Part shown: positions 1 to 64,000 of the stretch, piece after piece
Layout of the letters: each line of letters starts with the position of its first letter
How positions within the stretch are numbered: position 1 is the first letter of the stretch
Source of the DNA: a virus
Virus record (IMG/VR): IMGVR_UViG_3300045988_180412
Coordinates: 1 to 64,000 of that record
Length of the DNA: 64,000 bases
Reading direction: 5' to 3' (one strand)
Translations under genes and position numbers: made by a program
The notes under the pieces: model-generated
Told to the model about the DNA's origin: nothing
The model's database searches: none
The model's input: the letters and a program-made list of their open reading frames with translations, nothing else

Positions 1-194
1 TTCCCCCGAGGAGGAGTGAGGTGTTTTGCCGTTGCACTTCTTATCTGAATCTTTCAAGCTGTTTGCCACCACTATCATGGCGGCAGCCGAGATGATAAAG
101 GCGAAAATGGCTAAGCTCAATTAAATTCGTTTACGTCTTGCCGCATATCTCAAAAAATATTCGTAAATTGCAGCACCTAAGCACAATACCACGA

Positions 195-2228
195 ATGAAA
201 ATCACGGAAATAGATTACAGAAGCGACTTCACGTTGCGCATATCCGTCAAAGATATGCTGCAAAAACCGCTCGCGCTTAAAGATTACGACTTCGAGGGCG
301 TAATCACAAGCGGCGCAAACAGCGCGACTTATACTTTCAGTCGCACCGAAAATCAGTGTACCCCTAATTGCTATGTCGATGATGACGATGTTATTGTCTG
401 CAAGTTTGACAACCACGGCTTGCAGCCGGGACGTCTGATACTGACGTTTACAATTTTCGTCCCCGATGCGTCATATCCCGATGGCACGCGCAAGGATGTT
501 GCCGAGCGCCGCTTGGACGTCAAGCTCGTTGACGGTAAATGCCCCATCGAATATCCCACTATCGAAGCCGAACTTATCTTGCCTACGCTTAAAGGCGATA
601 AGGGAGACAAGGGCGACCGTGGCGAGCAGGGCTTGCAAGGCATACAAGGCGTCAAGGGAGACAAGGGCGATAAAGGCGACAAGGGAGACCAAGGTATACA
701 GGGTATACAGGGCATACAGGGCATAAAAGGCGATAAAGGCGACCGTGGCGAGAAAGGAGATAAAGGCGATACGGGAACAATCACCGACAATACGGGCGGC
801 ACGATAAACGGCGACTTAGCCGTCTCTGGAACGCTTAATGCCAATATCGTAACCGTTGGCAACGGCCTGACGGTGAGCAACTCCGACATAACGGTTGCCG
901 GAGGCGACATCCACGTGCAGGGCGAAGCCGAACTTGGCTCGGTCAAGACTACCGGCGACATCACGGCTAACGGCAACATCACGGCAGGCAGCCTCACCGC
1001 CAGCACGGCCACTCTCTCCAATACAACGCTGAGCGGAGACACTACATTCGACGGTGGCAGTGTGTCCGTGGATAGCGGGTCTCTCGTGGTCGCAAGCGGT
1101 GTAGGCTTCTACGCCGACAATATCAACGCCGTGCGCATAGACGGTCGTATAGATTTCGTATTCCACGGCATCCGCCAGAGCTTGCCTACGGATTATACTG
1201 CCGTAGCGCAGGCTGTTTCGCCAAAGACGCGCGTGGATGGCAGCTCGTATGATATATTCTACATCCGCGACAAAAAGCGCTTTGTGGCTGTTGACGATGC
1301 GACCAAGACTTACGCCGAGCGTTTTTATGACGAGGAGGAGTACAACATCATCACCAACAACAAGCCGACCACGGCACGCACCGACCGCACGTGGCAAATG
1401 AACGGCAAACTATATGCTTGGGATGCAGAGTTCGCACTTAAAGACCCTAACAACCTGCTTTCGGCCTATGTGGGCGACCTCACCTGCCTAAACGACAGCG
1501 CCAAAGAGGCTTTTATCAAGTCGTGGAACGAAGCCTTTTATAAAAACGGACGTAAGTTTGGCGAGTATAATCGCGAAACAGGCTACTTCGAGGGCAACGG
1601 CCTCACTGACATCACCTACGAGCAGGCCAAAATCATTATGAAGTTCGTGGGTATATGTCAAAATCCGAGTAGTATATGGCGGAAAATTGACGGAGGATAT
1701 AGCCATGGCGGATTAGGGAATTTTCGCTTTGATTATTATGGCAAAGGCCAGGATTCGCGTGGCCCACGCACATTCCCGCCGATAGTTAATGGTGCATCGG
1801 GAGGGGTTTACAACAGCAATCATCTCCTTCAAGGAGACATCTGTTTGCAAGCCGCATCGTTTGCAGGCTCAGGCGGATTGACGGGGAATGAGTATGTGTT
1901 TGACTCTTGCCGTAATCTGCGTTATGTGCTTAATATGGAATTAAACGATACGCAAAGCAAAAAGACCGGTATGTTTGTAGGTTGTGTGGCGTTGGAAACC
2001 GTAGAACTCAAATCTCTGACCCAGGGCACGGTAAGTTTTGAGCAGAGTCCCAAGCTGACACTTGACAGCATCAAGTATATGCTTAACAACCGTAGAAAGG
2101 AGGGCGATATGCTCTCCAATGAGAAGTATAAGTTTACCATCAAGTTGCACGCCGAGGTCTTTGCCAAACTCACTGACGAAATAATAGCATTGGCAGCGGA
2201 GATGAATGCTACACTTGTAAGTGCATAA
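195..2228 (+). CDS. collagen-like repeat fibre protein with LRR-like C-terminal region (ORF opens at TTG 138; ATG 195 preferred)
   Basis: 696-aa ORF. 20 uninterrupted G-X-Y triplets (GDK/GIQ/GDR...). C-terminal part shows a BspA-type leucine-rich pattern (F.GC..L..V.L). Confidence 0.75.
   Translation: MKITEIDYRSDFTLRISVKDMLQKPLALKDYDFEGVITSGANSATYTFSRTENQCTPNCYVDDDDVIVCKFDNHGLQPGRLILTFTIFVPDASYPDGTRKDVAERRLDVKLVDGKCPIEYPTIEAELILPTLKGDKGDKGDRGEQGLQGIQGVKGDKGDKGDKGDQGIQGIQGIQGIKGDKGDRGEKGDKGDTGTITDNTGGTINGDLAVSGTLNANIVTVGNGLTVSNSDITVAGGDIHVQGEAELGSVKTTGDITANGNITAGSLTASTATLSNTTLSGDTTFDGGSVSVDSGSLVVASGVGFYADNINAVRIDGRIDFVFHGIRQSLPTDYTAVAQAVSPKTRVDGSSYDIFYIRDKKRFVAVDDATKTYAERFYDEEEYNIITNNKPTTARTDRTWQMNGKLYAWDAEFALKDPNNLLSAYVGDLTCLNDSAKEAFIKSWNEAFYKNGRKFGEYNRETGYFEGNGLTDITYEQAKIIMKFVGICQNPSSIWRKIDGGYSHGGLGNFRFDYYGKGQDSRGPRTFPPIVNGASGGVYNSNHLLQGDICLQAASFAGSGGLTGNEYVFDSCRNLRYVLNMELNDTQSKKTGMFVGCVALETVELKSLTQGTVSFEQSPKLTLDSIKYMLNNRRKEGDMLSNEKYKFTIKLHAEVFAKLTDEIIALAAEMNATLVSA
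594..776 (+). repeat. collagen-type G-X-Y coding repeat (9-bp-based DNA periodicity)
   Basis: Protein residues 153-213 read GDKGDKGDRGEQGLQGIQGVKGDKGDKGDKGDQGIQGIQGIQGIKGDKGDRGEKGDKGDTG. Confidence 0.9.
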
Positions 2229-2237
2229 CTTAATTTT

Positions 2238-2588
2238 TTGATTATGATACAATACAACAATCATCGAATATCTTCTGACAGCGGCAAGTACGTCCGCCGC
2301 ATCTCGGATGGTCTGACCGCCAAGGCCATAGCCGCAATGACATACAACGCGGACGACTACGAGGAAGTAGACGAATTGCCCGTGTCCTTTGACGAGACGG
2401 CCTACAAGGCTGCGGTCGAGCGTCTTATTCGCGAGCGATACACCGTTGCGGACGAGTTGGGCATACTGCGTCAGCGCGACACCAAGCCCGAAGAATTTGC
2501 CGAGTACAACGCATTTGCCGAGGAGTGCAAGGCGCAAGCAAAAGCGGAAATGGCCGCAGCCGCACAAGCCGCGCCATCGCTCTCATGA
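2238..2588 (+). CDS. hypothetical protein (Ala-rich C-terminus), directly downstream of the fibre gene
   Basis: 116-aa ORF 10 nt after the fibre stop, same strand. Confidence 0.55.
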   Translation: MIMIQYNNHRISSDSGKYVRRISDGLTAKAIAAMTYNADDYEEVDELPVSFDETAYKAAVERLIRERYTVADELGILRQRDTKPEEFAEYNAFAEECKAQAKAEMAAAAQAAPSLS

Positions 2589-2706
2589 TTCCCATCGCTC
2601 CCATTATTCCCATTTTTCAGAAACCGTAAGAAGCCTGCAAACAAAAACTCGCTGACAGACAAAGTATTATAAACAGCGTGGATTTTCCGCGCAAATAAAA
2701 CATCTT

Positions 2707-3825
2707 ATGTTCAAATTCACAATCAACGCAAAAGATTTAGGCGTAATTCAAACGCTCGATAAAATCGCAAGCAGCAGCCTCAACAAAACACTGACTGCGC
2801 AAGCCTCCTTGCTATTGGAGGTTGATGACAACCAAACAATACGCCTTACGGCTTCTAATGCCGAAGCGCGTATAACCGCAACTCTGCATCCGACACAAGC
2901 TGACGGAAGCGGCAAGATATGTATCGACCCGAAGAAACTCGGCGCACTCGTCCGCGCTATCGGCGAAATGCCAATGACGATAACGTATGACGATACAAAT
3001 ATGGTGAAAATCACCACACCCAACGGCAAGTATGGACTAAACGCTTATGACGCAGCAATCTATCCGCAAGCGGTCAACGCCGCAGGGACGACATACAAAG
3101 TCCTCACCGAAGACGTCGCTCGCGGCATCAAGGCAACCGCCTTTGCAGCCGCTACGGAAACCGATTATCACGCTCAGTTACAAGGCGTGCAAATAGCCTT
3201 CGGCGACTCGTCTCTGACATTCACTGCTACGGATACACGCTTATTGGCGCAATTATCCATTACCGATTTTCCGAGCATTAAAACCGCCGCTGTCGTAATC
3301 CCGACAAGATACGCACAGATGATGGCGGATATATGCGACAACGAAAACGGCGAAGCATCCATAACAATAGCCGAAAAATCCCTCACGCTCAAAACGGCAA
3401 CGGTCGAATTTACTTCCGCGCTTATTGCCGGAAATTACCCCGATGCCAATCGCGTATTCCCCAACGAAACAAAAGTCGAAGCACGAGTCGATGCCGCAAC
3501 ACTGCGCACAACGCTTTCACGCGTGGCTATTTTGGCCAACGACCGCATCCCGAGTATTCACCTATCCGTTGACACTAACGGCCAAATACACGTCTCTACG
3601 AGGGATAAGGACACATCGCAAGATGCCTCCGAACTGATATACGGCACGACAAACCACGAACTCGACATTGACTTCGCATACAAAAACCTTGCTTGCGCAT
3701 TAAGCGCATTTGCAGGCGAATTAGTGTTGCGTGCCAATGACGCAACACGCCCGATATTGTTAGTCCCTGCCTTACAGGCCGATAAAACAATATACCGCGT
3801 ATTGGTTATGCCAATACGCATCTGA
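2707..3825 (+). CDS. dnaN: DNA polymerase III beta subunit (sliding clamp) homolog
   Basis: 372 aa. Collinear with bacterial DnaN: ATDTRLLA (cf ATDGHRLA), LIAGNYPDANRVFP (cf LVDGRFPDYRRVLP), C-terminal RVLVMPIRI (cf YVVMPMRL). Confidence 0.9.
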   Translation: MFKFTINAKDLGVIQTLDKIASSSLNKTLTAQASLLLEVDDNQTIRLTASNAEARITATLHPTQADGSGKICIDPKKLGALVRAIGEMPMTITYDDTNMVKITTPNGKYGLNAYDAAIYPQAVNAAGTTYKVLTEDVARGIKATAFAAATETDYHAQLQGVQIAFGDSSLTFTATDTRLLAQLSITDFPSIKTAAVVIPTRYAQMMADICDNENGEASITIAEKSLTLKTATVEFTSALIAGNYPDANRVFPNETKVEARVDAATLRTTLSRVAILANDRIPSIHLSVDTNGQIHVSTRDKDTSQDASELIYGTTNHELDIDFAYKNLACALSAFAGELVLRANDATRPILLVPALQADKTIYRVLVMPIRI

Positions 3826-3877
3826 TATACAAGTGAGTAGTTTTCAGTAACTCTACCATTAGGTTTATTCTTCTGCA

Positions 3878-3917
3878 CGTCAGCCCGTTTGCGAAAATAG
3901 GCTGACGATTTTTTTTG
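3878..3917 (+). terminator. rho-independent terminator after dnaN
   Basis: 8-bp stem CGTCAGCC/GGCTGACG followed by ATTTTTTTT. Confidence 0.8.
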
Positions 3918-3958
3918 CCGCATCTGTCTGCGGCTTAAACACTAATAATTATATAATC

Positions 3959-4294
3959 ATGATAGACGAAAATATTTATCGCAAAGAAGGCCGCCGCTAC
4001 GTCCCTGTCGGTAGACTCGTCAATCTCGACTACCTCCATGACGGCGTATGGTATGTTCGCCACCACGGAACTGTGTCTGTGAGCATGACCAACGCAGACC
4101 ATCTTGACAATATATACCGCGTTTGCGGCGCTAAGGACTTGTCTATTGACGTCCTTGCAGGAATGGAAAACATCGCAAACGACATCGCCCATTCGTCCGA
4201 AATGGTCAATCTGACGTCTAAGGGCTATTCGGTTATGGACATCATTCGCTTGACCATAACCCAAATCATCAATCGACAACAACCAAAAAAATAA
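3959..4294 (+). CDS. hypothetical protein
   Basis: 111-aa ORF, first of a tightly packed same-strand run. Confidence 0.6.
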   Translation: MIDENIYRKEGRRYVPVGRLVNLDYLHDGVWYVRHHGTVSVSMTNADHLDNIYRVCGAKDLSIDVLAGMENIANDIAHSSEMVNLTSKGYSVMDIIRLTITQIINRQQPKK

Positions 4295-4299
4295 AAAAA

Positions 4300-4563
4300 A
4301 TGACAGAAACCGAAAAGACCAAGGAGGCAATACGGCTCCACGTCTTAATCAGCGAGTGCTATACAGTGGAGCTAATAGACAATCCCACGCACGTAGATAT
4401 AACTATTGAGGGAAGTATCTCGGAAGATGGCGATAAACAAAAACAAAGGACGCTGCTTGTAAACAGCGATGAGACTTTGGCGCGAGATGTCCGCGACGCT
4501 GTTATTCGTTATAGGCAACGTTTGGTCGCCCAACTAAACGAATTGCAAGATGCTCAGGTTTAA
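4300..4563 (+). CDS. hypothetical protein
   Basis: 87-aa ORF, 5-nt gap to the upstream gene. Confidence 0.6.
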   Translation: MTETEKTKEAIRLHVLISECYTVELIDNPTHVDITIEGSISEDGDKQKQRTLLVNSDETLARDVRDAVIRYRQRLVAQLNELQDAQV

Positions 4564-4783
4564 CATAGACGACTACCTACGCTGCCAAAAATACTACGCA
4601 ACAGAAAATCGTTATAGAACCATAGAAAAAGCCATAAAGGTCATAAAGGAACGTCAATGGGTGGATGAGAATGAATACGACTATGACGACAAGGACGAAA
4701 ATAGCGATTCTAACGGATATATTGGCCGTCCCGAATACGTCAAATATCTGCAAATAAGACTAAACGACTTAACGATGAAATGA
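4550..4783 (+). CDS. hypothetical protein
   Basis: 77-aa ORF overlapping the upstream stop. Confidence 0.55.
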   Translation: MLRFNIDDYLRCQKYYATENRYRTIEKAIKVIKERQWVDENEYDYDDKDENSDSNGYIGRPEYVKYLQIRLNDLTMK

Positions 4784-4787
4784 ACTT

Positions 4788-4985
4788 ATGAAAAAGTTAA
4801 ATGGCATTGTCCTTGACGGCAAATTCTACGAGGTTGTGAACAAAGATTTCCTTGGCTGTCAAGGATGTGCATTCGGCAACATGCGCTGCAAAGTCGTATG
4901 CCTGAATTTTGATGGCGATGTTATCTTCCGCCTCAATCAAAAAATCACCGACAAAATAAACGGCAATGGAGGTAGACAAGACTAA
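4788..4985 (+). CDS. hypothetical Cys-containing small protein
   Basis: 65-aa ORF in the operon. Confidence 0.5.
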   Translation: MKKLNGIVLDGKFYEVVNKDFLGCQGCAFGNMRCKVVCLNFDGDVIFRLNQKITDKINGNGGRQD

Positions 4986-5208
4986 GCTGACCGAGTTGCT
5001 TGTGACGATGTGCCATCGCGCGATGGTTATCGACGACAACATCATTTGCAGCGACATCTACAACAAGCAATGCCACGCCTATCTCGGCGAGCGTTACGGC
5101 AATTGCCCGCCCGATTGTCCGCACCTCGAAGAAGCGGCGGCGCTCGCACACTGCAAACGCGGCGACTGCCCGAAAATCAAAAAACTACTTAAACAACTGA
5201 AACAATGA
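4966..5208 (+). CDS. hypothetical Cys-rich small protein
   Basis: 80-aa ORF with several Cys pairs (CPPDCP, CKRGDCP). Confidence 0.5.
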   Translation: MEVDKTKLTELLVTMCHRAMVIDDNIICSDIYNKQCHAYLGERYGNCPPDCPHLEEAAALAHCKRGDCPKIKKLLKQLKQ

Positions 5209-5492
5209 GCGAAACAGAGGAGGATGGCTATCGGATAATAACCGTAACCCACACAAGAGAACGGCGCGGAACAATGACTTTGGAGTTCACCAACAAAGGC
5301 CGCAGTTCCGTGCGCTACTTCCGTGGGGCAAAGCCCGTGTATACATATAGGTGGTGCGCACAGATAATGATAAACCGCAAGCGCCACCGTATGCGCAGTA
5401 CCAACTACAACAACTGCCGTGCCTGGCTTGACGATATGATAGCAAAGGCCGGGCCGATAGTTACAACACGCACAATGCGAATAAAGATATAA
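5205..5492 (+). CDS. hypothetical basic protein
   Basis: 95-aa ORF. ATGA overlap with the upstream gene. Confidence 0.55.
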   Translation: MSETEEDGYRIITVTHTRERRGTMTLEFTNKGRSSVRYFRGAKPVYTYRWCAQIMINRKRHRMRSTNYNNCRAWLDDMIAKAGPIVTTRTMRIKI

Positions 5493-5524
5493 CTTATTCG
5501 GAAACTCCAAACAACTAAACACGA

Positions 5525-5770
5525 ATGAATAAACTAATTACTTGGCTTACAACATCAAATCGACATCTGCACCTGCTCGGCGGCGCCCTTATCGGCTTAT
5601 TTGCGGACGGCCTTTATTGCGCCGCTTACGCCGTTATCCTCGCCGCTTCGGCGCTCGAATTTAAGGACATCCGTTGGGGCGGTCGGTGGGACTGGATAGA
5701 CTGGCTGATGACCTGCCTCGGCGGTGCTATTGGCTTCGCACTGCAAACGCTAATACTGACACTGATATGA
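5525..5770 (+). CDS. small membrane protein
   Basis: 81 aa with 2-3 hydrophobic helices. Stop overlaps the dut start (ATGA). Confidence 0.6.
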   Translation: MNKLITWLTTSNRHLHLLGGALIGLFADGLYCAAYAVILAASALEFKDIRWGGRWDWIDWLMTCLGGAIGFALQTLILTLI

Positions 5771-6207
5771 GAATACTAAATACAATGGAAGTTAAAATCA
5801 AGAAAACAAACAAGTTGGCCGTAATTCCGGCATACGCATCCATCGGCGCAAGCGGTCTCGACCTTACAGCTATCGACCTCGTAGTAATCAACCCCGGCGA
5901 CCGCATATTACTGCGCACGGGCATCAGCATCGAATTACCGCAAGGTTACGGCGCTCTCGTTATGGGACGCAGCGGCAACACAATCAAACGTGGCCTGTTC
6001 GTTGCCCTCGGACTGATAGATAGCGACTACCGCGGCGAAATCGGCGTAATGGCTTTTAACGCCACCGACAAAAAGATGATAATACAACAAGGCGACCGCA
6101 TCGGCCAATTGGTAATCATACCCACACCGCAAATACTATTAAAGGAAACTTCTGAATTGAGCGACACGGAACGCGGAAACGGCGGCTTCGGCTCAACAGA
6201 CATATAA
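5767..6207 (+). CDS. dut: dUTP diphosphatase (trimeric dUTPase)
   Basis: Motifs GASGLDL, GRSG, IDSDYRGEIGV, GDRIGQLVI, RGNGGFGSTD. Start chosen at ATG 5767 inside ORF 5674-6207. Confidence 0.9.
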   Translation: MRILNTMEVKIKKTNKLAVIPAYASIGASGLDLTAIDLVVINPGDRILLRTGISIELPQGYGALVMGRSGNTIKRGLFVALGLIDSDYRGEIGVMAFNATDKKMIIQQGDRIGQLVIIPTPQILLKETSELSDTERGNGGFGSTDI

Positions 6208-6425
6208 TCCATATAATCAAGGCAAATATGAATCAAACAAAATTACAAACAGCATCAAACAGATAGCGCGTATCTCCATTCTTGCCGTCGCAGTCGTAAT
6301 AGCAATGCCTATGCGCTTGGGCATTGTTATACTTAATTGGGTGTCTAACGGCATATTGCATACCGTCAATCGGCTGCTGAAAATACTGAAAGAAACAAAA
6401 GTTACAACCGAAAACAATAAAGACA

Positions 6426-6671
6426 ATGACACAAATCGAAACAATCATACTGCATAGCATTGCTCGGCACGAGGGCGAAGCCGCACGCCGACAGCAAGAC
6501 GATTGTTATGCCCCTACATTTGAAGTTTGGGTGGACATCAAGGGCGAGTTCGATGCCGCTATTCAACACCTTATCGAGCAAGGCTATATCGAAGAATTGT
6601 ATATATGGGGCAACGAATACGGCTTCCGCTTAATGAACCGCGACAATGGACACGATAACGATAAGTCGTGA
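6426..6671 (+). CDS. hypothetical protein (possible winged-helix)
   Basis: 81-aa ORF preceding and overlapping the initiator gene. Confidence 0.5.
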   Translation: MTQIETIILHSIARHEGEAARRQQDDCYAPTFEVWVDIKGEFDAAIQHLIEQGYIEELYIWGNEYGFRLMNRDNGHDNDKS

Positions 6672-7374
6672 TGTTTTTGACAACCCGATGTTTCGCTCCC
6701 CCGAAAGATTGCGGATATGGCTCGCGCTACTTTTTGCGGCGGACGAAAATGGCGAAGTGCTAATAAAGTGCCGAAGCTTCGCCGCCGAAAATGGCGTCAC
6801 ATATAAGCAAGTTCGCACAGCGCTTGATGCTTTCGAGCAACGCGGTAAAATCACACGAGGGGCGCACTTGGGGGCGCAGCTAAGGGCGCACTTAGGGGCG
6901 CACATAACAATATGTGACATAGAGCAATACAAAGGAATGTGGCGCAGTCAAGGGCGCACTAAGGGGCGCAGTCAAGGGCGCACCATTACATCCAAAATCT
7001 CAACTAATACTTTAAGTATTGACGCTGATTTTGTCGCCCCCGAATTTGCCGAGCCATGGCAACTTTGGCTCGATTACCGCAAGGAAACCAAACGCCCGTA
7101 TAAATCGGAAAAATCGGAACGCATCGGCTACGAACAATTAGTCAAAAAATCTAACAACGACCCGACGCAAGCACTGGAAATTGTTAAAAACACAATCGCC
7201 AACGGCTACCAAGGCCTATTCTCCCTCAAAGACAATGAACGAGAACAAAAGTACAAACGCAATAATCCCGCTGTCCGAGGCGGCAATGACCGCTATGCAG
7301 CTCTGGAACGAGCAGCCGCTACAATACTATGCGGCAATGACACCTGCGGACATCCCGACAATGGTCAAGGCTGA
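6646..7374 (+). CDS. replication initiator / replisome organiser-like protein (N-terminal wHTH, DnaD-like C-terminal region)
   Basis: 242 aa. N-terminal ...RIWLALLFAADENGEV...YKQVRTALDAFEQRGKI. C-terminal W..WLDYRKE...NGYQGLF pattern. 4+4 iterons lie inside the gene. The 3' end overlaps the next ORF and is uncertain. Confidence 0.55.
   Translation: MDTITISRDVFDNPMFRSPERLRIWLALLFAADENGEVLIKCRSFAAENGVTYKQVRTALDAFEQRGKITRGAHLGAQLRAHLGAHITICDIEQYKGMWRSQGRTKGRSQGRTITSKISTNTLSIDADFVAPEFAEPWQLWLDYRKETKRPYKSEKSERIGYEQLVKKSNNDPTQALEIVKNTIANGYQGLFSLKDNEREQKYKRNNPAVRGGNDRYAALERAAATILCGNDTCGHPDNGQG
6861..6982 (+). repeat. iteron cluster A: 4+4 copies of GGCGCA(C/G) at exact 12-bp spacing, split by a 38-bp spacer
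   Basis: GGCGCA at 6861, 6873, 6885, 6897 and at 6941, 6953, 6965, 6977. Lies inside the initiator CDS (translated GAHLGAQLRAHLGAH / RSQGRTKGRSQGRT). Confidence 0.85.
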
Positions 7375-7933
7375 TACGCCTAACCTTTGGACTATACGCA
7401 ACAATATCGGGCGCGTAAAGGCTATCGCAATTCTCGTTAATGCCCTCGTCCAAACGGCGCGGCTTATAAATGTCGAAAACAACCTCACCGAGGCGCAAAT
7501 AGGCGAGCTTGCCAATGACATCCTCGACGAATACGGCTTCCTTAAACCTGTCGAAGTCAAAACCGTACTCAAACGCGGTCTGCGCTCTAAAATCTTCGGA
7601 CGACTTGATTATAATATCGTAATCGAATGGTTCGACGATTACGCCTGTGAACGTACTCGCGCCGCAATGGACATCGCAGACCAAGAGGAAACACAAGCGC
7701 AAAATCAGCCCGTATCAGACACTTCTACTATCGGGTGGGAAGAATACCTGCTACTACTCAAAGAACGCGCCAAACGCGGCGAGAAAGCCGCACAAGATAT
7801 ACTCTCCGAGGTGTCGGACGGATACAAGCCGATTGTCGAACTCGGCCGACACCTTGATGCCCGAAAAAAGGAAATGGAATTTCTACAATGGAAAGCAAAA
7901 CGCAACAAACTAAAACAAAGTCAAAAGCAATAA
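7235..7933 (+). CDS. hypothetical replication-module protein (start uncertain: ATG 7235 or 7286)
   Basis: ORF 7181-7933 overlaps the end of the initiator gene in another frame. No NTPase motif seen. Confidence 0.5.
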   Translation: MNENKSTNAIIPLSEAAMTAMQLWNEQPLQYYAAMTPADIPTMVKADTPNLWTIRNNIGRVKAIAILVNALVQTARLINVENNLTEAQIGELANDILDEYGFLKPVEVKTVLKRGLRSKIFGRLDYNIVIEWFDDYACERTRAAMDIADQEETQAQNQPVSDTSTIGWEEYLLLLKERAKRGEKAAQDILSEVSDGYKPIVELGRHLDARKKEMEFLQWKAKRNKLKQSQKQ

Positions 7934-8142
7934 AGCCGCAGTATCACTACGCTCTCGGTTTCAAGTTCTGCAAGTTCGAAATGGATTTCGCCGATAGAGC
8001 AATCCGAAACGCCAACCGTTTTATGCTGCGATTCGGCAAAGGTCGTGCCGCTCGCGACATAGGCGCGGACGTGTCTTTCCGCCGCAAACACTACATACAA
8101 GGTAAAATAAATACTGACTATGAACCGGAAAATGATAACTGA
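7888..8142 (+). CDS. hypothetical basic protein
   Basis: 84-aa ORF bridging its neighbours. Confidence 0.45.
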   Translation: MESKTQQTKTKSKAIKPQYHYALGFKFCKFEMDFADRAIRNANRFMLRFGKGRAARDIGADVSFRRKHYIQGKINTDYEPENDN

Positions 8143-8815
8143 TAAAATAGAAGTCTCCGCCGTCAAACTGACTGATGTAGACTTATTGCGCCGTGCGGCT
8201 TCTACCACTATCGGACACGAAAGCCAAATAACCCTTGAACGAGCATATGCCCTCGGACATAGCATTGTACGCACCCAATTATTTTGGGTCGAATGTAAAA
8301 ACATTCCGCTATTCGTTGCCTCGCAACTTGTGCGCTCTCATGTCGGAGTGCAATTCTTCCAAAGGTCTAAACGAACGGATCGCGGCGGCGCTGATTTCGA
8401 GAATGTATGCACCAACATCAGCGACTATCTCGCGGCAGCAGCCGAATGCGAAGATGCCGAATTGCAGCACGAAGCATTGTCTAAGGCCGCAAATGATATA
8501 CGCTCTATGTCTGAGGAATACGACAGATATGCCCCCACGGATATTTCGTTTATCGCTAACGCCGAAGCTCTTATTAATATGGCTCACAAACGCTTGTGCC
8601 TTAAAGCATCCGACATCACAACTTATGTCGTGGGGCTGATTAATCGTAAGGTCGGCGCTATCGACCGCGACTTGGCCAAACATCTTGTGCCGCAGTGCGT
8701 CTACCGTGGCGGAATATGCCCGGAGCATCCGTCTTGCGGCTTGGCGGCCTCGGAAGCGGGACAGATCATCATAAACAAATACCGACAGAATTATGACTAT
8801 GAAAAAAAGAATTGA
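8120..8815 (+). CDS. ThyX-like (FAD-dependent thymidylate synthase family) protein with a degenerate signature
   Basis: 231 aa. LGHSIVRTQLFWVECKNIPLFVASQLVRSHVGVQFFQRSKR parallels the ThyX block ...HGSVFEH..F.I.G.SR....QLVRHR..S...QS.RY, but RHR and S.RY are not conserved. Confidence 0.4.
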   Translation: MNRKMITDKIEVSAVKLTDVDLLRRAASTTIGHESQITLERAYALGHSIVRTQLFWVECKNIPLFVASQLVRSHVGVQFFQRSKRTDRGGADFENVCTNISDYLAAAAECEDAELQHEALSKAANDIRSMSEEYDRYAPTDISFIANAEALINMAHKRLCLKASDITTYVVGLINRKVGAIDRDLAKHLVPQCVYRGGICPEHPSCGLAASEAGQIIINKYRQNYDYEKKN

Positions 8816-9123
8816 GGATTGTATCGTCGATACGGTCTGCGGATGCTACGGGGTCTCGCCGGACGAAATGCGCAGTACGTGCCGCCGCCAAAAAAATAGG
8901 CGTAGCACGTAAAATGCTGGCATATCTCTTGTATCGCTATACTCCGCACAATCATCGATGGATCGGCCTTTTCCTTCGGCGGTCATCGCGCTTCGCATCC
9001 GAAGGCATAGCACAAACACAATGGGAAATCGAACACATCCGCTCCGTAAAAGAGAATTACGAATACATTATGGATAACCTAAAACTCACAAAAGAAGATG
9101 AAGTTAACAGGAAAAATCACTAA
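8793..9123 (+). pseudogene. DnaA-C-terminal-like HTH gene split by a frame change at an A7 run (8890-8896)
   Basis: Frame 0 (ATG 8793) reads MTMKKRIEDCIVDTVCGCYGVSPDEMRSTCRRQK then stops at 8910. Frame +1 continues IGVARKMLAYLLYRYTPHNHRWIGLF... to 9123. Together they resemble the DnaA_C HTH fold also seen in the 12250-12633 product. Confidence 0.45.
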
Positions 9124-9493
9124 GGCGCTCCCGGAAATATCGGGAATGTCCAAAACAGGGAACCTTTGGCGCAAACGCGAGTATGTTTGCGTATACGATG
9201 AGACCAACGCCGCTTACCCAAAAGGCGTTTTGTTCTCGGTCATGAACGACCGCATAGACACTCTCAATATCCAAGAGGGAGGCGTTTACGAACTTGATAT
9301 AGATTTCGAGGCTCGCGAATATAACGGCCGTTGGTGGATGTCGGCTTCCGTGTGGCGTGCAACTCTGCAAGTCGGCGCAGCGCAAGCGCAAGTCCAAACA
9401 CCGCCGCCTGCACCCGTGGCTCCGCATCCGAATATCGCCCCCGAACCCGTGCAGCCCGTGTCAAGCCCTAACGGCACCGACCTGCCGTTCTAA
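9098..9493 (+). CDS. SSB-like OB-fold protein (DUF3127-type) with Pro-rich linker and C-terminal DLPF tip
   Basis: 131 aa. The C-terminal ...NGTDLPF resembles the SSB acidic tip (DDDIPF). Pro/Ala-rich linker precedes it. Sits in the replication module. Confidence 0.55.
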   Translation: MKLTGKITKALPEISGMSKTGNLWRKREYVCVYDETNAAYPKGVLFSVMNDRIDTLNIQEGGVYELDIDFEAREYNGRWWMSASVWRATLQVGAAQAQVQTPPPAPVAPHPNIAPEPVQPVSSPNGTDLPF

Positions 9494-9981
9494 GCGGTTT
9501 GCGGCTTGTCCATACAAGCCATATACCGCCATATCTTTGTCGCCGTGTCATCGCAATCTTCGTCCGCAAAGTAGAAGTTATACGCCGCTACCAATATTTG
9601 GCTGTCGTCAAGGTCGCCGCGCATATCGTGCCACATGGCGTTAAAGGCCACGTATTTGTCCCATTGGGTTACGCCTTCGGGAAAATCAAGGCCGCGCGTT
9701 GCATCCTCTATTTGCGCCACAGACCAATAAGCACCACGCCGCGTATTTCCGCCTTTGTCGGTACTGCACATTTGCCCCACATCATACGTTGCAAAGGCTT
9801 CGTTGTAGTGATGCCCGTAAAGGATTCCGCTTTGTTGGCGCATAAACGCCCAATAGACTTCCTTGTTGACGTCTTTGACGTACTGCAAAAGGTTGTCAAC
9901 GGATTTCACGGATTTTTCCATCGCGGCGTCATTCCAAACACCGTTGCGGCGTGCCTCGATTATTAAATCATTGTACCTCAT
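9490..9981 (-). CDS. hypothetical protein (last gene of the leftward late block)
   Basis: 163-aa ORF convergent with the SSB-like gene. Confidence 0.6.
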   Translation of the reverse strand: MRYNDLIIEARRNGVWNDAAMEKSVKSVDNLLQYVKDVNKEVYWAFMRQQSGILYGHHYNEAFATYDVGQMCSTDKGGNTRRGAYWSVAQIEDATRGLDFPEGVTQWDKYVAFNAMWHDMRGDLDDSQILVAAYNFYFADEDCDDTATKIWRYMACMDKPQTA

Positions 9982-10083
9982 TGTTTTATTTGTTTCGTTA
10001 GCAACCCGGACATCCTCCGTTAAACTTCGGCAACGGCTTATAGCCGCCGTTTGTTGCGGCAGGATGCTCGGGTTGTGTCGTTT

Positions 10084-10359
10084 TTATCTGTTTAGTCTTT
10101 GCCATAACCAATTATATAGTTTCTGTAAAATCATTAGCGGCAATCCCAGCCAAAAGGAGGCATAGGCCGCGAGCAGGGCAAGGGCAATAGCGGCAAACAC
10201 ATCATAGCCGCAAAGAAGTAACACCGCGAGCGTTCCCCACATTGTCGTACACTTGGGACACTGCGCTATTTTCATCGCGGTCTTGGCTATCTCCTCGGCC
10301 AACCCTAAGTGTTGCGCCATAAGCGAACATAGCGCCGCCACTATTGCCACCCACACCAT
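10084..10359 (-). CDS. small multi-pass membrane protein (holin-like topology, CPKC motif)
   Basis: 91 aa with about 3 hydrophobic segments. Confidence 0.55.
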   Translation of the reverse strand: MVWVAIVAALCSLMAQHLGLAEEIAKTAMKIAQCPKCTTMWGTLAVLLLCGYDVFAAIALALLAAYASFWLGLPLMILQKLYNWLWQRLNR

Positions 10360-10372
10360 AACTCAAACAATT

Positions 10373-10810
10373 TTAGGTCGCCGCTGTCAGCGTTAAAGGC
10401 GTTTCGCTCACAAACGACCGCGAACATTGATTTCCGCACGTTGACGCCACGACATTGACGGTTGCGCCCTGCGTAAGAGTCAAGTTAGGCGCGGTTGTCG
10501 AGTACACGGGTATCGTGAAGTCTTGCGATAGCGGCTGTTGCTTGGTACATCCGCATCCGCCTTTGCACGCTACATAGGATATTATACCTTCTACGTGCAA
10601 CGTCATTACATACTGGTTCGTCCCCACATTGCTCACTGATTTAATATTGAAACGCGGATTGAACACGGGTGTCTGTTCTACACAGGTGCTGTAACATAGC
10701 CGCTGTGTGATGTTTACCTGCACAAAGTACGGCGAGGCTACCGACCCTACGGCCAACACGGGGGTGATGCTCGCAGGCTGGATTTTGTTCTGATTGCAAT
10801 TACACGTCAT
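10373..10810 (-). CDS. hypothetical Cys-rich protein
   Basis: 145 aa (MTCNCNQ..., CKGGCGC, STCGNQCS). Confidence 0.55.
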   Translation of the reverse strand: MTCNCNQNKIQPASITPVLAVGSVASPYFVQVNITQRLCYSTCVEQTPVFNPRFNIKSVSNVGTNQYVMTLHVEGIISYVACKGGCGCTKQQPLSQDFTIPVYSTTAPNLTLTQGATVNVVASTCGNQCSRSFVSETPLTLTAAT

Positions 10811-10837
10811 AATACATTGCTTTTTAATCCCCGACTA

Positions 10838-11044
10838 CTATTTGTCTTTGCTTGTGTCCGCGCCGCAGTCGTTAGGCTCGGATGTATCGTTGACACCGAC
10901 ATTGTACAACGCCGTATGTATCTCTACCGTCAGCTTGTACAGGTCGGTGATATTGTCGTTTATCGTTTCTAACGCATAGGCCATTTGCTCGAAAATATTC
11001 CGCGGTCGGCGCTGTTGTTTGTTGTCGTCTGTTTGTGTACTCAT
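10838..11044 (-). CDS. hypothetical protein
   Basis: 68-aa ORF in the operon. Confidence 0.5.
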   Translation of the reverse strand: MSTQTDDNKQQRRPRNIFEQMAYALETINDNITDLYKLTVEIHTALYNVGVNDTSEPNDCGADTSKDK

Positions 11045-11238
11045 TTGCTTTTCAAGTAGCTGATTAATAAAAAGTTGTCTTTGTATCTCTTTAATGCTTC
11101 CGCCAGTTTCTCGGCGGTTATGGCTATGCCTTGCTTACGCTTTTCATCTACAAACAGATAGAAGTCTTTTGCAAGGTTTTCCGCATTTTCGGCGCTGTCG
11201 GCATACACGGGTATGGTTATATTATACTGTTGCATCAT
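11041..11238 (-). CDS. hypothetical protein
   Basis: 65-aa ORF with 4-nt overlaps to its neighbours. Confidence 0.5.
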   Translation of the reverse strand: MMQQYNITIPVYADSAENAENLAKDFYLFVDEKRKQGIAITAEKLAEALKRYKDNFLLISYLKSK

Positions 11239-11578
11239 TCATCGGTGTTAGTGGCGGAATATCTTTCGCAGGCGGCGCTATCGGCGTTACGGGCTGCCCC
11301 GACCGTGCTTGCCGTATGAAACTCCAAACGTTCATCAAGTCGTTTTGATTGTCTTTGACCCAACCGAAGATACTGCCTACGGCTTGTTGTGCCTGTTGTA
11401 TCATTGTCGGCTTCTCTGTCGGAAAATCGGGTAATTCTCCTACGCCGTCCGCAAGAAAGTCATACAGCTCTTTGGCTCGCTTGACATCTCCGTTTACGGC
11501 TTGCAAACAGGACATCTTCATCGCCATTTTGGATGTGGGATTTATCATCGTCAAGTCAATCTTTTTGCGGAAAAACAT
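11222..11578 (-). CDS. hypothetical protein
   Basis: 118-aa ORF. Confidence 0.55.
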   Translation of the reverse strand: MFFRKKIDLTMINPTSKMAMKMSCLQAVNGDVKRAKELYDFLADGVGELPDFPTEKPTMIQQAQQAVGSIFGWVKDNQNDLMNVWSFIRQARSGQPVTPIAPPAKDIPPLTPMNDATV

Positions 11579-11654
11579 GTTTTATGGTGTGTAAATCAAG
11601 AGAGCATGGACAAACCTAAAAAAAACGGCCTGCCCATGCACTCCTTGTCGTGCT

Positions 11655-12182
11655 TTAACCCTCGCAAGTGCTGTCGCATCCGCATAAGCGGCTACCGCTT
11701 ACACGCGCAACTCGCAGATAGTTACATCCGCCTATCGCCGAATTTACCCCGCTGTTGCCGTTCATTGCGTAAGCAAGGGCTTCTGCCGTGGCAAGCGCGT
11801 TGGCTGCGGCTGTGCCGCCCGTGCCGAGTGCGCTCGAATTGTTGCGCAACGTCTGCTGCACATCAACATCGATGCTGTCTCGGCGGTTGGCCTCTCGGCT
11901 CACAATATCCGCCAATAGCGAAAGGGTCTTGGAATTGGCTTCCGACTGATTTTCCGCACCGCGTGCGCGTGCTTTGGAGGCTTGATTGAGACCCCAAAGA
12001 CCGGCGGCGGCAAGCAATAGCGCACCACCACCCAAACCTGCGGCAAGACCTACGCCCGTAACGGCTGTGCCGTGGCTGTCGCGACGTCCGCCGTAATACG
12101 GCTCACAGAAGTTGCCTGCACGGGATGTCCGCGCGGATTCCCACATTGCGAGGTCGCCCGAAGTTATGAAATTGTTTTCCAT
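11655..12182 (-). CDS. Gly/Ala-rich membrane protein (glycine-zipper-like helix)
   Basis: 175 aa. Central segment is GVGLAAGLGGGALLLAAAGLWGL. Confidence 0.55.
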   Translation of the reverse strand: MENNFITSGDLAMWESARTSRAGNFCEPYYGGRRDSHGTAVTGVGLAAGLGGGALLLAAAGLWGLNQASKARARGAENQSEANSKTLSLLADIVSREANRRDSIDVDVQQTLRNNSSALGTGGTAAANALATAEALAYAMNGNSGVNSAIGGCNYLRVARVSGSRLCGCDSTCEG

Positions 12183-12249
12183 AGCGATTTTTTTTAAGTG
12201 CGGCCAACATCGACCGACTTCGCAAAGGTAGCTATGACTAAGCCTTATG

Positions 12250-12633
12250 TCAACAGTTCTTTTCTATCCACTTTCGCATTTTATTCCTTACCGCTTCGTA
12301 ATTACTTCGCATAAGCGTGTTGCCGCGCAAACGCTCCTCAAAAGTCGTAAGAACATAATGCACGTTCCGCTCGCTTATGCCCATATATTCCGATATGCGC
12401 GGCACATAAACCCCTAAGTCATACATGGTCTTGATTGCTATATGTCGCGCATCTACCGTCTCGCGAATACGCGATTTGGATGTTATAACCCTTGTGCCGG
12501 TCTCTGTCGCCTCTGCCGCCGCTTCCATTACGGCTTCGATTATCTCACTACTCGTCATCGCTGAATTGTTAAAAACGGACGCGGCACAAAACAAATACGC
12601 AGCGCCCCGTGTTAAGGATTTACACACACACAT
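12250..12633 (-). CDS. DnaA-C-terminal-like HTH protein (ATG 12558 is an alternative start)
   Basis: SKSRIRETVDARHIAIKTMYDLGVYVPRISEYMGISERNVHYVL matches the DnaA domain IV pattern. Confidence 0.6.
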   Translation of the reverse strand: MCVCKSLTRGAAYLFCAASVFNNSAMTSSEIIEAVMEAAAEATETGTRVITSKSRIRETVDARHIAIKTMYDLGVYVPRISEYMGISERNVHYVLTTFEERLRGNTLMRSNYEAVRNKMRKWIEKNC

Positions 12634-12697
12634 AGTCTTACGGTATTTATGTGGGTAAACCCTATGACGCGGAACACTGCGTTGTGGGGTTTATTCG

Positions 12698-15600
12698 TTA
12701 AAGATTAGCCGCTACCCATTGCTTGGTCGTCTCGTCAAATTTATAGATACCCGTGGCATCGACTTTCAGTCCGAAGTTGCCTGCTCGCATAACCAATTTC
12801 CCTTCTTTACATAGAAAGGTTGTAGTTCCCCACGTGAAACGCACTCCGTCATTGCCTATGTTGTTGCCGGGAGACTCTCCGTAGCGCCCGTAGCCTTTGA
12901 CGTTCAGCGTCGATGGCGTAAGCTGCTCCGTAAAACTGCTCGTGGGTATGGTCGCGGCTGTGGTCGCAAGAATTATCGCGTATGTCCCGGCACTGCTTAC
13001 AACTTCGCTAAACGAACAAGCCGCACGATACGAATCGCCGTTCTTGGTTAATTGCAACATGCGCTCTTTGTACAACTGACCGTCTCGCGTAATTCGCGCA
13101 ACGACAGCACCGGACATAATGGTGTCTGGCATCGGGATGTCAAGGGTTATGGACGCCGAAATGGCCGAACCCGCCGTGAGCGGCTGGTCGCCGACCGCAA
13201 TAGTCGTAAGCGTTTTATTATCAAGGTATGCTCCATCGGGCAATGCGATCGACCCCATATCACCTGAGTTTTCCACTCGCTTATATGATATTGATACGGT
13301 CTTGGTCTGATTGAGGCTTACACTGCTTTGGCTCTCACTCGTAACATCGTCCCCGATGCTCTGATTGGTGATACGCAACAGGGTGTCGCCCGTATCGATG
13401 TCTTGCAGTTTCAGCCCTTCATCGTCCAGAATGACATTCTTGCCTACTTCCATAGTGTTCACTCCGAAACGGACGGTGTTATTGGCGGCGTAGGCCGTGC
13501 CGTCGGCTCGCACAAGAAATTTGGCCGCATTGGCCGATGCCGTGGGCTTGGCGGCATCTTCCATGACACCGCCTGCCCATAGCATAACGGCGCCGCCGCC
13601 GCCCCAAAGTCCGTTTATGCCTGCCCTGACGGTATAACCGCTTGTCGTCTTTTCGCCGACTTGTATCAAGGATGACAGTACCAAACCGCCGCTTACCGTT
13701 GTGCTTTGTCCTAACGCCTTGGTGATATAGTCCATATCGGTTACGCGGTCGGCACTGTCATGATTGTTGGGGCACCACGCTGTCGCTTTCTTGCCTTTTT
13801 CTATCTTGGGCTGCGAGATGTACACCGTGCCGTTGCGCTGTAAGTATATTCGCATAAACGCCCATTTGCCGGTCTCGGCGACCGTAAAGGTTCGCTCTAT
13901 TCTTACCCATTGACCTGCCGTAAGGTTGGGCTTGATTTGCACAGTGGTCGAATTGGCTACATTATAGTCTGATGTCGAACTGCCTATTACCATATTAACG
14001 GCATAATCAAGCGCGGACAGGTCATCACAACGCACATACACGCTTGCGGTATATTGTTCGCCGGGCGTTATAAGCAATGTGTCGGGCGTATACCACCCCC
14101 ATTGCACCATGCCGTAATATTTATCGGACGTGTTTCCGCTCGCGCTGAGTTTTACACTGTTGTATCCGTTGTGCTTGTATGCCTTATCGGTTATTACGGT
14201 CGCAATATTGCCGTTACTCGTCCAGCCTTTGCTGCCGCCCTCAAAGGCGCTGTTATACAGCATGTTCTCGCCTACATACGGCGCGTTGTCATAGACATAC
14301 TCGCCTATGCTTTGATTGCCGACTTTGCTCGTTACTTCAAGTGTGCAGTTGGTCGTTATCTTGCCGTCCAGCATCTCTAAGTATTGGTCGCCTTTATCGC
14401 CTATGAAGAAACGCGGCTTGCCGCCGTAAACACCCGTTTGCCGTCCGACATAGTAATACTCGTCCCCTGCCGCATCAACGCTGTCAAGACCCTCTATATA
14501 GCGCTCATAGCCGCCGCCGATAACGTCTCGAACTTTGACGTATTGACGCTCGGCATTGGTGTAGTTGCCGTATTGTACAAGTGTGTCGCCCGCACTCGGA
14601 ATGCCCGTGCCGTTGGTGATTGTCCCCGATAGGGTCAGATTGTCCAACCCTACGGCTGTCACTTTGCGCTTGTAGGTCTTTATGGTCTTATTCTGAGCAT
14701 CATAGCGCGTGCAATAGGCTACATCGCCAACCTCAAAAAGATTGGCTACACTGCCGCTTCGCTGGTCAAAATAGCATATGTAATCGCTGCCGCTCTTGAC
14801 CACGGAGTATACTTCCATATTGGCCGCACTTTCTATGATTGTACCACCACGCGCCGTTATTTGGTTGATAACGAGTGTGTTAACCTTTAATTCTCGCCGC
14901 GTTACAATATTGTCGGCCTCTAAAACCCATTCGCCGTTGGCGTTTTTATAAAAACCCCAGCCCGTGCCGTCAACGTTGCCCTTGCGAAAGTCGTCGCTCG
15001 TAAGCAAGGAGGCAAATTGTGTCGGCGATATACTTATGTCGCGTACACCGTCTTTACGCAGATATAGCTTATCGCCAATGGCGCGTACTATCTGCTCGGT
15101 GTTGCCTAACGACCCTAAACGCTTCTGTATTTCTTCTACGCTGTCGCTTAGCAAGGCGACACTGCTTGCCGAAGTCTCGTATTTATCGCTCAACACAATC
15201 TCTAAATCGGGCAACGGACTGCCGTCAACGTTAAAGGTCTTGGTGATGCTCTGTATGTACAGCGTCTCATACGACTTGTCGATTATCAGCTTGGGGTCGC
15301 GCAATCTAACGGTACAACCCTCGCGTATCTGCTCGAAAAGGGTGTATTCTCCTAAGCCCTCATCGTTCATGCGTACTTTGTCGGTCGTTACAACCCATGT
15401 CGGCTTGATATTGGCCGTGTCTTTGAGCTTTTCTTCTTTGTATTGTCGTAAGCGCTTTTCTGCCCATAGGGTATAGTCGTGCGTCATCTCCGTGCCGATA
15501 AACACAAAGTGGTCGCCTGCCTTGCCTTGCTGTTTTGTGTTCGGAACGTACATCCCCGTACTCTCTAAGTCTGCATCACTCTTGGCCAGCGTTATGCGCC

Positions 15601-17479
15601 AATGACTCGATACGCCGTTTAGGGTCTTACTCGTGTCGTAAACGGGGTATTGGGTGATTACAAATTCATAGTCATCACTGATGGCCAGCCGCCCGTCCGT
15701 AAACATCATCTTGGCTTCGCCGCCAGTCCTATCGCCTAATATCGGCTTCCAAACTCGCTCGGAGTATTGCTCGGGCGTTTCTTTCGCGTTCTTGGCGCTG
15801 CCCCAAATGTTCTTAACCCATACGTCAAAGGTGTTGCCCCAACCGTTATCGGCATCGTCGGCTATGGTGAGCTGTCCGCTCGTAATACCGACATCTACGG
15901 TTATGGCCTTGTCTTTAACCAACGAGGTTACGGACACGGTACATTCATAGTACCACTCGCCTGCAGTCAATCCGCCTGCGCTATGCTCTGCACCGCCACC
16001 TGCGGGATAACACTTTATTACATAGTTTGTTATCTGTGCGCTCTTGGCAATGTTAAGGTCGGCGGCGGTGTCATCCCAATCTCTTAGTAACGCGAACATT
16101 GTCGAGTCTCTTACTCGCACTATCTTGGGCGAAATATCCAAATTGGCGGTCTTGCCCTGCGGTACGCTAAATGTGCCGTTGCTGCGTATAATGACGCTCT
16201 TGGTCGCTGTGGCGGGCAGGTCGCTTAGGGTTACGCTTTTGGGGTCGCTTAGGTTTACAAGCTGCGCCTCGCCTTTGGCGGAGGCCTTGTAGTCATCTGT
16301 CGTTACTTGCTCGATGTAGACGGCTTCGTCTATGCGCCCGTAAGGATCTACAATTATTCCTTGTATGGTCGGGTATATGCCGGTGGCGTTTTCTAACCCG
16401 TGCCACAGCTCTCCGTATTTTTCTATGCTTTCATCGTCTTTGACGTATTCCACGGGGTCGAATTTGGTGTCTGTATGGCCTTTCTTGTATGCCCAATCAC
16501 TCTCGCCGCGCGTTGCGTCATAAGTCTCTACGGATATGGCTTTTTTTGTACTCTTGTCGATTATGGCTTTGCCGTTTAGGTCGGTCAGCTGTCTGTTCGC
16601 ATTGGTTTTCCAGCCTTGTACGTAACAACGGAAGTTGTAATCCCTTAGCGCGTCAAAGTATATATTGGCCAATTCGGGTATCCAATCGGGGTCGGGACGG
16701 AAGTCGGGGTTGTTTTCGTCGATGTCCTTAAAGTATCTAAACGGCAGATTTTCTTCGCCGCCACGACCTAAAAGAATGTTGTATAATCCGTCATCCTGCA
16801 CTTGCCGCTCGATTTTCAGCAGGCCGCCGTCAAAACCGTATTGGAAAATATGGTCTAATTCGGTGGCGGCATAGCCTATCTTAATGACATACCGCTCGCC
16901 GCTCGGCTTATGATTGTTGTTGTCGCTTGCAGCTTCTATCGTCCAACGCACTCCGTAAAGTTCGTATATCTTGGTGATTACATCCCATATATGCGAGTAA
17001 CTGATGTTTACGGTTACGGCATCCGTATGACTCGCCGCCGCACTTGCGTCTAATTTTACCTTAATCTTTTCGCCGAAGTTGCGCTGTAAGACTTGCCCGA
17101 GCAAGTCGGCGAAGTCTTTAAGGTTTAGCGATACGGGAACAATGTATTTGTCTGCAACGGCTGTCCCCGTATCGGTGGGCTGTATGGTCGTGAAATATTT
17201 ATTTTTCAATTGGTATATAGCCCAATGCTGAAATGTCATCTCGCCCGAGACGTCAAACGAGGTGTTCCCTTTGCTTACCCCGGGTTCTTTTAACGGCATA
17301 ATATATTTCTCGCCGCGATATTCCAACACCCAGTCATACGGCGCTATCAACTCGTCTGATTGATACTCGATTTGCGCCGTTGCGGTTATGGTCTTTTCGC
17401 CCATATCCACACAGCTCGCCTTGACCTCGCCTCTAAGCACAATGTCCGAAGGCAACAGTAATATCTTGACTTGTTCCAT
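12698..17479 (-). CDS. large distal tail / host-specificity protein (Tal-like, with carbohydrate-binding-like C-terminal region)
   Basis: 1593-aa ORF immediately after the Dit-like gene (ATGA-type overlap). Call rests on size and position. Confidence 0.75.
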   Translation of the reverse strand: MEQVKILLLPSDIVLRGEVKASCVDMGEKTITATAQIEYQSDELIAPYDWVLEYRGEKYIMPLKEPGVSKGNTSFDVSGEMTFQHWAIYQLKNKYFTTIQPTDTGTAVADKYIVPVSLNLKDFADLLGQVLQRNFGEKIKVKLDASAAASHTDAVTVNISYSHIWDVITKIYELYGVRWTIEAASDNNNHKPSGERYVIKIGYAATELDHIFQYGFDGGLLKIERQVQDDGLYNILLGRGGEENLPFRYFKDIDENNPDFRPDPDWIPELANIYFDALRDYNFRCYVQGWKTNANRQLTDLNGKAIIDKSTKKAISVETYDATRGESDWAYKKGHTDTKFDPVEYVKDDESIEKYGELWHGLENATGIYPTIQGIIVDPYGRIDEAVYIEQVTTDDYKASAKGEAQLVNLSDPKSVTLSDLPATATKSVIIRSNGTFSVPQGKTANLDISPKIVRVRDSTMFALLRDWDDTAADLNIAKSAQITNYVIKCYPAGGGAEHSAGGLTAGEWYYECTVSVTSLVKDKAITVDVGITSGQLTIADDADNGWGNTFDVWVKNIWGSAKNAKETPEQYSERVWKPILGDRTGGEAKMMFTDGRLAISDDYEFVITQYPVYDTSKTLNGVSSHWRITLAKSDADLESTGMYVPNTKQQGKAGDHFVFIGTEMTHDYTLWAEKRLRQYKEEKLKDTANIKPTWVVTTDKVRMNDEGLGEYTLFEQIREGCTVRLRDPKLIIDKSYETLYIQSITKTFNVDGSPLPDLEIVLSDKYETSASSVALLSDSVEEIQKRLGSLGNTEQIVRAIGDKLYLRKDGVRDISISPTQFASLLTSDDFRKGNVDGTGWGFYKNANGEWVLEADNIVTRRELKVNTLVINQITARGGTIIESAANMEVYSVVKSGSDYICYFDQRSGSVANLFEVGDVAYCTRYDAQNKTIKTYKRKVTAVGLDNLTLSGTITNGTGIPSAGDTLVQYGNYTNAERQYVKVRDVIGGGYERYIEGLDSVDAAGDEYYYVGRQTGVYGGKPRFFIGDKGDQYLEMLDGKITTNCTLEVTSKVGNQSIGEYVYDNAPYVGENMLYNSAFEGGSKGWTSNGNIATVITDKAYKHNGYNSVKLSASGNTSDKYYGMVQWGWYTPDTLLITPGEQYTASVYVRCDDLSALDYAVNMVIGSSTSDYNVANSTTVQIKPNLTAGQWVRIERTFTVAETGKWAFMRIYLQRNGTVYISQPKIEKGKKATAWCPNNHDSADRVTDMDYITKALGQSTTVSGGLVLSSLIQVGEKTTSGYTVRAGINGLWGGGGAVMLWAGGVMEDAAKPTASANAAKFLVRADGTAYAANNTVRFGVNTMEVGKNVILDDEGLKLQDIDTGDTLLRITNQSIGDDVTSESQSSVSLNQTKTVSISYKRVENSGDMGSIALPDGAYLDNKTLTTIAVGDQPLTAGSAISASITLDIPMPDTIMSGAVVARITRDGQLYKERMLQLTKNGDSYRAACSFSEVVSSAGTYAIILATTAATIPTSSFTEQLTPSTLNVKGYGRYGESPGNNIGNDGVRFTWGTTTFLCKEGKLVMRAGNFGLKVDATGIYKFDETTKQWVAANL

Positions 17480-18981
17480 TATTTGGCTCGCTTAAATACC
17501 ACGTTTGAATTTGTCCCCTCGCGGAGATTGAATATCATAAATTCCATCTTGCCCTCGGCTATATAACTGGTGTATGACATAGTCATGGGGACATCATTCT
17601 CCGCAGCCTGATAATCTGTAACTTTACCCGTTTCGTCTTTTTGCACCCAGTACGGTGCATTTCCGTAAGCCCGCGTTGTGCCGCTTACGCTGTCACCCCT
17701 GCGCAACGGAATGGTTACGTAGCGCAGATAATCGTGCGCCGCAACATTGCCGTTGGACGCCATAACGCCTATCGTGCCGTTAACCGTCTCAAAACGCACC
17801 TCATCGGCATTGTGCTTCACCACAGCGTAACATCCGTCTTTGCCCTCACGGACATTAAACGTGAAGTACACCGTGTCGTCATACTCGGATATGTATACAA
17901 ACGGCTCAAACGCATCTCCACGCGGCTGTTTGTAAGCCAGCGCCTTGCCGCTCGCGTCCGTAACCACCCAGTGCGGTGCATTTCCGTAAGCCCGCGTTGT
18001 GCCGCTTACGCTGTCACCCCTGCGCAACGGAATGGTTACGTAGCGCAGATAATCGTGCGCCGCAACATTGCCGTTGGACGCCATAACGCCTATCGTGCCG
18101 TTAACCGTCTCAAAACGCACCTCATCGGCATTGTGCTTCACCACAGCGTAACATCCGTCTTTGCCCTCACGGACATTAAACGTGAAGTACACCGTGTCGT
18201 CATACTCGGATATGTATACAAACGGCTCAAACGCATCTCCACGCGGCTGTTTGTAAGCCAGCGCCTTGCCGCTCGCGTCCGTAACCACCCAGTGCGGTGC
18301 ATTTCCGTAAGCCCGCGTTGTGCCGCTTACGCTGTCGCCCTTGCGCAACGGAATGGTTATATGTCGCAAATTGGGATGGCTATAAATTTTGCCTAATGTC
18401 GTGCCGTCTGGCAATACAGCGGGCAGGGTTTGGGTCGTCAACGCCACCGCACCACTCTCTGCATCGGTGGTGTTGTATAGTACCTCGGGCATCCCGTCTG
18501 TGTTCCGCTCTGTTGCCCATACACATTCTTTTGGATTGGCTACGTGTATCGTCAACTCAAACGCTATCCAGTCGCTTCCGCCGTAACTGCCTGTATGATA
18601 CACTTCTGTCGGCTCGCTTACGGGCTTGGGATAACCCACAATCTTTACTCTGTTGAGGTCGTTGTATAGCGTTACTTTTTGAGCATATAGCATACCGCCC
18701 TGACCGCGATTGAATAGCAATTTATTGAAGTCGTCTATCTTATTGTTGACGCTCTTGAAGTTGCCGTTGGGAGCTTCTACAAGGAATTTTACCTTGTAGT
18801 CAAAAGGAACCTCTATCGTGCGCGTGTCGATAAATTCTACGCTGTCCTCAACGTATTTGGTCGTGGTGTAATCTTGTATGTCGGGCGCTGTCCGCTCATC
18901 GGCATCCAAATACACAAAACCGTATTTGTCGTAGGCATCGTATATCTCTCCTTTACCTATCTGTATCCTTGCCCTAATCAT
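17479..18981 (-). CDS. distal tail protein (Dit-like) carrying three tandem 107-aa insertion domains
   Basis: 500 aa. The N-terminal ~165 aa is typical of siphovirus tail-family proteins. It is followed by 3 near-identical 107-aa repeats (LRYVTIPLRRGDSVSGTTRAYGNAP...). Confidence 0.7.
   Translation of the reverse strand: MIRARIQIGKGEIYDAYDKYGFVYLDADERTAPDIQDYTTTKYVEDSVEFIDTRTIEVPFDYKVKFLVEAPNGNFKSVNNKIDDFNKLLFNRGQGGMLYAQKVTLYNDLNRVKIVGYPKPVSEPTEVYHTGSYGGSDWIAFELTIHVANPKECVWATERNTDGMPEVLYNTTDAESGAVALTTQTLPAVLPDGTTLGKIYSHPNLRHITIPLRKGDSVSGTTRAYGNAPHWVVTDASGKALAYKQPRGDAFEPFVYISEYDDTVYFTFNVREGKDGCYAVVKHNADEVRFETVNGTIGVMASNGNVAAHDYLRYVTIPLRRGDSVSGTTRAYGNAPHWVVTDASGKALAYKQPRGDAFEPFVYISEYDDTVYFTFNVREGKDGCYAVVKHNADEVRFETVNGTIGVMASNGNVAAHDYLRYVTIPLRRGDSVSGTTRAYGNAPYWVQKDETGKVTDYQAAENDVPMTMSYTSYIAEGKMEFMIFNLREGTNSNVVFKRAK
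17646..18352 (-). repeat. 2.2 copies of a 321-bp tandem direct repeat, identical by eye over two full units
   Basis: GGTGCATTTCCGTAAGCCCGCG... recurs at 17655, 17976 and 18297. Units 1 and 2 read identically. Unit 3 diverges after ~55 nt. Confidence 0.9.
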
Positions 18982-19457
18982 TGCTCTTGTGCCTTATCCT
19001 TATATGGTGTATACTTCAATGCCACTTTCTGCGGCGGTTGACGACGCACACATTCTTCTCGGCTTGTTCCGAACTCGCGCTGACAATGCCACATCTTGTA
19101 AAAGTCTCGCTCTTGCTTTAATTCGCCTATCTCGTTGGCGTCTTTCAAGCGCTCGTTCTGTAACGTGTTCATGGCTTCTTGCAGCTTGCGGATGGCCTGT
19201 GTCTTGTCCTCGATAATATCTTCTTTGCGTGCGGCAAGTTTTATCTGTGCTTCAAGCTGCGCATTGAGTATGTCTATACTCTTGTGCGTGGCTTCTATGC
19301 GCTTTTCGTACAAGTCCCATTGGACGGCATCGGCCTCGGCATTGGCTTTGTCGGCCTCGGCGTCTTTGATGCGTTTGTTCGCTCCGCGATATAACATCCA
19401 ACTCAATAGTGTTGAACATCCTAAAATCGCACTTAATATACCTAAAATCGTTTCCAT
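18978..19457 (-). CDS. N-terminal TM plus coiled-coil protein (i-spanin-like architecture)
   Basis: 159 aa. METILGILSAILGCSTLLSWMLY, then a long heptad-like helix. Confidence 0.5.
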   Translation of the reverse strand: METILGILSAILGCSTLLSWMLYRGANKRIKDAEADKANAEADAVQWDLYEKRIEATHKSIDILNAQLEAQIKLAARKEDIIEDKTQAIRKLQEAMNTLQNERLKDANEIGELKQERDFYKMWHCQREFGTSREECVRRQPPQKVALKYTPYKDKAQEQ

Positions 19458-19461
19458 TCAG

Positions 19462-19935
19462 CTATCTTGTATCGCGGTCAATCCGTTTGTAAGTCGCGTA
19501 CTCGCCGTCATCGGCCTCGACTCGCGCATCATAAATATACAACGGTACACATATCGGATTGCCGATATTGCGCCGCTGGTCGCATTTTACTCTCATTTTA
19601 CTGCCGTTGCCGAAGTATAGCATCGGTATCACGCATTTATCATAGTCCATGGCTACTCGTACCCAACCTTTGCAGTTGTGAAATACGTAAACATCGCCGC
19701 TTAGCGTCTCGCCGCGAAAGGTCTTGCCTACATATATGCCGCTGTCTCCGCAGTCCGAAAAGTATTCTTCTATGACCGAAAGGTCGGGATAGTGGTGTTC
19801 TAAACACCAGTCAACCATGACTTTATAATACTCTAACAGCGCATTGCGGTCTAAGCTGCCGAGACGCCCGTAACCGTCGACACACACTCCGCGCTCTCTC
19901 GCTTGGCGTATCAATATGTCTCTCAATTCGCTCAT
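19462..19935 (-). CDS. hypothetical soluble protein
   Basis: 157-aa ORF between two membrane-protein genes. Confidence 0.55.
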   Translation of the reverse strand: MSELRDILIRQARERGVCVDGYGRLGSLDRNALLEYYKVMVDWCLEHHYPDLSVIEEYFSDCGDSGIYVGKTFRGETLSGDVYVFHNCKGWVRVAMDYDKCVIPMLYFGNGSKMRVKCDQRRNIGNPICVPLYIYDARVEADDGEYATYKRIDRDTR

Positions 19936-20366
19936 TTCTTGAATTTTTTAACAAGCCACCAAACTGCCGCACATAGTAATACAAAGGATACGCCCATAGC
20001 TATTCCGCCGACATCCATCTTGGCTTTCTCCCATCGGCTTAGCTTGCGCTCGACAGGCACAATCTTGCTTATGGTGTCGGTCTTTATGCTTATAAGGGTG
20101 TCTGTCTGATGTACTACCTTGATGCGCTCTTTCTCGCGATAGTCTATTATGGTATCACCCTTGACGTACACAAAACGAGTGTTGTTTACCGTGTCTGTAT
20201 GCAATTCTTTGACTATGCGGTCTTTGTACTCGGTGCGAACACTCTCGACAGGCACGTATTCTATCTTTGTCTTGCATCCCGACAGCAACGCCGCAAGCCC
20301 GGCAATGGCTAAGGCGTACACTGCCGTAAGTAGCAAACATCCTATTCTCGCAAATCTATCTTTCAT
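19932..20366 (-). CDS. lipoprotein with C-terminal transmembrane helix (unimolecular-spanin-like topology)
   Basis: 144 aa. Signal peptide plus lipobox LLSGC. C-terminal GIAMGVSFVLLCAAVWWLVKKFKK. Overlaps the amidase stop. Confidence 0.55.
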   Translation of the reverse strand: MKDRFARIGCLLLTAVYALAIAGLAALLSGCKTKIEYVPVESVRTEYKDRIVKELHTDTVNNTRFVYVKGDTIIDYREKERIKVVHQTDTLISIKTDTISKIVPVERKLSRWEKAKMDVGGIAMGVSFVLLCAAVWWLVKKFKK

Positions 20367-20791
20367 AGGTCTTTATATTCGGTTTTTGCATCAAAACTCG
20401 GGCAGGCTTTGTTCGCAAAGTCACGGTGCCCGTATATCTTGGCTTGGGGGTATTTCCGCCGCAGTTGCTTCAAAAGCGTCAGCAACGCGGCTTTTTGCTG
20501 CGGCGTGCGATTGTCAACGGGCGGCAACCCTTTTTTACTTGTGTCAACGCCGCCTACGTAGCATACGTTTATGGCGCGTTGGTTCTGCCCGTAACAGCCG
20601 TTGCTCACTTGTGCCTCGTCTACGGTGTTTACTGTTTTGCCATCGGCTTCAATAATGTAATGATACCCCGCAACGCGCCAGCCGCGTCCGCCAAGGCTTA
20701 CGGGACGCAGGTGGTAAGCCACTATGTCCCGAGCCTTGGCGGATTGACCGCTTGCGCTGCAATGCACGATAATCTTGTCTATGCTTCGCAT
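20363..20791 (-). CDS. N-acetylmuramoyl-L-alanine amidase (Amidase_2 / T7-lysozyme/PGRP fold)
   Basis: 142 aa. IIVHCSAS, GYHYII, HRDF..KACPSF zinc/catalytic pattern. Confidence 0.9.
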   Translation of the reverse strand: MRSIDKIIVHCSASGQSAKARDIVAYHLRPVSLGGRGWRVAGYHYIIEADGKTVNTVDEAQVSNGCYGQNQRAINVCYVGGVDTSKKGLPPVDNRTPQQKAALLTLLKQLRRKYPQAKIYGHRDFANKACPSFDAKTEYKDL

Positions 20792-20854
20792 TTGCTTATA
20801 ACCGTTTTAGTGTGTTTTTCCTTTCGCAAAGTTAATGATTATCAACGGCATTTC

Positions 20855-23800
20855 CTAATTACGCAGGTAGACGTTTACGCCGTGGGTGCTTGTCGTCCCC
20901 TTGGGACTGATTACGCGGTTTAAGGCGTTTATGGCTTCCTGCATCTTTTGTACGGTCATCGCGGTGTTGGCCTCGATATTGGGCAAACAGGCTAAGTGTT
21001 GCTGTACAAGACTGTCGGCATCTACCGTGCCGCCGCTTAGCGTTTGTGTCGCACTTGTCGTGCCTGCAACCTGCGCCCTTATCGCGGCCACATTCTCGGC
21101 TATCAACGGTATCGGGCTGAAATAGTAGAAAGCGGTATTTATCGCCGCAGTCAACGCGTTGATTTCTTCGCTCGTGGCACTCGCTACACTCTTGGCTATG
21201 CCGGTACTCTTGCTGTCGGTGTCGCCTATCAATTCTTTTAGGTCGTATCCTCGCGCTTCTAAGGCTCGCCACAACGTCTCCATGGCACTATTGGCTTGAT
21301 TGGTAAACGCATCAAGGTTGTTGGCTAAGTAGTCCACGGCTTTCATCGTGTCGTTGGGATTGCTTTCAAGCAACGATTGTACTTGCTTCCACATCGGCGC
21401 AAGTATGGAGTCTATCAACTTGGCGGCCGCACCCTCGATTACCATGCTCTTTATCATCTCTTTGTATTTGCTCTTGATGGCATCGGTGGTACTCGCAAAT
21501 GTGGATTTGGCCTCTAACCAGCTTTGAGCAAATTCTTTGGCGGCACTCGACCTGTCTGTACCCAACATGCGCGAAGTCATGTCGTCTTGCAATTCACGTA
21601 TCTTGTCTGCCGTCTCTCGCGCACTGTTCAAATAGCCCTCGTAGGCCTCTTTGTCTTTCTTCTTGCCTTTGCTCGCTTCGGCTTCGGCTTGTTTGAGATA
21701 GGCGGCTTGCTGGGCTTTCAGATTGGCCATTTGGGTGTTATAGTTGCTGATATAGTCGCGCCCGAATAGTTTGTCGGCGGCATCGTTCAGCCTGTCATAC
21801 GCGTATTGCAACTGCTCTAACAGGTTCTTTTGACGCTTGATTTCTTTGTTGGCTCGCCGTATCCTGCCTGCATTGAAGATGCTGCTAAACCCGACTATCA
21901 GCTTGGGTATCGCGCTTACGGCACTCTTAACAATGCCTAAGACATTGCCCGAGGCTACGGATTTTATTATATCGTCTACCGCACCGCCTACTTGGTCTAA
22001 GCCGTCGGCTATGTCGTTCCAAAATTGCACATCTTCTTCGCTGCCGCCTAATGCGCCGATAGCGTCGGCTATGCCGTGTGCAACCATACCCATGTCCTTA
22101 ATGAACTCGCCCGCCGCTTCACTCGCCAAACTTAACCAATCGCTTAAACGCTTCCAGCTTAGTACCGCTTCTTGGGCTTCGTCTCGCGATTTCGTGGCGG
22201 CATCATACGTCCTTTTGGCGGTTTCTTGTTGCGCGGTCGTGCCTTTTTCCATAGCAAAGTCTAAGGAGACTTTCGCCGCTCCTAAAAGCGTCTCGGCGTT
22301 CTTTAATTTTTCTTCGGCCTCGTCTCGACTCTTGCTCCCAAGTGTATCTCCGTATTTCTTCATGTTGCGATATTGTTTTATCGCATCGCCCAAGGCCTTA
22401 AAGGGATTGCTCTTGGCCAACTGCTTGGAAATCTCGTTTAAGCGCTTCTGCAATTCTTTTAATTCTGTCGGATTTAGACTCTTTCCCCACTGGGATTTCA
22501 GTTGCATCAAACCGCTGCGCATTCGTTTCAGCATCTCGGTGCTTGCATGGTCTAAGTCCTCAAACATCGCTACGTAATACGGCATATCCTTAAAGGCTTC
22601 CCATTCAATCTTGGCTTGCTCGGTCTGTTCGCGTCGCTTATACCCCGACGTCAGCATCTCCGCCTCTTTCTTGGGTATATTGCCTGCTGCCGCCAGCTTT
22701 TCTATCTCGGCTATCTTGGCCGCAGTCTCGCGTGCGAGTTTCACACGCTTGTCGGCATAGGTCTCGGCTACTTTGAGGTCTTTGAGGTATCCCTGATAGG
22801 TGTTGGCCAAACGCTTCTGCCCGTCATCGGCTATCTTTTTCAACTTGTCATACATCTCGCCGAGTTCTTCTTTGTTTTCTTCGGCAAATTTGCGCAACTC
22901 CTTGAAATTCACGATGTTATCGGCATTGATTATCCCTTTGGGCAGCTTGACGGCCTCGACACTGCCCACTATCTGACGTATTTCATCGGCCATAAGCGCT
23001 TGCAAATCTGACCCCGTGCCGCCGAATATCGACTTGGCTATATCCTCGGCTCGCGCCCTGCTGCCCGTCAGGTCAAAGATCTTGTCGTAAAATTCCTGCA
23101 TCTCTTTGCTGCGGCTTACGCTGTCGGCTACCTCTTTGAGCTGTTCTTCTACCTGTTTGGCCAACAGTTCAAGGTTCAGATTGTCCCACTTCAATTGCAG
23201 TTCAAGCGCCGCTTTCTTGGCACCCTTCTGTTTGAGGTTGTCTATTATCTTGATAATCTTTTGGCTGACTTTTTCAAGCTCTTTAATGTCGAGAATATCG
23301 GACATCTTAAACGACAAACCGAAGCGCTTGCCAAGGTCGTTAAGACGCTTCAACGTCCCCTCGTACATCTGTTCTATATGCTTCGTTGCCGCCGTTTTAC
23401 CCTCTTTTTTGACCAGCGCCTCGTATTTTTTGTAAATCTCTATGCGCTTGTCGTATATCTCTCGCAACTCCTGCAAGGTGGTATCGCTCTTGCGCCCCTT
23501 ATTAGTCTTGGTGTCATCAGGCAAGTACGTGCGCTCGAATTTGGCCTGCTCTTTAAGCGCCTTGACAAGTTCTTGTGTGTCGGCTATCTTTTGCGCATAC
23601 ATCTGCTGCGCAAGCCATCCGCCAACTTGTACGGCTCGCGACCATCGCTTGATGTCTGCCTCGTACCCCGCTACGGCTTCATCTAACGCCTTGACATGCT
23701 CTTTAAGATTGTTGTTGCCGTCCCATAGATATTGTTTCAGCCTGCCAAAGGCCTTGCCTACAATACCGGTGTTCTCGGCCGTTACTATCAAGTGCTGCTG

Positions 23801-26554
23801 TATCTGTCGCACGGCAGGGTCGGTTGACGCTATGGTCTCTTGCAACTCTTTCATCGAGTTCCCTGCGGCTATCAGCTTAGGCGAACCCTCGGCAAAGGCT
23901 CTCTTTACTTCTCCCCAGTTTATCAGCGAAAATTCGGTCTTATGCTCGTCCGCCCACGAGGCCGCCGCCGTAAAGTATTCTTTGGGCAGATTTATGCCTT
24001 CTCGCGCCGCCATAGCCGCAAGGTTGTTATACATCACCTGCAACTGCGCATTTATCTGCTCTACATATTTGGCATACTCGCCTTGGACTTTGGTCGGGTC
24101 ATAAATTACGTTGCTGACGCTGAATACCGTATTATCCGCGCCTAACAGCCCGGCTTCTGCATTGGCGTTAATCATCTCGGGATACGACCAATCGCCGTTT
24201 GCAATAGCCTCCTGTATGCGGTCTATCGCCGCCGCATACTCGTTGAGGCTGTCTACGGCATTTTTGTATTTCGTGTCATTATCTGCCAAAGACTCATTTT
24301 GCGCTTTGATTGTGGCGTTGTACTCCCCGGCAGCATCGATAATTTCCATAAATCTTGTCAAAGCACCCTTAGTTCCCGAACCTCCGGCAAGCCAAAAAAA
24401 TTCTTTTGATTTATAACCATACTGGGTCATCAACGTCAGTATGCCGTTGAGTACTTCCTTATATCGCTCCGCCTCTTTTACATCACCGTCGGATAGCACA
24501 ATATTGGATATATTTCCTTCTTTATCAAACTTAAAGTCCTTTATCTTAGACCAATCTATATCCCATTTTCCTGCATTGATAAGGTCGGTAATATATTCCC
24601 TTATGGCTTCAACTCCGCGCACGGTCAACTCGCCGCGTTCCTCGAAGTCGTTGATTTGGTTAAGCAATTCTTCGCTCTGCGTTTTAAGTCGCTGACCATA
24701 AGCCTCTTTAATCGCCGCTTCTTTCTCGCTGTGCTTCTGCTTTTCGTTGTACGCCTCTACCATCTGGGTCAGCGAAGCATACTCGCCGTTCAGCTCGCGC
24801 AGTTTTTCTATTTGGAGGTTTTGACTGTCTACGATGTTTCCGTAGGTGCGGTTTAATTCGTCAAGGGCGTCTTTCTGCTTCTTACTGCCGTCCACGGCGT
24901 GTACCGCTTCGTCCGCCAGTTTCTTGAAGTTGCTTCTGTCAAACGTGTTCTTGTCGGCATACGTTGTTTCTATTTCCGCAAACTTGGCTTGCAGCTTGTC
25001 TACCGCATCCGCCGCTTTACTGAATATCTCTATCAACGCGGTTATCGCCAATACCGCCCATCCTAATGGATTACTCAAAAACGCCGCTTTGAGCTTATAT
25101 AAACTCTTGGTAAAGAGATTGGTCGCCTGCGTTGCTCGCAACTGCGCCACCGCTATCCCCATCTGCTGCTTGTTGTAAAAACGTGCCATCCGCCCCGCTT
25201 TTTCCATCGACTCGGCTTCTCGCTGCAATGCCGTAACTCTCTGCGTGGCTCTTATCAGCTGCTCTTTACCGGCCACTGTAAACAACAATGCCGAAGCTCG
25301 CGCACTCATCGCCGCAACCTTGAATATTCCAAAGGCTATCGCAACGTTCCTTATCGAACCGGCCACACTTTCCCAGTTGCGCATCAGATTGGTAACGGTC
25401 TTAATCAACCCTTTCATCAGGTCATTGACCCAACCCGTGCGCCCTATCTCGTCATACATCATCGAAGCGGCATCACCTAATTTAGCCCATAAGCCGTATA
25501 GGGTATTGCCCTGCTTTATCTGCATGTCGTAGAAGATGCCGCCTTTATTGGTCATGTCCTCAAACACTTCTTTGACCATGTCAAACGAAATCTGACGCTT
25601 ACTTATCATATCCATTACATCGGACGCCTTGACAAGTTCACCGTTGGCGGCACTTAATTTCTTCGCAAGTTCCTCAACCAACGGTATGCCCGCTTCTGTT
25701 GCCTGCCTTACTTCGCTCGCGCGTAGATAGCCCGTGGTTCGCACTTGTCCGTACAACAACACTATTCTGTCCATGCTTACGCCAAGGCCGACAGATACGT
25801 CAGTCAAGCGTTTGGTGGTGTCGAAAAGGTCGTCTATGCCTATCTTGTACGCCGCAAGCTGCTTGGTGTACTTGGTCAAGTCAAGCACACTCACGGGCGA
25901 TTGCAACGCAAAGCTCTTTATCTCGGCAAACAACGCATTCGCCCTCGTTTGGTCTTGAATTATAGCCCCTAACGATATGCGCTGCAACTCAAATTCTGCC
26001 GTAACCTCGCGTATCTTAGAGATAAAGTTGAATACCGAACTTACGGAGTAGTATACGGCCAGACGCTTTATCAAACGCGATAAGTAGGTTTCTTGCTTGT
26101 GCATCGCACCGTTGACACCGTTCCAGCCTTTGGCGGCTCGTTCAAGCTCTTTCGCCTCGTTCTTTTGCTTGGTATCCGCAGCCTGCTGTACTTGCCGCAA
26201 GGTTTGCGCATAGGTGCGCAGTATCGCCTGCAAACGAGCGTATTCTTCTTTGAGCGCCTTGGCTCTGTCTGTCAACTCGCCGGTCGATTTATTCTGTATG
26301 CGTTCTGCCTCGCCCAGTCCGTTCCATTCTTTTTCAAGTTGTCTGATACGCTGATTTATCGCATCGATAGAGCCTGCCGCCGCTTTTATCCCTCCCGTCA
26401 TGGCCGCACTGCCTTTGGCGTCTATGGTGATGGCCAACGGTCGGGCGTCTATCATCAACTTCATGCGGTCGAGGAATTTCTTGGCATCGGCTTCCGCACG
26501 TTTCGCCCCCTCGTCAAGGTCGAAGTTTATGCCGAATTTTAGATTATTGTCCAT
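20855..26554 (-). CDS. tape measure protein
   Basis: 1899-aa helical, coiled-coil-rich ORF directly downstream of the chaperone frameshift pair. Confidence 0.85.
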   Translation of the reverse strand: MDNNLKFGINFDLDEGAKRAEADAKKFLDRMKLMIDARPLAITIDAKGSAAMTGGIKAAAGSIDAINQRIRQLEKEWNGLGEAERIQNKSTGELTDRAKALKEEYARLQAILRTYAQTLRQVQQAADTKQKNEAKELERAAKGWNGVNGAMHKQETYLSRLIKRLAVYYSVSSVFNFISKIREVTAEFELQRISLGAIIQDQTRANALFAEIKSFALQSPVSVLDLTKYTKQLAAYKIGIDDLFDTTKRLTDVSVGLGVSMDRIVLLYGQVRTTGYLRASEVRQATEAGIPLVEELAKKLSAANGELVKASDVMDMISKRQISFDMVKEVFEDMTNKGGIFYDMQIKQGNTLYGLWAKLGDAASMMYDEIGRTGWVNDLMKGLIKTVTNLMRNWESVAGSIRNVAIAFGIFKVAAMSARASALLFTVAGKEQLIRATQRVTALQREAESMEKAGRMARFYNKQQMGIAVAQLRATQATNLFTKSLYKLKAAFLSNPLGWAVLAITALIEIFSKAADAVDKLQAKFAEIETTYADKNTFDRSNFKKLADEAVHAVDGSKKQKDALDELNRTYGNIVDSQNLQIEKLRELNGEYASLTQMVEAYNEKQKHSEKEAAIKEAYGQRLKTQSEELLNQINDFEERGELTVRGVEAIREYITDLINAGKWDIDWSKIKDFKFDKEGNISNIVLSDGDVKEAERYKEVLNGILTLMTQYGYKSKEFFWLAGGSGTKGALTRFMEIIDAAGEYNATIKAQNESLADNDTKYKNAVDSLNEYAAAIDRIQEAIANGDWSYPEMINANAEAGLLGADNTVFSVSNVIYDPTKVQGEYAKYVEQINAQLQVMYNNLAAMAAREGINLPKEYFTAAASWADEHKTEFSLINWGEVKRAFAEGSPKLIAAGNSMKELQETIASTDPAVRQIQQHLIVTAENTGIVGKAFGRLKQYLWDGNNNLKEHVKALDEAVAGYEADIKRWSRAVQVGGWLAQQMYAQKIADTQELVKALKEQAKFERTYLPDDTKTNKGRKSDTTLQELREIYDKRIEIYKKYEALVKKEGKTAATKHIEQMYEGTLKRLNDLGKRFGLSFKMSDILDIKELEKVSQKIIKIIDNLKQKGAKKAALELQLKWDNLNLELLAKQVEEQLKEVADSVSRSKEMQEFYDKIFDLTGSRARAEDIAKSIFGGTGSDLQALMADEIRQIVGSVEAVKLPKGIINADNIVNFKELRKFAEENKEELGEMYDKLKKIADDGQKRLANTYQGYLKDLKVAETYADKRVKLARETAAKIAEIEKLAAAGNIPKKEAEMLTSGYKRREQTEQAKIEWEAFKDMPYYVAMFEDLDHASTEMLKRMRSGLMQLKSQWGKSLNPTELKELQKRLNEISKQLAKSNPFKALGDAIKQYRNMKKYGDTLGSKSRDEAEEKLKNAETLLGAAKVSLDFAMEKGTTAQQETAKRTYDAATKSRDEAQEAVLSWKRLSDWLSLASEAAGEFIKDMGMVAHGIADAIGALGGSEEDVQFWNDIADGLDQVGGAVDDIIKSVASGNVLGIVKSAVSAIPKLIVGFSSIFNAGRIRRANKEIKRQKNLLEQLQYAYDRLNDAADKLFGRDYISNYNTQMANLKAQQAAYLKQAEAEASKGKKKDKEAYEGYLNSARETADKIRELQDDMTSRMLGTDRSSAAKEFAQSWLEAKSTFASTTDAIKSKYKEMIKSMVIEGAAAKLIDSILAPMWKQVQSLLESNPNDTMKAVDYLANNLDAFTNQANSAMETLWRALEARGYDLKELIGDTDSKSTGIAKSVASATSEEINALTAAINTAFYYFSPIPLIAENVAAIRAQVAGTTSATQTLSGGTVDADSLVQQHLACLPNIEANTAMTVQKMQEAINALNRVISPKGTTSTHGVNVYLRN

Positions 26555-26929
26555 TGCATTTCTTTTTGTCGTTCTGTAATTTTCGCATTGCTGCCGCTTG
26601 TACGCTTTCTACACACGAGGTTACGCCATTACCGCTTTCGTCTTTTAAGGTCTTGACTTTGCCCCAACCAAAGCGAGCGAAGATGTCCTGCATTGCCGCC
26701 TTTTCTCGCGGCGGACGTATTTCTTCTTGCTCTTTTCCCTCAACCTCGGCATAGTCGTAATCGTAGTATCCCTTGTCCATAAGCATCAACAACGTCTTAT
26801 CGGAATTGTCTAAATACCAATACCTTAGCCACGACCAAAATCCGTAATTGCCGTACAGCGCTTTAATGCGCTCGTCTGTCTCGCTTACCGAAAAGGCACT
26901 GCCTACTTGCTGTCCTCCTCCTTTTTCGG
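26544..26929 (-). CDS. -1 frame extension giving a G-T-like fusion chaperone (27460 -> 26544)
   Basis: The -1 frame is open from the CCG AAA AAG site (26920-26929) to 26544. It encodes a protein-like sequence (...YGNYGFWSWLRYWYLDNSDK...) and ends overlapping the tape-measure start. Confidence 0.6.
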
Positions 26930-27460
26930 CAAAGCGTCCTCGTCCAACATATTTTCCGCACTCTCCTTTCTTTCGAGCCATTGCTTTGCGACGTCGCCAA
27001 CCTGCTTCATAGAGAGCGCGAGTAGATAGCTTATAACTTCCAAGTTGGCGGTAAAAAAAGACTCTTCTTCGCGCTGCAAGGTCTTGTTTATGTTGATGGT
27101 CATACTCAATTCCTCGCTCGCAAACCACAAACGCCGCCACATATACGCGGTCGCAAACGGTATCCAACAACGCCGAAACCCGAGTATATACCGCGCCGCT
27201 ATCTTCGCAGGTATCTGCCGAAATCGTTTGTATAAGCGCTTCTGCTTGCGCTCGCTCAACCCCTCGCGCTTCTGCTCGGCCTGTATCTGTCGTGCCTCTT
27301 GGGCATACTCGCCTATCTTCGCAGCCTGCGCATTGCTTATGCGCCGCAATTTCCATCTCTTGCCGCCTATCTCTATCTCGGTGGGACGCCCTTTTATAAT
27401 GTCGTTGGCCGTGCCAACCATTGCAGCTTCGTCTATCTGCGGTGTCTGTTCTTGCTTCAT
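26903..27460 (-). CDS. tail assembly chaperone (gpG-like, zero-frame product)
   Basis: 185-aa ORF between the tail tube gene and the tape measure. Ends ...LPKKEEDSK*. Confidence 0.7.
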   Translation of the reverse strand: MKQEQTPQIDEAAMVGTANDIIKGRPTEIEIGGKRWKLRRISNAQAAKIGEYAQEARQIQAEQKREGLSERKQKRLYKRFRQIPAKIAARYILGFRRCWIPFATAYMWRRLWFASEELSMTININKTLQREEESFFTANLEVISYLLALSMKQVGDVAKQWLERKESAENMLDEDALPKKEEDSK

Positions 27461-27551
27461 GTCTTTTTGTGTGGTTTATAAAAACGGCGTGGACGGCGGC
27501 TTGTCTTGCCGTACCGCCCACGCCCGTATGTCGATGTCTTACGCTGTCTGC

Positions 27552-28133
27552 TTAGGAGGCGTAAACGGGTGTGCCGTCGCCAAGCATAAATGTTCCCAAC
27601 TCGGCGGTGTCGATAAATTCGGCGGTAACGGTGAGCTTGATGCGCACGAGCTTATCTTCCATCGAAAGGTTGGAGAGTATACGCGCCTTGGGAAACAGAA
27701 TGTACCTGTTGGCCTCGTCATTGAATATGGCTATGGGACGCGTAATTACGGGTATTGCCGTACCGGCCTTGATGAGATTGGTGATATTGCTGATGCTCAC
27801 GGGTGTCCCGGCAGGCGTTACGGCTACGCCGCGCAGAAACAGTACGGCGTTCTCTTTGCTCACGGAGGCCATCTCGCACGAGAAACCGAAGGTTCCCGCA
27901 GTGGATTTGGCCACAATAACATTGCCCTGCTCGTCTACGGTGTTGTCGAAGGTCGCATCTTCGCCCTCCCACGAGGTGGAGTCGCCTACAACCTGTCCGA
28001 GGCTCACACCTGACGAAACTATGTTGGCAAGAGTGGTAGTACTCGAATAACCGCTGGTCGGCGCATCAAATACCACGATGTCGCTTTGGCCGTTAAAAAT
28101 CTTGGTTACATCGGCCTTTGTAATCTTTGGCAT
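27552..28133 (-). CDS. major tail (tube) protein
   Basis: 193-aa ORF immediately upstream of the chaperone pair. Called by synteny. Confidence 0.65.
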   Translation of the reverse strand: MPKITKADVTKIFNGQSDIVVFDAPTSGYSSTTTLANIVSSGVSLGQVVGDSTSWEGEDATFDNTVDEQGNVIVAKSTAGTFGFSCEMASVSKENAVLFLRGVAVTPAGTPVSISNITNLIKAGTAIPVITRPIAIFNDEANRYILFPKARILSNLSMEDKLVRIKLTVTAEFIDTAELGTFMLGDGTPVYAS

Positions 28134-28146
28134 TGTTTATTCTGTA

Positions 28147-28614
28147 TTAGATGGTTCTACTTTTATTGTTGTGTATCTCGTCTGTGGTATGCCACGATAT
28201 GTTCAATACCATTGTCGCATAGCCGCTCGTAAGGTTGACCGTGGGCTGAACTATCGGATTCAAGAGGTCTATCTCATAGTAATATCCGCCGATAACTCTG
28301 CGGTCGATATGACTCGCCGATTGCTCGGCTAATAACGCAAGACGCTTGCGCCGCGCTATTACGCCGCTGACAGCCTTGCTGTTGATGCTCAACGCAAGAT
28401 TGCCGCGCATCACGCCTATGGGATAGGTCTTGCTCTGAATGACTCCGTTGTAACTCACCGTCATAAATTCATCGCCTAAACCGGTTTGGGGCTGCTCGCC
28501 TTGCGCATATACACGCACACCGCGCTTGGGTGAGGTTGCCGATGTCTGAACAAACAGTCTGTCGTCCATCCATTCGGCAAGTACTTTGTCGGGGTTTAAT
28601 TCGGTAATCTTCAT
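28147..28614 (-). CDS. tail terminator / tail completion protein (by position)
   Basis: 155-aa ORF in the neck module. Confidence 0.5.
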   Translation of the reverse strand: MKITELNPDKVLAEWMDDRLFVQTSATSPKRGVRVYAQGEQPQTGLGDEFMTVSYNGVIQSKTYPIGVMRGNLALSINSKAVSGVIARRKRLALLAEQSASHIDRRVIGGYYYEIDLLNPIVQPTVNLTSGYATMVLNISWHTTDEIHNNKSRTI

Positions 28615-29132
28615 ACTATCGGAGCTATCGGCGCTAAACCTGTCATCACTTCGTTAAACAGCACATTCTCCAAATTGCGGAAATATCCCGCACCGCGCCC
28701 TATCTTCGACCCCATGGTCTCGATGTAATAGGCGTAGGGTACGGTGCTGAATAATACTATCCATATGCCACGAGAGTATGTGCCTGCGGCATCACTCAAT
28801 GCGGTCTGCAACAACGTTGTACCGTCTATGCCGGTCTTGGGCGAACCTAAACCGGTGCGTGCTTTCTTGGTGGCTCGCTTGGTCGGAATGTAGGTCTTCA
28901 TTACGCCGCTCTCAAATACCCCGACTCCCGTGGCATCGTGCAAGTTGGCGGTGTCTACGGGAAATTGGGTAGTGCCGTCGGGCATCACAAAGCCGTTGTC
29001 GATATACTGCACCATACGCTGCGCAACAGCGTTGCACATCGCGATAATTCGCGGACGAACAACCCTGCGAAGAAATTCTTCTATCCCCACGCGGATAACC
29101 ATCTCGTTGTTATGTGCATATGATACCGCCAT
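28611..29132 (-). CDS. neck / head-tail joining protein (by position)
   Basis: 173-aa ORF with 4-nt overlaps. Confidence 0.5.
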   Translation of the reverse strand: MAVSYAHNNEMVIRVGIEEFLRRVVRPRIIAMCNAVAQRMVQYIDNGFVMPDGTTQFPVDTANLHDATGVGVFESGVMKTYIPTKRATKKARTGLGSPKTGIDGTTLLQTALSDAAGTYSRGIWIVLFSTVPYAYYIETMGSKIGRGAGYFRNLENVLFNEVMTGLAPIAPIV

Positions 29133-29482
29133 TATTCTCCGATACTTTGCTTTAACTCGATTTTCGTGTATAAGGCATGGGTCAACGGCATCTCTATGTC
29201 CCTGACGGTCTTGACTATGCCGGTGCGTAAACGTCCGCTCTTGGCACGTATTTTTACCGTGTCGCCCTCCATCACTATTACGGCATTGCCGGGCAAGTAA
29301 ACCGCATCATTGCGTACACTGACGCTCTGATAGGTCTGCCCGCCCGATTGATAACAGCATTTGCCGCTGTATATCGTCTCGGCTTCAACGGGCTCATCGT
29401 AATCGTCTAAGTCGATGCTCCCGCCGCCGTCTGTGATATTGCGGATTATCTCGCAATGGTCATCAAAGTGTATCAGTTCCAT
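29132..29482 (-). CDS. head closure / head-tail adaptor protein (by position)
   Basis: 116-aa ORF. Confidence 0.5.
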   Translation of the reverse strand: MELIHFDDHCEIIRNITDGGGSIDLDDYDEPVEAETIYSGKCCYQSGGQTYQSVSVRNDAVYLPGNAVIVMEGDTVKIRAKSGRLRTGIVKTVRDIEMPLTHALYTKIELKQSIGE

Positions 29483-29910
29483 TTACAACCGCTTTTACTC
29501 GTCCTGTTGCGCTTGCCGGTGGCATCAAAAGCTCCCGCACTTTCGTTTACGTTTTCTTCGATTTCAGCACCTATCTCGCCGCGCAATTTGTCCGCTACTT
29601 TGCGATAGTATTCGCGATCGCTCTGGGTTATGGTAAATCCGCTTTGACTCGCGTGTACATCCCCCACTTGCTCGCTGCGACTACCGCCGCTGAAAACCCC
29701 CGCCGCACTGTAAAACAGCGTTGACGTAGCATATTTGAGGCTCTTGACCCATCCTCCGTCATCGGCATTGTCCTCTACTACATCGTTTGTGTTCAACGGA
29801 CATAGCGCTTCGGGACGGGCAAACAACGGCGAGACCGCCGCATGTTCTATCACTGCCGCTTCAAAGGGATAACCGGGTACTTGCGCCCTCAAATATGCTT
29901 CTACCGTCAT
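29473..29910 (-). CDS. head-tail connector protein (by position)
   Basis: 145-aa ORF downstream of the capsid gene. Confidence 0.5.
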   Translation of the reverse strand: MTVEAYLRAQVPGYPFEAAVIEHAAVSPLFARPEALCPLNTNDVVEDNADDGGWVKSLKYATSTLFYSAAGVFSGGSRSEQVGDVHASQSGFTITQSDREYYRKVADKLRGEIGAEIEENVNESAGAFDATGKRNRTSKSGCKWN

Positions 29911-29963
29911 TGCTGTATTATGGCTGTGTGCTAATAAGTATTAAGGTCGTGGCTGCTACGCTA

Positions 29964-31202
29964 TCAATCGCCACCGGAGGCGGCTTTCTCCTGCGTCAAG
30001 TTCTTGATGTAATACAGGTCGCGAGGACGGGTCGGTACGGCAAGTGCCGTAAGCTCGCTTCGCCATTCTTGTGTGCGGGTGTCGGCGTTGTAGAGGTATT
30101 CTATCAAACCGCGACCGCCGTACATAAAGGCGGAAATGGCGCTGCCGTCGGGGCGCAGCGGAACTACGTTCTTAATCACACCGATAAGACCTGTCGGACG
30201 AATGAGTATCACGTCTTGCTCAAAGGCGTCTACAAGGGTACGGTCGAAGTTGTGGTTGGTGGTATTGATTTTCTCAACACCGCAAACGGTCTTGTTGTAG
30301 ATTACTTCGTCTGCCTCGATAAGACGCTTGAAGGCTTCTTTCTGCGCTTCAAGGGTCGAGCCTTTGGCTACGGCTTTGGCATTGTCGTCATTGGCTTTGG
30401 TGTAACGCAAACCGATACCCGTCATCGCGTAGCCGAGCGCGGTCAGTACGGCATCGTGTTTGGTGAGCTTGTAGAACGTCTTTTCGTTCATCTCGACACA
30501 TACATTCTGATAGCCGTTGGCTTTATTGCGAAGCTCGCGAATAAAGTCGCGCAGGTCGCCGATGGGGTCGCCTACCGCCGTAACTGTCCCGGCGGTGGTG
30601 TCGCTTTCCCACCATTTCTTGTCCATGTAGTTGCCGGTCGGAACTTGGGCGGTAAAGGTCGTACGCAACGAGCCGCGAGGGTTGTTGTTGTCGGTAAGGG
30701 TCAGCTTGCCCAAAGATTTCATCTGCCCGATTTGATAGTTCAGGGTGTTCTTGTGGGCGGCTGGAATGGCGCTCGTAACATCAAACAACGCCTTGGCTAA
30801 ATACTCGCTTACGGCTACACTTTCGTTGGTGTTGTTGAAGTTGGCTACGGAACGTATCTCGTTCAACAGTATCAATTGCTTGCGATAGTCGTTCTCACCG
30901 CGTACTACGGTGTATTTATGACGCGGTATGCTGCCCGTAAGTTTGGTCAGCTTGGTGCTGTTACCGGCAGGAAGCGCTGGCGAATTAAGGTCAACGTAGC
31001 TGGCCATAACTTCTATCTGCGCCTCGGCTTCAAGCATCTCATAAGTGAAGTCTATCTGTTGTGGCGCCCATGCGAAACCTTCAAAGTTCTCGCCCTGACT
31101 CTCAACGGCGCTTAGCACCTGCTTGTAGTATGCTTCGAAACTGGTATTACTCGTAATGGCATTGGATGCCATCAGCGTGTCAAGTCCGCTAAATCTTTTC
31201 AT
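29964..31202 (-). CDS. major capsid protein (lambda gpE-like arrangement)
   Basis: 412-aa ORF following the scaffold and a gpD-like gene. Confidence 0.75.
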   Translation of the reverse strand: MKRFSGLDTLMASNAITSNTSFEAYYKQVLSAVESQGENFEGFAWAPQQIDFTYEMLEAEAQIEVMASYVDLNSPALPAGNSTKLTKLTGSIPRHKYTVVRGENDYRKQLILLNEIRSVANFNNTNESVAVSEYLAKALFDVTSAIPAAHKNTLNYQIGQMKSLGKLTLTDNNNPRGSLRTTFTAQVPTGNYMDKKWWESDTTAGTVTAVGDPIGDLRDFIRELRNKANGYQNVCVEMNEKTFYKLTKHDAVLTALGYAMTGIGLRYTKANDDNAKAVAKGSTLEAQKEAFKRLIEADEVIYNKTVCGVEKINTTNHNFDRTLVDAFEQDVILIRPTGLIGVIKNVVPLRPDGSAISAFMYGGRGLIEYLYNADTRTQEWRSELTALAVPTRPRDLYYIKNLTQEKAASGGD

Positions 31203-31205
31203 CGC

Positions 31206-31577
31206 TTAGCCCTCCTTTACAAACAATATGCGACCTGCCAACGCGCCCTTTTGCTTCGCGGTATACGTGAGCGTCGAAAGGCTTTCGTTGATTTGGCCAC
31301 GGGTTACTACTGTTAGCGAACACCCGTCTGCGCCTACATAGGCATCTTCGAGTGTCAATCCTTGCGGCGCTTCGCCGCCCAATGTGGTAGTGCCGCCTAT
31401 CTTGTCGATAGATACGGCTGTCCCGGCAGGTATCAGCTTGCCTACGGTGTTGGTCGTGTCCACAGGAACAAACGCACCGCAGGGCATTATCTCGTCTACT
31501 CGCGCCCATAGGGATACCGAGCCTACGCTATAATCCTCACTGCCGTGATTAAAAGAATTTCCGTAATGGGTTTTCAT
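31206..31577 (-). CDS. head decoration protein (lambda gpD-like)
   Basis: 123 aa. C-terminal ...KGALAGRILFV resembles the gpD end ...RTAFAGTAISIV. Lies immediately upstream of the capsid gene. Confidence 0.5.
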   Translation of the reverse strand: MKTHYGNSFNHGSEDYSVGSVSLWARVDEIMPCGAFVPVDTTNTVGKLIPAGTAVSIDKIGGTTTLGGEAPQGLTLEDAYVGADGCSLTVVTRGQINESLSTLTYTAKQKGALAGRILFVKEG

Positions 31578-31595
31578 CTTTTCCCGGATTTAAGG

Positions 31596-32333
31596 TTAGT
31601 TTTGTTTTCCGCTCTCTTGGTCGTGCAGCACAACTCCCTGCTTTTCAAGCATCGCGATTTGGTCGGAGAAGTCTATCTTGGCCGTTTCGCCTGCGGCATC
31701 GCCTTTAATGGGCTTGGTAACGTCTATGCCGCGGTCGGAAACTTCATCCGTGAATTTCTCGCGGATTTTGGCCTCTAACTCGGCTGCCGTCCATTTCTTG
31801 CCGTAGGCTTCGTATAGCTCCATAGCCGTCTTTTGGGCGCGTTGGCGCTCTTTGGGATAGGCCTTGGCGTAATCCCATGCGTCTATATTGGCTACGGCGG
31901 TCGCTACCGCCCCTTTCTGCGCCTCGGCGCTCTCAAAGGCACTGAGCTGGGTCTGTAACGGCTCTACGGCCTTGGCTACCGCATTGGCTACTAATTCGGC
32001 TAATACTGCGGCATTGTCTGACGCTGCTCCTTCGTTGCCGCTCGGCTCGTTGGCAGGTTCTGCACTGCCCTCTTTGAGCTTGGCTTCTAATGCGGATTTG
32101 TCGGCCTCTAAGCTCTTAATCTTGTCGCTTAACACCGTCCGAACTTTGTCTGCCTCACTCTGATACAGTTGAAGCATGGGCTTTGCGCCGCTTACAAACG
32201 GCTCAATCTGCGCATCCTCCGTAATGAACGTTTGCGCGGCTTGGGCGACCCGTTCAAACACCTCATCGCTTAGCCCCAAGTTCTTGTACCCTTGTTGCAG
32301 CGAAGCCTTAATCTTATCTTTCATTTCTTTCAT
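31596..32333 (-). CDS. capsid scaffolding protein
   Basis: 245-aa acidic, Ala/Glu/Lys-rich helical ORF at the head of the capsid module. Confidence 0.6.
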   Translation of the reverse strand: MKEMKDKIKASLQQGYKNLGLSDEVFERVAQAAQTFITEDAQIEPFVSGAKPMLQLYQSEADKVRTVLSDKIKSLEADKSALEAKLKEGSAEPANEPSGNEGAASDNAAVLAELVANAVAKAVEPLQTQLSAFESAEAQKGAVATAVANIDAWDYAKAYPKERQRAQKTAMELYEAYGKKWTAAELEAKIREKFTDEVSDRGIDVTKPIKGDAAGETAKIDFSDQIAMLEKQGVVLHDQESGKQN

Positions 32334-32352
32334 TTGGAGTTATTAAAACTTG

Positions 32353-32424
32353 TAGCGGCGACAGGACTCGAACCTGCGACCTGCGGGGAATGAACCCGCC
32401 GAGCTGCCTCTGCTCCACACCGCT
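32353..32424 (-). tRNA. tRNA with CAU anticodon (Met, fMet or Ile2 cannot be told apart)
   Basis: Hand-folded cloverleaf. Acceptor AGCGGTG/CGCCGCT, D arm GAGC-AGAGGCA-GCTC, anticodon arm GCGGG-TTCATTC-CCCGC, T arm GCAGG-TTCGAGT-CCTGT. No encoded CCA. Position 37 is an unusual pyrimidine. Confidence 0.85.
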
Positions 32425-32495
32425 CTCTTAAAATCACATAGAGCCAACAACGATTTCTCGCTATCGGCTCTATGGCTCTCTATCAACCAACTATG

Positions 32496-32696
32496 TCACT
32501 CGGACTTATTTACGCCCGTAAATCTTATGACGCTGTCTTTTATCTCGATTTCTATCGGCTTGCGGCATTTCCTGCACCACAACTCTATTTCACCGTTGTA
32601 TACCGATAGTTTCGCAAGTATCGCGCCTCTGCGCCCGCGTTTCTCACACTCGGGACATCTTATTACAACCTTTTTCACGCCGCAAATATAATACAC
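32496..32696 (-). CDS. Com-like zinc-ribbon protein
   Basis: 66 aa. CPEC...(21 aa)...CRKC layout as in Mu Com (translational activator). Confidence 0.45.
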   Translation of the reverse strand: MYYICGVKKVVIRCPECEKRGRRGAILAKLSVYNGEIELWCRKCRKPIEIEIKDSVIRFTGVNKSE

Positions 32697-32744
32697 TTAA
32701 TTGATTACAACAAATATTTTAAGCAAAACTTTAATTTATTTTCG

Positions 32745-32752
32745 TACCTTTG
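32745..32752 (+). promoter_or_regulatory. Bacteroidota-type -7 box TACCTTTG upstream of terL
   Basis: Matches TAnnTTTG. 16 nt upstream of ATG 32768. Confidence 0.5.
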
Positions 32753-32767
32753 CACAAAACACGGTTG

Positions 32768-34981
32768 ATGAAGTTTTCTCTCGTAAGCAATAACTTGGTT
32801 TTTCCGCCGCTTTACCCCGAAGCGGAACGCACTCTTGCCACATCTAAAAGCAAGAGCCGTACTATCGTGGACGGGTACGAGTTGCGACCTAACCAAATCG
32901 ACCTTATCCCGCAACCGGGACTGCAAGAACAGCTGTGCCAAAGCGAAGCTAACCTCGTTTTCATCTGCGGTCAAGCAACCAGCGGAAAGGCGCAACCATA
33001 TACAAGCAAGGTCTTAACCCCTAACGGATTTGTCGAAATGGGGTCGCTTAACATCGGAGATGCAATCCTTGCCCCCGATAATTCAACACAAAGGGTGCTA
33101 AACATCTTCGAACAAGGCGAAATAGACGTTTGGCGCTTGACTTTCGATGACGGCGCACAAACGGAATGCTGCAAAAACCATCTTTGGAAAGTTCGCACAC
33201 CGATTAGCGAGTGGCGTGTTATCCGCTTCGAGGATGTTCTTAGTGCGTTTAATGCGCATCTTAAAATATACATACCTCTTTGCGCATCGTCTGTATATGA
33301 GAGGTTCAAGGAAAAAACGCCTGATACAGACAAACTCCGAAAGATTGTAAGAGCGGAGTATGTCGGCAAAAAACAATGCCGCTGCATTATGGTTTCGGGC
33401 GCTGAACATCTGTATGTAACTGACGATTTCATCGTTACGCACAACACTTTCGCAATGTATCTCAATGCGTTACAGGGTGTTACGCACTATGGCTTTGCAG
33501 CTAAACTGATTTCAGTCCGCTTGCAGGACAGCAAAAAGGGCGGCTCGATGTTCCGTGACGGCGTAACGGTATGCGGCAATTTCGCTAATTGCGAGTATAA
33601 TTCGGCGGATTACCCGACTTTCTCGTGGCCGCAATGGAACAGCTCGCTGCAACTTATTCACTCTAATTTCAATGTAAACAACCCTGCGGAATGGGAACAG
33701 TTCCAAGATTACGCTAAGAAAGTGCAGGCGTCTCTGATAATGGTGGACGAGGCTACGGAAATGAAGGAGTTTAAGATGTTCGCTTATTGGTTTAGCCGTA
33801 ACCGCGACAGCTCGGGCATGACACCGCAAATGGTGTTATCCTTTAACCCGTCTCACGACCATTGGACTACTCAAATGCTATGCGATGCAGGGTATATCGG
33901 CGATGACTGGTATCTGCGTAAGGATATGATTGGCAAAGTCCGATATTGGTATAATAAGGGTAAATCTCCTGCCGAAATCGTTTGGGGGGACTCTCGCGAG
34001 GAAGTGGCGGACGCAGCAGGCCTTATCGACCGACCGGACGATTTGGCCGCAGGTATCTCGCGATTGGATTATGTGAAGTCGTTTACGGTATTGACGGGTA
34101 CTGCCGCTTCTAACCGCGAATTGGTGAATGCTACGGGTGGACAATCTGTCGCAAATCTACACGCTACGGGCGCGGAGCAACGTCAAATTGTGGGCGAGGG
34201 ATATTTCGGCGAAGTGGAAACGGAGGAAATCAATGTGTCGCGCGAAATGATTAACAACCTATGGACAAACCCCGTAAGCGATGACGTCAATATGTACGCT
34301 ACCATGGACATTTCCTCGGGTAAGGCGGATAACGATAAGTCGCCTATGGTGATATGGCGCGGACTGCAAATTGTCGGGGTCGAGCTGTTCTCGGGCGAAC
34401 CTAACGAAATGGCGGGGTGGATTAAAACTAAACTTAACGCTTACGGCGTTGACGTTACACGCTTCGCTTATGACGCTACGGGACACGGATATTGGATGCA
34501 GGGGCTGACTAACGGCGTGGCGGTTACGGCTAACAAACGGGCTATACAGGAGGTTGACGAGTTCGGAAACGCTGTAACTCGGGATGATTATTTTAATTGC
34601 CGCTCTCAATTGCTCGGCCGAACGGAGGTGATGATTAAACGCGGTGATATTTCTTGCTCAATATCTCCCGATTTGCGTATCCCTTACGCAAAGGGTGGGG
34701 CAACACGAGCTCTCCGCGATATTCTGTATGACGAGATTAACGTGTTCGCGACGACAACGCGCAACAAACGTATATACTACCGCTCTAAGGATGAGTATCG
34801 TGCTAAGTTCCGACATTCACCGGACTTAATGGACGCTATTTGCCTGCGTGCGGTTTTCGAACTTGACGCCCGACCGAAGAAGGCGCCGCTGCCGGCAGCG
34901 TCTCCGTTTGTATACAATAATCTGTATTCGGCATTTGCTTATGCGGCTAAAAACCGTTGGAACAAGAATTTAGTTAGATAA
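32768..34981 (+). CDS. terL: terminase large subunit, interrupted by an intein
   Basis: Walker A GQATSGK|T is reconstituted across the insert. Walker B is LIMVDEAT. 737 aa including the 152-aa insert. Confidence 0.9.
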   Translation: MKFSLVSNNLVFPPLYPEAERTLATSKSKSRTIVDGYELRPNQIDLIPQPGLQEQLCQSEANLVFICGQATSGKAQPYTSKVLTPNGFVEMGSLNIGDAILAPDNSTQRVLNIFEQGEIDVWRLTFDDGAQTECCKNHLWKVRTPISEWRVIRFEDVLSAFNAHLKIYIPLCASSVYERFKEKTPDTDKLRKIVRAEYVGKKQCRCIMVSGAEHLYVTDDFIVTHNTFAMYLNALQGVTHYGFAAKLISVRLQDSKKGGSMFRDGVTVCGNFANCEYNSADYPTFSWPQWNSSLQLIHSNFNVNNPAEWEQFQDYAKKVQASLIMVDEATEMKEFKMFAYWFSRNRDSSGMTPQMVLSFNPSHDHWTTQMLCDAGYIGDDWYLRKDMIGKVRYWYNKGKSPAEIVWGDSREEVADAAGLIDRPDDLAAGISRLDYVKSFTVLTGTAASNRELVNATGGQSVANLHATGAEQRQIVGEGYFGEVETEEINVSREMINNLWTNPVSDDVNMYATMDISSGKADNDKSPMVIWRGLQIVGVELFSGEPNEMAGWIKTKLNAYGVDVTRFAYDATGHGYWMQGLTNGVAVTANKRAIQEVDEFGNAVTRDDYFNCRSQLLGRTEVMIKRGDISCSISPDLRIPYAKGGATRALRDILYDEINVFATTTRNKRIYYRSKDEYRAKFRHSPDLMDAICLRAVFELDARPKKAPLPAASPFVYNNLYSAFAYAAKNRWNKNLVR
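32990..33445 (+). mobile_element. mini-intein (152 aa, class-3-type WCT motif, no homing-endonuclease domain)
   Basis: Block A AQPYTSKVLTPNGF..GSLNIGDAIL (Ala1). Block B CKNHLW (His B10, Trp B12). Block F QCRCIMVSGAEHLY (Cys at F4). Block G FIVTHN followed by +1 Thr. Confidence 0.8.
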
Positions 34982-34997
34982 CCTTAATACGTTGATA

Positions 34998-36743
34998 ATG
35001 ATAAACATATCGGAACACCTTAAAAAGGATTTTTGGCATAGACGATGGGTCGGTGACAAAACACCGCCACCGCCGACAAATCCTGAGTTTTACGCAATCC
35101 CCGAAAGATTGCCGCACGTCAATCGCCGCGACCTTACTCAGGATGATTTCGCTAATGAAGTAAGCGTGTCGGCACACAATATCAATTCTCTATATCAGTC
35201 GGCGCGGCCTATACGCGAGGCTTTCCCTAAATTTGATGAAAACGGGAACCCCGTACTCGATAAGGACGGAAACCCGGTGCAGGAGTGGCGAACCGTGGGA
35301 TATGACGACCTCGAAACTACCCGATATGGGTTGCAATACCGCTTCGCTATGTGCAAAACGGCGCATTTCGCAGGCAACGGGTGGGGTATTTACAACGAGC
35401 AAACGGATAAGTCGGAAACAGCGCATAGCCGATATGATACGCTGTGTTCGTGGCGAGACATCGCAGGCCTTGATATGGCGTTTGTCGAGGTCGTAAAGTC
35501 GTGCTTCACCTCGGGCGATGGTGCTATATATCTGTATCAGGACGGCAACAGCATCGCTTACGAGGTGTTTTCGTTCAACAAGGGGGATGTGCTTTTCCCT
35601 GATTATGACGAAAATCATTTCCCGGTACTTTATCGCTTATATACACTCAAAGGTCAACGCGCGGTGGACATCTTCGGCGCGGAATACATCGAAACTTGGG
35701 TTAATGCGGATGTGTCGGATAAGGGGAAGTCTACCGTCAATAAATGGTTTACGCAAATTCGCGGATGGTTCAAGTCGCACGATTTCGCTTTATCGGAGGA
35801 CGGATGGACTCGCATAAGCCAACGTAAAACACAAACGGGTGGCATCGTCAACGCTTGCGTATATTTCCGCATTGACGACATCCCAAGCGGTATCGTACAG
35901 GAGGATATAGAGGCTCTGGAACGCTCGGCAAGCTATGTGGCCGAGGGCGTCAAAGCTGCGGCCTTTGATACGCTGTTTATCAAGGCCACCAATATCCAAA
36001 ATCTCCCCGAAGTCGGCTCTTTCGGAAGCGTTATCGGCGTAACGGGCAATGTGGAGGAGCTTAAAGCATCTGACGCTAAACGTCTACCCCCAAGCAATAT
36101 ATCGGACGTGGCAACTATCGACCTCAAAGAGAAAAAGGAGAGCATTCTTCATGCGTCTATGTCGGTTATTCTCGACCCTGATGTGCTGCGCAGCGGAGCG
36201 GATTCGTCAAGCGCTATGCGCCTGTGCTTTAATGACGAGGTAAAGTGGTGCATGGCTATGCAACCGCAATTCTATAAGCCGCTGCAACAACTGACCAACG
36301 CGCTTAAAGCTATCGTCGCCAAAGTGGAGAAAGACCCGGAATATGCCTCTTTGCGTGTATCGGTGGGCATGAACATTTGGACACCGAATAACGTTAGTGA
36401 AGCAGTGGAGAATGCAACCAAATTGGTCTATGCAGGAGTGCTATCGCGCGAAAACGCCCGTCACGAATTGGATATTAATTATCCGGATGATCTGAATATC
36501 GTTTACGGCGAAACGGAACGAGAGCTGTACCAAAAGACTTATACGCCGCTGAAAGCTAAGTATGACGCCGAAAGAAAGTTCGGAATCGCGGATGTCGCTA
36601 ATGACATCGTGGTCGGAAACAGCGAAAGTGTTCCGCAAACCGCAAACGATAAACGCGCCGACTCGGAAAGGGCACTGGCCGACCGAAACGCTTACACGGC
36701 TGCCGTTGATAACAACGCTAACCGTAAACCTATTGACATTTAG
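34998..36743 (+). CDS. portal protein
   Basis: ~581-aa ORF directly downstream of terL. Confidence 0.7.
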   Translation: MINISEHLKKDFWHRRWVGDKTPPPPTNPEFYAIPERLPHVNRRDLTQDDFANEVSVSAHNINSLYQSARPIREAFPKFDENGNPVLDKDGNPVQEWRTVGYDDLETTRYGLQYRFAMCKTAHFAGNGWGIYNEQTDKSETAHSRYDTLCSWRDIAGLDMAFVEVVKSCFTSGDGAIYLYQDGNSIAYEVFSFNKGDVLFPDYDENHFPVLYRLYTLKGQRAVDIFGAEYIETWVNADVSDKGKSTVNKWFTQIRGWFKSHDFALSEDGWTRISQRKTQTGGIVNACVYFRIDDIPSGIVQEDIEALERSASYVAEGVKAAAFDTLFIKATNIQNLPEVGSFGSVIGVTGNVEELKASDAKRLPPSNISDVATIDLKEKKESILHASMSVILDPDVLRSGADSSSAMRLCFNDEVKWCMAMQPQFYKPLQQLTNALKAIVAKVEKDPEYASLRVSVGMNIWTPNNVSEAVENATKLVYAGVLSRENARHELDINYPDDLNIVYGETERELYQKTYTPLKAKYDAERKFGIADVANDIVVGNSESVPQTANDKRADSERALADRNAYTAAVDNNANRKPIDI

Positions 36744-36820
36744 TGTTTTTGAGGTTTGTTACTTTGATGTTTTTTTCATTGTCGATTTCTAAGACTTTTT
36801 TCAGTTGTTTTGGAAATGGG

Positions 36821-36856
36821 GAAGCCGCCCGACCGTGAGGTTAGGCGGCTTTTTTT
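36821..36856 (+). terminator. rho-independent terminator after the portal gene
   Basis: AAGCCGCC...GGCGGCTT stem followed by TTTTTT. Confidence 0.8.
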
Positions 36857-36867
36857 ATGGCTCGTAC

Positions 36868-37080
36868 TTATACTTTCCCGAATATCTGCCTTGGTCGTAC
36901 AACGTCTATGCGCTCGTCTTTGGCATTCTTGACTATGTAGTACTTCCCGAAAATATCGCGCTTGATTGCCTTGATATACCCGTGGCAATACATGCGACTG
37001 TGGCACACGAAGATGCCGCGCCATCGCGCTCGCAAACGGATGTAGTATTCTATCTTGTCATTGTTCTTTAACGGGTTCAT
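36868..37080 (-). CDS. hypothetical basic protein
   Basis: 70-aa ORF at the end of the leftward early operon. Confidence 0.45.
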   Translation of the reverse strand: MNPLKNNDKIEYYIRLRARWRGIFVCHSRMYCHGYIKAIKRDIFGKYYIVKNAKDERIDVVRPRQIFGKV

Positions 37081-37627
37081 TATCCTCTCTTTTTATGTTC
37101 CCTAATTTCACCTGCTCGTCTATAAATATCTTGTAGGCGCAATCCGAACACCGCACGGGCAGGTAACGGCGCGGCGCCTCGATTTTAACCTCATCTTCTT
37201 TCAGATAACCGACTTTTTTCAATAAATCGGCTTGGTCTTTTAGTATCTCGGCATCGGTGTTGGTGTTGGTCTCTACGCTCGTGGCTACATCGTTTGCAAA
37301 TTTTTTCATCACCCGCTCTTTGCGCGTGCCACTTACTTCTATGCCGCTGGGTACGTCTTTGCCGCGCTTTATTACATCGCGCAATGTCCGCTTGTAGGCT
37401 TCTATATAGTCTTTGTGTTTTCTGTACGCAAAAAACTGCCTGCACGCTTCTTTCCCGGCTTTGTTCAGATTGCCGTCTATGCCTAAATACATCGGGAAAA
37501 ATCGCTTGAAAGCGGCTTCATAGGTGGTATCAAACGCTACATGGTAATTCATGCAGTCGCGGTCGTCAACGGGTATGTCGCGCCACTTGTCATCACCCTC
37601 GGGCTTTATAGGTAAAAAGTTGTTCAT
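37058..37627 (-). CDS. hypothetical protein
   Basis: 189-aa ORF. Confidence 0.6.
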   Translation of the reverse strand: MNNFLPIKPEGDDKWRDIPVDDRDCMNYHVAFDTTYEAAFKRFFPMYLGIDGNLNKAGKEACRQFFAYRKHKDYIEAYKRTLRDVIKRGKDVPSGIEVSGTRKERVMKKFANDVATSVETNTNTDAEILKDQADLLKKVGYLKEDEVKIEAPRRYLPVRCSDCAYKIFIDEQVKLGNIKREDNEPVKEQ

Positions 37628-37983
37628 CGCTCACCGTATTCTTTGGGAAAAACATAGCGCACGGTCAGTTCGTTGCCGATGTCTTTCAAGACTTCGCATT
37701 TAACTCCGTATCCGCGCATAACATCGTCTAAAATAGCCGTAACAACGTCTCGCACACTGTTGGTATGCCCGACATATTCTAAGTCGTCAGCATCCATAAT
37801 ATCACACAAAATACCGCACCTGAACGTTACAAGCACACTGCCGTGACCATCTCCGCTCTCGCCTTGCAATACTAAGCCTCTGCCGTATTTATGCACCACG
37901 GGGCGCAGGTCGTTGTTTGTCCATAGGCTCGCGTCTTTGATTTCTACCAAGTCGCCGTGCCTCAATTTTTTTCTGTCTGACAT
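37624..37983 (-). CDS. hypothetical protein
   Basis: 119-aa ORF with a 4-nt overlap. Confidence 0.6.
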   Translation of the reverse strand: MSDRKKLRHGDLVEIKDASLWTNNDLRPVVHKYGRGLVLQGESGDGHGSVLVTFRCGILCDIMDADDLEYVGHTNSVRDVVTAILDDVMRGYGVKCEVLKDIGNELTVRYVFPKEYGER

Positions 37984-38357
37984 CCTTGTTTTATCTCTCT
38001 TAATTCTATAACCAAAACTTTGTCGCGGTCAAAGCCGTTACGACCTAAACCCTCAACGATACAATCTGCCTCCCATTTGCTGCATAGCGCATTGTAGTTG
38101 AAGGTCTCTCCGTAAATGGCTTTGCCTAAAAACGTGAAGGCCGACGACGCAACCGCCACCTCGCTCTTTTGAACAAGGATGTAGCGCTTGCGCCGCCGAC
38201 CGTCCCAACAATCTACTCGCGTGCCGCTTCGTGCCGCTCGCAAACGATTGTTGCAATACAATCCGACAGGCAGCATCGCAAACATTCGCTCGGTACTCGG
38301 CAAGACGTGTCTGATGTCTATCTTTTTAACCCGCGTAACCGACATTCTTTCTCCCAT
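37962..38357 (-). CDS. hypothetical protein
   Basis: 131-aa ORF. Confidence 0.55.
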   Translation of the reverse strand: MGERMSVTRVKKIDIRHVLPSTERMFAMLPVGLYCNNRLRAARSGTRVDCWDGRRRKRYILVQKSEVAVASSAFTFLGKAIYGETFNYNALCSKWEADCIVEGLGRNGFDRDKVLVIELREIKQGCQTEKN

Positions 38358-39073
38358 TTGGTCAGATTATACGTTTGCAATGCCAATCCGACAGCGCAAA
38401 TAAAGCTCTCGTATTGCGTGGGCTTCAAGCAGTGCCTGCGCCGCTCATTGAACAACGCAGCTTTATCATCGCTTATCACGCCGTCCGCATCACGCCAATC
38501 ATCGGCCTCGCCTAACAGATAACGCATGTCTCTGCGACGCAAATCAAAGCACATCAATTGAATGGTGTCTACATATTCTTGCGGCTTGATGTTCTTGATG
38601 CCTTTGCGTGTCCACCACGCACGACTGCGCTCGCAAAACGCGTTGAAGTCGCAGTCGGTCGGGGCTTCTATGTAGTCTTTTATGCCTTTATTGTAAAAGC
38701 ATTGCGCAACGGGCAAAAAACAGCTTAAAAAATTGGCCTTGAATTTTCGCATGGACGCGAAAAAGGTCTGCATTACTCCGTATTGACGCTGCAAACGAGA
38801 ACGAACATGCAATCGCAATTGCCATTCTAATTCTTCTACATCGTAGCCGTCGGTGATAAAGCCGTATTGACCGGGTTCTGTGTGGTTCTGGATAAACAAA
38901 CGACACAGCCCCTCGTCCTCGACATCTCGCGCATCGGATACCCCGAGCTTGTAAACGTAGTCCAACAGCGAAATCATGCTGCGGATGGACTGACGGTTCA
39001 CAAATCCGCGGTTTAACGGATTAATCGCGCCCTGACCCCGCCACGTTATCGACTTCGCGCTCTCCCAACTCAC
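38318..39073 (-). CDS. hypothetical protein (start uncertain)
   Basis: 251-aa ORF overlapping the upstream gene by ~50 nt. Confidence 0.55.
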   Translation of the reverse strand: MSWESAKSITWRGQGAINPLNRGFVNRQSIRSMISLLDYVYKLGVSDARDVEDEGLCRLFIQNHTEPGQYGFITDGYDVEELEWQLRLHVRSRLQRQYGVMQTFFASMRKFKANFLSCFLPVAQCFYNKGIKDYIEAPTDCDFNAFCERSRAWWTRKGIKNIKPQEYVDTIQLMCFDLRRRDMRYLLGEADDWRDADGVISDDKAALFNERRRHCLKPTQYESFICAVGLALQTYNLTKWEKECRLRGLKR

Positions 39074-39635
39074 TTTCTCCTCCCGTTTTATCGGTTATTA
39101 TCCCATCTTCCGCCATGATGTCTTTCATCTCTTTGCGTGAACGCTCTCGCGCCCGACGAGCCGAGCGCTTCCCTTTGGCTATCGCCGCACCGCGCTCTAC
39201 CGCTTCTTCCATTAACGCCTGCGAACCTGCCTCATCGGCCTCTGTAACGCTTTCGGCGGCTTCCTCAGCGTGCTTCATCGTCCGCTTGAAGTATTTGCCC
39301 AACGCTCGCTGCAAGTCGTCAGCAAAGCCCTTATCGCACGTTACGGTACTCAACGTCTGATACATCAACGTCGCAAATCCCTCGATGTAATCCTCGCGCT
39401 CTTGACCGGCAGCCGCAAGAAGATATGCGTATGCAGGCAATCGCGCATCCAGCTTCATCTCAAAGATGCCGTCATGTCCGCGTATCTCTACTCGCGAACT
39501 CGTAAAGTCGCCCTCGCTGTAATAAATCTCGACAATGATTGCTCCGTTGCCGAAGTCATACCTGAACAGAGGTTTCTCTTTAACACCGCGCCACACTTCA
39601 TAGGCCTTGCGCATCTTCTTAATACTTATTCCCAT
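39021..39635 (-). CDS. hypothetical protein with acidic/basic helical C-terminus
   Basis: 204-aa ORF. Confidence 0.6.
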   Translation of the reverse strand: MGISIKKMRKAYEVWRGVKEKPLFRYDFGNGAIIVEIYYSEGDFTSSRVEIRGHDGIFEMKLDARLPAYAYLLAAAGQEREDYIEGFATLMYQTLSTVTCDKGFADDLQRALGKYFKRTMKHAEEAAESVTEADEAGSQALMEEAVERGAAIAKGKRSARRARERSRKEMKDIMAEDGIITDKTGGESELGEREVDNVAGSGRD

Positions 39636-39698
39636 GTCTCTCTCTTTTTTAAGTTAATATTAAGTATATCAGTTATAATTCACGTTTTCACAATTCCG

Positions 39699-40616
39699 TT
39701 ATCCCCATATTTCCAATTCCAATTGCTTGTCTTGCACCGCTCCCTCATACTGACCCTTCGGCCTCCACAACTTTTCGACACGCCGTAGGCTGTTATTCGT
39801 GGCGCTCGCGCTGCATACGACATCCCATTGCGCCACACACACAAACCTATCCTCGGGCATCGCGTACTCGCTTATAAACAGCGGCTGCGTCTGCGCCTCG
39901 CACCAGTCGTAAAACGCCTCGTGGTCAAAGCGCACGCCGTAATCGCCCTTTTGGGTCGAAGTCCGATACGGAATATCGGCATATATTACGCTGCCATCGG
40001 GTATCTCCACATCGCGGTAATCACCCACGGAATACGTCAGCCTTTCCGGACTTTGCAGCCTTTCCAGCCTTTCCAGCCTTTCCAGCCTTTCCAGACTTTC
40101 CAGACTTTGCAGCCTTTCCAGCCTTTCCAGACTTTCCAGACTTTGATTATCGCCGCGCACTTTCGCTGTCTTTCCCCTAATAAGCGGCACAAGCTGCCGC
40201 ACTACCTCCCTATAAGCCTGACGGCGCTCGCGCACGCTGTCAGCCGTCAGCATCATCCAAACAGCTCGCTTATATGGCTCTATCTCGCGCGAGTAAAGAT
40301 AATCCTGCCCGTTATTCCCGAAGCTCCAACAACTGCGAACATAGGGGTCGCTGTCTTTAAGCGCAAAGAAGTCCTCGCGACTTATCCAACGCCGCTCATC
40401 ACGGTACTTCCCCGCAACGGCATCCACAAACAACTGCGGCATATCGCTTATATCGTTGATATGGATATGACCCCATTTGCCGCTCAACGCCGCACAATGC
40501 GCTATCGCACAACCGCCGCAAAATACATCATACAAATGCTCGGCACGCGGCAACAACGATACTATACGCTCGGCCAACTTATTCTTACTCCCCATATAGG
40601 GCATTCCGTATCGCAT
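39699..40616 (-). CDS. DNA N6-adenine methyltransferase (D12/Dam class) with an internal repeat linker
   Basis: N-terminal YMGSKNKLAERIVSLLP...FCGGCA (AdoMet site). Catalytic DIPY (DPPY variant). 33-aa (E/Q)(S/R)L repeat lies between them. Confidence 0.85.
   Translation of the reverse strand: MRYGMPYMGSKNKLAERIVSLLPRAEHLYDVFCGGCAIAHCAALSGKWGHIHINDISDMPQLFVDAVAGKYRDERRWISREDFFALKDSDPYVRSCWSFGNNGQDYLYSREIEPYKRAVWMMLTADSVRERRQAYREVVRQLVPLIRGKTAKVRGDNQSLESLERLERLQSLESLERLERLERLERLQSPERLTYSVGDYRDVEIPDGSVIYADIPYRTSTQKGDYGVRFDHEAFYDWCEAQTQPLFISEYAMPEDRFVCVAQWDVVCSASATNNSLRRVEKLWRPKGQYEGAVQDKQLELEIWG
40042..40140 (-). repeat. 11 tandem 9-bp units (CTTTCCAGC / CTTTGCAGC / CTTTCCAGA), in frame within the methyltransferase
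   Basis: Read directly. Encodes LESLERLERLQSLESLERLERLERLERLQSPERL. Confidence 0.9.
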
Positions 40617-40619
40617 TTC

Positions 40620-40901
40620 CTAATTCAATATTTCCGCCGCCTCTTTACCTCCGTTCATTAGCTTATACATCGCCGCTGATTTTAACAACACCCGACCGAA
40701 GTTCTTGCTTCGGCAAGCCGTTGTATACAGCATATCACTTATAACATCGCTACTGCCGACAGCCGCGCAACCAAGCATATCTCCATCGGTCGCTAAGATA
40801 AGCGCTCCCTCGGATTTTTTCGCATCGGCCAAGTCTAAATTCTTAATCATACGGTATACTTCCGCCACCGTCATCTTAGTCTTTTTATTATTTTCTTCCA
40901 T
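40620..40901 (-). CDS. hypothetical protein
   Basis: 93-aa ORF between the primase-helicase and the methylase. Confidence 0.6.
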   Translation of the reverse strand: MEENNKKTKMTVAEVYRMIKNLDLADAKKSEGALILATDGDMLGCAAVGSSDVISDMLYTTACRSKNFGRVLLKSAAMYKLMNGGKEAAEILN

Positions 40902-40921
40902 ATATCCCTAATTTCTAATAC

Positions 40922-42328
40922 CTAATCCCTAATCCCCAACAAAAACTGCATCCCGCCACGCGACCGCCGCTGCTCTACTCCGAGGTTCCTTAGCAACGAG
41001 GAAATCTCTCGCGCACCAAGCACTTCTTCCCCCGTATCTTCACAATAACGCATATAGTCGGCATACACCTCTTTAAGCGGTATCCAAACACCGGTTTCTT
41101 CACTCGCAGTGGTATAGCGACAATCACGCCACCACCGCCGCTGTGGATTGCTGTCATCTCGCATATCTTCCATCGCTCGCTTGACTTCATCCCCTAAATC
41201 AATGTTCCCCCCGTTGGACATCACTCTCTTATAACCTGCATATATCCAGTTAAATATGGCCTGCCGCGACTCGGTCTCGGTCAACTTCTTGGTCAAAAAC
41301 GGGTCTTTATCTTCTTCCGTCCATTGCCTGCGCGTAGTGTACACGGGCAACTGTCGCCTGTGGTACCCGTAACTGTCATCGGCACTCTCGGGCAACGCGT
41401 TGGTACAACACAACAATGGCGGAGCCGCCACCTGTATCGGGTCGCCGTAATTCCTGCGCCCCTGAAACATCTCTCCGCTGACAAAACGCTTGAAATCACC
41501 CCCGCTGATGTCTTTCTCGTTCAAGTCCCCAACCAAATTGGCTATCTTGCCGCGCAAGGCCGCTATATTCACACGCGCATCACTATCCTTGAACAATTGA
41601 CGCGGCGTAAACCGCGAAAAATACCGCGCACCGAAAACACCCTCGATAGCACCGGCCAAAACACTCTTGCCGTTTGACCCCGGACCAACTAAGTAACACA
41701 CATACTCGATACGCACATCATCGCGGTTTATCAACAACGAACCGCAAAACAACTGAAAAGCATCCCGAAAGTCCTTGTCGGGTATTATCTCTTTAATCTT
41801 TCGCTCCCAAAGCAACGACACAGCACGCGGATTATACTCGATGTCTAAAACCACATCACTCACATAGCGCCGCGAAAAGTCTTTCAACTTGCCTTCCTTC
41901 ACGTCAAATACGCCATTCGTAAATATCAAATAACGCCTGTCCGGCCTATACGCAAATTCACTCATCGACGATACGGACTCAACACACGCCCTCGCTACAT
42001 CCTTCGGCGCATAACAACAATACACCGCGCGTACCTTCAACATCACCATCGCCCGGCGAAACACCTCCGAAAAAAACGGAACGGCACTCCCGACATCCTC
42101 AAAATACCTGCCGTTAAACACATAGGCTTGACCCGAGTCCCCGAAGTATACCAACGGCTGCTTAACATCCCGCATCACAGACCCGAAAGCATCAGCCAAC
42201 CGAGCAACCTTCGACTTATTCACAAAACTATCCTTACCCCCGAAATAGGGACAGATAACATCTCGCAATTCCCCCGCAAAATGCGAAGCAACATAATCAT
42301 ATACTACCGAACTTACCATCTTAAACAA
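40922..42328 (-). CDS. primase-helicase-type SF3 NTPase (P4 / D5 family C-terminal domain)
   Basis: 468 aa. Walker A GPGSNGKS. Downstream hydrophobic-DE-like GDLNEKD region. Typical phage/plasmid primase layout. Confidence 0.7.
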   Translation of the reverse strand: MFKMVSSVVYDYVASHFAGELRDVICPYFGGKDSFVNKSKVARLADAFGSVMRDVKQPLVYFGDSGQAYVFNGRYFEDVGSAVPFFSEVFRRAMVMLKVRAVYCCYAPKDVARACVESVSSMSEFAYRPDRRYLIFTNGVFDVKEGKLKDFSRRYVSDVVLDIEYNPRAVSLLWERKIKEIIPDKDFRDAFQLFCGSLLINRDDVRIEYVCYLVGPGSNGKSVLAGAIEGVFGARYFSRFTPRQLFKDSDARVNIAALRGKIANLVGDLNEKDISGGDFKRFVSGEMFQGRRNYGDPIQVAAPPLLCCTNALPESADDSYGYHRRQLPVYTTRRQWTEEDKDPFLTKKLTETESRQAIFNWIYAGYKRVMSNGGNIDLGDEVKRAMEDMRDDSNPQRRWWRDCRYTTASEETGVWIPLKEVYADYMRYCEDTGEEVLGAREISSLLRNLGVEQRRSRGGMQFLLGIRD

Positions 42329-42356
42329 CTTAACTTACCCACTTAACTTACCATCT

Positions 42357-42515
42357 TAATCAACTTACCAATCGCAAATCATCAAGAGAACAAATTTGAA
42401 TTAGTTTAATAATTATATCTCTTTGAGGTTCAACCGGGTACGATGAAAATACCTTCCCGTTAACTTCCATAATATCTGTTTTCAGGTCATTACACGGATT
42501 AGCCTTGTATTTCAT
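42357..42515 (-). CDS. small hypothetical protein (52 aa, below the ORF-track cutoff)
   Basis: Hand-translated as MKYKANPCNDLKTDIMEVNGKVFSSYPVEPQRDIIIKLIQICSLDDLRLVS. Confidence 0.3.
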
Positions 42516-42551
42516 ATCGTTTTTTAATAAACATAAACACTGCTATATTTT

Positions 42552-42932
42552 TTATTCGTCGTCTCTCAATATTTTAATAGATTTAGCACATATGTCATGA
42601 TGTAATCCTTTATAGTATTTGGTGCCCTTTGGAATAATGGCTTGAAATACTTTATATTCTTTACTATAACCATACCATCTATTTACTCCTTCAGCTTCTT
42701 TGAGAGCAACTCTTTCATCAACAAAGGCATGGAAAAAACCTGCTCCAATCATTTTATGGCCTTCTTCACACTCCGTAATCATTTCGGGTTCCTGGTCTGT
42801 ATAGAGTTTATCAAATTCAAAAAAGAACCATTCAGAAGGTGATTTAATGCCATTCAAGGCTACTTTCCCTACTTTATAACACATTATATCTGAGTCGGCT
42901 GTATAAATGCCCTGTTCTGAAAAAAGACACAT
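42552..42932 (-). CDS. hypothetical protein (island)
   Basis: 126-aa ORF. Confidence 0.6.
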   Translation of the reverse strand: MCLFSEQGIYTADSDIMCYKVGKVALNGIKSPSEWFFFEFDKLYTDQEPEMITECEEGHKMIGAGFFHAFVDERVALKEAEGVNRWYGYSKEYKVFQAIIPKGTKYYKGLHHDICAKSIKILRDDE

Positions 42933-42933
42933 A

Positions 42934-43419
42934 TTAATTATTTATTTTATATTTATAAGAGAAGCCTTTTGGAGTATAATCATCATAATTCTCAGAAGGA
43001 TAAATTCCTTCAAAAAGCCGTTTACCTCTTTTATATAGACTTCCATCAATATCCAATGTACCCGATTGCCAACAGGATTGAATACCCATAGAGAGCCATT
43101 CACCATATGGAGTTCTTGTAAACCATATCATATTCTTATCATAGTTTGGTATAGAACAAGCTACAAAGAAATCTGTGGTTTCAGCATAAAGTCCAGAAGT
43201 ATTCTCATAGTTTTCTTTTAGAATATCCTGTAATGTCTTTGGCATTAAACAATCATACTCACTATCATAAGTATCTACAAGGTGTTCTTGACTATAAGGA
43301 AGTATACCTTCTACCTTAGCTTCATAACATCGAGAAGGCGTGGTTATTCCATCATCAAAAAAATGATATATTTTCCCAATTTCAGGAAGGTCTTGTTTCA
43401 TATTTCTTCTCATCATCAA
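42934..43419 (-). CDS. hypothetical protein (island)
   Basis: 161-aa ORF, 1-nt gap to the next gene. Confidence 0.6.
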   Translation of the reverse strand: MMMRRNMKQDLPEIGKIYHFFDDGITTPSRCYEAKVEGILPYSQEHLVDTYDSEYDCLMPKTLQDILKENYENTSGLYAETTDFFVACSIPNYDKNMIWFTRTPYGEWLSMGIQSCWQSGTLDIDGSLYKRGKRLFEGIYPSENYDDYTPKGFSYKYKINN

Positions 43420-43466
43420 GATTTATTTGTTCATTCATAATTCAATTTTCAAAAAATACTCTATAT

Positions 43467-43574
43467 CTATTTTTGAGATTTATTCTCCCTTTTCAATACC
43501 ACGCATAAACTTATTATCATAGTTAGTTCGGCCAATAACGCACCTACAATGCATCCTATTATAAACATTAACAT
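43467..43574 (-). CDS. 35-aa hydrophobic peptide (possible small membrane protein)
   Basis: Hand-translated as MLMFIIGCIVGALLAELTMIISLCVVLKRENKSQK. Confidence 0.3.
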   Translation of the reverse strand: MLMFIIGCIVGALLAELTMIISLCVVLKRENKSQK

Positions 43575-43580
43575 AATTAT

Positions 43581-43907
43581 TTATTTTATTTTCTCTATTG
43601 CATCCACAACCTCTAACATAAACCCCGCATAAGTCTGAGATTGACCTTCATTATACTCTCCCTCATAAAACCATTGAAAGACATGGAAAACCTCATGCCA
43701 GAATGTATGAAGTACTTGTATCTCAGAGAAAGCAACTTCCTTATGATTTGAAAGTGCATATTGAGCAATTTTTATTTCATTATTAACAGGGTCAAATTTA
43801 CCAAACTCACCATCTAAAATATCTACTATTCTAACTTTAATAGTATGTTTAAGAATTGTTATTTCTTTTGGAATTTTCATAATAATTATTTCATTCTTCA
43901 TTGTCAA
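43581..43907 (-). CDS. minimal HExxH zinc-metallopeptidase-like protein (ImmA/IrrE-like core)
   Basis: 108 aa. TFWHEVFHVF, preceded by a beta-rich ...IKVRIVD...NEIKIA segment as in COG2856-type peptidases. Confidence 0.5.
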   Translation of the reverse strand: MTMKNEIIIMKIPKEITILKHTIKVRIVDILDGEFGKFDPVNNEIKIAQYALSNHKEVAFSEIQVLHTFWHEVFHVFQWFYEGEYNEGQSQTYAGFMLEVVDAIEKIK

Positions 43908-44079
43908 TGAACTCTTTTGTTACGTCTTCGCCCAATTCAAACACCATAAAATCACAGGCGAAAAATTTGTCCTTAGCGTTCTTTATAATACGAGGAATAT
44001 CTTCTTTTGAAAGCGCCACACTATAAGTTGGCAAATAATAGTTACCCTCTGATTCTAAATAAAGAATTACATACTTCAT
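43891..44079 (-). CDS. hypothetical small protein, paralog of 44331-44546
   Basis: 62 aa. C-terminal FMVFELGEDVTKEFI compares with NINVYELGSKVTDKFI. Confidence 0.55.
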   Translation of the reverse strand: MKYVILYLESEGNYYLPTYSVALSKEDIPRIIKNAKDKFFACDFMVFELGEDVTKEFIDNEE

Positions 44080-44091
44080 ATTTCTAATAGT

Positions 44092-44334
44092 TTATATTGT
44101 TAAAGTGTATTCATAAACATCATCACCGCAATCATCACAATGACCTATAAATTCAGCATTCCCATTTAATTCAAGGAAATCAATAATCATATTTCGAATG
44201 GTTGAATTGTCTCCATATTTGTCAATTAAAGATTTAAATATGTCTCTTTGCTCTTGCAAAGTAAAATCTTCAATTTTTTTATTATCAATATCCAGGTTAT
44301 ATGCCATACAACCCTCTGTATAAGTTAGTTTCAT
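44092..44334 (-). CDS. hypothetical small protein (island)
   Basis: 80-aa ORF. Confidence 0.55.
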   Translation of the reverse strand: MKLTYTEGCMAYNLDIDNKKIEDFTLQEQRDIFKSLIDKYGDNSTIRNMIIDFLELNGNAEFIGHCDDCGDDVYEYTLTI

Positions 44335-44546
44335 ATAAATTTATCTGTTACTTTACTACCAAGTTCATAAACGTTTATATTAACTTTTTCTATATCTTTA
44401 GATTGATTGATTTCATCAATAAGCTCTTTTACTTTATCCTTCGAGTCTTTAACTTTATAAAACGTATTATTATCATCAATTACCCAATATCGATTGAGTG
44501 TAGGCGGTCCATACCAACCATAATTAACCTTCATTATATAACCCAT
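44331..44546 (-). CDS. hypothetical small protein, paralog of 43891-44079
   Basis: 71-aa ORF with a shared C-terminal motif. Confidence 0.55.
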   Translation of the reverse strand: MGYIMKVNYGWYGPPTLNRYWVIDDNNTFYKVKDSKDKVKELIDEINQSKDIEKVNINVYELGSKVTDKFI

Positions 44547-44558
44547 CTTATAAACTAT

Positions 44559-44879
44559 TTATTTCTTTTTCCAAAAATCTTCTGTGATTTCCGATAAAAT
44601 CTGAGGATCTTTAAGTAAAGGCTCCCCATCATTACCTCTCCCTATTTCTTCACCCGATAAAATGTATACAGATCTTTTTTCTGCAATAAGGCCATATAGT
44701 GTATGAAGCACCTCACGTGTCATCGGCTTAGGAAATATAACGTGCCATCCATCAGTCATTAAAACAGCATCATACACAGACACACCAAGTTCTTGACCTA
44801 TGATTTCATCTCTTAACCAGATGTTTGATAGTCCTGATGTCGGAATATCACCAAAACGCAAGTAATATTTCATAGTCAC
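44559..44879 (-). CDS. hypothetical protein (island)
   Basis: 106-aa ORF. Confidence 0.55.
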   Translation of the reverse strand: MTMKYYLRFGDIPTSGLSNIWLRDEIIGQELGVSVYDAVLMTDGWHVIFPKPMTREVLHTLYGLIAEKRSVYILSGEEIGRGNDGEPLLKDPQILSEITEDFWKKK

Positions 44880-44928
44880 TTATTACTCTAAAACCCCTTT
44901 CTCCAATAAACAAACTACTCAACCAACT

Positions 44929-45123
44929 TCATCTCCAACTCCCCCTCTCCCCCCACAAAAGAAGAAGAAAAACCACGCCGACAAAAAAAACCAAACCACT
45001 CAGCCATACCCCAATCAATCTAAACTCGTTCAACACTTTCAGATCAATCAAAACCACGCTCAAACCACAAATCAACCAATTTAACCAATCAGCTCCATAA
45101 ATAATCCGGATTAAAGCAAACAT
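44929..45123 (-). CDS. possible small membrane protein (may be an artefact of the G-poor tract)
   Basis: 64-aa hydrophobic ORF in compositionally skewed DNA. Confidence 0.3.
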   Translation of the reverse strand: MFALIRIIYGADWLNWLICGLSVVLIDLKVLNEFRLIGVWLSGLVFFVGVVFLLLLWGERGSWR

Positions 45124-45204
45124 AACTCGTCAAGATTAAAACCAATCAAGATATTCCAATCAAAATAAACCCGTCAGCCACGCAAACAACCAACACGGCT
45201 CTGA

Positions 45205-45212
45205 CAAAATTA
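45205..45212 (-). promoter_or_regulatory. candidate leftward -7 box (TAATTTTG on the minus strand)
   Basis: CAAAATTA on the plus strand. A second candidate, TAAATTTG, lies at 45516-45523. Confidence 0.3.
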
Positions 45213-45734
45213 ATAATCAAAAACCAATCACCAAATATCCAAACATCCAAATTTTCTAAATTTAATCCTTTATTTATATTTATAATACTATAATACTATA
45301 ATATATACTATACTAACTATGTATATAGTTAGGATAGTTTCTCGCCTTTTCCTTAAAAATTTTTTTTAAGGCGAGAACTTTTCCCCGAAAAATAATACAC
45401 TCATACATATTCACTAAATAATATATTACTAACCAAATAGTTATATGTGTGTAGATTGGTGTGTATGTCTCCCCAATTTACCCCCTTTCGTGTACATAAA
45501 ATCACCTTTTTACCCCAAATTTACCCGATTTTTTATCCCAAAAATACCCCCTTTTCACCAAAAATCAACCACCATCCCCAAAACACCAAAATAACCTCCC
45601 ACAACAACACCCTCAACAACCCCAAATAATCCCATATTATCACAATCCCCATAGAACTTCTCTAACTACATTATCTGTCTTATCTAAATTTGGTTTACTC
45701 AAAAGTCAACCTGTTTTAGGACGACACAATCACC

Positions 45735-45829
45735 CATACACAACTAAACCATACACAACTAAACCATACACAACTAAACTAAACTAAACCAAACTAAACT
45801 AAACCAAACTAAACTAAACCAAACTAAAC
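45735..45829. repeat. two abutting 15-bp tandem arrays (CATACACAACTAAAC x3, then TAAACTAAACCAAAC x3.3)
   Basis: Read directly. Confidence 0.9.
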
Positions 45830-45837
45830 ACTCATCT

Positions 45838-45872
45838 CACAATCCACAATCCACAATCCACAATCCACAATC
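45838..45872. repeat. 7-bp tandem repeat CACAATC x5
   Basis: Read directly. Confidence 0.9.
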
Positions 45873-46261
45873 CCTTTATAATCCCTGTCTCTAACTTCTG
45901 ACCGCTCTTAAATCATACTCTTTTCTGCTCTTTTCTATTCTTTTGCTCTATTCTACTTTCTCCACTCTACCTCTCTTTTACCCTATTTTCAAAGCACTTT
46001 AATCGCGCATAACTTGCTGATGAGCAATCATAACTTTCTGATAATCAGTTGTAACGCATTGACAATCAATTGGTTATACCCAAATTTTAATAAAAAAATT
46101 TAGAATGGACGCACCTCCAAACCCCAAAAAAATCGGCTTTTTGACCCCCCGCACCCCTATATTTTTTTTGTAATTCATGATAATCAATGTGTTTGGGCTA
46201 ATGTATCGTTCGCCACTCCACTCCGAACCGTATTTGTAACTGTCTGAAAATCAGGCAGTTA

Positions 46262-46598
46262 CGTGTTTTTGCGTGTTTTTTACGCATTAATCATTTCCCG
46301 GCCGTCCCCACATCCTCCAAATTTACATAATCGTGGATTATAAGCCGGTTTGCGATTATCGTTTGCGTTTATTTTGAAATATGCTTATTAAAATCAAGCG
46401 TGATTATCTGTTTAGATCCGGAACGTTTTACGATTTAGCATGATTTGCATTTGCTAAAATCAAGTTTGCGCCGTTGTTGTTTTTGCGTGAAAGATACGCA
46501 AAGTTATTGAGAGTTGTTTAGTGGATTAATTATGTGTAAAATTTACGCAAAGCGTTGATATTGCCGGGTTGTGTATTTTTGTGTGTGTTATACGCAAA
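46262..46598. promoter_or_regulatory. operator-like array of TTTGCGT / ACGCAAA heptamers, including two N7-spaced inverted repeats
   Basis: TGCGT-N7-ACGCA at 46270-46286. Perfect TTTGCGT-N7-ACGCAAA at 46482-46502. Single copies at 46362, 46545 and 46592. Confidence 0.5.
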
Positions 46599-46695
46599 AT
46601 TTGGCTGTCTATGTCTGTTTTTGTCTATTAGTTAAATAATGTGAAATTGCCCGAAAATAATTGCTTAAATGCTTGACTTAATGAAAAATAGTCCG

Positions 46696-46703
46696 TACCT
46701 TTG
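46696..46703 (+). promoter_or_regulatory. -7 box TACCTTTG for the rightward early operon
   Basis: TAnnTTTG match 59 nt upstream of ATG 46762. Same octamer as upstream of terL. Confidence 0.5.
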
Positions 46704-46761
46704 CATGTAGAAAAGGGGACGAAATAAGCCCTATATATAACACTTAAAAAATCAAATCAAA

Positions 46762-47070
46762 ATGCGAAAAATCGAATCTGAAATGTATGCAGCCTTTAAT
46801 GCCGGCTACAACTGGGCAAAAAGCAATACACGCGTTGAGGTCTCAACCTCCGACGACGAGAAGCGCGTGCGCTGCTTTCTTTTCGGCAATATCATAGCCG
46901 AAAAAATCATAAACAAAAGCGTGTACATTAAGCGGTTTTTTACAAGTGGGTACAATACCGCAACCACTTGCAACCGCTTGAACGCCCTCGGTGCGAATGT
47001 CAGCCGCAAAGGCGGATATATCCACTATGCCGACGGCACCCCCGTGCAAGCGCATTATACCGCACAATAA
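46762..47070 (+). CDS. hypothetical protein
   Basis: 102-aa ORF, first gene after the promoter. Confidence 0.6.
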   Translation: MRKIESEMYAAFNAGYNWAKSNTRVEVSTSDDEKRVRCFLFGNIIAEKIINKSVYIKRFFTSGYNTATTCNRLNALGANVSRKGGYIHYADGTPVQAHYTAQ

Positions 47071-47184
47071 AACAAAAAAAACGCCCCGGCGCTAACTTCA
47101 CAGCCGGCGCCGGGGCTAACTTAAAAAATCAAATCACTGCAAAGGTACGATATTTCGGCCTTTGCGCAAAATCAAAAAATCACA

Positions 47185-47424
47185 ATGAAAGTCACACTAA
47201 ACAAAAAGACCTCCGGGGGGTATTTCCCCGAAACGGTCAACGTTGAGTCGATTACTTGGGGGTTTGCCTCAAAAACCGCAACGCTACATATTGCCCCCGA
47301 GGAGTTTACGGAAAAATTTCAAGCGGTTGCCTTTGCCCAAATGTATGGTACCCGTATTTCCTTTGCGGCAACAATAGATATAGAAGTAAATAGCGAATAT
47401 ATATCCGACATATATTTCAGCTAA
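47185..47424 (+). CDS. hypothetical protein
   Basis: 79-aa ORF. Confidence 0.55.
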   Translation: MKVTLNKKTSGGYFPETVNVESITWGFASKTATLHIAPEEFTEKFQAVAFAQMYGTRISFAATIDIEVNSEYISDIYFS

Positions 47425-47434
47425 TCCGAATAAT

Positions 47435-47478
47435 CACCCGGCCGGTGCTTTTGGCGTGTTCGACTCGCGCCCGGGGTG
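47435..47478 (+). ncRNA. tRNA-like minihelix (acceptor-like stem plus T-arm)
   Basis: CACCCGG...GGCGTG-TTCGACT-CGCGCC-CGGGGTG. The T-arm is nearly identical to the one at 61074-61090. Confidence 0.4.
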
Positions 47479-47584
47479 CAAAGAAACAGTCGGCCCGGCG
47501 ACTATAAACAGGCATTAGGCCGTGCGCGTGGGCGGAAAATCCGCCCGGTTGTACTAAATAAATAAATCCTAAATAAATACAGCT

Positions 47585-48169
47585 ATGCAGAAAAATATTA
47601 TTTGGTCGTCAGACTACTATTTTGACGACTCCGCCCGCAAAGAGTTTGAGGACTACATCCAAACAGAATGCGGCTACATGCCGGACGACTCCGACTGGCA
47701 AAACGAAGTAAATGCACACATCGAAGATGAAAGGCTAAACCTTTCGGCGGACATCCCCGGCAACGGCTGCATTATAGCCGTTATTGACGCTGGCCGCTGG
47801 AATGGTCGCTATATATCCGCCACTCTATGCGGATATTCCCCCGCGCATATCTTTGACCTCGCGGAGGACGACAACGAGTACTATTGCGACGGCCTGAACG
47901 TGTGCGCACGTCTTGCGCACCACGACGGCACGCATTACGTTACATACCGCGTCGCGCCGGATATTGAGACTGCAAGGCGTATTGTTGACGGCCTACAAAG
48001 TGGCCGCATATCCGCCCGTACAGCAATGCGACAAACAAAGAGCCTCGCGCCACACGTTGCCAAAATATACGGCTGGCATGTAGATGGGCGGTTGACGCCA
48101 AAACGCGCCGCAAAACGCGTGGCACGCCACTACAACAAGCACATACACGCACAAAGACAATACGCGTAA
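47585..48169 (+). CDS. hypothetical protein
   Basis: 194-aa ORF. Confidence 0.6.
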   Translation: MQKNIIWSSDYYFDDSARKEFEDYIQTECGYMPDDSDWQNEVNAHIEDERLNLSADIPGNGCIIAVIDAGRWNGRYISATLCGYSPAHIFDLAEDDNEYYCDGLNVCARLAHHDGTHYVTYRVAPDIETARRIVDGLQSGRISARTAMRQTKSLAPHVAKIYGWHVDGRLTPKRAAKRVARHYNKHIHAQRQYA

Positions 48170-48184
48170 AATAATCCTACTACT

Positions 48185-48382
48185 ATGTTAATCAACTGCA
48201 TTTTATCCAGCGCAACAATAGCGCTTTTAGGCGTGCCTTTCGCCGCACGCCGCCGCAACCGCCGCAACTTTTGGCGGCATTATTTGCCATGGCTGTACGC
48301 CTCTATGTGCAGCCTCGCAATATATGCCGCAATGATAGGCGCAATAGCCTACTTCTGCACACTGGCAGACATGGCCGAATAA
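48185..48382 (+). CDS. small membrane protein
   Basis: 65 aa with two hydrophobic helices. Confidence 0.5.
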   Translation: MLINCILSSATIALLGVPFAARRRNRRNFWRHYLPWLYASMCSLAIYAAMIGAIAYFCTLADMAE

Positions 48383-48497
48383 GCCGTTTTAACGCGCTTT
48401 CGGGGCGCGGCGGAACAATTTACCACGCGCCCCGACAAAGCAGCTAAAAACGGCCTCAAAAAGCGCTACAAACACTAATCACTAAAACATAAACACT

Positions 48498-48683
48498 ATG
48501 CAGATATTCACGGTATATAGCATCGGCTGCAACGCCGAACTTTTCGCCGCTAATTACGGCGAATATATCACAGACACCACCCCCGGCTACTTCGGCGGCG
48601 TTGAGTTTACACTCCGCGCACCGGCCGAGATCCGCGAAGAAATAGCACACCTAACAGAGGAGTGCATAGAGATAATAGACTAA
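48498..48683 (+). CDS. hypothetical small protein
   Basis: 61-aa ORF. Confidence 0.5.
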   Translation: MQIFTVYSIGCNAELFAANYGEYITDTTPGYFGGVEFTLRAPAEIREEIAHLTEECIEIID

Positions 48684-48705
48684 ACCTATACAAACCACGA
48701 ACAAA

Positions 48706-49131
48706 ATGAACAATGTAATTACAGACAACGCGGCTATGGTAGCCGCTATCCAACAAGCCGGGTTTATTATTGACCGCGCCGGAGGCATTACTAATGCCTA
48801 CATCCGCACCCCCGTAAAAAACGGTATAGGTGAAACGTTGTGGGTTGAGATTAATTTTTGCACCGTCCCCGGCGGCGCAAAGAGTCTCCCCGCCTTTTGG
48901 TCTAAACGAGATCTCACGCCTACGCGTTTGGCATCGTACTGGTACATCTACATCCATATAACCGCCAAGGCGCCGGAACACAGCGATGTGGGATATGAAA
49001 AATATAATCCGATGCTTATCCCCTCGGATAATCCTTGCAGATTGTTTACATGGATACTGGAAGCCACACCCGAAAACCTTTACAAACTCCTATCCGAGGC
49101 CAAACGCCGTTTTTTGACGTGCGAAAAGTAA
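48706..49131 (+). CDS. hypothetical protein
   Basis: 141-aa ORF. Confidence 0.6.
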   Translation: MNNVITDNAAMVAAIQQAGFIIDRAGGITNAYIRTPVKNGIGETLWVEINFCTVPGGAKSLPAFWSKRDLTPTRLASYWYIYIHITAKAPEHSDVGYEKYNPMLIPSDNPCRLFTWILEATPENLYKLLSEAKRRFLTCEK

Positions 49132-49242
49132 CCGCTGCCCGTCAGCGCTTAACAAACTTTAACGCTGACGGGCAACAAACCGAAGCCCACACGGTTGTAT
49201 ATTTGTGGGAAAAATCAACAACTAACAACTAATAAAACGATA

Positions 49243-49677
49243 ATGACCTGCAAAGAATTAGCGGAGGCCGTAAAAAAAGAAAACCCCTCCAAATACGAAC
49301 AAATAGAGTCTCAATACGGAAGCGGTGTCGTCGCAGCATACATCGCTTGGGCAAACCAAGCAGATGACTCTGAGACTGAGACGACGATCGACGGCTGGTG
49401 TACTGGCATCCTCGAAGGCAATTTCGACGTCATCGAGGACATCGAAGACACGTTTGTTTGTTGCGCAACGGACAAAGACATGGAGGCATTCCTTGCCCCC
49501 CTCCAAATAATCGGAAAAACAGTCGCCGATTATGATCTAAGCGAAGCTATTGACCAAGTATTCTACTTCGCGCCTGATGCAGAAGAACTCTACTCGGACA
49601 TAGAAGAAGCTCGAGAGATTGTCCTCGGAAGCTTCAATGCTCCGTTCAACGTCAATCGTAAATTAATTCAACGATGA
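49243..49677 (+). CDS. strongly acidic hypothetical protein
   Basis: 144 aa from ATG 49243. Asp/Glu-rich throughout. Confidence 0.6.
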   Translation: MTCKELAEAVKKENPSKYEQIESQYGSGVVAAYIAWANQADDSETETTIDGWCTGILEGNFDVIEDIEDTFVCCATDKDMEAFLAPLQIIGKTVADYDLSEAIDQVFYFAPDAEELYSDIEEAREIVLGSFNAPFNVNRKLIQR

Positions 49678-50000
49678 AAACAGAATGGTATTTTATTGAT
49701 TTCTACATCCTGAATGAAAAAGGGCAGGACGTAAGCGACAATTACGACTGGGTGTTTTATGACTCCGAGGACTCGGCAATCGAAGCACTTATGGATGAAT
49801 GGCGAGATCCAAAAGACACCTTCGCGAGGTTATCCAAAGTGGCGAAGGGCAACATCACATATGCCGAAATTGCCGTAAACCGACAGGTTGGCAAGGCAGA
49901 CGAATGTGGAAACCTCGTATGCGAGGACTACACCGAAACCTTGTCGTTTATTCGATACGAGTATTCGGATGGAGAGTGTACCAGAAAAGAATACTGCTAA
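49674..50000 (+). CDS. acidic hypothetical protein
   Basis: 108-aa ORF with an ATGA overlap. Confidence 0.6.
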   Translation: MKTEWYFIDFYILNEKGQDVSDNYDWVFYDSEDSAIEALMDEWRDPKDTFARLSKVAKGNITYAEIAVNRQVGKADECGNLVCEDYTETLSFIRYEYSDGECTRKEYC

Positions 50001-50017
50001 CAAAAAATAAAGCAACA

Positions 50018-50581
50018 ATGACTAACGATATTAAAATACACTGGTCAAATGCTCAAATGTGGTACGTGACCGAGAACGCGGATGGTACTATTTCCGCATT
50101 CTATCACAAAAATCTGAAAGAGTGCAACCGCGTACCTTACGTGTGTGTAGCATCGGCGGTGAAATCCGCGGGCGGTTTAGACGCGTTCAGGGAGCGTTTA
50201 ATCACGCCCGAGCAGGCCGAGGCACGATTAGCCACCCTCAACGCCCAAAAGGCCGAGAGAGCCGCCGCAAAGGCCGTGGACGCGGCCAAAGAAAGTGCGG
50301 CCGCAACCGAGGCGCGGTGGCGTCTTGCTGAGGCCGAAAAGGCCGGTGCTATTGCGCCGACACAGGAAAACATCCGCGACTTATTACTAAGCGTGCGGCA
50401 TAATTGCGCTTGGCCGCTACCACAATTCACGGTTGGCTATTCGGCCACTGCCTACGACTGCGACGGCAAGATCGCTGCCGCCGCAAAGTTTGCCAAACCC
50501 GTACTAATTAACGGTCTATTTGTTAGGCGCGTATGCTTAGGCGCACCGCGTGGTTATCTTGAAAAGTATACGCGGATATGA
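50018..50581 (+). CDS. hypothetical protein with central Ala-rich helix
   Basis: 187 aa from ATG 50018 inside ORF 49799-50581. Confidence 0.6.
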   Translation: MTNDIKIHWSNAQMWYVTENADGTISAFYHKNLKECNRVPYVCVASAVKSAGGLDAFRERLITPEQAEARLATLNAQKAERAAAKAVDAAKESAAATEARWRLAEAEKAGAIAPTQENIRDLLLSVRHNCAWPLPQFTVGYSATAYDCDGKIAAAAKFAKPVLINGLFVRRVCLGAPRGYLEKYTRI

Positions 50582-50841
50582 GACTGCGTAAGAAAATAGG
50601 CCGGCTTATGGACTGGCTTATCGACAAGCACTTCTGGATGGCGTTTATGCTGTACTACTTCGTTGTGCCCGGTCTCGTAACCCTATTGCTTATATGGATA
50701 ACCGACTTAGGCTTCCACAATGAGTTGCCCGAGTTCTTGCAGCTCATATTCGACTGGTGCTTAGAAAATATTCTAATTCCAATAATAATCATAATCTGCA
50801 TACCGTTTGTTATCATTCAGGTAAGCAAAAACAATCCGTAA
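50578..50841 (+). CDS. small membrane protein
   Basis: 87 aa with 2-3 TM helices. TAATG overlap with the recombinase start. Confidence 0.55.
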   Translation: MRLRKKIGRLMDWLIDKHFWMAFMLYYFVVPGLVTLLLIWITDLGFHNELPEFLQLIFDWCLENILIPIIIIICIPFVIIQVSKNNP

Positions 50842-51590
50842 TGGCAGAATACATCTATTTGCGTGTGTCTACGCGTAATCAGGACTACGCGCAACAATTA
50901 GAGGACATAAAGCGCTATGGCGTTGACCCTAAGCGCGTTGATAGCATTGTCGAGGAGCACGAAAGTGGCGGCGTGTCCTATGAGGACAGGCAACTGCAAA
51001 CGCTCCTTGGCAAGTGTAAGCGCGGAGACACAATATACGTTGGCGATACAAGCCGTATAGGCCGTTCTCAAATGGATATGGTGCGGCTTATGATAAACGC
51101 AAAAGAGGCGGGCATCGGCATCGTTGCCTGCAAAAACGGCCTACGGCTGGACGCCGACGACATAGGCAGTCGCATAACCCTATCCGTCCTCGCGATCCTT
51201 GACGAGGACGAGCGTATGCGAATCAAGCACCGCGCGAAAAACACGGTGGAGGCACACCGCAAAGAAATCGCGGCCAAAGGCTACCGCGTAACCAAGGCCG
51301 GAAACATCCAAACGCACATCGGCAATAAGCCGGGCACGGACATGAGCGCCGCAATACAAAGTAGCCTTATAAGCCGTTCACAACGCGCACAACGCTGGCG
51401 AGAGGAGTCCCCGGCCTACCGTTGGGCGATGGAACAAAAGGCCTGCGGAAAGACCGCAAAGCAGGCCTATGACGACCTCGAAAGGCTTATGGACGTTGCG
51501 CCCGAAACGTTCTGTAAGCGGTCGGGAGGACGCATAAGCCGTTCCACCTTTTACGATTGGTGGCGCGAAAAAAACATCCTCCACGTCTGA
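50841..51590 (+). CDS. small serine recombinase (resolvase/invertase family)
   Basis: MAEYIYLRVSTRNQDYAQQ... catalytic Ser motif, ...GDTIYVGDTSRIGRS..., C-terminal HTH RISRSTFYDWW. Confidence 0.9.
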   Translation: MAEYIYLRVSTRNQDYAQQLEDIKRYGVDPKRVDSIVEEHESGGVSYEDRQLQTLLGKCKRGDTIYVGDTSRIGRSQMDMVRLMINAKEAGIGIVACKNGLRLDADDIGSRITLSVLAILDEDERMRIKHRAKNTVEAHRKEIAAKGYRVTKAGNIQTHIGNKPGTDMSAAIQSSLISRSQRAQRWREESPAYRWAMEQKACGKTAKQAYDDLERLMDVAPETFCKRSGGRISRSTFYDWWREKNILHV

Positions 51591-51603
51591 CACCGTAAAA
51601 TCA

Positions 51604-51641
51604 AGCCGCCGTTATCTGTTCTGGTAACGGCGGCTAATTTT
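51604..51641 (+). terminator. terminator after the serine recombinase gene
   Basis: AGCCGCCGTTA/TAACGGCGGCT 11-bp stem followed by AATTTTAT. Confidence 0.6.
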
Positions 51642-51652
51642 ATGCCTGAAAG

Positions 51653-51840
51653 TTGCGTTGCTCGTTGCGTTGCACCTCACTGGTAGGCCGTGCCGAATTT
51701 GTGTCTCTGGTAGCGGCGATTTTCGTGTGTTGCAGCTTGTGTTGCTCTTTGTGTTGCACTTCGCGACAATGCGCTGTCTATATGTGCGTTAATTGTGTTG
51801 TCGTTTGTGTTGTTTGTTGTGTTGTCGTTTGTGTTGTTAG
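51653..51840. repeat. GT-rich direct repeats (GTTGCGTTGC x2, TTGTGTTGC x3, TTGTGTTGT x5)
   Basis: Read directly. Lies between the terminator and iteron cluster B, downstream of the int stop. Confidence 0.85.
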
Positions 51841-51862
51841 CGCATAGTGACCGCTTTCGGAG

Positions 51863-51960
51863 TGCGCCCTTAGCTGCGCCCCTAAGTGCGCCCAACTCCT
51901 TTGCAGTGCATTGTGTTATAAGTGATTAAGTGCGCCCTTGACTGCGCCCCTTGGTGCGCC
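51863..51960 (-). repeat. iteron cluster B: 3+3 copies of the cluster-A iteron in inverted orientation, with the same 12-bp phasing and 38-bp spacer
   Basis: TGCGCC at 51863, 51875, 51887 and at 51931, 51943, 51955. The reverse complement shares GGGGCGCAGTCAAGGGCGCAC and GGGCGCAGCTAAGGGCGCAC strings with 6861-6982. Confidence 0.85.
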
Positions 51961-51968
51961 CCTCATAA

Positions 51969-53138
51969 CTACCGCTTACCGTAAAGCACCCAATCAAGCA
52001 CTCGCCGATTAGCTTCGTCCACTTTGGCGTTGTCATAGTCGATATAAACATCCGTAATCGCAACACCGAAGGAGTGGCCTAATGCTTGGCTTATAATATC
52101 TTTTGGTATGCCAATACTGTATGCTATGGTCGCCCATGAGTGCCGCGCCCAATACAGCGTTAAATCATCACGCCCGGCACACTTTCTAAGTGCTGTGGAG
52201 ACGGCATTGCACATAGCATGTCGGGTACTCCACATGTCCGCAAACGTAAGCAACCGGCCATGCTGGTCTGACTTGTAGCGGTTTATTATTTCCAACGCTT
52301 CCGGCTCAACCTTGATACTGTACTGCTTGCGCGTCTTACAGCGCTCATACTCGATTCGACCATCAGTCGTTAAGCATTCAAGCCGAAGCATGTCTACACT
52401 ATTAATGCCGATAAGCATAAACGACAACTTAAAGACATCAAGTGCGACACGTGCGCGAGTACTACTTGGCGTAAGCGCAAATATAGTACGTATGACATCA
52501 ACTGGCAGCGAGCGTTTACGCGTTTTCGGTCTCCGTACAATTCGGGGCAATTGGATAAACGGATCGCGGTCTATAATCTCATTGCGTATAGCCTCGCGAA
52601 TAACCGCGTGGATACAGAACATATAATTGGAGATTGTGCCCAAGCTATAATCTTGACTGTATAACCAATTCAGATAGCGGCGCAATAGGTTATAATCAAT
52701 CTCTTGTATTAGCATATACTCTACATTCGCCTCATAACGCATTAGCGCATTCAAAGCGACCCTGTAACACTCTTGTGTCGCTTTGCGGCGGCGGCTTTTC
52801 ATGAAGTCGCGATATAGCGTAACAAACCGACATTCTTTTTCTATCTGTCGCCCGAACAGCTTATTGGCAACACGCTCTTTAATTTCGGCGACATCCATAA
52901 ATCGACCGCCTTGTTGATATATCTCCATTTTAAGCGCGTCTAACTGCTTAATCCAATAAGCTAAGACATTCGCAAGACGTTCGAGACGCTTAGGCGGATT
53001 AGGCGACAGCGCGAGGTCTAAGTCAAGCGGAGGCAAGTACATATCTGTTGCGAGTTCGGCCTTTCGGCGGTTGTTGGTGATGCGGATACGGACGTTGTTA
53101 CATCTCCGTTCATCGCATACAAGCTTCATTGTTATCAT
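51969..53138 (-). CDS. int: tyrosine recombinase / phage integrase
   Basis: 389 aa. SAM-like N-terminal domain. C-terminal YWARHSWAT...LGHS...DVYIDYD (R-H-R-Y type catalytic pattern). Confidence 0.9.
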   Translation of the reverse strand: MITMKLVCDERRCNNVRIRITNNRRKAELATDMYLPPLDLDLALSPNPPKRLERLANVLAYWIKQLDALKMEIYQQGGRFMDVAEIKERVANKLFGRQIEKECRFVTLYRDFMKSRRRKATQECYRVALNALMRYEANVEYMLIQEIDYNLLRRYLNWLYSQDYSLGTISNYMFCIHAVIREAIRNEIIDRDPFIQLPRIVRRPKTRKRSLPVDVIRTIFALTPSSTRARVALDVFKLSFMLIGINSVDMLRLECLTTDGRIEYERCKTRKQYSIKVEPEALEIINRYKSDQHGRLLTFADMWSTRHAMCNAVSTALRKCAGRDDLTLYWARHSWATIAYSIGIPKDIISQALGHSFGVAITDVYIDYDNAKVDEANRRVLDWVLYGKR

Positions 53139-53212
53139 AAGAGAAAAAGTTAATTAGTCTTTATTAAAAGTTAAATAATCTTAAAACTTCAACTGCTTCT
53201 GCTGAAACATTT

Positions 53213-53438
53213 GCTGAAACATTTGATGCAAAAAGCCTCAAAACGGCTATATTTGGAGCTGATATTTTCATCTGCCAACACAACGCAAATATCTATATAT
53301 AGGCGATTTAGCATATTCCTTGATGTATTTTTAATCTCCATAAATTATTTAGACCTGCAAAGTTAATAGCCCGTTATAATCTCATATAAGCCAAATACTT
53401 AAATAGTCATATTTTTGCCTGCTGAAACATTTGATGCA
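53213..53438 (+). repeat. 18-bp direct repeat GCTGAAACATTTGATGCA (53213-53230 and 53421-53438), plus a 13-bp partial copy at 53201
   Basis: Read directly in the AT-rich DNA upstream of int. Confidence 0.85.
53410..53417 (+). promoter_or_regulatory. -7 box TATTTTTG
   Basis: TAnnTTTG match upstream of the GC-rich structured segment. Confidence 0.4.
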
Positions 53439-53795
53439 CTTTGCGCCGGTTTGCGCGATAAAAGTGTTAATACCGTTAACATTCCGATTTTGCCCTGTTT
53501 GCATCAACGATTTTTTTATTATAACTTCGCGACCGAATATCAAACAGCCGCGTTGTCGGGATAGCCTACGGCAGGGCGCGGCGAAGTTAACCCGGTTACT
53601 GTGGGATTGCACGACAGCCGGGACGCCAGACGAAAGACTGAGGCGCGTGCATAGTGGCAATACTACATCAGTCAAGCGAGGGCGATTGCCCGTTACCTCG
53701 CCCCGGTAACCGCCGTACACCGATAACCCGGACGGGAGTGCCGCAGGATAGTCTGCCCGAGGTTTTGCAGTCGCCGACTTCTGTCGGTTTTTTCT
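53425..53795 (+). ncRNA. candidate structured ncRNA (class unknown)
   Basis: GC-rich island in AT-rich intergenic DNA. Complementary pairs AACTTCGC/GCGAAGTT, CGGTTAC/GTAACCG, ATAGTCTGCCC/GGGCAGACTAT. Ends with hairpin CCGAC-TTCT-GTCGG plus T6. Confidence 0.4.
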
Positions 53796-53882
53796 GCTAA
53801 CCTCCCTTGGGCAGACTATACCCAGTCCGCCCCCACCTCCTCCCCACCGGGAGTGCTTCGTTTCATTAGAGTCTGTATACTC

Positions 53883-53934
53883 TATGCGTGCGTGTGTGCA
53901 TGTGCGTGTATACGTGTGCGTGTATGTGCGCGTA
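53883..53934. repeat. 52-bp perfect alternating purine-pyrimidine tract (GT/GC/AT dinucleotides)
   Basis: Checked base by base from 53883 to 53934. Confidence 0.9.
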
Positions 53935-54033
53935 AGCGTAATCAAGACTCTAAATCAATTAAATAAAAAGATTAAACTCAAAAACTCGAAAAATTTTGTC
54001 GCGAAAACTCGATTTTTGCGGTCAAAAGTCGCG

Positions 54034-54813
54034 CTAAATCTCGTATGCCTCGACAAGGTGTTTAAGCCCTTTTTTTTCGTCATACATCATGACAGCCCAG
54101 ATTAACGGCGCTGAATAGTGAATGGTGGAGCATAGAGTTAACTCCGCTCTATTGGTTTGGAGAAAACGTTTCTGCATCCTTTCTGCGTATGCTTTCTCTT
54201 TCTTCGTTTTGGCTCTGTCGGCGGCATTTCCCAGTTTAGTGAGTTTGTTGTTTAACAAGGATGCTCTTGCCGCAATTCTTTTGTCCGTGCAATCAAAAGG
54301 AGTACCGTATTTTTTCTTGTAATCTATCAGCACCTTTAACTCGTCTTGTGTGATTTTGAAAAGGTCTTCCATGTCATTCTCGATGCAAGCAAGGGTATAA
54401 GCCGTAGCCGCTGCGTCTGCATCCTCATTTGTTGAATAGAAATCGCACGTGGCTTGTGTTACCCGGACAACACAAGCACTATCCGAACAAGTAAAATCAA
54501 GTATTATGTGTATTTGAGCGGCAAGCATACCTGTACTGACGTTTAGGGGGAGGAGCGGTTCTAATAAATTGGGCATTTCTTTTCCTCGAAGGGATATTGT
54601 CATCTCGCCCGTCTCGAGGTTTTCGCTTCTGACGCGCGGATTATAAAAAAACCAAGCCTTTGTCCATTTTTCCTTAATCACGCGCATATACATCTCTTTG
54701 GTAAATCCATCACGGCGGATTGTGTCGCGCATATCTATCTCGTCTATCTCTATTGCGTAAGCCGAGACACACGACATCAGCGCTAAAATTGCTACTAAAA
54801 TTGACTTTTTCAT
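54034..54813 (-). CDS. lipoprotein of unknown function (between int and the repressor)
   Basis: 259 aa from ATG 54813. MKKSILVAILALMSC lipobox. Confidence 0.7.
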   Translation of the reverse strand: MKKSILVAILALMSCVSAYAIEIDEIDMRDTIRRDGFTKEMYMRVIKEKWTKAWFFYNPRVRSENLETGEMTISLRGKEMPNLLEPLLPLNVSTGMLAAQIHIILDFTCSDSACVVRVTQATCDFYSTNEDADAAATAYTLACIENDMEDLFKITQDELKVLIDYKKKYGTPFDCTDKRIAARASLLNNKLTKLGNAADRAKTKKEKAYAERMQKRFLQTNRAELTLCSTIHYSAPLIWAVMMYDEKKGLKHLVEAYEI

Positions 54814-54947
54814 TGTTTGTTTGTTTTTGTGATTGGAATAAATATTCAGACATACCGCTGTGGCGTCCATAGACCGCTCTATTTTCGCGCTAAACCGCTC
54901 GCAGGTATAAATTATCATCCGAGGGTTACAAACGCGCTGAAAACGGC

Positions 54948-55502
54948 TTATTTCGCTTCGTCTTTTTTCGCGGCCTTTGCTTCCGCTCGCCTGCGCCTCA
55001 TCGCCTCTTTAAGTTCATCTTTCTTTTGCCTTTCTTCTTCGGCGCGAGGCTTGTAGCGACCGGCAATACCGGCAAACCCCTCGATGATTGCTAAAAGGCG
55101 AGAAATCTGTTCGTCTTTCTCTTTTATCTCGACTGATAACGCCTCGACCTTACGGATAAGTGTTCGCATTAGGTTTTGGTCGCTTTTGCTTTTAGCGGTA
55201 TAAGACGCCGAGCCGCTTCCGTTGTTAACAGCCGAATGGGCAACGCCACCACGGATGTTAATTTCGTTGCTATCGGTGATTGCAGGATGTTCGGGCAGAA
55301 GCATATCGCCCTCGCCCGTTTTCAGCCACTCGATATTGAGAATCGGGAAGCGCTGACGGATTTTTTCAAACATCAGCGGACGACTTGTTGCTTTTATTTT
55401 AGTCCCTACGCCACGGGGCATACCGCACTCCTTTTCGAGCTGATTTATAGGCATATCCAGCGTTGCGGCAAAGTGTTTAAGCCTATCTACGGGTGTGTCC
55501 AT
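54948..55502 (-). CDS. CI-like repressor (N-terminal HTH, coiled-coil C-terminus)
   Basis: 184 aa. ...LKHFAATLDMPINQLEKECGMPRGVGTKIK... phage CI-repressor-type HTH. Divergent from the rightward operon. Confidence 0.7.
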   Translation of the reverse strand: MDTPVDRLKHFAATLDMPINQLEKECGMPRGVGTKIKATSRPLMFEKIRQRFPILNIEWLKTGEGDMLLPEHPAITDSNEINIRGGVAHSAVNNGSGSASYTAKSKSDQNLMRTLIRKVEALSVEIKEKDEQISRLLAIIEGFAGIAGRYKPRAEEERQKKDELKEAMRRRRAEAKAAKKDEAK

Positions 55503-55558
55503 TGTGTTAATGATTGTTAAATATTTGCGCTTTTCTTGCTTTTAATGAATTTTCGCCG

Positions 55559-55566
55559 TAACTTTG
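55559..55566 (+). promoter_or_regulatory. rightward -7 box TAACTTTG
   Basis: TAnnTTTG match. Confidence 0.4.
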
Positions 55567-55639
55567 CCCTCGAAATCGAAACTAACAGGCAAAACGAGGG
55601 CGGACAGCGTATAAAACGCCACCTCAATATGTTCAAAGG

Positions 55640-55647
55640 CAAATTTA
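55640..55647 (-). promoter_or_regulatory. leftward -7 box TAAATTTG (repressor promoter candidate)
   Basis: CAAATTTA on the plus strand. Faces the rightward box (convergent arrangement). Confidence 0.4.
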
Positions 55648-55699
55648 CGCCGTTCAAACGAGTTCGCCAAATTATTAACAATCATTAACCGCAAAAAAA

Positions 55700-55897
55700 A
55701 TGAAGCTAACGCAAGACATAGTGCGCAACTTGATGCCGGGGCAAACGCTTTCCGTCCACTGCGAAAGCGTGGATGAGCTGAACGCCGCGCAACAAACTGC
55801 GTACCGTGGACGGCGCGAACATCAAAAAAGCACGAAAGTGCGCGTTCAGCGTGATTCCAAAACGCTGACGCTAACACTGACGTGCAGCGCGGTTTGA
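55700..55897 (+). CDS. hypothetical protein in the Cro position
   Basis: 65-aa ORF, first gene of the rightward operon. Confidence 0.5.
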   Translation: MKLTQDIVRNLMPGQTLSVHCESVDELNAAQQTAYRGRREHQKSTKVRVQRDSKTLTLTLTCSAV

Positions 55898-55911
55898 TAA
55901 GTTATTAAGTT

Positions 55912-56112
55912 ATGACGATTTATCAACCTGACATCCGCGACAATGCGCTTATGACGGTCTTACAGGCCGCTAAGGTCTTAGGCGTAAGCCAACAGACCGT
56001 GCGCAGAGCATTAAAGCGCGGACGACAGGACGGCGGAATGGACGCAGCTCAACGCTGCCGCCGACTAAAAGTGTCCGGGGCTGAGGTCAAGCGCTTCTGG
56101 CGCGAACACTAA
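55912..56112 (+). CDS. HTH DNA-binding protein (excisionase/MerR-like)
   Basis: 66 aa. MTVLQAAKVLGVSQQTVRRALKRG. Confidence 0.6.
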   Translation: MTIYQPDIRDNALMTVLQAAKVLGVSQQTVRRALKRGRQDGGMDAAQRCRRLKVSGAEVKRFWREH

Positions 56113-56690
56113 GTCCGAGGAGAGGCAACGGCCTTACGGTTGCCACGCGGGACTCGCGAATAGCGAGATACAGAGACTGCGATAGTGCCTGCTGATGAGC
56201 ATACAGTACGGGTAGCACCCGAAAGCTCCGCCGAGGTCGGCGCTCCTTGAAGCCAAATGACGGCTTACAAGTGAACCGGCAAACCAAGCCGCTGCAATAC
56301 CGAGCGGCACGACATAGGGAGAGGCGAAAGATACCGGAACAGAGCAATAGGCGTTGACATGTCCGCCGACAGCATCCGGGGCAAATGTGCGGAGAGTAGC
56401 GTCTCCGCGATGACATACGGCGGCATAAACAGACGTCAATGGCGAGGTACAGCCTTTGCCGCCGAGGTATTGACAAAGATTAGAAACTTTGGTTTCTATA
56501 TATATAGCCGCAGCTCGCGAAGGCGTTAAGACCCCATCAGAACCTGCTGCGGCACTAAGGCCGACCAACCCTGACCACCCTCGAAAGTATGCGCGATAGG
56601 ATAGCCGCGCATCAGGACATCGCAGACAGCTTTGGCTGTGCTATTCGGAATTTGAGGACGCTGTGCGCGGTTCGACTCCGCGCCGAGGGA
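56113..56690 (+). ncRNA. candidate large structured ncRNA ending in a tRNA-like module
   Basis: ~580 nt between same-strand genes. GC-rich. Only antisense, Arg/Cys-rich ORFs. Many local helices. The 3' module is at 56578-56690. Confidence 0.35.
56578..56690 (+). ncRNA. tRNA-like module 1
   Basis: Acceptor CCCTCG/CGAGGG. D-like hairpin ATGCGCG-ATAGGATAGC-CGCGCAT. T-arm CGCGG-TTCGACT-CCGCG preceded by GGAC. No 7-nt anticodon loop. Confidence 0.45.
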
Positions 56691-56718
56691 CACAACATCA
56701 ACTAACACAAACAAGACA

Positions 56719-57060
56719 ATGAGGAAATACAAATTAACAGACGAAACAATTCAAATCACGCGTAACGGTGTGGAAGTAACGCTACACCAAATTGAGGCGC
56801 TGCGAGACTTCGGGGTCGTGAAAGCAGGCGAGAAAGGCGGCTTTATAGAGCGCGAGGCTAACCTAAGCCACGATGGTGACTGCTGGGTCTACGACACCGC
56901 AAAAATTTATGATAATGCCAAGGTGTACGGCAACGCATGGATATTCGGCTGCGCCGAGGTGTACGACACTGCCGAGGTGTACGACAACGCCAATATCTAC
57001 GGCTGCGCCAAGGTGTACGGCACGTCTAAGGTATACGGTGACATCGTGCTGTCTAAGTAA
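56719..57060 (+). CDS. hexapeptide-like repeat (beta-helix) protein
   Basis: 113 aa. Repeats VYDTAKIYDNAKVYGNAWIFGCAEVYDTAEVYDNANIYGCAKVYGTSKVYG. Confidence 0.65.
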   Translation: MRKYKLTDETIQITRNGVEVTLHQIEALRDFGVVKAGEKGGFIEREANLSHDGDCWVYDTAKIYDNAKVYGNAWIFGCAEVYDTAEVYDNANIYGCAKVYGTSKVYGDIVLSK

Positions 57061-57093
57061 TAAAGTAATAAATAGCCCTATTAATAATCAACT

Positions 57094-57318
57094 ATGAAAT
57101 TCGTAAATAAAACGATGATTGCAGCCGCAACGATACTGACATCCGTATGCGGCTTTTTCATGGCTTTTGCCTACGGCTGGACAAACCAAAATTATTGGTT
57201 TGTTCTCGGCGGTCTTGTTCTAATGGTTGCGCCGTGGCTTATAGCCGTGTTTATCGGCAAATTAGGGAAATTGAAAGAAATAATATTCCCCGACCCACAA
57301 GATGAGGATATATACTAA
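57094..57318 (+). CDS. small membrane protein
   Basis: 74 aa with two TM helices. Confidence 0.55.
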   Translation: MKFVNKTMIAAATILTSVCGFFMAFAYGWTNQNYWFVLGGLVLMVAPWLIAVFIGKLGKLKEIIFPDPQDEDIY

Positions 57319-57455
57319 ACATATGTCTAAACAGTGTTATTTTTAGCTATTTTTATTCCATGGCGGAGAGACCGAGAGAGGTCGTAAAATCCGCCAACAG
57401 GATTGGTTGCGAATAGCTTAGCCGATGCCGTCCGTGAGAATAGCATCGGCTTAAT

Positions 57456-57543
57456 GGGCATGGCAGACCGCAAGCATCGTTGCGAGTATTACTCGTGCGT
57501 CAAACAGCGGTGCTTGTCTGCGGTTCAACTCCACAGATGCCCA
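57456..57543 (+). ncRNA. tRNA-like module 2 (88 nt)
   Basis: Acceptor GGGCAT/ATGCCC. Hairpins CGCAA-GCATCG-TTGCG and CGAGT-ATT-ACTCG. T-arm TGCGG-TTCAACT-CCACA with one mismatch. Confidence 0.4.
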
Positions 57544-57625
57544 CGCGAACACTCATATGCAGTAAGTTGATTAGACATCAGACATTAGACGCTTGGTGGT
57601 CTGCGAAGATAGCCAAGCATTATAC

Positions 57626-57735
57626 GGAATAACAAAGCACGGATAACGGATGCCCGTGCAAGGCTTGACGGCGACTTGACAGTGCGCGACCGAGGCCTTT
57701 TTAAGCTATCCCGAGTTCGATTCTCGGGTATTCCT
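57626..57735 (+). ncRNA. tRNA-like module 3
   Basis: Acceptor GGAATA/TATTCC. D-like hairpin GCACGG-ATAACGGATGC-CCGTGC. Perfect T-arm CCGAG-TTCGATT-CTCGG. Confidence 0.45.
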
Positions 57736-57772
57736 CAAAGTGTTCATATAGGGTTTATGTATTTTCGGCATT

Positions 57773-57818
57773 ACGGACGGGCTATTGCATGGTTAGTCCG
57801 TCCGTGTGCCGATTTTTT
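57773..57818 (+). terminator. possible terminator after module 3
   Basis: ACGGACGG/CCGTCCGT stem. The T6 run starts 7 nt downstream. Confidence 0.4.
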
Positions 57819-57828
57819 ATTAGTATTC

Positions 57829-58182
57829 ATGGGAAAAAAAACTGTTACAGAAGCGGAGCTTGCGTATATCCGCCAAAACGCTTCGACCATGAGTTCGCGC
57901 GAAATGCGCATAGCGCTTGGCCTGCAACACTCGTGGCAACTTCGCTATCGCGCAAGGCTTGCAGGTGTAAAGTTGCAACCCTCGCTGCGCAAAAACGCGC
58001 ACCTGCAACGCAGGTTGTCTCAACAAGAGAAAAGCTGGCTTGCGGCAAATTATAGGCACGTAACCATGCACTTTATACATAGGTTCTTGGGGATAAGCTG
58101 GAAAGCGTTATACCGAGAACTCAACGCAATGGGATTCTCTAAATCCCGACCCCTGACAAAAAACCAACCAACTAAACAATAG
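57829..58182 (+). CDS. hypothetical basic protein with two HTH-like segments
   Basis: 117 aa from ATG 57829 inside ORF 57676-58182. Confidence 0.55.
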   Translation: MGKKTVTEAELAYIRQNASTMSSREMRIALGLQHSWQLRYRARLAGVKLQPSLRKNAHLQRRLSQQEKSWLAANYRHVTMHFIHRFLGISWKALYRELNAMGFSKSRPLTKNQPTKQ

Positions 58183-58188
58183 ACATCT

Positions 58189-58437
58189 ATGACAATTGAA
58201 ACTAAATTCAGCCTCGGCCAAAAAGTTTATTGGCTTGAAGGCCACGAGGCGCTCAGCGCACGTGTAACGCGCGTAAGCGTAAATGAACAAGGCAGCATCT
58301 ACTATGGAGTCCTTGTCGGTGATGCAGATCTGCGGTTTATGGCCGAGAGTGAGCTTAAAGGCTCGCTTGATGCTATCTATCAAGAACTTAGCGAAACATT
58401 GAGCGCTGTCAAAGAACAAATGGCCAACGGCTTATGA
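58189..58437 (+). CDS. hypothetical protein
   Basis: 82-aa ORF with an ATGA overlap to the exonuclease gene. Confidence 0.55.
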   Translation: MTIETKFSLGQKVYWLEGHEALSARVTRVSVNEQGSIYYGVLVGDADLRFMAESELKGSLDAIYQELSETLSAVKEQMANGL

Positions 58438-59387
58438 TGATAGAGTCGACCATCTACGGTCTGCCAAACGGCGAATATCACCGTGGTGAGCCGTATAATA
58501 AGTACATCAGCAGCAGCCAAATCAAGGACTATGCAAAGTCCCCGGCCTACGCTAAATGGCATCGGGAGCATCCCGATGACGAAAGCGGCAACGCGGCGTT
58601 GGCCTTTGGCTCGCTGTTCCACGATTGCCTTGCGAGTCTTGCGGGCGGTCAAAGTTTGACCGCGTGGATAAGCGGCACGGCTGTGTTCGACGCCCCCGTA
58701 AACGACAAAACGAGGCAACCTTACGGCGCAACGACCAAGCGCTATGCGGAGGCTTACGAGGAGTTCTTGCTCGCCAACGTTGACAACCGCATTGCTTCGA
58801 GCGCAGATCTGCAACTTATCCGCGACATGGTGTCGGCATTATTGGATGACCGAACCGAAACAGGCAAGACCGTCCGTAAGTTGCTTAAATGGGGCAAGCC
58901 CGAAGTAAGCCATTTCCTCGTATTCGAGGGTTGCAAATTCAAGTGCCGCCCCGACCTCGAAACACGCAAAAAAATTGTGGATTGGAAAACCACAACCCTT
59001 GACGCTTTCGACGAGGACAGCGTAAATAGAGTAATCCTGAAATACGGCTACCATATCAGCGCCGCAATGTATCAGTGGCTTGTCCACGAAATTACGGGCG
59101 AATGGAAGTCGTTTTACCTCGTGCTTGTATCTAAGCAAGCACCCCATGACAGCGTAATCGTCTGCATGGACGATTGGGCTTATCGACACATCTCCGAAGC
59201 CGACTATACGGCATTAGGCCCCGGCGCTTACGAGTTCGCTAAGCTCCGCGATTTACATATGCAATGCGTAAAGAGCGGCGAATATCCGACCGCCGAGGTG
59301 TTTATAGATAAAAGAGACGGTGAGGCGCCTATAATGAACATTCAACCCCCGTCTTACGTTACACGAAAGTACATCGACGAAATATGA
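58434..59387 (+). CDS. PD-(D/E)XK family exonuclease (recombination exonuclease partner of RecT)
   Basis: 317 aa. ...KFKCRPDLETRKKIVDWKTT... D...D-x-K motif. Immediately upstream of recT and overlapping it. Confidence 0.65.
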   Translation: MMIESTIYGLPNGEYHRGEPYNKYISSSQIKDYAKSPAYAKWHREHPDDESGNAALAFGSLFHDCLASLAGGQSLTAWISGTAVFDAPVNDKTRQPYGATTKRYAEAYEEFLLANVDNRIASSADLQLIRDMVSALLDDRTETGKTVRKLLKWGKPEVSHFLVFEGCKFKCRPDLETRKKIVDWKTTTLDAFDEDSVNRVILKYGYHISAAMYQWLVHEITGEWKSFYLVLVSKQAPHDSVIVCMDDWAYRHISEADYTALGPGAYEFAKLRDLHMQCVKSGEYPTAEVFIDKRDGEAPIMNIQPPSYVTRKYIDEI

Positions 59388-60304
59388 AAGAGGAAGAAAC
59401 AATACAGCAACAATCCGCCGAAACGCCGCAGGAGCAGCCGCAAACGCAAGCCGTTGCGGTCAAGAAAGACGCCTCCCCCGAGCGCACGGCGGAAGCTATT
59501 AAGCGTCTGCCTGCCGAGTTGCAGGGCATACGCAATCTGTTTGCACAGCCGTGGGAGAGTTTCCGCGCGGCTTTTGCTGACCCGCAAGAGGCCGACCGCA
59601 CGATGCAGCGCGAAATCACCTACGCAGCGCAAGCGATGACGTCTAATAGTTATCTTATAGAGTGTGCGGCTAAATTTCCGCAGGACTTCGTAAACGCGCT
59701 GAAAAATGTCGCGTTGAGCGGCTTATCATTGTCTCCGACACTCAAACAAGGCTATCTTGTGCCCTTCAAAGGCCGCGTAACCTTTATGCCCTCCTATATG
59801 GGCATGGTTGACCTGCTTAGCAACAACGGCCATATCAAGAAGATAGAGGCATTTTTGGTTTTTGAGGGCGATGAGTTTACCATGACGCACGGCACAAACG
59901 AAAGTCTTGTACATAAACCCAATCCGTGGGGGGAACGCTCCGAAAAGACGCTACTCGGCGGCTATTGGATAGCGACCCTTGCAGATGACACAAAGCTGTT
60001 CGACAATATGACCAAGGCGGAAATCGACCAAATAAAGATGCGGTCGCCGTCCGTTGCCGGAAAGAAGTCCTCGCCGTGGGATAGCGACTATCTGGCAATG
60101 TGTCGCAAGACGATATTGCGGCGCGGATTCAAATCCCTGCCCAAGGGCACTATCAGCGATGACCGCATTAAGGTTATCGAGGCCGTATTCGATTATGACG
60201 AAAAAGCCGAGCAAGACTGGGTTGCACGTCAGAAACAAGCCAATAAACGCACAAACGCTGACTTCGATGAGGACGGCGAAGTGCAATACGAGGAAATAAA
60301 CTAA
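59384..60304 (+). CDS. recT: RecT-family single-strand annealing protein
   Basis: 306 aa. ...SGLSLSPTLKQGYLVPFKGRVTFMPSYMGMVDL... RecT core pattern. Confidence 0.8.
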   Translation: MKEEETIQQQSAETPQEQPQTQAVAVKKDASPERTAEAIKRLPAELQGIRNLFAQPWESFRAAFADPQEADRTMQREITYAAQAMTSNSYLIECAAKFPQDFVNALKNVALSGLSLSPTLKQGYLVPFKGRVTFMPSYMGMVDLLSNNGHIKKIEAFLVFEGDEFTMTHGTNESLVHKPNPWGERSEKTLLGGYWIATLADDTKLFDNMTKAEIDQIKMRSPSVAGKKSSPWDSDYLAMCRKTILRRGFKSLPKGTISDDRIKVIEAVFDYDEKAEQDWVARQKQANKRTNADFDEDGEVQYEEIN

Positions 60305-60512
60305 GGTCGTAATCCCTGCACAAGAGAGTGCGAAACAGGCGCGTCCTGTTCGGGCGCAAATCATTAATGTTATGGAGGGCGTGTGGTCTAAGATAAGACG
60401 GCATACGAATATTAACCTTAGATTAGGTTAGTGCCAAATAAGCCGTGTGCAAATTCGGAATTAAGTCCCGACACGCCTGCAAATTTACCATTGTTTGTTT
60501 AACTATATTATT

Positions 60513-60686
60513 ATGAAAGAGTTGATTAGCAAAATCTCTGAGTTGTTCGAGGTGTTTTCCTCAAACGCCGTCAAGGCGCAAGCAGGAAACAAAGCTGCCG
60601 GCGCACGCGCACGCAAAGCTTCCCTCGAAATCGAAAAAGCCTTGAAAGAGTTCCGTAAAACTTCCGTTGCCTACGGCAAGGAGTAA
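60513..60686 (+). CDS. histone H1-like (Hc1 family) DNA-binding protein
   Basis: 57 aa. MKELISKISELFEVF...GNKAAGARARKASLEIEKALKEFRK, typical of Bacteroidota Hc1-like proteins. Confidence 0.7.
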   Translation: MKELISKISELFEVFSSNAVKAQAGNKAAGARARKASLEIEKALKEFRKTSVAYGKE

Positions 60687-60702
60687 GTAACGCGGAACGC
60701 CT

Positions 60703-60766
60703 GCGGTGCGGAGTTCGTTTGGGATGCCGCTAATTAGCGGACAGGTTCGACCCCTGCCGCACCGCC
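60703..60766 (+). ncRNA. tRNA-like module 4 (short: 9-bp acceptor-like stem plus T-arm plus one hairpin)
   Basis: GCGGTGCGG/CCGCACCGC. Hairpin CCGCT-AATT-AGCGG. T-arm CAGG-TTCGACC-CCTG. Confidence 0.4.
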
Positions 60767-60847
60767 AACATAGGCAAGTCGATTACTATTACCATATTGA
60801 ATTATGTTCGTTTTTCTGCGCCGTCTGTGAAGATAGCGCGGTTTTAT

Positions 60848-60916
60848 GGGCGTCATGGTGAAACCCTTGTTTTTAGGCTTTTCAAGGGTATTGCGGTTCG
60901 AGTCCGCTTGCGCCCG
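60848..60916 (+). ncRNA. tRNA-like module 5
   Basis: Acceptor GGGCGT/TGCGCCC. Hairpin CCCTTG-(13 nt)-CAAGGG. T-arm GCGG-TTCGAGT-CCGC. Confidence 0.35.
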
Positions 60917-60996
60917 CACATAGGTTATATGTATGATGAGAAGAGTAAAGTGGATTTTGGAGTGTCGGGCTTGTGAAAGTCCGGCGCTCGTTTTTC

Positions 60997-61098
60997 GGGA
61001 CAACAAGCCGTGGATGCACGGAAGCCCACGGACGCCATCCTTCTGTCAGTGGCGTTGCAGGACACTGCCGCAAGCGCGTTCGACTCGCGCTTGTCCCA
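60997..61098 (+). ncRNA. tRNA-like module 6 (102 nt; perfect 7-bp acceptor and 5-bp T-arm)
   Basis: GGGACAA/TTGTCCC. GCGCG-TTCGACT-CGCGC. Hairpins CCGTG-GATG-CACGG, GACGCCAT-(10 nt)-GTGGCGTT, GCAG-GACA-CTGC. Too long and lacks a 7-nt anticodon loop. Confidence 0.5.
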
Positions 61099-61157
61099 CA
61101 TAAAGTTAATATTTCTTAAAAAATACGCCATTATTTGTTTGGCAAGATGCAAACCAT

Positions 61158-61165
61158 TAAATTTG
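61158..61165 (+). promoter_or_regulatory. -7 box TAAATTTG, with TTTG about 20 bp upstream
   Basis: Part of the 19-mer TTAAATTTGCGGCATCCAA, repeated at 62842. Confidence 0.55.
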
Positions 61166-61171
61166 CGGCAT

Positions 61172-61341
61172 CCAAACGGCAATTGACGCAAGTCTTTTGT
61201 CGCCAATAAAATTTCTACTATTGTAGATAAAAAGGCGGAAGTGTCGCGCCCTTCGGGGTTGCGTGAATTGAAACGCGATAAGCAAAGTAGGATTAAATTT
61301 TCCTTTCGCCGAGGGCAGGATATTATTCCTGCCCTTTTTTT
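61172..61341 (+). ncRNA. candidate sRNA (~170 nt) with its own promoter and strong terminator
   Basis: Bounded by the -7 box and by GGGCAGGA-TATTAT-TCCTGCCC plus T7. Contains a C(UUCG)G-type hairpin. No convincing ORF. Confidence 0.5.
61313..61341 (+). terminator. rho-independent terminator
   Basis: 8-bp GC-rich stem followed by TTTTTTT. Confidence 0.85.
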
Positions 61342-61485
61342 ATTCTCTAAGCGACTGACGCATTTGCGTTGGCCGCTTTTTTTAGCCAATTACCGACGAG
61401 GGGGATGTAGCGAAAACGCGACACCCTCCACAAAGAGTGGTATACAAGCAATGATTTCCAACCACCCACATAAACATAAAACAAA

Positions 61486-62331
61486 ATGATAAACAATATC
61501 GACAATTTATTTATGCCGGAAATAAACGAAACAAAGGCGGTGCAGCCACTTAAAGAAGTGGAAGTGGTAGGGCAGTCGTTCATTATCTACGGAACACCCG
61601 AAGAACCTTTGTTCAAGGCGAAAGACGTTGCAACTTTTATTGGGCACTCTGATGTGTCTATGATGATGCAGACGGTGGATGATGACGAAAAGCTGACCCA
61701 AACAATGTTTGTATCAGGTCAAAATCGAAACGTATGGATGCTGACAGAAAATGGTTTGTACGAAGTTCTTATGCAGAGCCGCAAACCAACAGCCAAACTG
61801 TTTAAGAAAGGCGTCAAGAAGATTCTACGCGAAATCCGAATGACCGGTGGCTATATCGCCGCTAAGGACGATGATTCGCCCGAGGTGATAATGGCAAAGG
61901 CGCTACAAATAGCCCAAGCCACCCTTGCACGACAAGAGTCAAGACTGCAACAACTCGAAAACACCAACACGCGTAACGAACAAACCATCTTAGAGCAAGC
62001 GCCAAAGGTGGACTACTACGACACCACGCTGCAAAGTGTTAATACTATGACCACAACCCAAATTGCAAAGGAATTGGGAATGGACGCGCACAGCCTTAAC
62101 AAGCAACTTAAACAAGCCGGCGTAATCTTCCGTCAATCGGGGATGTGGATGATGAAACAACCTTATGCAAGCTGGAATTTATCCGCGACACGCACACAGA
62201 CCTATACGCGGTCTGACGGAAGTATCGGGTCGTCAATGTATACCGTTTGGAACGAACGCGGACGGCGCTTCATCCACGCGTTGCACGACAATGGGTTTAA
62301 CGCCCGTAAAGCAAAGAATGCTATTGTATAA
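61486..62331 (+). CDS. antirepressor-type protein (Bro-N domain plus KilAC/ANT C-terminal domain)
   Basis: 281 aa. ...FIIYGTPEEPLFKAKDVATFIGHSDVS... Bro-N pattern. C-terminal ...YYDTTLQSVNTMTTTQIAKELGM...LNKQL... KilAC pattern. Confidence 0.8.
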   Translation: MINNIDNLFMPEINETKAVQPLKEVEVVGQSFIIYGTPEEPLFKAKDVATFIGHSDVSMMMQTVDDDEKLTQTMFVSGQNRNVWMLTENGLYEVLMQSRKPTAKLFKKGVKKILREIRMTGGYIAAKDDDSPEVIMAKALQIAQATLARQESRLQQLENTNTRNEQTILEQAPKVDYYDTTLQSVNTMTTTQIAKELGMDAHSLNKQLKQAGVIFRQSGMWMMKQPYASWNLSATRTQTYTRSDGSIGSSMYTVWNERGRRFIHALHDNGFNARKAKNAIV

Positions 62332-62334
62332 CCA

Positions 62335-62505
62335 ATGAAAATACCTGTATCTGAATACGTCCTTGCCAACATCCTGCGGCACTACGGCACACTGGCCGAG
62401 CGCTGCACCGTTCCGCGAGACGACCTTAAAGCCGTCAACGCCAAACGGCTTGCAGGCGAGGATTTACGGCGACTTAAACGATTATTAAAAGTAAGAAATG
62501 ATTAA
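62335..62505 (+). CDS. small hypothetical protein (56 aa, below the ORF-track cutoff)
   Basis: Hand-translated as MKIPVSEYVLANILRHYGTLAERCTVPRDDLKAVNAKRLAGEDLRRLKRLLKVRND. Overlaps the next start. Confidence 0.4.
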   Translation: MKIPVSEYVLANILRHYGTLAERCTVPRDDLKAVNAKRLAGEDLRRLKRLLKVRND

Positions 62506-62803
62506 TATTAGAGACCTGCGCATCGGCTCACACGTTGCGCTTAATCGTTATCCCAACCGAGTATGCCGGATTGAGTGCATAATGCCGACCTCCGTGTATA
62601 TATCTTATGCAGACAACGGCGTCCGCGTCAAGATGTTCAACGTGCCGATAAGCGAGCTGAAACCACTGGAAATCACGGAGAAACGCCTTAACGCATTATG
62701 CAAGGCTATGGGAATACCCAAAGAGCGTTTTAAGGCCGATGCCGAGTGGCACTTGTTGGAAACATTCGTGTGGGTTGAGTATATGAAAGAAGTTATTAAC
62801 TAA
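62498..62803 (+). CDS. hypothetical protein
   Basis: 101-aa ORF. Confidence 0.6.
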   Translation: MINIRDLRIGSHVALNRYPNRVCRIECIMPTSVYISYADNGVRVKMFNVPISELKPLEITEKRLNALCKAMGIPKERFKADAEWHLLETFVWVEYMKEVIN

Positions 62804-62843
62804 GATTAACGATAAACACTTGGATGGATTGGCGGAAAGGTCT

Positions 62844-62851
62844 TAAATTTG
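62844..62851 (+). promoter_or_regulatory. -7 box TAAATTTG (second copy of the shared 19-mer)
   Basis: CTTAAATTTGCGGCGTCCAA. Confidence 0.5.
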
Positions 62852-62857
62852 CGGCGT

Positions 62858-63047
62858 CCAATTACAATCGAAGTGGATTAGCGCTGCTTTTCCACGCACA
62901 TACGCCGGAAAGGCATTTTTTTATGCTAATTCCCGATATTAAAGGAAACACGCATAGCGTGCCGCCCCTTGGCTTTGCTGTAATGGCATGGCCGTGCTTT
63001 TTCCACTTTGATTGGCATTGGACAAAGGGTAGCGGCACGCTTTTTTT
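62858..63047 (+). ncRNA. candidate sRNA (~190 nt)
   Basis: Runs from the promoter to the long-range helix GCGTGCCGC(62957)/GCGGCACGC(63032) plus T7. A third complementary copy, GCGTGCC, lies at 63048. Confidence 0.4.
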
Positions 63048-63095
63048 GCGTGCCAACCCGAAAAGTTATTCATAGTCCAAACAATCAAAGTAAAA

Positions 63096-63260
63096 ATGAA
63101 CCAAACAGACCTTTCACATCTGTACGAGGACATCGAACAATGCCTCGGCCTCACGTCCGCGATGCCGGAAAACAGACAGACACAAGCAATCTTTCTGACG
63201 CTGCTTTCATGTGCCGACCTTGTAGAACAACTCCTAAATGGAGAGGAGGCACTGCGATGA
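63096..63260 (+). CDS. small hypothetical protein (54 aa)
   Basis: Hand-translated as MNQTDLSHLYEDIEQCLGL.... ATGA overlap with the next ORF. Confidence 0.45.
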   Translation: MNQTDLSHLYEDIEQCLGLTSAMPENRQTQAIFLTLLSCADLVEQLLNGEEALR

Positions 63261-63433
63261 ACGAGAAGAAACAAGCCGCCGAGGCAAAGAAACTCGCAAT
63301 GGCTCTGTCCATACAGGCAATGCGCCTTATCGCCGTGGCTCGCAAACACCGCGACACGCTGGGCGACATCATCGACATGCAAGAAACCGCGATAAGCGCT
63401 GCCGCTTACTTGACAACAATAAAAGCGGACTGA
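63257..63433 (+). CDS. small hypothetical helical protein (58 aa)
   Basis: MNEKKQAAEAKKLAMALSIQAMRLIAVARKH.... Confidence 0.45.
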   Translation: MNEKKQAAEAKKLAMALSIQAMRLIAVARKHRDTLGDIIDMQETAISAAAYLTTIKAD

Positions 63434-63454
63434 CGCGTTCCAACACCCACACGC

Positions 63455-63500
63455 AAAGGGGCATGGGCTTAGACGGCCTTTGCCCTTTTTCCGTTTTTAA
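63455..63500 (+). terminator. possible terminator
   Basis: AAAGGGGC...GCCCTTTT helix followed by T-rich TTCCGTTTTT. Confidence 0.4.
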
Positions 63501-63517
63501 GCACATTTTTTAAGCAC

Positions 63518-63883
63518 ATGATTTACGACAAACAAACGATTCGGGGACAAGCCCCGAGCAAGTCCAATTCGTATCGCATAATCACGCTACACGGCCACGG
63601 AAGTCTATGCAAAACCAAACAGACCAAAGCCTACGAGGAGAGCTTTTTTATGCAATGCGGCTTGCGCGGCGCGATGATAGACCGGCGATTCAAGCTGGAT
63701 ATTGACGTGTATTTTGCGTCCGACCGCCCCGATTTAGATAATGCTCTGAAAGTTACGCTCGACTGCCTACAAAGCGCTAAGGCAATAAAAAATGACAGGT
63801 ATTGCGCTGAAATCCACGCACGCAAGTTGATTGACAAGGAAAATCCGCGTATCGAGTTCACAATCGAAACACTGACCGAATGA
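63518..63883 (+). CDS. rusA: RusA-family Holliday junction resolvase
   Basis: 121 aa. ...GQAPSKSNSYR..., DIDVYF...RPDLDNALKVTLDCL...IKNDRY acidic catalytic pattern. Confidence 0.8.
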   Translation: MIYDKQTIRGQAPSKSNSYRIITLHGHGSLCKTKQTKAYEESFFMQCGLRGAMIDRRFKLDIDVYFASDRPDLDNALKVTLDCLQSAKAIKNDRYCAEIHARKLIDKENPRIEFTIETLTE

Positions 63884-64000
63884 AAGATTGGAAAGGCAAT
63901 TCTAAATCGGTGTTTGCGCAACTTGGCGCCTCAAATCATTCTTCCGAGGAACGTCAAAACGAGGATTATTACGCCACCGACCCCGAAGCTGCACAATGGC
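63880..64000 (+). CDS. partial CDS (N-terminus only), resembles the N-terminus of phage SAM-dependent methyltransferases
   Basis: MKDWKGNSKSVFAQLGASNHSSEERQNEDYYATDPEAAQW. Truncated by the window end. Confidence 0.45.
   Translation, partial: MKDWKGNSKSVFAQLGASNHSSEERQNEDYYATDPEAAQW

Follow-up and report, generated by a model that had tools for sequence, protein, structure and literature searches.

A probable large structured RNA with a tRNA-like 3' module in the early operon of a phage

Introduction

Large, highly structured RNAs of bacteria and phages are few in number, and most lack a known function. ROOL and GOLLD, molecules of about 500-800 nt with many helices and without a known function, are carried by phages and prophages, often beside tRNA genes, and form homo-oligomeric complexes (PMC12286853). 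The phage RNAs C4 (P1/P7) and CI (P4) are small, and are cut by RNase P from the transcript of an early or immunity operon via a tRNA-like fold. The known substrates of RNase P include the phage C4 and M3 RNAs, tmRNA, viral tRNA-like structures, and polycistronic mRNAs (PMC11143913). The t-elements of plant mitochondria are tRNA-like sequences that set mRNA ends, and are thereby a precedent for boundary elements (PMC1920247). The tRNA-like piece at the 3' end of MALAT1, a long non-coding RNA, defines that end via RNase P, and enzymes of tRNA maturation in general recognise the acceptor/T stack together with the elbow. Finally, in the tRNA-like domain of tmRNA and in the bacterial Y RNA YrlA, the T-arm, the acceptor, and the GG of the D-loop mimic the elbow while the anticodon arm is replaced.

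The locus considered here lies within 64,000 nt of viral DNA (hereafter the window; positions 1 to 64,000 of IMG/VR record IMGVR_UViG_3300045988_180412), and very likely gives rise to a functional structured RNA of about 575 nt from the + strand at 56113-56689. This molecule resembles ROOL and GOLLD in each of the respects listed above, oligomerisation apart; those RNAs, however, are found mainly in Firmicutes or in lake samples rather than in Bacteroidales, and the phage RNA carries a tRNA-like unit that is fused and non-canonical, and matches neither of their covariance models in sequence or structure. C4, at about 77 nt, is far smaller, and no antisense target longer than 11 nt exists for the phage RNA within the operon. 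With t-elements and MALAT1/mascRNA the tRNA-like module shares an acceptor and T-arm mimic, the absence of a decoding function, and a location inside a longer transcript at a unit boundary. Those elements are organellar or eukaryotic, whereas the phage module keeps a D-like hairpin and a predicted elbow, is present in at least five copies, and is cleaved by inference only. The architecture common to tmRNA and YrlA is also seen in the module, yet the acceptor of tmRNA joins the 5' and 3' ends of the entire molecule, which contains a tag ORF, while the phage acceptor closes over 112 nt and no tag ORF is present; in YrlA, both ends lie in the Ro-binding stem. The kind of element is known, both as large phage RNA and as tRNA-like processing signal, but the combination of the two and their repetition in a phage operon are new.

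A Non-Coding Gap Between Two Phage Genes

The gap that contains the RNA extends from the stop codon of the upstream + strand gene (56110-56112) to the ATG of the next + strand gene at position 56719, and has a G+C content of 55-59%, as compared with about 45-50% in the surrounding sequence. Upstream lies a gene (55912-56112, +) encoding a 66-aa HTH_17/HTH_29 protein (excisionase/MerR-like), and downstream a gene (56719-57060, +) encoding a 113-aa beta-solenoid-like protein of phrog_5070. The longest + strand ORF within 56113-56718 is 56 aa, and the long ORFs of the gap, of 129 and 144 aa, lie on the antisense strand and are rich in Arg and Cys. Among the homologous copies described below, each + frame of every copy holds 3-13 stops, indels of 1, 2, 4, 8, 16, and 23 nt are present, and the antisense ORFs shift frame from copy to copy and are interrupted by frame-breaking indels; across 10 sequences, no reading frame kept on either strand was found. 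The interval 56113-56718 is non-coding. The original prediction of a ~600-nt, GC-rich, ORF-free gap between same-strand genes is borne out in full; its statement that the only ORFs are antisense and Arg/Cys-rich holds for the long ORFs, given the + strand maximum already noted, and the conserved coding frame that it had named as a refutation did not appear.

Public gene calls place antisense 'proteins' of 159-164 aa on the RNA at several related loci (L011-L015, L036; P0001, P0002). Proteins of the P0001/P0002 type are spurious products of an antisense strand rich in both G+C and ORFs; their only value is as handles for fetching homologous DNA.

Distribution and Conservation

Homologues were obtained by searches with the flanking proteins, by one metagenome pattern scan, and by use of the antisense ORF as a protein query. 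Nine further distinct copies were recovered (L015, L016, L011, L037, L008, L019, L038, L039, and L036, the last being the most divergent), so that the comparison set consists of 10 sequences from ~6 lineages, all closely related. The longer homologous contigs (up to 53-63 kb) derive from gut-type metagenomes; ENA samples containing contigs of this set are ERZ945656, ERZ28563558, and ERZ15610113. In every distinct copy for which the upstream flank was checked (phage contigs), the RNA lies directly 3' of the HTH gene. Conservation is concentrated in the RNA: its core at 56300-56550 is 94-100% identical to that of relatives, while the flanking genes are 30-90% identical.

Searches of wider collections yielded little. 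Similar DNA was not detected in INPHARED by blastn or megablast, IMG/VR pattern scans with three core patterns returned the same single contig every time, and a single pattern scan of GTDB species representatives produced three chance matches without homology, while a JGI metagenome pattern scan identified 4 true loci together with 5 chance loci. A probe from the neighbouring gap matched nothing but L028, a coding sequence of no relation; no related RNA is present in L001-L007, which carry the downstream phrog_5070 gene; and a protein search with the antisense ORF of L036 found nothing. The RNA family is rare, and may therefore be a lineage-specific oddity with a modest role.

One homologue of the HTH protein is annotated as originating from 'Prevotella sp. 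CAG:873'; in that MAG the gene adjoins an integrase fragment, within a prophage remnant that lacks the RNA. More broadly, the upstream HTH gene has homologues, 76-100% identical, in bacterial chromosomes as well, within small islands or prophage remnants that lack the RNA (L029-L035, L041), where they adjoin an AbiEi_4 gene and host genes or sit in the 'Prevotella sp. CAG:873' MAG. These chromosomal homologues serve as a pointer to the host lineage, and the phage is a temperate phage of gut Bacteroidales of a CAG-873-like lineage.

Conserved Structure of the RNA

Folding of the single sequence is only mildly better than that of shuffled controls, with z = -2.5 for the + strand and -2.4 for the - strand; since these values are modest and similar on both strands, the case had to rest on comparison. 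To this end a curated structure of 24 helix segments and 127 pairs, derived from alifold runs and visible co-changes, was tested on the 10-sequence alignment (A5). Pairing is possible in 96.3% of the paired cells of the curated structure, as compared with 93.9% in shuffles (0/500 reach the observed value) and 36-46% in slid controls. Similarly, 20 curated pairs have changed on both sides, against 9.1±1.7 in shuffles (0/500 reach 20) and 1-5 in slid controls. Within the body, such double changes affect P1 (3 pairs), P2 (1), P2a (2), P5 (2), P6 (1), P11 (1), P13 (2), and P14 (1), as well as P3, in which C-G becomes U-A in five sequences; within the 3' module they affect the acceptor (1 pair, UA to CG), the D-like stem (3), and the variable hairpin (2). 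The curated helices contain 94 G·U cells but only 16 A·C cells, an asymmetry which identifies the + strand as the one that is transcribed and folded. Structural variation is also seen as the exchange or loss of entire elements, P2a being cleanly deleted in five homologues, and P13 and the P14 loop being replaced by other hairpins in L036. Most of the changes come from a single sequence, L036, and for that reason an all-against-all covariation screen proved too noisy. Shown by these comparisons, and by those in the following sections, are the + strand, the conserved structure, the tRNA-like architecture, the repeated module family, and the operon context.

According to the curated structure, the body of the RNA (56113-56577, +; about 465 nt) begins with P1 (56124-56144), followed by P2 (56146-56181) with the optional P2a (56153-56167), P3 (56197-56228) with P3a (56209-56221), P4 (56229-56242), P5 (56244-56274), and P6 (56288-56308). 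An invariant junction (56309-56329) then leads into the nearly invariant central domain P7-P12 (56330-56471), which is closed by GAUACC/GGUAUU (P7), and beyond it lie P13 (56482-56497), a UAUAUAUA stretch (56498-56506), P14 (56507-56553), and a linker (56554-56577). Change within the central domain is almost nil and, the P11 pair apart, consists of single changes compatible with G-U pairing. Separate folding runs produced partly different folds of this domain, with competing pairings of CGGCGGC, and because almost nothing varies there the internal pairing of P7-P12 is uncertain and its fold unverified.

The RNA contains two copies of a purine-rich octamer, GGAGAGGC, one at the 5' end (56119-56126) and the other in the invariant junction (56318-56325). 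In relatives the first copy reads AAGGAGAGG, which is Shine-Dalgarno-like but is not followed by a start codon; this lineage seldom uses such sites.

The tRNA-Like 3' Module

The RNA ends in a tRNA-like 'top-half' module of 112 nt (56578-56689, +), which scores 133.7 bits with model R1. It is composed of a 6-bp acceptor (CCCTCG 56578-56583 / CGAGGG 56684-56689), a D-like hairpin (ATGCGCG...CGCGCAT, 56589-56612) with 7 bp and the loop ATAGGATAGC, a variable hairpin (56626-56639), and a T-arm (GCGCGG-TTCGACT-CCGCGC, 56665-56683) with its T-loop at 56671-56677. Several features of canonical tRNA are retained. Firstly, acceptor and T stem together (6+6 bp, readable as 7+5 in L011 and L015) make up the canonical 12-bp coaxial stack. 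Secondly, the accompanying 7-nt T-loop satisfies UUCRANY, reading UUCGACU, UUCAACU, or UUCGAGU, and thus keeps U54 U55 C56 R57 A58. Additionally, the D-like loop keeps GG, which, as inferred from sequence alone, would be able to form an elbow with the T-loop. The lower half of a tRNA is another matter: a 5-bp anticodon stem with a 7-nt loop is not present, its position being occupied by an irregular UUUG-capped hairpin, and in L011, L037, and L038 the module interior is a different, also covarying set of hairpins while the acceptor, D, and T parts stay. Neither in the region nor in eight related loci did ARAGORN call a tRNA or tmRNA, and at E<=10 the region has no match to RF00005, the Rfam tRNA model. 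The module does not encode CCA, and its acceptor opens with a C-G pair preceded by A at -1; bacterial RNase P prefers G+1/U-1.

Downstream of the module is an A/C-rich leader (56690-56718, +) without an assigned helix, which starts with the discriminator-like A56690 and runs up to the ATG at 56719. Homology among relatives breaks down directly after GGGACA, and an A-rich linker of 25-60 nt is found there in all relatives. The phrog_5070 gene itself is not common to all of them, a different gene following the RNA in L008 and L038. A processing element of the t-element or mascRNA type is expected to present an acceptor/T mimic at a unit boundary in a longer transcript, and this expectation is met, because the module ends 29 nt before the ATG at 56719, or, for other modules, because they sit in ORF-free gaps on the operon strand, and no internal promoter or terminator is present.

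Repeated Modules Along the Operon

The module at 56578-56689 is one of at least five in the operon. The combined acceptor and T-arm motif is found five times on the + strand of the window, as compared with 0.46 times per strand in shuffles (0/200 reach 5) and 2 times per 284 kb of unrelated DNA, and relatives carry 3-5 such motifs each, on the operon strand only. Two of the additional modules lie at 57456-57542 (+; GGGCAU...CUGCGG-UUCAACU-CCACAG-AUGCCC) and 57626-57734 (+; GGAAUA...CCCGAG-UUCGAUU-CUCGGG-UAUUCC, with the D-like loop AUAACGGAUGC), and three others share the gap 60688-61485, at 60703-60765 (+), about 60850-60915 (+; T-arm around 60893-60907), and 60997-61097 (+). In relatives these other modules covary, as illustrated by the changes from GGAAUA/UAUUCC to GGAAGA/UCUUCC and from CCCGAG/CUCGGG to CUCGGG/CCCGAG. 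Further support can be found in the covariance model R1, built only from orthologues of 56578-56689, for which 57623-57738 ranks second, matching at full length with 19.3 bits (rough E 0.009); the modules at 60893, 60994, and 57515 are among the next weak matches (E 1.2-3.2).

The two gaps that hold these additional modules have features of their own. The first, 57319-57825 (+), spans about 500 nt and is likewise conserved and free of ORFs. It contains the modules 57456-57542 and 57626-57734 along with a hairpin at 57590-57615 (loop GGUCUGCGAAGAUAG), and displays many compensatory changes in relatives (alignment A4); the listed ORF 57676-58182 probably has its true start at about 57826. The second belongs to a pair of ORF-free stretches, 60305-60514 and 60688-61485 (+), located on either side of a 57-aa Lys/Ala-rich ORF (60515-60687). 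Within 60688-61485, the three tRNA-like modules are accompanied by a second GUCUGUGAAGAUAGC hairpin (60818-60841), terminator-like sites at 60960-60989 and 61311-61336, and a -7 promoter motif at 61158. This gap is located upstream of an antirepressor gene (Bro-N/KilAC, 61486-62331) in a layout that recalls c4-icd-ant of phage P1. In P1, c4 lies upstream of ant, and likewise one module group is placed just upstream of the antirepressor gene.

Elsewhere in the window, a T-arm hairpin (47453-47471, +; GGCGTG-ttcgact-CGCGCC) is situated 16 nt before a Pistol self-cleaving ribozyme. The ribozyme (47488-47553, +) is full-length, scores 63.4 bits (gathering score 34.5), lies in an intergenic gap, and adds to the repertoire of the phage an RNA-cutting device of another kind. 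The one canonical tRNA of the phage, tRNA-Met (CAT) at about 32352-32424 (-), also lacks an encoded CCA and is followed by A-CAAG, resembling the A-CA after most tRNA-like modules.

Operon Context

A Bacteroidetes-type -7 promoter motif, TAACTTTG, is found at 55559-55566 (+) within a divergent control region for the repressor and the early operon, where it faces another such motif on the - strand at 55640. Relatives conserve 55550-55650 to 82-100%, and the motif at 55559 is likely the start of the transcript that carries the RNA. No further -7 motif was found on the + strand between it and 57187, and no terminator-like site in 55400-57400. The absence of a promoter or terminator around the RNA indicates that it is an internal part of a polycistronic early transcript. 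At the end of the first operon segment, a conserved and covarying terminator-like hairpin with a U-run can be read from the alignment at 57763-57815. A sigma-70-like TTGACA...TATATA inside the RNA was rejected as a promoter, having the wrong spacing and not being reported by the scan.

The early operon runs away from a candidate repressor gene (54948-55502, -; 184 aa) that has no Pfam or PHROG match, and whose role is inferred because of its divergent position. An integrase with a Phage_int_SAM_5 domain is encoded at 51969-53138 (-), 3 kb away, with three genes between it and the RNA. Downstream of the RNA are homologues of RecT/PD-(D/E)XK, whose domains were taken from syntenic genes in related loci, as well as the antirepressor and RusA.

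Comparison With Catalogued RNA Families

At Rfam 15 gathering scores, the whole window contains only the Pistol ribozyme (47488-47553) and tRNA-Met (32353-32424, -). Within the RNA region, a search at E<=10 found no tRNA, tmRNA, ROOL, GOLLD, C4, hammerhead, or riboswitch, and searches of 44-64 kb and of three homologous loci likewise returned no relevant family. The RNA family is absent from Rfam 15 and is uncatalogued. The original prediction of a large structured RNA of open class, for which it had proposed covariation analysis of homologues and an Rfam search including the ROOL, GOLLD, and tmRNA models, is upheld on both counts, covariation being clear (the 20 double-changed pairs given above) while no Rfam family, none of the three named models included, and no conserved frame emerged. 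Also upheld is its description of a 3' tRNA-like module with an acceptor-like stem, a D-like hairpin, and a T-arm, now placed at 56578-56689. The resemblance that it drew to ROOL and GOLLD is thematic only (phage-borne, large, beside tRNA-like sequence), and membership of either class failed. It overlooked the further modules of the same kind that are scattered along this early operon, a family whose existence shifts the likeliest role of the module towards transcript processing.

Several other identities were considered and rejected. A hammerhead ribozyme, suggested by CUGAUGAG...GAAA at 56192-56224, has no Rfam match and no conserved core: GAGC and GCUC form a helix that covaries (C-G to U-A in five sequences), and in a core test of G12 A13 A14 and of stem II after CUGAUGA, the would-be G12 is C in L016, L037, L038, and L039. 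For tmRNA, the acceptor closes locally (56578/56689) with covariation, there is no tag ORF, and neither ARAGORN nor Rfam made a tmRNA call. An antisense RNA of the C4/CI type is opposed by the lack of an Rfam C4 match and by the finding that only 10-11-mers, at chance level, are complementary to 46.7-64 kb. A DGR or repeat template has no second copy in the window, and an 'ACATAGG' motif after the modules is not enriched.

A Model for Transcript Processing

It is proposed that the tRNA-like modules are entry sites for RNase P and RNase Z which punctuate the early transcript and release the body. This proposal, the best of the readings considered, is purely inferred, no transcript data being available, and is held with somewhat less than even confidence. 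According to the model, the RNA would be made within the polycistronic transcript and the tRNA-like module would be recognised by host tRNA-maturation enzymes, such that RNase P would cut at A56577/C56578 and RNase Z or exonucleases would cut after A56690, with CCA addition possible. The predicted products are a ~465-nt body with a defined 3' end and a small tRNA-like RNA, the downstream ORF being left with a short A-rich leader, and at least four other operon modules would be the same device, acting as punctuation marks. The body, in turn, would be a stable RNA acting on a conserved partner, although there is no direct evidence of body function; candidate partners may be RNA polymerase, with put-like read-through of the 57763-57815 hairpin, or the RNA itself as a self-assembling ROOL/GOLLD-like scaffold. 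Contact with a conserved partner is suggested by the invariance of the body; where the body lies suggests in addition that it serves early gene expression, perhaps by allowing the downstream terminator to be read through. The processing reading is weakened by the C-G first acceptor pair with A at -1 and by the lack of an encoded CCA.

A bolder reading, which is clearly less likely than not, likens the punctuation of the operon to that of a mitochondrial genome: at least five mimics of the tRNA top half, together with the pistol ribozyme, would dice the early transcript, one of them defining the 3' end of the ~465-nt RNA (cf. mascRNA/MALAT1), and the released RNA would be a new large phage RNA class acting on a conserved host machine. 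Were this true, it would be a first for bacteria or phages.

The almost invariant 200-nt core presents a new and tractable case among RNAs of this size, and does so in a host lineage (CAG-873-like gut Bacteroidales) that is abundant and poorly studied. The repeated modules suggest that phages may borrow the host tRNA-maturation machinery as a means of cleaving operon transcripts and producing stable RNAs. In that case, the annotation of early transcripts would change, such gaps now being filled with spurious antisense ORFs (P0001, P0002), and the modules could furnish simple, portable RNA-processing tags for Bacteroidales, organisms for which classical Shine-Dalgarno-based expression tools are lacking.

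Alternative Explanations

The alternative that survives best, and that remains possible, is a cis-acting regulatory leader or processive antiterminator of the put kind. The nascent RNA would stay with the elongation complex, or sense a signal, such that polymerase reads through terminators into recombination and delayed-early genes, and the tRNA-like end would be no more than a structural cap. In favour of this possibility, the position matches that of nutR/putR in lambdoid phages, after cro-side HTH genes and upstream of the 57763-57815 hairpin; further terminator-like sites exist at 60960 and 61311; the RNA has neither promoter nor terminator of its own; and contact with a conserved host machine would agree with the invariance of the core. 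Known put and EAR elements are 5-8 times smaller than this RNA, however, the downstream gene differs between relatives, no riboswitch family matches, and the recurrence of top-half modules at four other sites, one of them after the last gene of the first operon, is left unexplained.

Less probable is a free-standing ornate RNA of the ROOL/GOLLD kind, that is, an RNA-only multimer in lytic growth whose tRNA-like part serves not as a cleavage signal but as an integral domain or as the place where tRNA-binding proteins dock. Size, number of helices, phage location, and tRNA-like association are all similar, and the sequence core is very conserved. Nevertheless, no model matches even at E<=10, no evidence presented here bears on oligomerisation, and the exchangeable interior of the module is more readily reconciled with a generic recognition signal than with an integral domain.

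Also doubtful is the suggestion that the modules are tRNA-mimic decoys or hijackers, which would soak up or recruit host factors that bind the acceptor/T half (CCA-end-modifying defence toxins, CCA-adding enzyme, EF-Tu) in the service of early anti-defence or takeover. The presence of several copies in the early operon and the conservation of elbow and 12-bp stack, with the anticodon side free to vary, are consistent with such a role, and early regions commonly hold anti-defence functions. Against it, no link to a defence or counter-defence gene was seen, the conserved 465-nt body is unexplained, and decoys acting stoichiometrically against abundant tRNA pools would need very high expression to be plausible.

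Finally, the proposition that the locus is no RNA at all but an antisense protein gene or a DNA site (origin, attP, packaging) draws on antisense ORFs of 129-179 codons, predicted by metagenome gene callers, and on an integrase 3 kb away, but it can be all but dismissed given the frame-breaking indels and shifting antisense frames, the compensatory substitutions, the excess of G·U over A·C that fits only + strand RNA, the absence of iterons or direct repeats in the region, the three genes between RNA and integrase, and the presence of a likely origin-like repeat region elsewhere (44.9-46.7 kb).

Another ORF-Free Stretch of the Window

The repeat region just mentioned is a 1.9-kb ORF-free stretch at 44880-46760, the first part of which is made up of A/C-rich tandem repeats (AACTA x17, CACAATC x5, 15-mer x4) and the second of repeated TTTGCG/TACGCAAA-like motifs. 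The stretch, which is partly conserved in L016, may be a replication origin or a genome-end region.

What the first reader, a model, noticed from the sequence alone, without database searches (positions are those of the whole stretch)
57319..57828. Second ORF-free block with two tRNA-like modules and a trailing hairpin
This 510-nt intergenic block holds module 2 (57456-57543) and module 3 (57626-57735). Module 3 has a perfect CCGAG-TTCGATT-CTCGG T-arm. Upstream are strong hairpins, GGCGGA/TCCGCC and the 9-bp AGCCGATGC/GCATCGGCT. Neither module can be folded into a cloverleaf with a 5-bp stem and 7-nt anticodon loop, so they look like tRNA mimics rather than decoding tRNAs.
Basis: seen in the sequence. 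Interest (0 to 1): 0.65.

Follow-up and report, generated by a model that had tools for sequence, protein, structure and literature searches.

The report
Non-decoding tRNA-shaped RNAs in a phage
This gap between genes in a gut-type temperate phage encodes two conserved RNAs that keep the acceptor/T-arm body of a tRNA but have no anticodon loop; they belong to a set of about seven such RNAs in the phage's early operon, whose job is unknown.

Summary
57319-57828 is ORF-free and holds, on the + strand, two hairpins, module 2 (57456-57543), a third hairpin, module 3 (57626-57735) and a strong terminator 12 nt before the next ATG. ARAGORN at default settings and Rfam (down to E=10) call nothing here, so these are not ordinary tRNA genes. 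They are also not junk. The block is syntenic in five related phage clades. Module 3's four main helices are 97% paired, with 7 doubly compensated pairs (0/500 shuffles). G-U wobbles place the RNA on the + strand. Each module keeps a 12-bp acceptor/T-arm stack and a UUCRANY T-loop, but the anticodon arm is replaced. A model built from module 3 finds two paralogues in the window, at E=1e-9 and 7e-4. In all, about seven modules punctuate the early operon, next to a ~440-nt conserved RNA of unknown type. More distant Bacteroidales prophages carry tRNAs with disabled anticodon loops at the same place. My best reading (0.45, inferred) is that these are non-decoding tRNA mimics, cut out of the early transcript by host RNase P and 3' processing. 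This is an undescribed variant of a known kind, with no experimental data.

The parts
57361..57396 (+). Hairpin A (GGCGGA/TCCGCC with an inner GACC/GGTC stem). A hairpin sits here in every clade, but its sequence is not conserved.
   Evidence: Fold; alignment A1.
57420..57451 (+). Hairpin B: a 9-bp basal stem, a bulged A and an apical helix capped by the GNRA tetraloop GUGA (57434-57437), followed by a U-rich 4-7 nt spacer before module 2.
   Evidence: CGTGAG is invariant, and the stem covaries between clades.
57456..57543 (+). Module 2. It has a 6-bp acceptor (GGGCAU/AUGCCC), an invariant 8-nt linker GGCAGACC in place of a D arm, a long covarying arm with an inner hairpin and a 12-nt 3' internal loop, a 6-bp T stem with loop UUCAACU, and discriminator A.
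   Evidence: The T stem has 3 pairs changed on both sides and the long arm 2. The acceptor is invariant.
57591..57618 (+). Hairpin C: basal stem GCUUGG/CCAAGC, then the apical motif GGUCU-GCGA-AGAUAG with a GNRA loop at 57603-57606. The same apex recurs before module 5 (CGUCUGUGAAGAUAG, about 60820-60834).
   Evidence: The basal stem covaries (GCUUGG/CCAAGC against GCUUGAC/GUCAAGC).
57626..57735 (+). Module 3. It has a 6-7-bp acceptor, a 5-nt linker (A)CAAA, a 6-bp D-like stem with an 11-nt loop AUAACGGAUGC, and a weak 3-5-bp stem enclosing a nearly invariant 27-28-nt insert that contains hairpin GCGACU-UGAC-AGU(G)CGC. A 10-nt variable region, a 6-bp T stem with loop UUCGAUU and discriminator U follow.
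   Evidence: 97.2% of cells paired; 7 pairs with double changes; 0/500 shuffles. CM R1 scores it at 113.9 bits.
57743..57758 (+). Conserved trailer motif UUCAUAUAGGGUUUAU. Similar (A)CAUA(U)AGG strings follow modules 4, 5 and 6.
   Evidence: Its role is unknown.
57765..57818 (+). Intrinsic-terminator-like hairpin (19 pairs, -32.9 kcal/mol, z = -7.2) plus a T6 run. It ends 10 nt before the ATG at 57829.
   Evidence: conserved, with covariation, in all clades. The scan missed it only because its loop is 9 nt.
56578..56690 (+). Module 1, a paralogue of module 3. The acceptor, 7-bp D-like stem, loop AUAGGAUAGC and T arm are conserved, while the central arm is free to vary. It lies directly 3' of the ~440-nt conserved RNA.
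   Evidence: CM R1 gives 22.5 bits, E=7e-4.
60997..61098 (+). Module 6, a paralogue of module 3. It has the D-like loop AUGCACGGAAGC, an expanded 10-12-nt 'anticodon' loop and a long variable-arm hairpin.
   Evidence: CM R1 gives 42.4 bits, E=1e-9.
60848..60916 (+). Module 5, of the same class as module 2: the linker GGUGAAACC replaces the D arm, and the arm is a 6-bp stem with a 13-nt loop. It is preceded by the hairpin C-type apex.
60704..60764 (+). Module 4: a 61-nt mini tRNA-like element with an 8-9-bp acceptor, a 4-5-bp T stem and a 6-nt loop hairpin. Its fold is ambiguous.
   Evidence: RNAalifold prefers a different fold.
60377..60478 (+). Module 0x, between recT and the Hc1 gene: a tRNA-like element with a degenerate T-loop (low confidence in W). 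Orthologues in L001 and L118 have proper T-loops.
55559..55566 (+). TAACTTTG, one of only two strict Bacteroides-type -7 boxes on the + strand in 55400-61600 (the other is at 61158). It is the likely early rightward promoter that reads through the blocks.
   Evidence: pattern match only. The consensus comes from my own knowledge of Bacteroides promoters.

Best explanation
The block encodes two members of a phage family of non-decoding, tRNA-shaped RNAs.

Shown: they are + strand RNA structures under purifying selection. They keep the part of a tRNA that processing enzymes read, namely a 12-bp acceptor/T-arm coaxial stack, a UUCRANY T-loop with a closing G-C pair, a GG-containing D-like loop or linker, and a discriminator base without an encoded CCA. 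The anticodon arm is replaced by other conserved structures. About seven such modules lie inside the early rightward operon of a temperate Bacteroidales-type phage.

Inferred: the modules are transcribed as part of the polycistronic early RNA from the promoter near 55559, because the block has no strict promoter of its own. Host RNase P cuts at the 5' end of each module, and 3' trimming plus CCA addition finish it, as for the phage's own tRNA-Met. This has two consequences. (i) The early transcript is cut at defined points. Each upstream piece then ends in a GNRA-capped hairpin plus a U-rich tail that would protect it, and the block-2 transcript ends at, or must read through, the terminator at 57765-57818. 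(ii) Stable L-shaped small RNAs are released. Their non-tRNA arms carry the real function: the nearly invariant core ACGGCNACUUGACAGUNNGCGAC in module 3, and GGCAGACC plus a long arm in module 2. What they bind is unknown.
For: These are not tRNAs: ARAGORN and Rfam find nothing.

The RNA structure is conserved. The block is syntenic in five clades found through the neighbouring proteins. Module 3 is 97.2% paired, against 31-55% when partners are slid, with 7 doubly compensated pairs and 0/500 shuffles reaching that. Module 2's T stem and long arm covary.

Strand: in the four solid helices there are about 7 G-U cells and 1 A-C cell, and modules 1 and 4-6 show the same bias.

Paralogy: a CM built only from module 3 orthologues finds module 6 (42 bits, E=1e-9) and module 1 (22.5 bits, E=7e-4) at full length, but not the true tRNA-Met.

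Chance is excluded: six strict modules against 0.25 expected.

Processing logic: the phage's real tRNA-Met (32352-32424, - strand) also lacks an encoded CCA and is followed by A-C-A, like modules 1, 2 and 6. Leaders are short and U-rich. Module 1's tRNA frame is conserved while its central arm is free, as expected of a processing handle.

There is no strict promoter inside the block, and a strong terminator sits 10 nt before the next gene.

Related prophages carry tRNAs with disabled anticodon loops at the same position: a 6-nt loop UNCCAA, a GAAA tetraloop, or a 17-nt loop. LoVEphage-type Bacteroides phages carry a 203-nt element annotated 'tRNA-Undet' whose acceptor covaries.

RNase P is documented to process tRNA-like non-tRNA substrates, including phage RNAs (PMC11143913). 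tRNA-like t-elements define mRNA ends in plant mitochondria (PMC1920247).
Against: No expression, cleavage or end-mapping data exist, so every processing step is inference.

The tRNA likeness is partial. The D-like stems are 6-7 bp with a 5-nt linker, and module 2 has no D arm. Chimeras given a canonical anticodon arm are still rejected by default ARAGORN. In the L001 clade, module 2's T-loop is UGCAACU (G at position 55) and its T stem carries a mismatch.

Pure punctuation does not explain why module 3's insert and the hairpin apices are nearly invariant in sequence.

The promoter argument rests on a consensus match only.

Diversity is low: 9-10 distinct sequences from about 4-5 clades, so the covariation statistics are modest, and helix 3 of module 3 is weak (86% paired, no double change).
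Confidence: 0.45

Rival explanations
1. The modules are tRNA decoys or sponges. They mimic the tRNA body to bind and titrate a host factor that recognises tRNA by shape, such as a tRNA-cleaving or tRNA-modifying anti-phage nuclease or toxin. This would protect host and phage tRNAs early in infection or on induction. It is compatible with RNase P maturation and differs only in what the mature RNA does.
For: The L-shaped frame is what is conserved across paralogues and across distant prophages, while the anticodon loop is repeatedly disabled in different ways. The modules sit in the early operon, where counter-defence genes usually lie. A related Bacteroides phage (LoVEphage) carries nine annotated tRNAs (PMC8525569) and an RtcB RNA ligase, which suggests pressure from tRNA-targeting defences in this host group. 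tRNA-cleaving defences and phage countermeasures are documented (abstract of PMC13096335).
Against: Most known anti-phage tRNases cut anticodon or variable loops (my own knowledge), and these are exactly what the modules lack or alter. No partner protein was found in Pfam scans of about 40 window proteins. No RNA decoy of this kind turned up in my four literature searches on tRNA-like phage RNAs. Seven distinct, individually conserved modules are more than a simple sponge needs.
Confidence: 0.2
2. The block is a cis-acting transcription-control region of the early operon. The GNRA-capped hairpins (boxB-like), possibly together with the tRNA-like folds, would make RNA polymerase resistant to the terminator at 57765-57818, in the manner of nut/N or put RNA. 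The tRNA shape would then be secondary.
For: A very strong terminator sits 10 nt before the exo/recT gene group with no room for a promoter, so downstream genes need read-through. The block lies just downstream of the cro-like HTH genes, where lambda nutR and tR1 lie (my own knowledge). The conserved hairpin apex with a GNRA loop recurs before further terminators in block 3.
Against: No N-like protein was identified, and no boxA-like element was tested. Known put and nut elements are not tRNA-like. This reading does not explain the conserved T-loop, D-like loop and 12-bp stack, or the presence of single tRNA-like genes at the same place in relatives that lack these hairpins.
Confidence: 0.13
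3. They are real decoding tRNAs with unusual structure or short introns, spliced or used as they are.
For: ARAGORN at -ps80 calls module 2 tRNA-Asn(att) and, with introns allowed at -ps70, forces calls on modules 1 and 3. A similar LoVEphage element is annotated as a two-piece tRNA-His, and that phage has RtcB.
Against: The putative anticodon loop of module 2 differs in every clade and lacks U33 in most. Module 3 has no U33 or 7-nt loop candidate in any register, and its insert is conserved as a structure of its own. Rfam tRNA gives no hit at E<=10. No splicing endonuclease or RtcB appears among the window proteins scanned. Inserts of 28-50 nt are too short for group I introns (my own knowledge).
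Confidence: 0.03
4. They are YrlA-type bacterial Y RNAs that tether a Ro60/Rsr protein.
For: YrlA RNAs are ~100-nt tRNA mimics found in bacteria and phages, with T- and D-like arms, and they are RNase P and CCA-enzyme substrates (PMC4201824).
Against: The topology is opposite. In YrlA the ends form the Ro-binding stem and the 'acceptor' is a closed stem-loop (PMC4201824), whereas here the ends form the acceptor. No GNCGAAN0-1G motif is in block 2. No TROVE/Rsr domain appears among the roughly 40 proteins scanned, whereas YrlA lies within 4 kb of rsr.
Confidence: 0.03
5. They are decaying tRNA pseudogenes, chance hairpins, or DNA-level elements (origin, att or packaging site) with no RNA function.
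For: tRNA gene fragments are common near integration sites, and this phage is temperate (the integrase is at 51969-53138).
Against: Compensatory changes and strand-specific G-U pairs argue against this. So do synteny and conservation at the level of recT/exo (M3 81-89% nt identity), 0.25 chance hits expected against six found, and the >4 kb separating the block from the integrase on the other side of the repressor genes.
Confidence: 0.03

Closest known systems
Canonical tRNA genes and phage tRNA islands
   Same: A 12-bp acceptor/T-arm stack, a UUCRANY T-loop with a G-C closing pair, a GG-containing D-type loop, a discriminator base, no encoded CCA (as in this phage's own tRNA-Met), a clustered arrangement and a terminator at the end of the cluster.
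   Different: There is no 5-bp/7-nt anticodon stem-loop and no conserved anticodon. The D stem is 6-7 bp or absent, and lengths are 61-112 nt. ARAGORN and Rfam RF00005 do not recognise them.
tRNA-like processing signals: MALAT1/mascRNA in mammals and t-elements in plant mitochondria (PMC1920247)
   Same: These are non-decoding tRNA-shaped folds embedded in longer transcripts. Their cleavage by RNase P and RNase Z creates the ends of the neighbouring RNAs. Module 1, directly 3' of a ~440-nt conserved RNA, parallels mascRNA behind MALAT1.
   Different: Those examples are eukaryotic or organellar. Here the context is a phage operon, the units are multiple and distinct, and some of the non-tRNA arms are themselves strongly conserved. 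Cleavage is untested.
Virus-encoded non-decoding tRNA-like RNAs: murine gammaherpesvirus 68 vtRNAs/TMERs and phage T4 'species 1 and 2' stable RNAs (my own knowledge); P1/P7 C4 antisense RNA precursor and phage M3 RNA as RNase P substrates (PMC11143913)
   Same: They are viral small RNAs that borrow tRNA shape to use host tRNA-processing enzymes. In TMERs, tRNA-like units are physically linked to hairpins. C4 regulates an antirepressor gene, and block 3 here lies just upstream of an ANT/Bro-N gene.
   Different: There is no sequence or model similarity. The hairpins precede rather than follow the tRNA-like unit. No antisense target was found: the 11-mer complementarity search found only isolated short matches, which I judged unconvincing.
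YrlA / bacterial Y RNAs (PMC4201824)
   Same: They are ~100-nt bacterial and phage tRNA mimics with T- and D-like arms.
   Different: They have a permuted topology, depend on a neighbouring rsr gene and carry a 5' GNCGAA motif. None of these features is present here.
LoVEphage / Bacteroides phage BI-TP1 element annotated 'tRNA-His, note tRNA-Undet, 2 pieces' (MW660583.1 29237-29439)
   Same: The design and setting are the same. It has a 7-bp acceptor that covaries between isolates, a D-loop AAAUCGGAAGA and a canonical T arm, with a large insert where the anticodon loop should be. It lies in the early region of a temperate Bacteroidales phage with the same exo/recT gene order.
   Different: The insert is ~100 nt. 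CM R1 does not detect it, so homology is not shown. It is a single copy as far as I looked, and that phage also has RtcB and ordinary tRNAs.
ROOL and GOLLD large phage RNAs (PMC12286853), for the neighbouring ~440-nt RNA
   Same: They are large, highly structured RNAs of unknown function in phages and prophages, near tRNA islands, sometimes covalently linked to tRNAs.
   Different: There is no Rfam match to either at E<=10. The RNA here is ~440 nt and is known only from this phage lineage.

Membership tests
tRNA (Rfam RF00005 / ARAGORN definition) | Acceptor stem of 7 bp stacked on a 5-bp T stem, with a 7-nt T-loop UUCRANN | tested here: met
   Modules 2 and 3 have 6+6 (or 7+5) = 12 bp and loops UUCAACU / UUCGAUU. 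One clade has UGCAACU in module 2.
tRNA (Rfam RF00005 / ARAGORN definition) | Anticodon arm with a 5-bp stem and a 7-nt loop carrying U33 and a conserved anticodon | tested here: not met
   No such arm exists in either module. The loop forced at -ps80 is not conserved.
tRNA (Rfam RF00005 / ARAGORN definition) | D arm with a 3-4-bp stem after a 2-nt linker | tested here: not met
   Module 3 has a 6-bp stem after a 5-nt linker. Module 2 has only the 8-nt GGCAGACC. Chimeras with a canonical anticodon arm are still rejected.
tRNA (Rfam RF00005 / ARAGORN definition) | Recognised by standard finders | tested here: not met
   ARAGORN default and intron mode give 0 calls. Rfam gives no hit at E<=10. 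tRNAscan-SE was not available.
YrlA / Y RNA | 5' and 3' ends form the Ro-binding stem, and the tRNA-like 'acceptor' is a closed stem-loop (permuted order V-T-AS-D) | tested here: not met
   The order here is acceptor-D-arm-V-T-acceptor, with open ends at the acceptor. YrlA topology is taken from PMC4201824.
YrlA / Y RNA | GNCGAAN0-1G motif near the 5' end | tested here: not met
   A regex finds none in 57319-57828. A single GGCGAAAG at 56323 in block 1 is at chance level.
YrlA / Y RNA | Encoded within about 4 kb of an rsr (TROVE-domain) gene on the same strand | tested here: not met
   No TROVE domain in any neighbour or in about 40 window proteins scanned. Not every small ORF was scanned.
tmRNA | tRNA-like domain made from distant 5' and 3' ends, plus a tag reading frame and pseudoknots | tested here: not met
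   ARAGORN's tmRNA search finds none, including at the relaxed -ps80 threshold. The modules are self-contained at 87-110 nt.
tRNA-like processing element (mascRNA / t-element type) | Non-decoding tRNA-shaped fold embedded in a longer transcript | tested here: inconclusive
   The fold and the lack of decoding capacity are shown. Co-transcription is inferred only from the absence of a strict promoter and the presence of the terminator.
tRNA-like processing element (mascRNA / t-element type) | Cleaved by RNase P at the 5' end and by RNase Z or exonucleases at the 3' end, with CCA added | not testable with these tools
   This needs RNA end mapping or in vitro cleavage.
Intrinsic terminator | GC-rich hairpin immediately followed by a U run | tested here: met
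   57765-57812 folds at -32.9 kcal/mol with z = -7.2, followed by T6. It is conserved with covariation.
Lambda-type nut site (boxA + boxB) / HK022 put RNA | BoxB hairpin with a GNRA-like loop bound by an N protein, with boxA upstream; or two put stem-loops acting on RNA polymerase | not tested
   GNRA-capped hairpins are present, but I made no search for boxA or for an N-like protein. This is a resemblance from memory only.
ROOL / GOLLD (for the adjacent 440-nt RNA) | Match to the Rfam covariance models | tested here: not met
   No hit at E<=10 on 55900-57250 or 56100-56700.

The most novel reading that the evidence does not exclude
The seven tRNA-shaped modules, their GNRA-capped leader hairpins and the adjacent ~440-nt conserved RNA together form a new phage RNA system of Bacteroidales temperate phages. 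In it, non-decoding tRNA mimics act in trans, for example as decoys for tRNA-recognising host immunity or as partners of a ROOL/GOLLD-like large RNA, rather than merely as processing punctuation. The 'disabled-anticodon' tRNAs seen in many related prophages, including the highly prevalent LoVEphage, would be simpler members of the same system.
Probability: 0.15. Interest if true: 0.85.

Novelty: new variant of a known kind. Interest (0 to 1): 0.62.

Why it matters
Phage tRNA genes are usually explained by codon usage or by replacing tRNAs that host defences have cut. Here a phage lineage keeps about seven tRNA-shaped genes that cannot decode, each conserved individually, in the operon that runs first after infection or induction. 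Related gut Bacteroidales prophages keep a tRNA with a deliberately crippled anticodon loop at the same spot.

That points to a use of the tRNA shape itself, whether for RNA processing, for stability or for binding a host factor, and this use is not described for phages of this major gut phylum. It also flags a class of features that annotation pipelines either miss or label 'tRNA-Undet'. Cultured relatives exist (BI-TP1 on Bacteroides intestinalis, PV4-TP1 on Phocaeicola vulgatus), so the question can be tested directly.

Tried and rejected
- **Ordinary tRNAs.** Rejected by ARAGORN default and intron modes and by Rfam.
- **Intron-containing tRNAs.** No register gives U33 plus a 7-nt loop, and the insert is itself a conserved structure.
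- **Any Rfam family.** Nothing relevant at E<=10 in blocks 1, 2 or 3.
- **RNase P RNA.** By eye, the 440-nt RNA in block 1 shares short strings with it (GAGGCGAAAG, AACAGAGCAA, CAGAACC). No RNase P model hit came back even on a 600-nt search with lax filters, so I dropped this as pareidolia.
- **tmRNA.** No ARAGORN tmRNA call. A possible tag frame in block 1 is broken by a 1-nt indel in L010.
- **YrlA.** Wrong topology, and no rsr gene.
- **Partner protein.** Pfam scans of about 40 window proteins found no TROVE, RtcB, ligase, nucleotidyltransferase or nuclease partner.
- **Antisense targets.** An 11-mer reverse-complement search of all modules against the window gave only isolated short matches that I judged unconvincing. 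The one oddity is a 12-mer shared in the same sense with an ORF at about 27.2 kb.
- **Host identification.** Two genome-contig scans found nothing. The phages collection has no DNA match to the block.
- **Pattern scans for wider homologues.** Hits in viral contigs were almost all chance. The metagenome scan added only near relatives and one false hit in a coding gene.
- **Chimera test.** Swapping in a canonical anticodon arm did not make ARAGORN accept the modules. This limits how 'tRNA-like' the body can be called.
- **Promoter inside the block.** Only relaxed TAnnTTTn matches were found.
Full report
**1. What is there**

- Hairpin A is 57361-57396.
- Hairpin B is 57420-57451.
- Module 2 is 57456-57543.
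- Module 3 is 57626-57735, with the T-arm CCGAG-TTCGATT-CTCGG.
- A trailing hairpin at 57765-57812 is followed by six T.

The flanking genes end at 57318 (a 74-aa membrane-type protein) and start at 57829 (a 117-aa protein whose homologues align from residue 1). Against dinucleotide shuffles the pieces fold with z = -3.5 (module 2), -2.7 (module 3), -3.8 (hairpins A+B) and -7.2 (trailing hairpin).

**2. Not ordinary tRNA genes**

ARAGORN finds one tRNA in the whole window, tRNA-Met at 32352-32424 on the minus strand, and nothing in this block. Allowing introns changes nothing. Only at 80% of the normal threshold is module 2 forced into 'tRNA-Asn(att)'. Rfam 15 reports nothing relevant here even at E<=10, and no partial tRNA hit. 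The loop ARAGORN would read as an anticodon differs in every related phage.

**3. Real, conserved RNA structures on the + strand**

Using the neighbouring 117-aa protein and the PD-(D/E)XK exonuclease as anchors, I recovered the same block from five groups of related phage contigs: L001/L010-17, L003, L004-09/L108, L114 and L113. The order of elements is identical in all of them (alignments A1 and A2).

For module 3 (nine distinct sequences, A3):
- The five-helix structure I proposed is 97.2% paired, against 31-55% when the 3' partners are slid by 1-3 columns.
- Seven pairs change on both sides, a count that 0 of 500 shuffles reach.
- The acceptor, D-like, inner and T helices are each 96-100% paired. 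The fifth helix, the stem enclosing the insert, is weak (86%, no double change).

For module 2 (ten distinct sequences, A4), the T stem and the long arm covary, while the acceptor and the linker GGCAGACC are invariant.

One-sided changes are G-U, not A-C, which fixes the functional strand as + and argues for RNA rather than a DNA element. At the nucleotide level module 3 is as conserved as recT and the exonuclease gene (81-89%), and module 2 is less so (59-77%).

**4. Anatomy**

Both modules keep a 12-bp coaxial acceptor/T stack (6+6, or 7+5 with a weak seventh pair), a T-loop of the UUCRANY type closed by G-C, and a discriminator base with no encoded CCA.

Module 3 adds:
- a 6-bp D-like stem with an 11-nt loop AUAACGGAUGC;
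- in place of an anticodon loop, a nearly invariant 27-28-nt insert that forms a bulged hairpin (GCGACU-UGAC-AGU-G-CGC) flanked by GACG and GACCG.

Module 2 has no D arm. An invariant GGCAGACC links the acceptor to a long arm whose sequence drifts but whose pairing is kept.

Each module is preceded, at 4-7 U-rich nucleotides, by a long hairpin. Its apex is a short helix with a bulged A and a GNRA tetraloop (GUGA in hairpin B, GCGA or GUGA in hairpin C), and the apex sequence is conserved while the basal stem covaries. The block ends in a terminator-like hairpin that stops 10 nt before the next start codon.

The tRNA likeness has limits. When I replaced the central arms by a canonical anticodon arm, default ARAGORN still called none of the chimeras.

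**5. The two modules are part of a larger set**

A mechanical scan (T-loop, 5-bp T stem, 6-7-bp acceptor) finds six modules, all on the + strand between 56578 and 61097. The only other hit is the real tRNA-Met, and shuffled windows give 0.25 hits. The set is:
- module 1 at 56578-56689;
- modules 2 and 3;
- modules 4, 5 and 6 at 60704-60764, 60848-60915 and 60997-61097;
- a seventh, with a degenerate T-loop, at about 60377-60478.

All are conserved in the related clades.

A covariance model built only from module 3 orthologues finds module 6 (42.4 bits, E=1e-9) and module 1 (22.5 bits, E=7e-4) at full length, but does not find tRNA-Met. Modules 1, 3 and 6 are therefore paralogues of one family that is distinct from tRNA. 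Modules 2 and 5 share the 'GGYGANACC instead of a D arm' design.

**6. Genomic setting**

The host element is a temperate phage of about 57 kb. Its layout is:
- an integrase (Phage_int_SAM_5 type) and leftward repressor-side genes;
- then a rightward early operon: two small genes including an HTH protein, block 1, two small ORFs, block 2, the 117-aa protein, a PD-(D/E)XK exonuclease, RecT, an Hc1 histone-like protein, block 3, and an ANT/Bro-N antirepressor.

The nearest cultured relatives by the exonuclease (44% identity) are Bacteroides and Phocaeicola phages of the LoVEphage type. Other homologues sit in Muribaculaceae and mouse-gut assemblies. The host is therefore most likely in Bacteroidales, though two genome scans found no prophage copy.

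On the + strand of 55400-61600 only two strict Bacteroides-type -7 boxes (TAnnTTTG; consensus from my own knowledge) occur, at 55559 and 61158. Block 2 has only relaxed matches. This suggests, but does not prove, that blocks 1 and 2 are read from the early promoter.

**7. Wider distribution of the theme**

Prophages whose exonuclease is only about 50% identical carry, at the same place upstream of the exonuclease, single tRNA-like genes with a crippled anticodon loop:
- a 71-nt tRNA with a 6-nt loop UNCCAA in L104, L105 and L119 (ARAGORN 'tRNA-??? (cc)', Rfam tRNA 45 bits);
- a 69-nt tRNA-like gene with a GAAA tetraloop in L115/L116;
- a tRNA with a 17-nt loop in L118, homologous in position and leader to module 0x.

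In LoVEphage (MW660583.1 29237-29439) a 203-nt element is annotated 'tRNA-His, note tRNA-Undet, two pieces'. Its 7-bp acceptor differs from that of phage BI-TP1 by a compensatory change (GGAUAAG/CUUAUCC against GAAUAAG/CUUAUUC). Its D-loop, AAAUCGGAAGA, resembles those of modules 3 and 6, and about 100 nt sit where the anticodon loop should be. My model R1 does not detect it, so I claim likeness of design, not homology.

**8. How it most likely works**

What is conserved is the part of a tRNA that RNase P, 3' processing enzymes and the CCA-adding enzyme read. What is lost is the part the ribosome reads. The phage's own tRNA-Met lacks an encoded CCA and is followed by A-C-A, as are modules 1, 2 and 6, so host 3' maturation is already relied on.

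Module 1 keeps the tRNA frame while its central arm varies freely, and it sits directly behind a ~440-nt conserved RNA. That arrangement is the mascRNA/MALAT1 and plant mitochondrial t-element logic (PMC1920247). RNase P is known to cut phage non-tRNA RNAs of tRNA-like shape (PMC11143913).

I therefore favour, at 0.45, a model in which the modules are cut out of the early polycistronic RNA by host tRNA-processing enzymes. This would have two effects:
- It defines ends. The upstream fragments would finish in a GNRA-capped hairpin plus a U tail.
- It releases stable L-shaped RNAs.

Because module 3's insert and the hairpin apices are nearly invariant, punctuation alone is not enough. These parts probably bind something, and I could not identify what. 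Every step after 'conserved structure' is inference.

**9. Rivals**

- **Decoy or sponge for a tRNA-recognising host factor (0.2).** This fits the early-operon position and the repeated disabling of the anticodon loop, and LoVEphage's RtcB hints at tRNA-directed conflict. But most known tRNA-cutting defences, as I recall them, target the very loops that are missing.
- **Cis-acting antitermination (0.13).** The strong terminator placed 10 nt before essential early genes, and the boxB-like hairpins, suggest this. It does not explain the tRNA features.
- **Decoding or intron-bearing tRNAs, YrlA-type Y RNAs, and pseudogenes or DNA elements (about 0.03 each).** The reasons are given in the membership table and the rival entries.

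**10. Comparison with known kinds, and novelty**

The modules work like known tRNA mimics (mascRNA, t-elements, MHV68 vtRNAs, T4 stable RNAs, YrlA). They fail the defining tests for tRNA, YrlA and tmRNA, and they match no Rfam family. I found no description of them in six full-text searches that bear on tRNA-like phage RNAs. The only trace is an automatic 'tRNA-Undet' label in one GenBank record.

I rate them a new variant of a known kind. Interest is moderate to high. The finding is solid as comparative genomics, and it touches an open question: why phages carry tRNA-like genes that cannot decode. It also has a cultured test system. However, the lineage with the full seven-module set is narrow, the sequence diversity is low, and the function is unproven.

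**11. Limits**

- No expression data exist.
- tRNAscan-SE was unavailable.
- The alignments hold only 9-10 distinct sequences from closely related phages, so shuffle controls overstate significance.
- Helix 3 of module 3, the fold of module 4 and the status of module 0x in this window are uncertain.
- The promoter inference is a pattern match only.

Noticed in passing
window 56113-56562 (+): A ~440-nt ORF-free stretch just upstream of module 1 is 82-86% identical across three phage clades, as conserved as recT. RNAalifold gives a multi-helix consensus with 8 compensated pairs. There is no Rfam hit at E<=10, including RNase P, ROOL and GOLLD. It looks like a large structured RNA of unknown class, with a tRNA-like unit attached at its 3' end.
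   Followed up: partly
window 60687-61485 (+): A third ORF-free block holds modules 4-6, two more GNRA-capped hairpins (one with the same apex as hairpin C), a strict Bacteroides-type promoter box at 61158, and two terminators (61311-61336 and 61355-61372). It lies just upstream of an ANT/Bro-N antirepressor gene (61486-62331).
   Followed up: partly
window 60377-60478 (+): Another tRNA-like element lies between recT and the Hc1 histone-like gene. Its T-loop is degenerate in this window (AUUAAGU), but orthologues in L001 (5564-5670) and L118 (8590-8673) have proper T-loops; ARAGORN calls the L118 one tRNA-Gln with a 17-nt loop.
   Followed up: partly
L104 5211-5283; L105 4566-4638; L119 3757-3829; L115/L116 3633-3701: More distant Bacteroidales prophages carry, at the same place in the early operon, a tRNA with a 6-nt anticodon loop UNCCAA (ARAGORN 'tRNA-??? 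(cc)') or a tRNA-like gene whose anticodon loop is a GAAA tetraloop.
   Followed up: partly
L122 625-827 (LoVEphage MW660583.1 29237-29439); L121 about 11638-11750 (Bacteroides phage BI-TP1): A 203-nt element is annotated 'tRNA-His / tRNA-Undet, two pieces'. It has a covarying 7-bp acceptor, a near-canonical D arm and T arm, and about 100 nt inserted in the anticodon loop. LoVEphage also encodes an RtcB RNA ligase (39267-40532).
   Followed up: partly
window 47488-47553 (+): A pistol self-cleaving ribozyme (Rfam RF02679, 63.4 bits against a gathering score of 34.5) lies about 30 nt upstream of the ORF at 47585-48169.
   Followed up: no
window about 42000-47500: This region has low GC (0.33-0.34, against about 0.50 elsewhere) and very strong negative GC skew (to -0.52). 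It includes a 1.6-kb stretch (45124-46761) without any ORF of 60 aa or more.
   Followed up: no
window 27199-27210 and 27313-27324 (- strand): The 12-mer CTGCGAAGATAG, which forms the apex of hairpin C, occurs twice in the same sense inside the minus-strand ORF 26903-27460, where it encodes ...AKI... both times. This may be chance or a peptide repeat; I did not resolve it.
   Followed up: partly
window 32425-32470 (- strand, upstream of tRNA-Met): The one genuine tRNA of the phage is also preceded by a hairpin with a GAGA-containing loop, and is followed by A-C-A rather than CCA. This resembles the leader and trailer layout of the tRNA-like modules.
   Followed up: no
L011, L013, L017 about 3565-3570: In three otherwise near-identical contigs the inner hairpin of module 2 has GCGAG replaced by GCTCA, which breaks the small stem. 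This part of module 2 seems dispensable or variable.
   Followed up: no

Follow-up and report, generated by a model that had tools for sequence, protein, structure and literature searches.

Tandem, structure-conserved tRNA-like RNA elements without a decodable anticodon arm in a temperate Bacteroidales phage

What are the tRNA-like elements that lie behind the Hc1-like gene of this temperate Bacteroidales phage, and what could a phage do with tRNA bodies that cannot decode? The window, i.e., the whole stretch of viral DNA that was analyzed, comprises 64,000 nucleotides, and all positions refer to it. A 57-aa histone-like protein of the Hc1 type (60513-60686, + strand; Pfam PF07432, phrog_31787) is encoded immediately upstream of an array of three RNA elements, module 4 (60703-60766), module 5 (60848-60916), and module 6 (60997-61098), all on the + strand. 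In these elements an acceptor stem is stacked on a canonical T-arm (G53-C61 kept, loop UUCGANY), with the T-stem directly abutting the 3' strand of the acceptor. No decodable anticodon arm was present in any of them, the corresponding loops measuring 4, 13, and 10 nt, respectively.

Module 4, a 64-nt mini tRNA-like element, has an acceptor-like stem of 8-9 bp (GCGGTGCGG/CCGCACCGC in its 9-bp form), the T-arm (A)CAGG-TTCGACC-CCTG(C), and a D-like arm (GUUC/GGAU, loop GUUUG with GG). The anticodon arm is replaced by a short one, CCGCU-AAUU-AGCGG, and the acceptor/T stack amounts to 13 bp, not 12. Module 5 (69 nt) has no D-stem; its acceptor (GGGCGT/GCGCCC) comprises 6 bp and one C.U mismatch, the T-arm reads (T)GCGG-TTCGAGT-CCGC(T), and its inner part consists of the connector AUGGUGAAA followed by a 6-bp stem (CCCUUG/CAAGGG) with the 13-nt loop. 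Module 6 (102 nt) has a class II shape, with a perfect 7-bp acceptor (GGGACAA/TTGTCCC), a perfect T-arm (GCGCG-TTCGACT-CGCGC), a 6-bp D-like stem whose 12-nt loop contains CACGGAAGC including GG, a 7-8 bp stem carrying the 10-nt loop, and a variable arm of 4 bp. The discriminator is G in module 5 and A in module 6. The canonical arrangement of a 7-bp acceptor, a 5-bp T-stem, and a 7-nt UUCRANY loop was thus perfect in module 6, while module 5 kept 6 of 7 and 4 of 5 pairs and module 4 had 8-9 and 4-5 bp; of the D-arm, modules 4 and 6 retained a stem (4 and 6 bp) with GG nearby or within the loop, and module 5 the GG without a stem. Minimum-free-energy folds were cloverleaf-like, with z-scores against shuffled sequences of -2.4 (module 4), -1.2 (module 5, only marginally better than its shuffles), and -2.9 (module 6). 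Neither modules 5 and 6 nor the window's own tRNA-Met encode CCA. The features that the first-pass annotation had described for the three modules were therefore all found in place.

That annotation had counted seven such modules, in intergenic positions of the early operons and all on the + strand. The strand and the placement were borne out, all modules being intergenic and co-oriented with the early genes, but the number in the window is eight. Module A (47435-47478, +) is a weak acceptor/T-arm minihelix (acceptor of 5 bp, or 7 bp with a bulge) whose fold was no better than that of its shuffles (z = +0.5). Ten nucleotides downstream of it lies a Pistol ribozyme (47488-47553, +; Rfam covariance match, 63 bits), whose cut would fall 36 nt before the ATG at 47585, a spot equivalent to the junctions between modules and ORFs elsewhere. 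Module B (56578-56690, +) is 113 nt long, module C (57456-57543, +) is 88 nt long with a 6-bp acceptor and a C.A mismatch in the T-arm, and module D (57626-57735, +) is 109 nt long with two inner hairpins and is followed by a terminator at about 57767-57818. Module 0 (60377-60479, +), between recT and the Hc1 gene, has a 7-bp acceptor, a D-like arm (GUCU/AGAC), and a 7-bp stem into which about 40 nt are inserted; its T-loop is degenerate, AUUAAGU in the window and UUCAAGU in the related lineage L001. Where an ORF follows, the distance from the module end to the next ATG was 28-34 nt (56690 to 56719 for module B, 60479 to 60513 for module 0). Modules C and D (57421-57818) and modules 4-6 (60703-61098) form arrays of two or three units that have hairpins and terminators of their own and are not interrupted by ORFs, an arrangement that resembles tRNA gene clusters. 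The T-arm of module 6 differs by one base from that at 47454-47470, as had been noted, but this does not argue for the duplication that had been read from it, because no part of a tRNA is under tighter constraint than the T-arm; the acceptors and inner parts of the eight modules are unrelated.

A loose scan for an acceptor plus T-arm was not significant on its own, returning about six matches per shuffled window, and a single 6-of-7 acceptor match within 100 nt is likewise not significant by itself; for this reason, covariation among orthologues and genomic location were used as evidence. As to location, all six consensus TTCGA-loop matches fell in the non-coding portion, about 15% of the window, and non-consensus matches fell mostly in ORFs. 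The modules were not recognized by standard tools: the sole ARAGORN call in the window was the tRNA-Met at 32352-32424 (- strand), with no module and no tmRNA called, and Rfam searches (gathering thresholds and E<=10) over 60400-61500, 56400-57850, and 45000-47700 left the modules and the GNRA hairpins described below unmatched, the Pistol ribozyme and the tRNA-Met being the only matches in those regions and the window. Ribozyme covariance models found nothing at 60400-61500 or 56400-57850, and a search of viral contigs for relatives of the ORF beside the Pistol ribozyme returned none. The word CACATA after modules was not enriched in the window (38 found, 28.7 +/- 5.2 expected). Separately, and by visual inspection only, a looser (U)CAUAUAG-like motif was noted 5-20 nt 3' of several modules.

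Modules are kept in two related phage lineages (L001 and L026), where compensatory changes affect the acceptor and T stems as well as the D-like, anticodon-like, and variable ones. In the orthologue comparisons 17 pairs had changed on both sides and 17 on one side, and 10 of 167 contained a non-pair; these counts are small because only three distinct lineages were available per module. In the pooled alignment of acceptors and T-arms, 92% of cells pair, as against 56% with shuffled partners and at most 54% with slid partners, pairs 7-66 and 49-65 being mismatched in many copies. For module 4, the ninth acceptor pair changes from G-C to A-U between the orthologues, and the short arm is deleted in L001. 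For module 5, acceptor pair 3 (G-C to A-U) and an inner-stem pair (G-C to U-A) changed in a compensatory manner, and for module 6 in L026 so did an acceptor pair (A-U to G-C), two pairs of the D-like stem, and a variable-arm pair (A-U to U-A). The L001 lineage has no module 6, which is thus dispensable there. Outside the array, module 0 has three compensatory pairs and module D four, including the T-stem change from CCGAG/CUCGG to UCGGG/CCCGA; the T-arm mismatch of module C is repaired in L026, and acceptor pair 4 of module B is U-A in the window and C-G in L001. Covariation also extends to stems that RNase P and RNase Z can dispense with, namely the D-like stem of module 6, its variable arm, and the inner stem of module 5. 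On the anticodon side, the parts vary freely; loop lengths differ among orthologues (8 vs 10 nt; 13, 14, and 16 nt), and in modules 4-6 the loops show no conservation from one lineage to another. Module D shows sequence conservation in its inner part. The intervening spacers are rich in indels and far less conserved than the modules themselves. These elements are thus real tRNA-like RNAs with a conserved structure. In further searches, BLAST of 58000-62500 against GenBank phages matched a KilA-C/ANT protein-coding piece only; exact scans of IMG/VR with the module-specific 16-mers GTTCGTTTGGGATGCC and CGGATGCCCGTGCAAG gave the L001 contig as the one real match, the others being chance matches within ORFs; and an exact-protein look-up of the Hc1 protein yielded near-identical contigs only and no new lineages.

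Several modules stand behind a hairpin whose conserved, GNRA-capped loop reads GUCUGYGAAGAUA, with a U-rich linker in between. Immediately before module 5 comes a GNRA-capped hairpin with the loop CGUCUGUGAAGAUA, followed by the leader UUUUAU (60816-60841, +), and directly upstream of module 6 a 13-bp hairpin with a GUGA tetraloop, followed by GUUUUUC (60960-60989, +), whose L026 orthologue has the consensus loop GUUCGUGAGAAUA. Both resembled intrinsic terminators in a terminator scan. GNRA hairpins also precede module C (57421-57450, +) and module D (57591-57618, +). The hairpin loop motif was present in more than 120 viral contigs, and 14 of 80 unique GNRA hairpins had a tRNA or tRNA-like element within 13 nt on the 3' side. 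Among 50 unique bodies behind the hairpin, about 11 were canonical tRNAs (Ser, Arg, Met, Glu, Lys) and about 39 were non-canonical, so that the cassette of GNRA hairpin, U-rich leader, tRNA, and N73-C-A is occupied by genuine tRNAs in related gut phages. A related prophage (L024) carries a true tRNA-Cys beside tRNA-like elements in which a 10-nt expanded loop or an insert of about 45 nt replaces the anticodon loop, and inner inserts reach 40-150 nt in some relatives. A cultured Bacteroides phage, BS-TP2 (isolation host Bacteroides salyersiae BG8), has this hairpin-linker cassette together with a tRNA-like element (PQ571275, about 13694-13814) that is unannotated in GenBank. The tRNA-like shape recurs in many independent families, and whole families are conserved across many phages. 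Modules 4-6 belong to a widespread class of tRNA look-alikes of gut phages that is apparently undescribed: no description was found in the full-text literature on phage tRNA-like elements, decoys, and processing signals, of which coverage was incomplete, and tRNA-like elements go unmentioned in the main text of a 2017 catalogue of 224 RNA motifs.

The alanine identity set (G1-C72, G2-C71, G3.U70, A73) occurred in 19 of the 39 non-canonical relatives behind the same hairpin. One example from the G3.U70 families is the 68-nt RNA GGGAGUU...AACUUCCA. The AlaRS identity of G3.U70 plus A73 was absent from modules 4-6, in which pair 3-70 is G-C or A-U, and a G.U at this pair occurred only in the L026 copy of module 4. 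The G3.U70 families thus lend indirect weight to aminoacylation mimicry elsewhere in the class, not for modules 4-6. The class II shape and A73 of module 6 would be compatible with a predicted Leu identity.

On balance, we consider it probable that the modules are derivatives of tRNA genes that are cut by host RNase P and RNase Z into stable, non-decoding RNAs, with the neighboring transcripts being trimmed at the same time. The parts that appear to be retained for tRNA-processing enzymes are the acceptor coaxially stacked on the canonical T-arm and, usually, a GG-containing D-like loop that would serve the elbow; decoding is not possible because the anticodon loop has been lost. The modules would share the + strand transcription of the early genes, their 5' ends would most likely be cut by host RNase P, and RNase Z would cut after the discriminator, followed by CCA addition, a route implied by the lack of an encoded CCA in modules 5 and 6 and in the tRNA-Met. 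Genuine tRNAs in the same cassette of related gut phages would be matured identically. Each cut would release a compact tRNA-shaped RNA of 64-102 nt and leave the upstream RNA with a stable end formed by the GNRA-capped hairpin and the U-tract. If the upstream hairpins were efficient terminators, modules 5 and 6 would rarely be transcribed.

Comparable arrangements are known from several systems. The tRNA-like mascRNA of MALAT1 and its MEN-beta counterpart are embedded in longer transcripts, where the cut sets the ends of the neighboring RNA and frees a small tRNA-like RNA. The t-elements of plant mitochondria are tRNA-like folds within longer transcripts whose acceptor/T-arm is recognized by RNase P and RNase Z (PMC1920247). 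The phage modules, which are intergenic, on the + strand, and co-oriented with flanking genes, resemble both in having an acceptor/T-arm minihelix within a longer transcript, predicted in their case; however, t-elements and mascRNA are organellar or eukaryotic nuclear single elements, whereas the phage modules form a tandem array with a conserved GNRA hairpin, and their cleavage is predicted. The TMER genes of murine gammaherpesvirus 68 are eukaryotic pol III units in which a viral tRNA-like element is followed by pre-miRNA hairpins. They share with the modules virus-encoded, non-decoding tRNA-like elements in arrays beside hairpins and maturation by host tRNA enzymes (predicted for the modules), but in the phage the hairpin comes first and is bacterial-terminator-like. 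The tRNA cluster of phage T4 yields stable "species 1/2" RNAs (RNA C/D), which are processed by RNase P and have no known function; like the modules, these are small RNAs among phage tRNA genes, but they have no sequence relation to them, belong to another host phylum, and are not described as anticodon-less cloverleaves. The tRNA-like domain of tmRNA also combines an acceptor and a T-arm without an anticodon arm, and its alanine set G3.U70 plus A73 appears in related phage families; modules 4-6, however, have neither G3.U70 nor an mRNA-like domain. Theta (HDV-like) ribozymes adjoin tRNAs of gut phages (PMC10879173), as the Pistol ribozyme, of a different class, adjoins module A (47435-47553), but no ribozyme adjoins modules 4-6. 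The bacterial Y RNA YrlA, which is non-coding and in some cases phage-encoded, contains a tRNA-mimicking module of T-arm and D-arm (PMC4201824); there a Ro-binding stem replaces the acceptor and the gene is linked to rsr, whereas the modules keep the acceptor, have no rsr, and gave no Rfam match.

The nearest alternative is that only the cuts matter, i.e., that the modules are t-element-like signals through which RNase P and RNase Z divide a polycistronic early transcript and fix the 5' and 3' ends of mRNAs, the tRNA-like pieces cut out being by-products. This is possible, and the intergenic, co-oriented placement, the 28-34 nt to the next ATG, the self-cleaving Pistol ribozyme at an equivalent junction, the freely varying anticodon-side parts, and upstream hairpins that would shield the new 3' ends all fit it. 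We nevertheless regard it as unlikely, since a single cut would suffice where three tandem modules stand without an ORF between them, the module C/D array is closed by its own terminator, stems irrelevant to both enzymes are kept by compensatory change, and whole families of such RNAs are conserved in many phages. A regulatory function, in which the variable inner arm would be an antisense or aptamer element and the tRNA body would provide processing and stability only, has a precedent in C4 RNA, an RNase P-processed regulator of ant in phages P1 and P7. The array is followed by an antirepressor gene (Bro-N/ANT, 61486-62331), so that the modules share with C4 (RF01695) the position of a phage small RNA upstream of such a gene, the 5' end made by RNase P being that of C4; the conserved inner part of module D and the 40-150 nt inserts of some relatives also speak for it. 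Against this, the modules have no Rfam C4 match and no complementarity to the ant leader beyond weak pairing, and the loops of modules 4-6 are unconserved. For phage targets, to which the comparison was confined, the antisense reading was rejected: duplex energies with all + strand start regions were no better than for shuffled modules (|z| <1 in 6 of 7; module 4 worse than its shuffles, z = +1.6), and exact complementary words of at least 9 nt occurred at chance frequency. Regulation of this kind has, in our estimate, a slim chance.

Decay of ordinary phage tRNAs without present function, which is slimmer still, would account for the real tRNAs at comparable places in related prophages, the absence of module 6 from L001, and the degeneracy of module A and of the T-loop of module 0. 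The first-pass annotation had named decay without structure-preserving substitutions as an outcome that would overturn its reading; the substitutions between lineages preserve structure, and with 17 compensatory pairs, conservation well above that of the spacers, and a shape that recurs in many independent families, the modules do not behave as decaying pseudogenes. That they are working but unusual tRNAs, either with an enlarged anticodon loop for frameshifting or suppression or with a short intron, appears very improbable. An 8-nt anticodon loop can read quadruplets, and ARAGORN forces some relatives into "tRNA-Arg(gcg)" or "tRNA-???"; yet the loops of 4, 10, and 13 nt shift in length among close relatives, that of module 4 is a tetraloop, the ORFs of the window give no sign of recoding, and short tRNA introns have no known splicing system in bacteria. 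Least credible of all is debris of integration sites, i.e., 3' fragments of tRNA genes as attP or att scars. Phages with tyrosine integrases often integrate into tRNA genes, and this phage has such an integrase (51969-53138). Fragments of tRNA genes arising from integration have been discussed (PMC9897764), but here both acceptor strands and whole folds are present, a distance of 3.4-8 kb separates each of the eight copies from the integrase gene, and the copies show covariation at the RNA level.

If the modules are processed, non-decoding tRNA derivatives, the role of the product has to be considered separately. RNase P/Z punctuation, a decoy, and CCA or aminoacylation mimicry, the roles proposed by the first-pass annotation, remain the right shortlist. 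Our preferred guess, a tentative one, is a non-translating decoy or sponge for host factors that recognize the tRNA body or its 3' end, because the tandem array is free of ORFs, all stems are under selection, and candidate anti-CRISPR RNAs adjoin it. The latter are two solitary CRISPR repeats directly after the array, one of the Cas12a (V-A) type (61210-61228, +) and one type I-C-like (61243-61274, +), with terminators after both (61311-61385). As candidate RNA anti-CRISPRs 3' of the array, they point to an anti-defense RNA island. More speculatively still, phages of gut Bacteroidales may possess a large, undescribed class of anticodon-less tRNA mimics that are expressed from a dedicated GNRA hairpin-leader-tRNA cassette, matured by the host and, in several families (G3.U70 plus A73), alanylated. 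Such mimics would act as anti-defense RNAs, i.e., as non-translating decoys or sponges for host toxins or immune effectors directed at the tRNA body, at the 3' CCA end, or at aminoacyl-tRNA. In this phage, they would do so next to the adjoining RNA anti-CRISPRs, with modules 4-6 as three diverged members.

Phage tRNAs are now read as helpers in codon usage or as replacements for tRNAs destroyed by host defenses. Conserved, widespread, non-decoding tRNA bodies in phages fit neither view; they suggest that the tRNA shape is itself put to use, be it in processing, in the sequestration of tRNA-binding proteins, or in carrying amino acids outside translation. Such elements are invisible to standard annotation, having been missed by both ARAGORN and Rfam, and occupy long, seemingly empty intergenic stretches of gut phage genomes beside candidate RNA anti-CRISPRs. 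Since the cultured phage BS-TP2 carries the same cassette, the question lends itself to a direct test. Should cleavage take place as predicted, the cassette would also be a natural counterpart of the synthetic tRNA-spacer arrays that release guide RNAs.

The interval 60687-61100, located just past the stop codon of an Hc1-family gene encoding 57 aa (60513-60686; PF07432), contained three head-to-tail tRNA-like elements on the + strand, as the first-pass annotation had described. Module 4 (60703-60766) was closed by a terminal stem of 9 bp and carried a small D-like arm, a tetraloop-capped arm of 5 bp, and the T-arm CAGG-UUCGACC-CCUG. Module 5 (60848-60916) lacked a D-stem; its acceptor was 6 bp long, a further stem of 6 bp carried a 13-nt loop, and its T-arm was GCGG-UUCGAGU-CCGC. 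Module 6 (60997-61098), a class II shape with A73, combined a perfect 7-bp acceptor and the perfect T-arm GCGCG-UUCGACU-CGCGC with a 6-bp D-like stem, a 4-bp variable arm, and a stem of 7-8 bp that closes a 10-nt loop. As in real tRNAs, the T-stem directly adjoined the 3' acceptor strand in all three, and minimum-free-energy folds reproduced these shapes (z = -2.4, -1.2, and -2.9 for modules 4, 5, and 6, respectively). The only tRNA identified by ARAGORN in the window was a tRNA-Met (32352-32424, - strand); no module was called, and no tRNA-clan match to any module was found in Rfam, even at E<=10. Tested for membership in each class, the modules did not belong to canonical tRNA, C4 RNA, Y RNA, tmRNA, or any ribozyme family.

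A T-arm scan followed by reading of the sequence identified eight modules in the window, all of them + strand and intergenic as previously proposed, although the earlier count had been seven. The further copies were module A (47435-47478, weak), module B (56578-56690), module C (57456-57543), module D (57626-57735), and module 0 (60377-60479). A lone acceptor match within 100 nt was not significant; loose criteria gave about 6 matches per shuffled window. The matches with a consensus UUCGA loop all fell in the non-coding part of the window (about 15%), and non-consensus T-arm matches were mostly located within ORFs. In a pooled acceptor and T-arm alignment of 19 copies, standard pairs occupied 92% of cells, a value partly ascertained in that the 5' acceptor strands were picked by best pairing, compared with 56% with shuffled partners and at most 54% with partners slid by 1-3 columns. 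Evidence independent of this ascertainment was provided by orthologue comparison. Given the location of the loops, the pairs kept in relatives, and the pooled pairing, the modules are not chance matches.

Relatives were retrieved with the upstream RecT protein (59384-60304). They included two close phage lineages, L001 (identical: L019, L025, L029; RecT with 93% amino-acid identity) and L026 (identical: L027, L028; 95%), as well as more distant RecT relatives such as the Porphyromonadaceae MAG L024 (68%). When 60290-61500 was aligned with L001 and L026, the modules were recognisable and the inter-module spacers were rich in indels. Across the seven modules comparable with orthologues, 17 base pairs were altered on both sides and 17 on one side, with a non-pair in 10 of 167. 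In module 5, acceptor pair 3 changed from G-C to A-U and one inner-stem pair from G-C to U-A; in module 6, covariation affected acceptor pair 7 (A-U to G-C), one pair of the variable arm (A-U to U-A), and two in the D-like stem; and in module D, the T-stem CCGAG/CUCGG was replaced by UCGGG/CCCGA. The anticodon-side loop differed in length among orthologues: it had 10 or 8 nt in module 6 and 13, 14, or 16 nt in module 5. In L001, the short arm of module 4 was deleted and module 6 was absent altogether. A reading of the modules as decaying tRNA pseudogenes is rejected here because base pairs were preserved by compensatory change in L001 and L026 and the modules were kept amid indel-rich spacers. 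As judged from these alignments, they are structured RNAs selected for the tRNA body and not for the anticodon, because the stems covary while the anticodon-side loops vary or are deleted. The structure of the modules and its conservation are solid.

Upstream of each of modules C, D, and 5 was a hairpin that combined a variable stem with a conserved 13-14 nt loop, (S)GUCYGYGARRAUA. This loop folds as a 3-4 bp helix under a GNRA tetraloop with flanking bulges, and a U-rich leader of 5-7 nt follows the hairpin. In the window, the hairpin (loop GUCUGYGAAGAUA, covarying stem, then a U-run) was found on the + strand at 3886, 57421-57450, 57591-57618, and 60816-60841; the hairpin upstream of module 6 was a variant whose L026 orthologue had the consensus form. 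No Rfam family corresponded to this GNRA-loop hairpin. The 15-mer GTCTGYGAAGATAGC from it was present at no fewer than 120 IMG/VR loci (L035-L154), and most of the matches listed had a covarying flanking stem and a T-run. The hairpin was widespread in gut phage contigs, where it either followed ORFs as an apparent terminator or immediately preceded tRNAs or tRNA-likes, and its conserved loop suggests a trans-acting factor. Among the matches listed, a tRNA or tRNA-like followed within 13 nt in 14 of 80 unique hairpins (about 0.5 expected).

A combined pattern of hairpin loop, 55-85 nt, and GGTTCGANTCC was detected at 120 or more loci. The matches listed gave 50 unique bodies behind the hairpin, comprising about 11 canonical tRNAs (Ser, Arg, Met, Glu, Lys) and about 39 non-canonical bodies in recurrent families; one of these is a 68-nt RNA with a tetraloop-capped stem of 4 bp as its anticodon arm. 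Real tRNAs and tRNA-likes shared the same flanks, namely the hairpin, the U-rich leader, and N73 followed by C, usually A; most of them had no encoded CCA, and neither had the tRNA-Met of the window. The prophage-like L024 carried a true tRNA-Cys beside tRNA-likes in which a 10-nt loop or a 45-nt insert replaced the anticodon loop. In the cultured Bacteroides phage BS-TP2 (PQ571275), the hairpin and a tRNA-like whose 'anticodon' loop spans 16 nt were located at 1507-1627 in the L165 numbering (about 13694-13814 of PQ571275), neither being annotated in GenBank. BS-TP2 also contained a DUF2693-FD RNA (L165 566-614; Rfam RF02926, 75 bits) and a possible 190-nt element (L165 about 1074-1262) with a perfect T-arm and a 5' acceptor strand overlapping the gp19 stop codon. 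In the window, the 530-nt non-coding stretch with modules C and D started with a nested hairpin, GGCGGA-GAGACCGAGAGAGGUC-GUAAAA-UCCGCC (57361-57397, + strand), that had no Rfam match. A loose (U)CAUAUAG-like word, e.g., CACAUAGG, UUCAUAUAGGG, or ACUCAUAUAG, recurred at a distance of 5-20 nt past the ends of modules 4, 5, C, and D and of their orthologues; plain CACATA was not enriched within the window.

Among the matches listed, G1-C72, G2-C71, G3.U70, and A73, which make up the alanine identity set of tRNA-Ala and tmRNA, were present in 19 of the 39 non-canonical bodies; none of the 11 canonical tRNAs had this set, and it was absent from modules 4-6. The carriers (L039, L070, L166-L168, L172, L173, L178, L193, L205, L210, and others) formed three anticodon-less families of 68, 82, and 83 nt, in one of which pair 4 covaried around the retained wobble. 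From these sequences, the three families may be alanine-accepting tRNA mimics, and aminoacylation mimicry is plausible for parts of the tRNA-like class.

By gene content, the window represents a temperate tailed phage, with genes for integrase, resolvase, RecT with a PD-(D/E)XK exonuclease, ANT antirepressor, RusA, tape-measure protein, portal, and terminase; L024 and BS-TP2 indicate a Bacteroidales bacterium as the most likely host. A 1.6-kb ORF-free stretch between the minus-strand and plus-strand gene blocks (45124-46761) contained short tandem repeats (ACACAACTAAACCAT, CTAAAC, and CACAATC; about 45740-45870) and A/C-rich runs, and may be an origin, terminus, or regulatory region. Directly 3' of module 6 were, in order, a sigma-70-like promoter match (61183-61212), two solitary CRISPR repeats, and two terminators. 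The first repeat, the 19-mer AATTTCTACTATTGTAGAT (61210-61228, + strand; one copy in the window), was also found in L026 (6779-6797), was absent from L001, and is identical to the functional Cas12a direct-repeat variant DR4 (PMC11919711), making it a candidate type V-A RNA anti-CRISPR (Racr or Cracr type). The second, the 32-mer GTCGCGCCCTTCGGGGTTGCGTGAATTGAAAC (61243-61274, + strand), lay 14 nt after the first and was kept in L001 (about 7770-7800) and L026; it shares 24 of 32 bases, both ends included, with a type I-C CRISPR repeat (PMC5071653), and Rfam returned a weak CRISPR-DR9 match (E=8). Because RNA anti-CRISPRs are known to take the form of such solitary repeats (PMC10651486; bioRxiv 10.1101/2024.10.29.618823), the array looks like part of an island of anti-defence RNAs. 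The segment 61100-61390 was nearly identical to L026 6670-6960, with the modules just upstream only about 80% identical, a mosaicism suggesting that the repeat-bearing cassette was exchanged recently.

Recognition by RNase P, RNase Z, and the CCA-adding enzyme depends on the elbow and the acceptor/T-arm stack rather than on the anticodon. Because exactly the parts read by these enzymes are kept and the cassette also carries genuine tRNAs, the modules are most economically read as RNAs that these enzymes would excise. Excision would yield non-decoding RNAs of 64-102 nt, an upstream RNA whose 3' end is the GNRA hairpin and U-tract and, where an ORF follows, a downstream mRNA with a short A/U-rich leader (28 and 34 nt from the ends of modules B and 0, respectively, to the ATG). 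If termination at the upstream hairpins is efficient, module expression would depend on read-through. The modules could be viewed as processing signals at gene junctions, which fits their intergenic position and the presence, at an equivalent junction, of a Pistol self-cleaving ribozyme (47488-47553, + strand; Rfam RF02679, 63 bits, E=1e-10). This ribozyme begins 10 nt after the weak minihelix of module A, within the same intergenic junction, and its predicted G^U cut precedes the ATG at 47585 by about 36 nt. Against punctuation alone, modules C-D (with their own terminator) and 4-5-6 form tandem arrays without ORFs between the units, stems dispensable for the processing enzymes are retained through compensatory change, and conserved families of such tRNA-like RNAs occur in many phages; together these suggest that the RNA product itself matters. 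Both roles may be combined, by analogy with MALAT1 and mascRNA.

As to what the product would do, the anticodon-side loops rule out decoding, the complete folds and the distance from the integrase rule out an attachment-site origin, and an antisense role inside the phage was unsupported. A decoy or sponge role is weakly preferred, mainly because the array sits in the apparent anti-defence RNA island. The closest systems in working manner are plant mitochondrial t-elements, mascRNA, the MHV68 tRNA-like/miRNA genes, the tRNA-like domain of tmRNA, and the stable RNAs within the T4 tRNA cluster; no account of such phage elements was found in the searchable literature. The function of the tRNA-likes is directly testable in a cultured phage.
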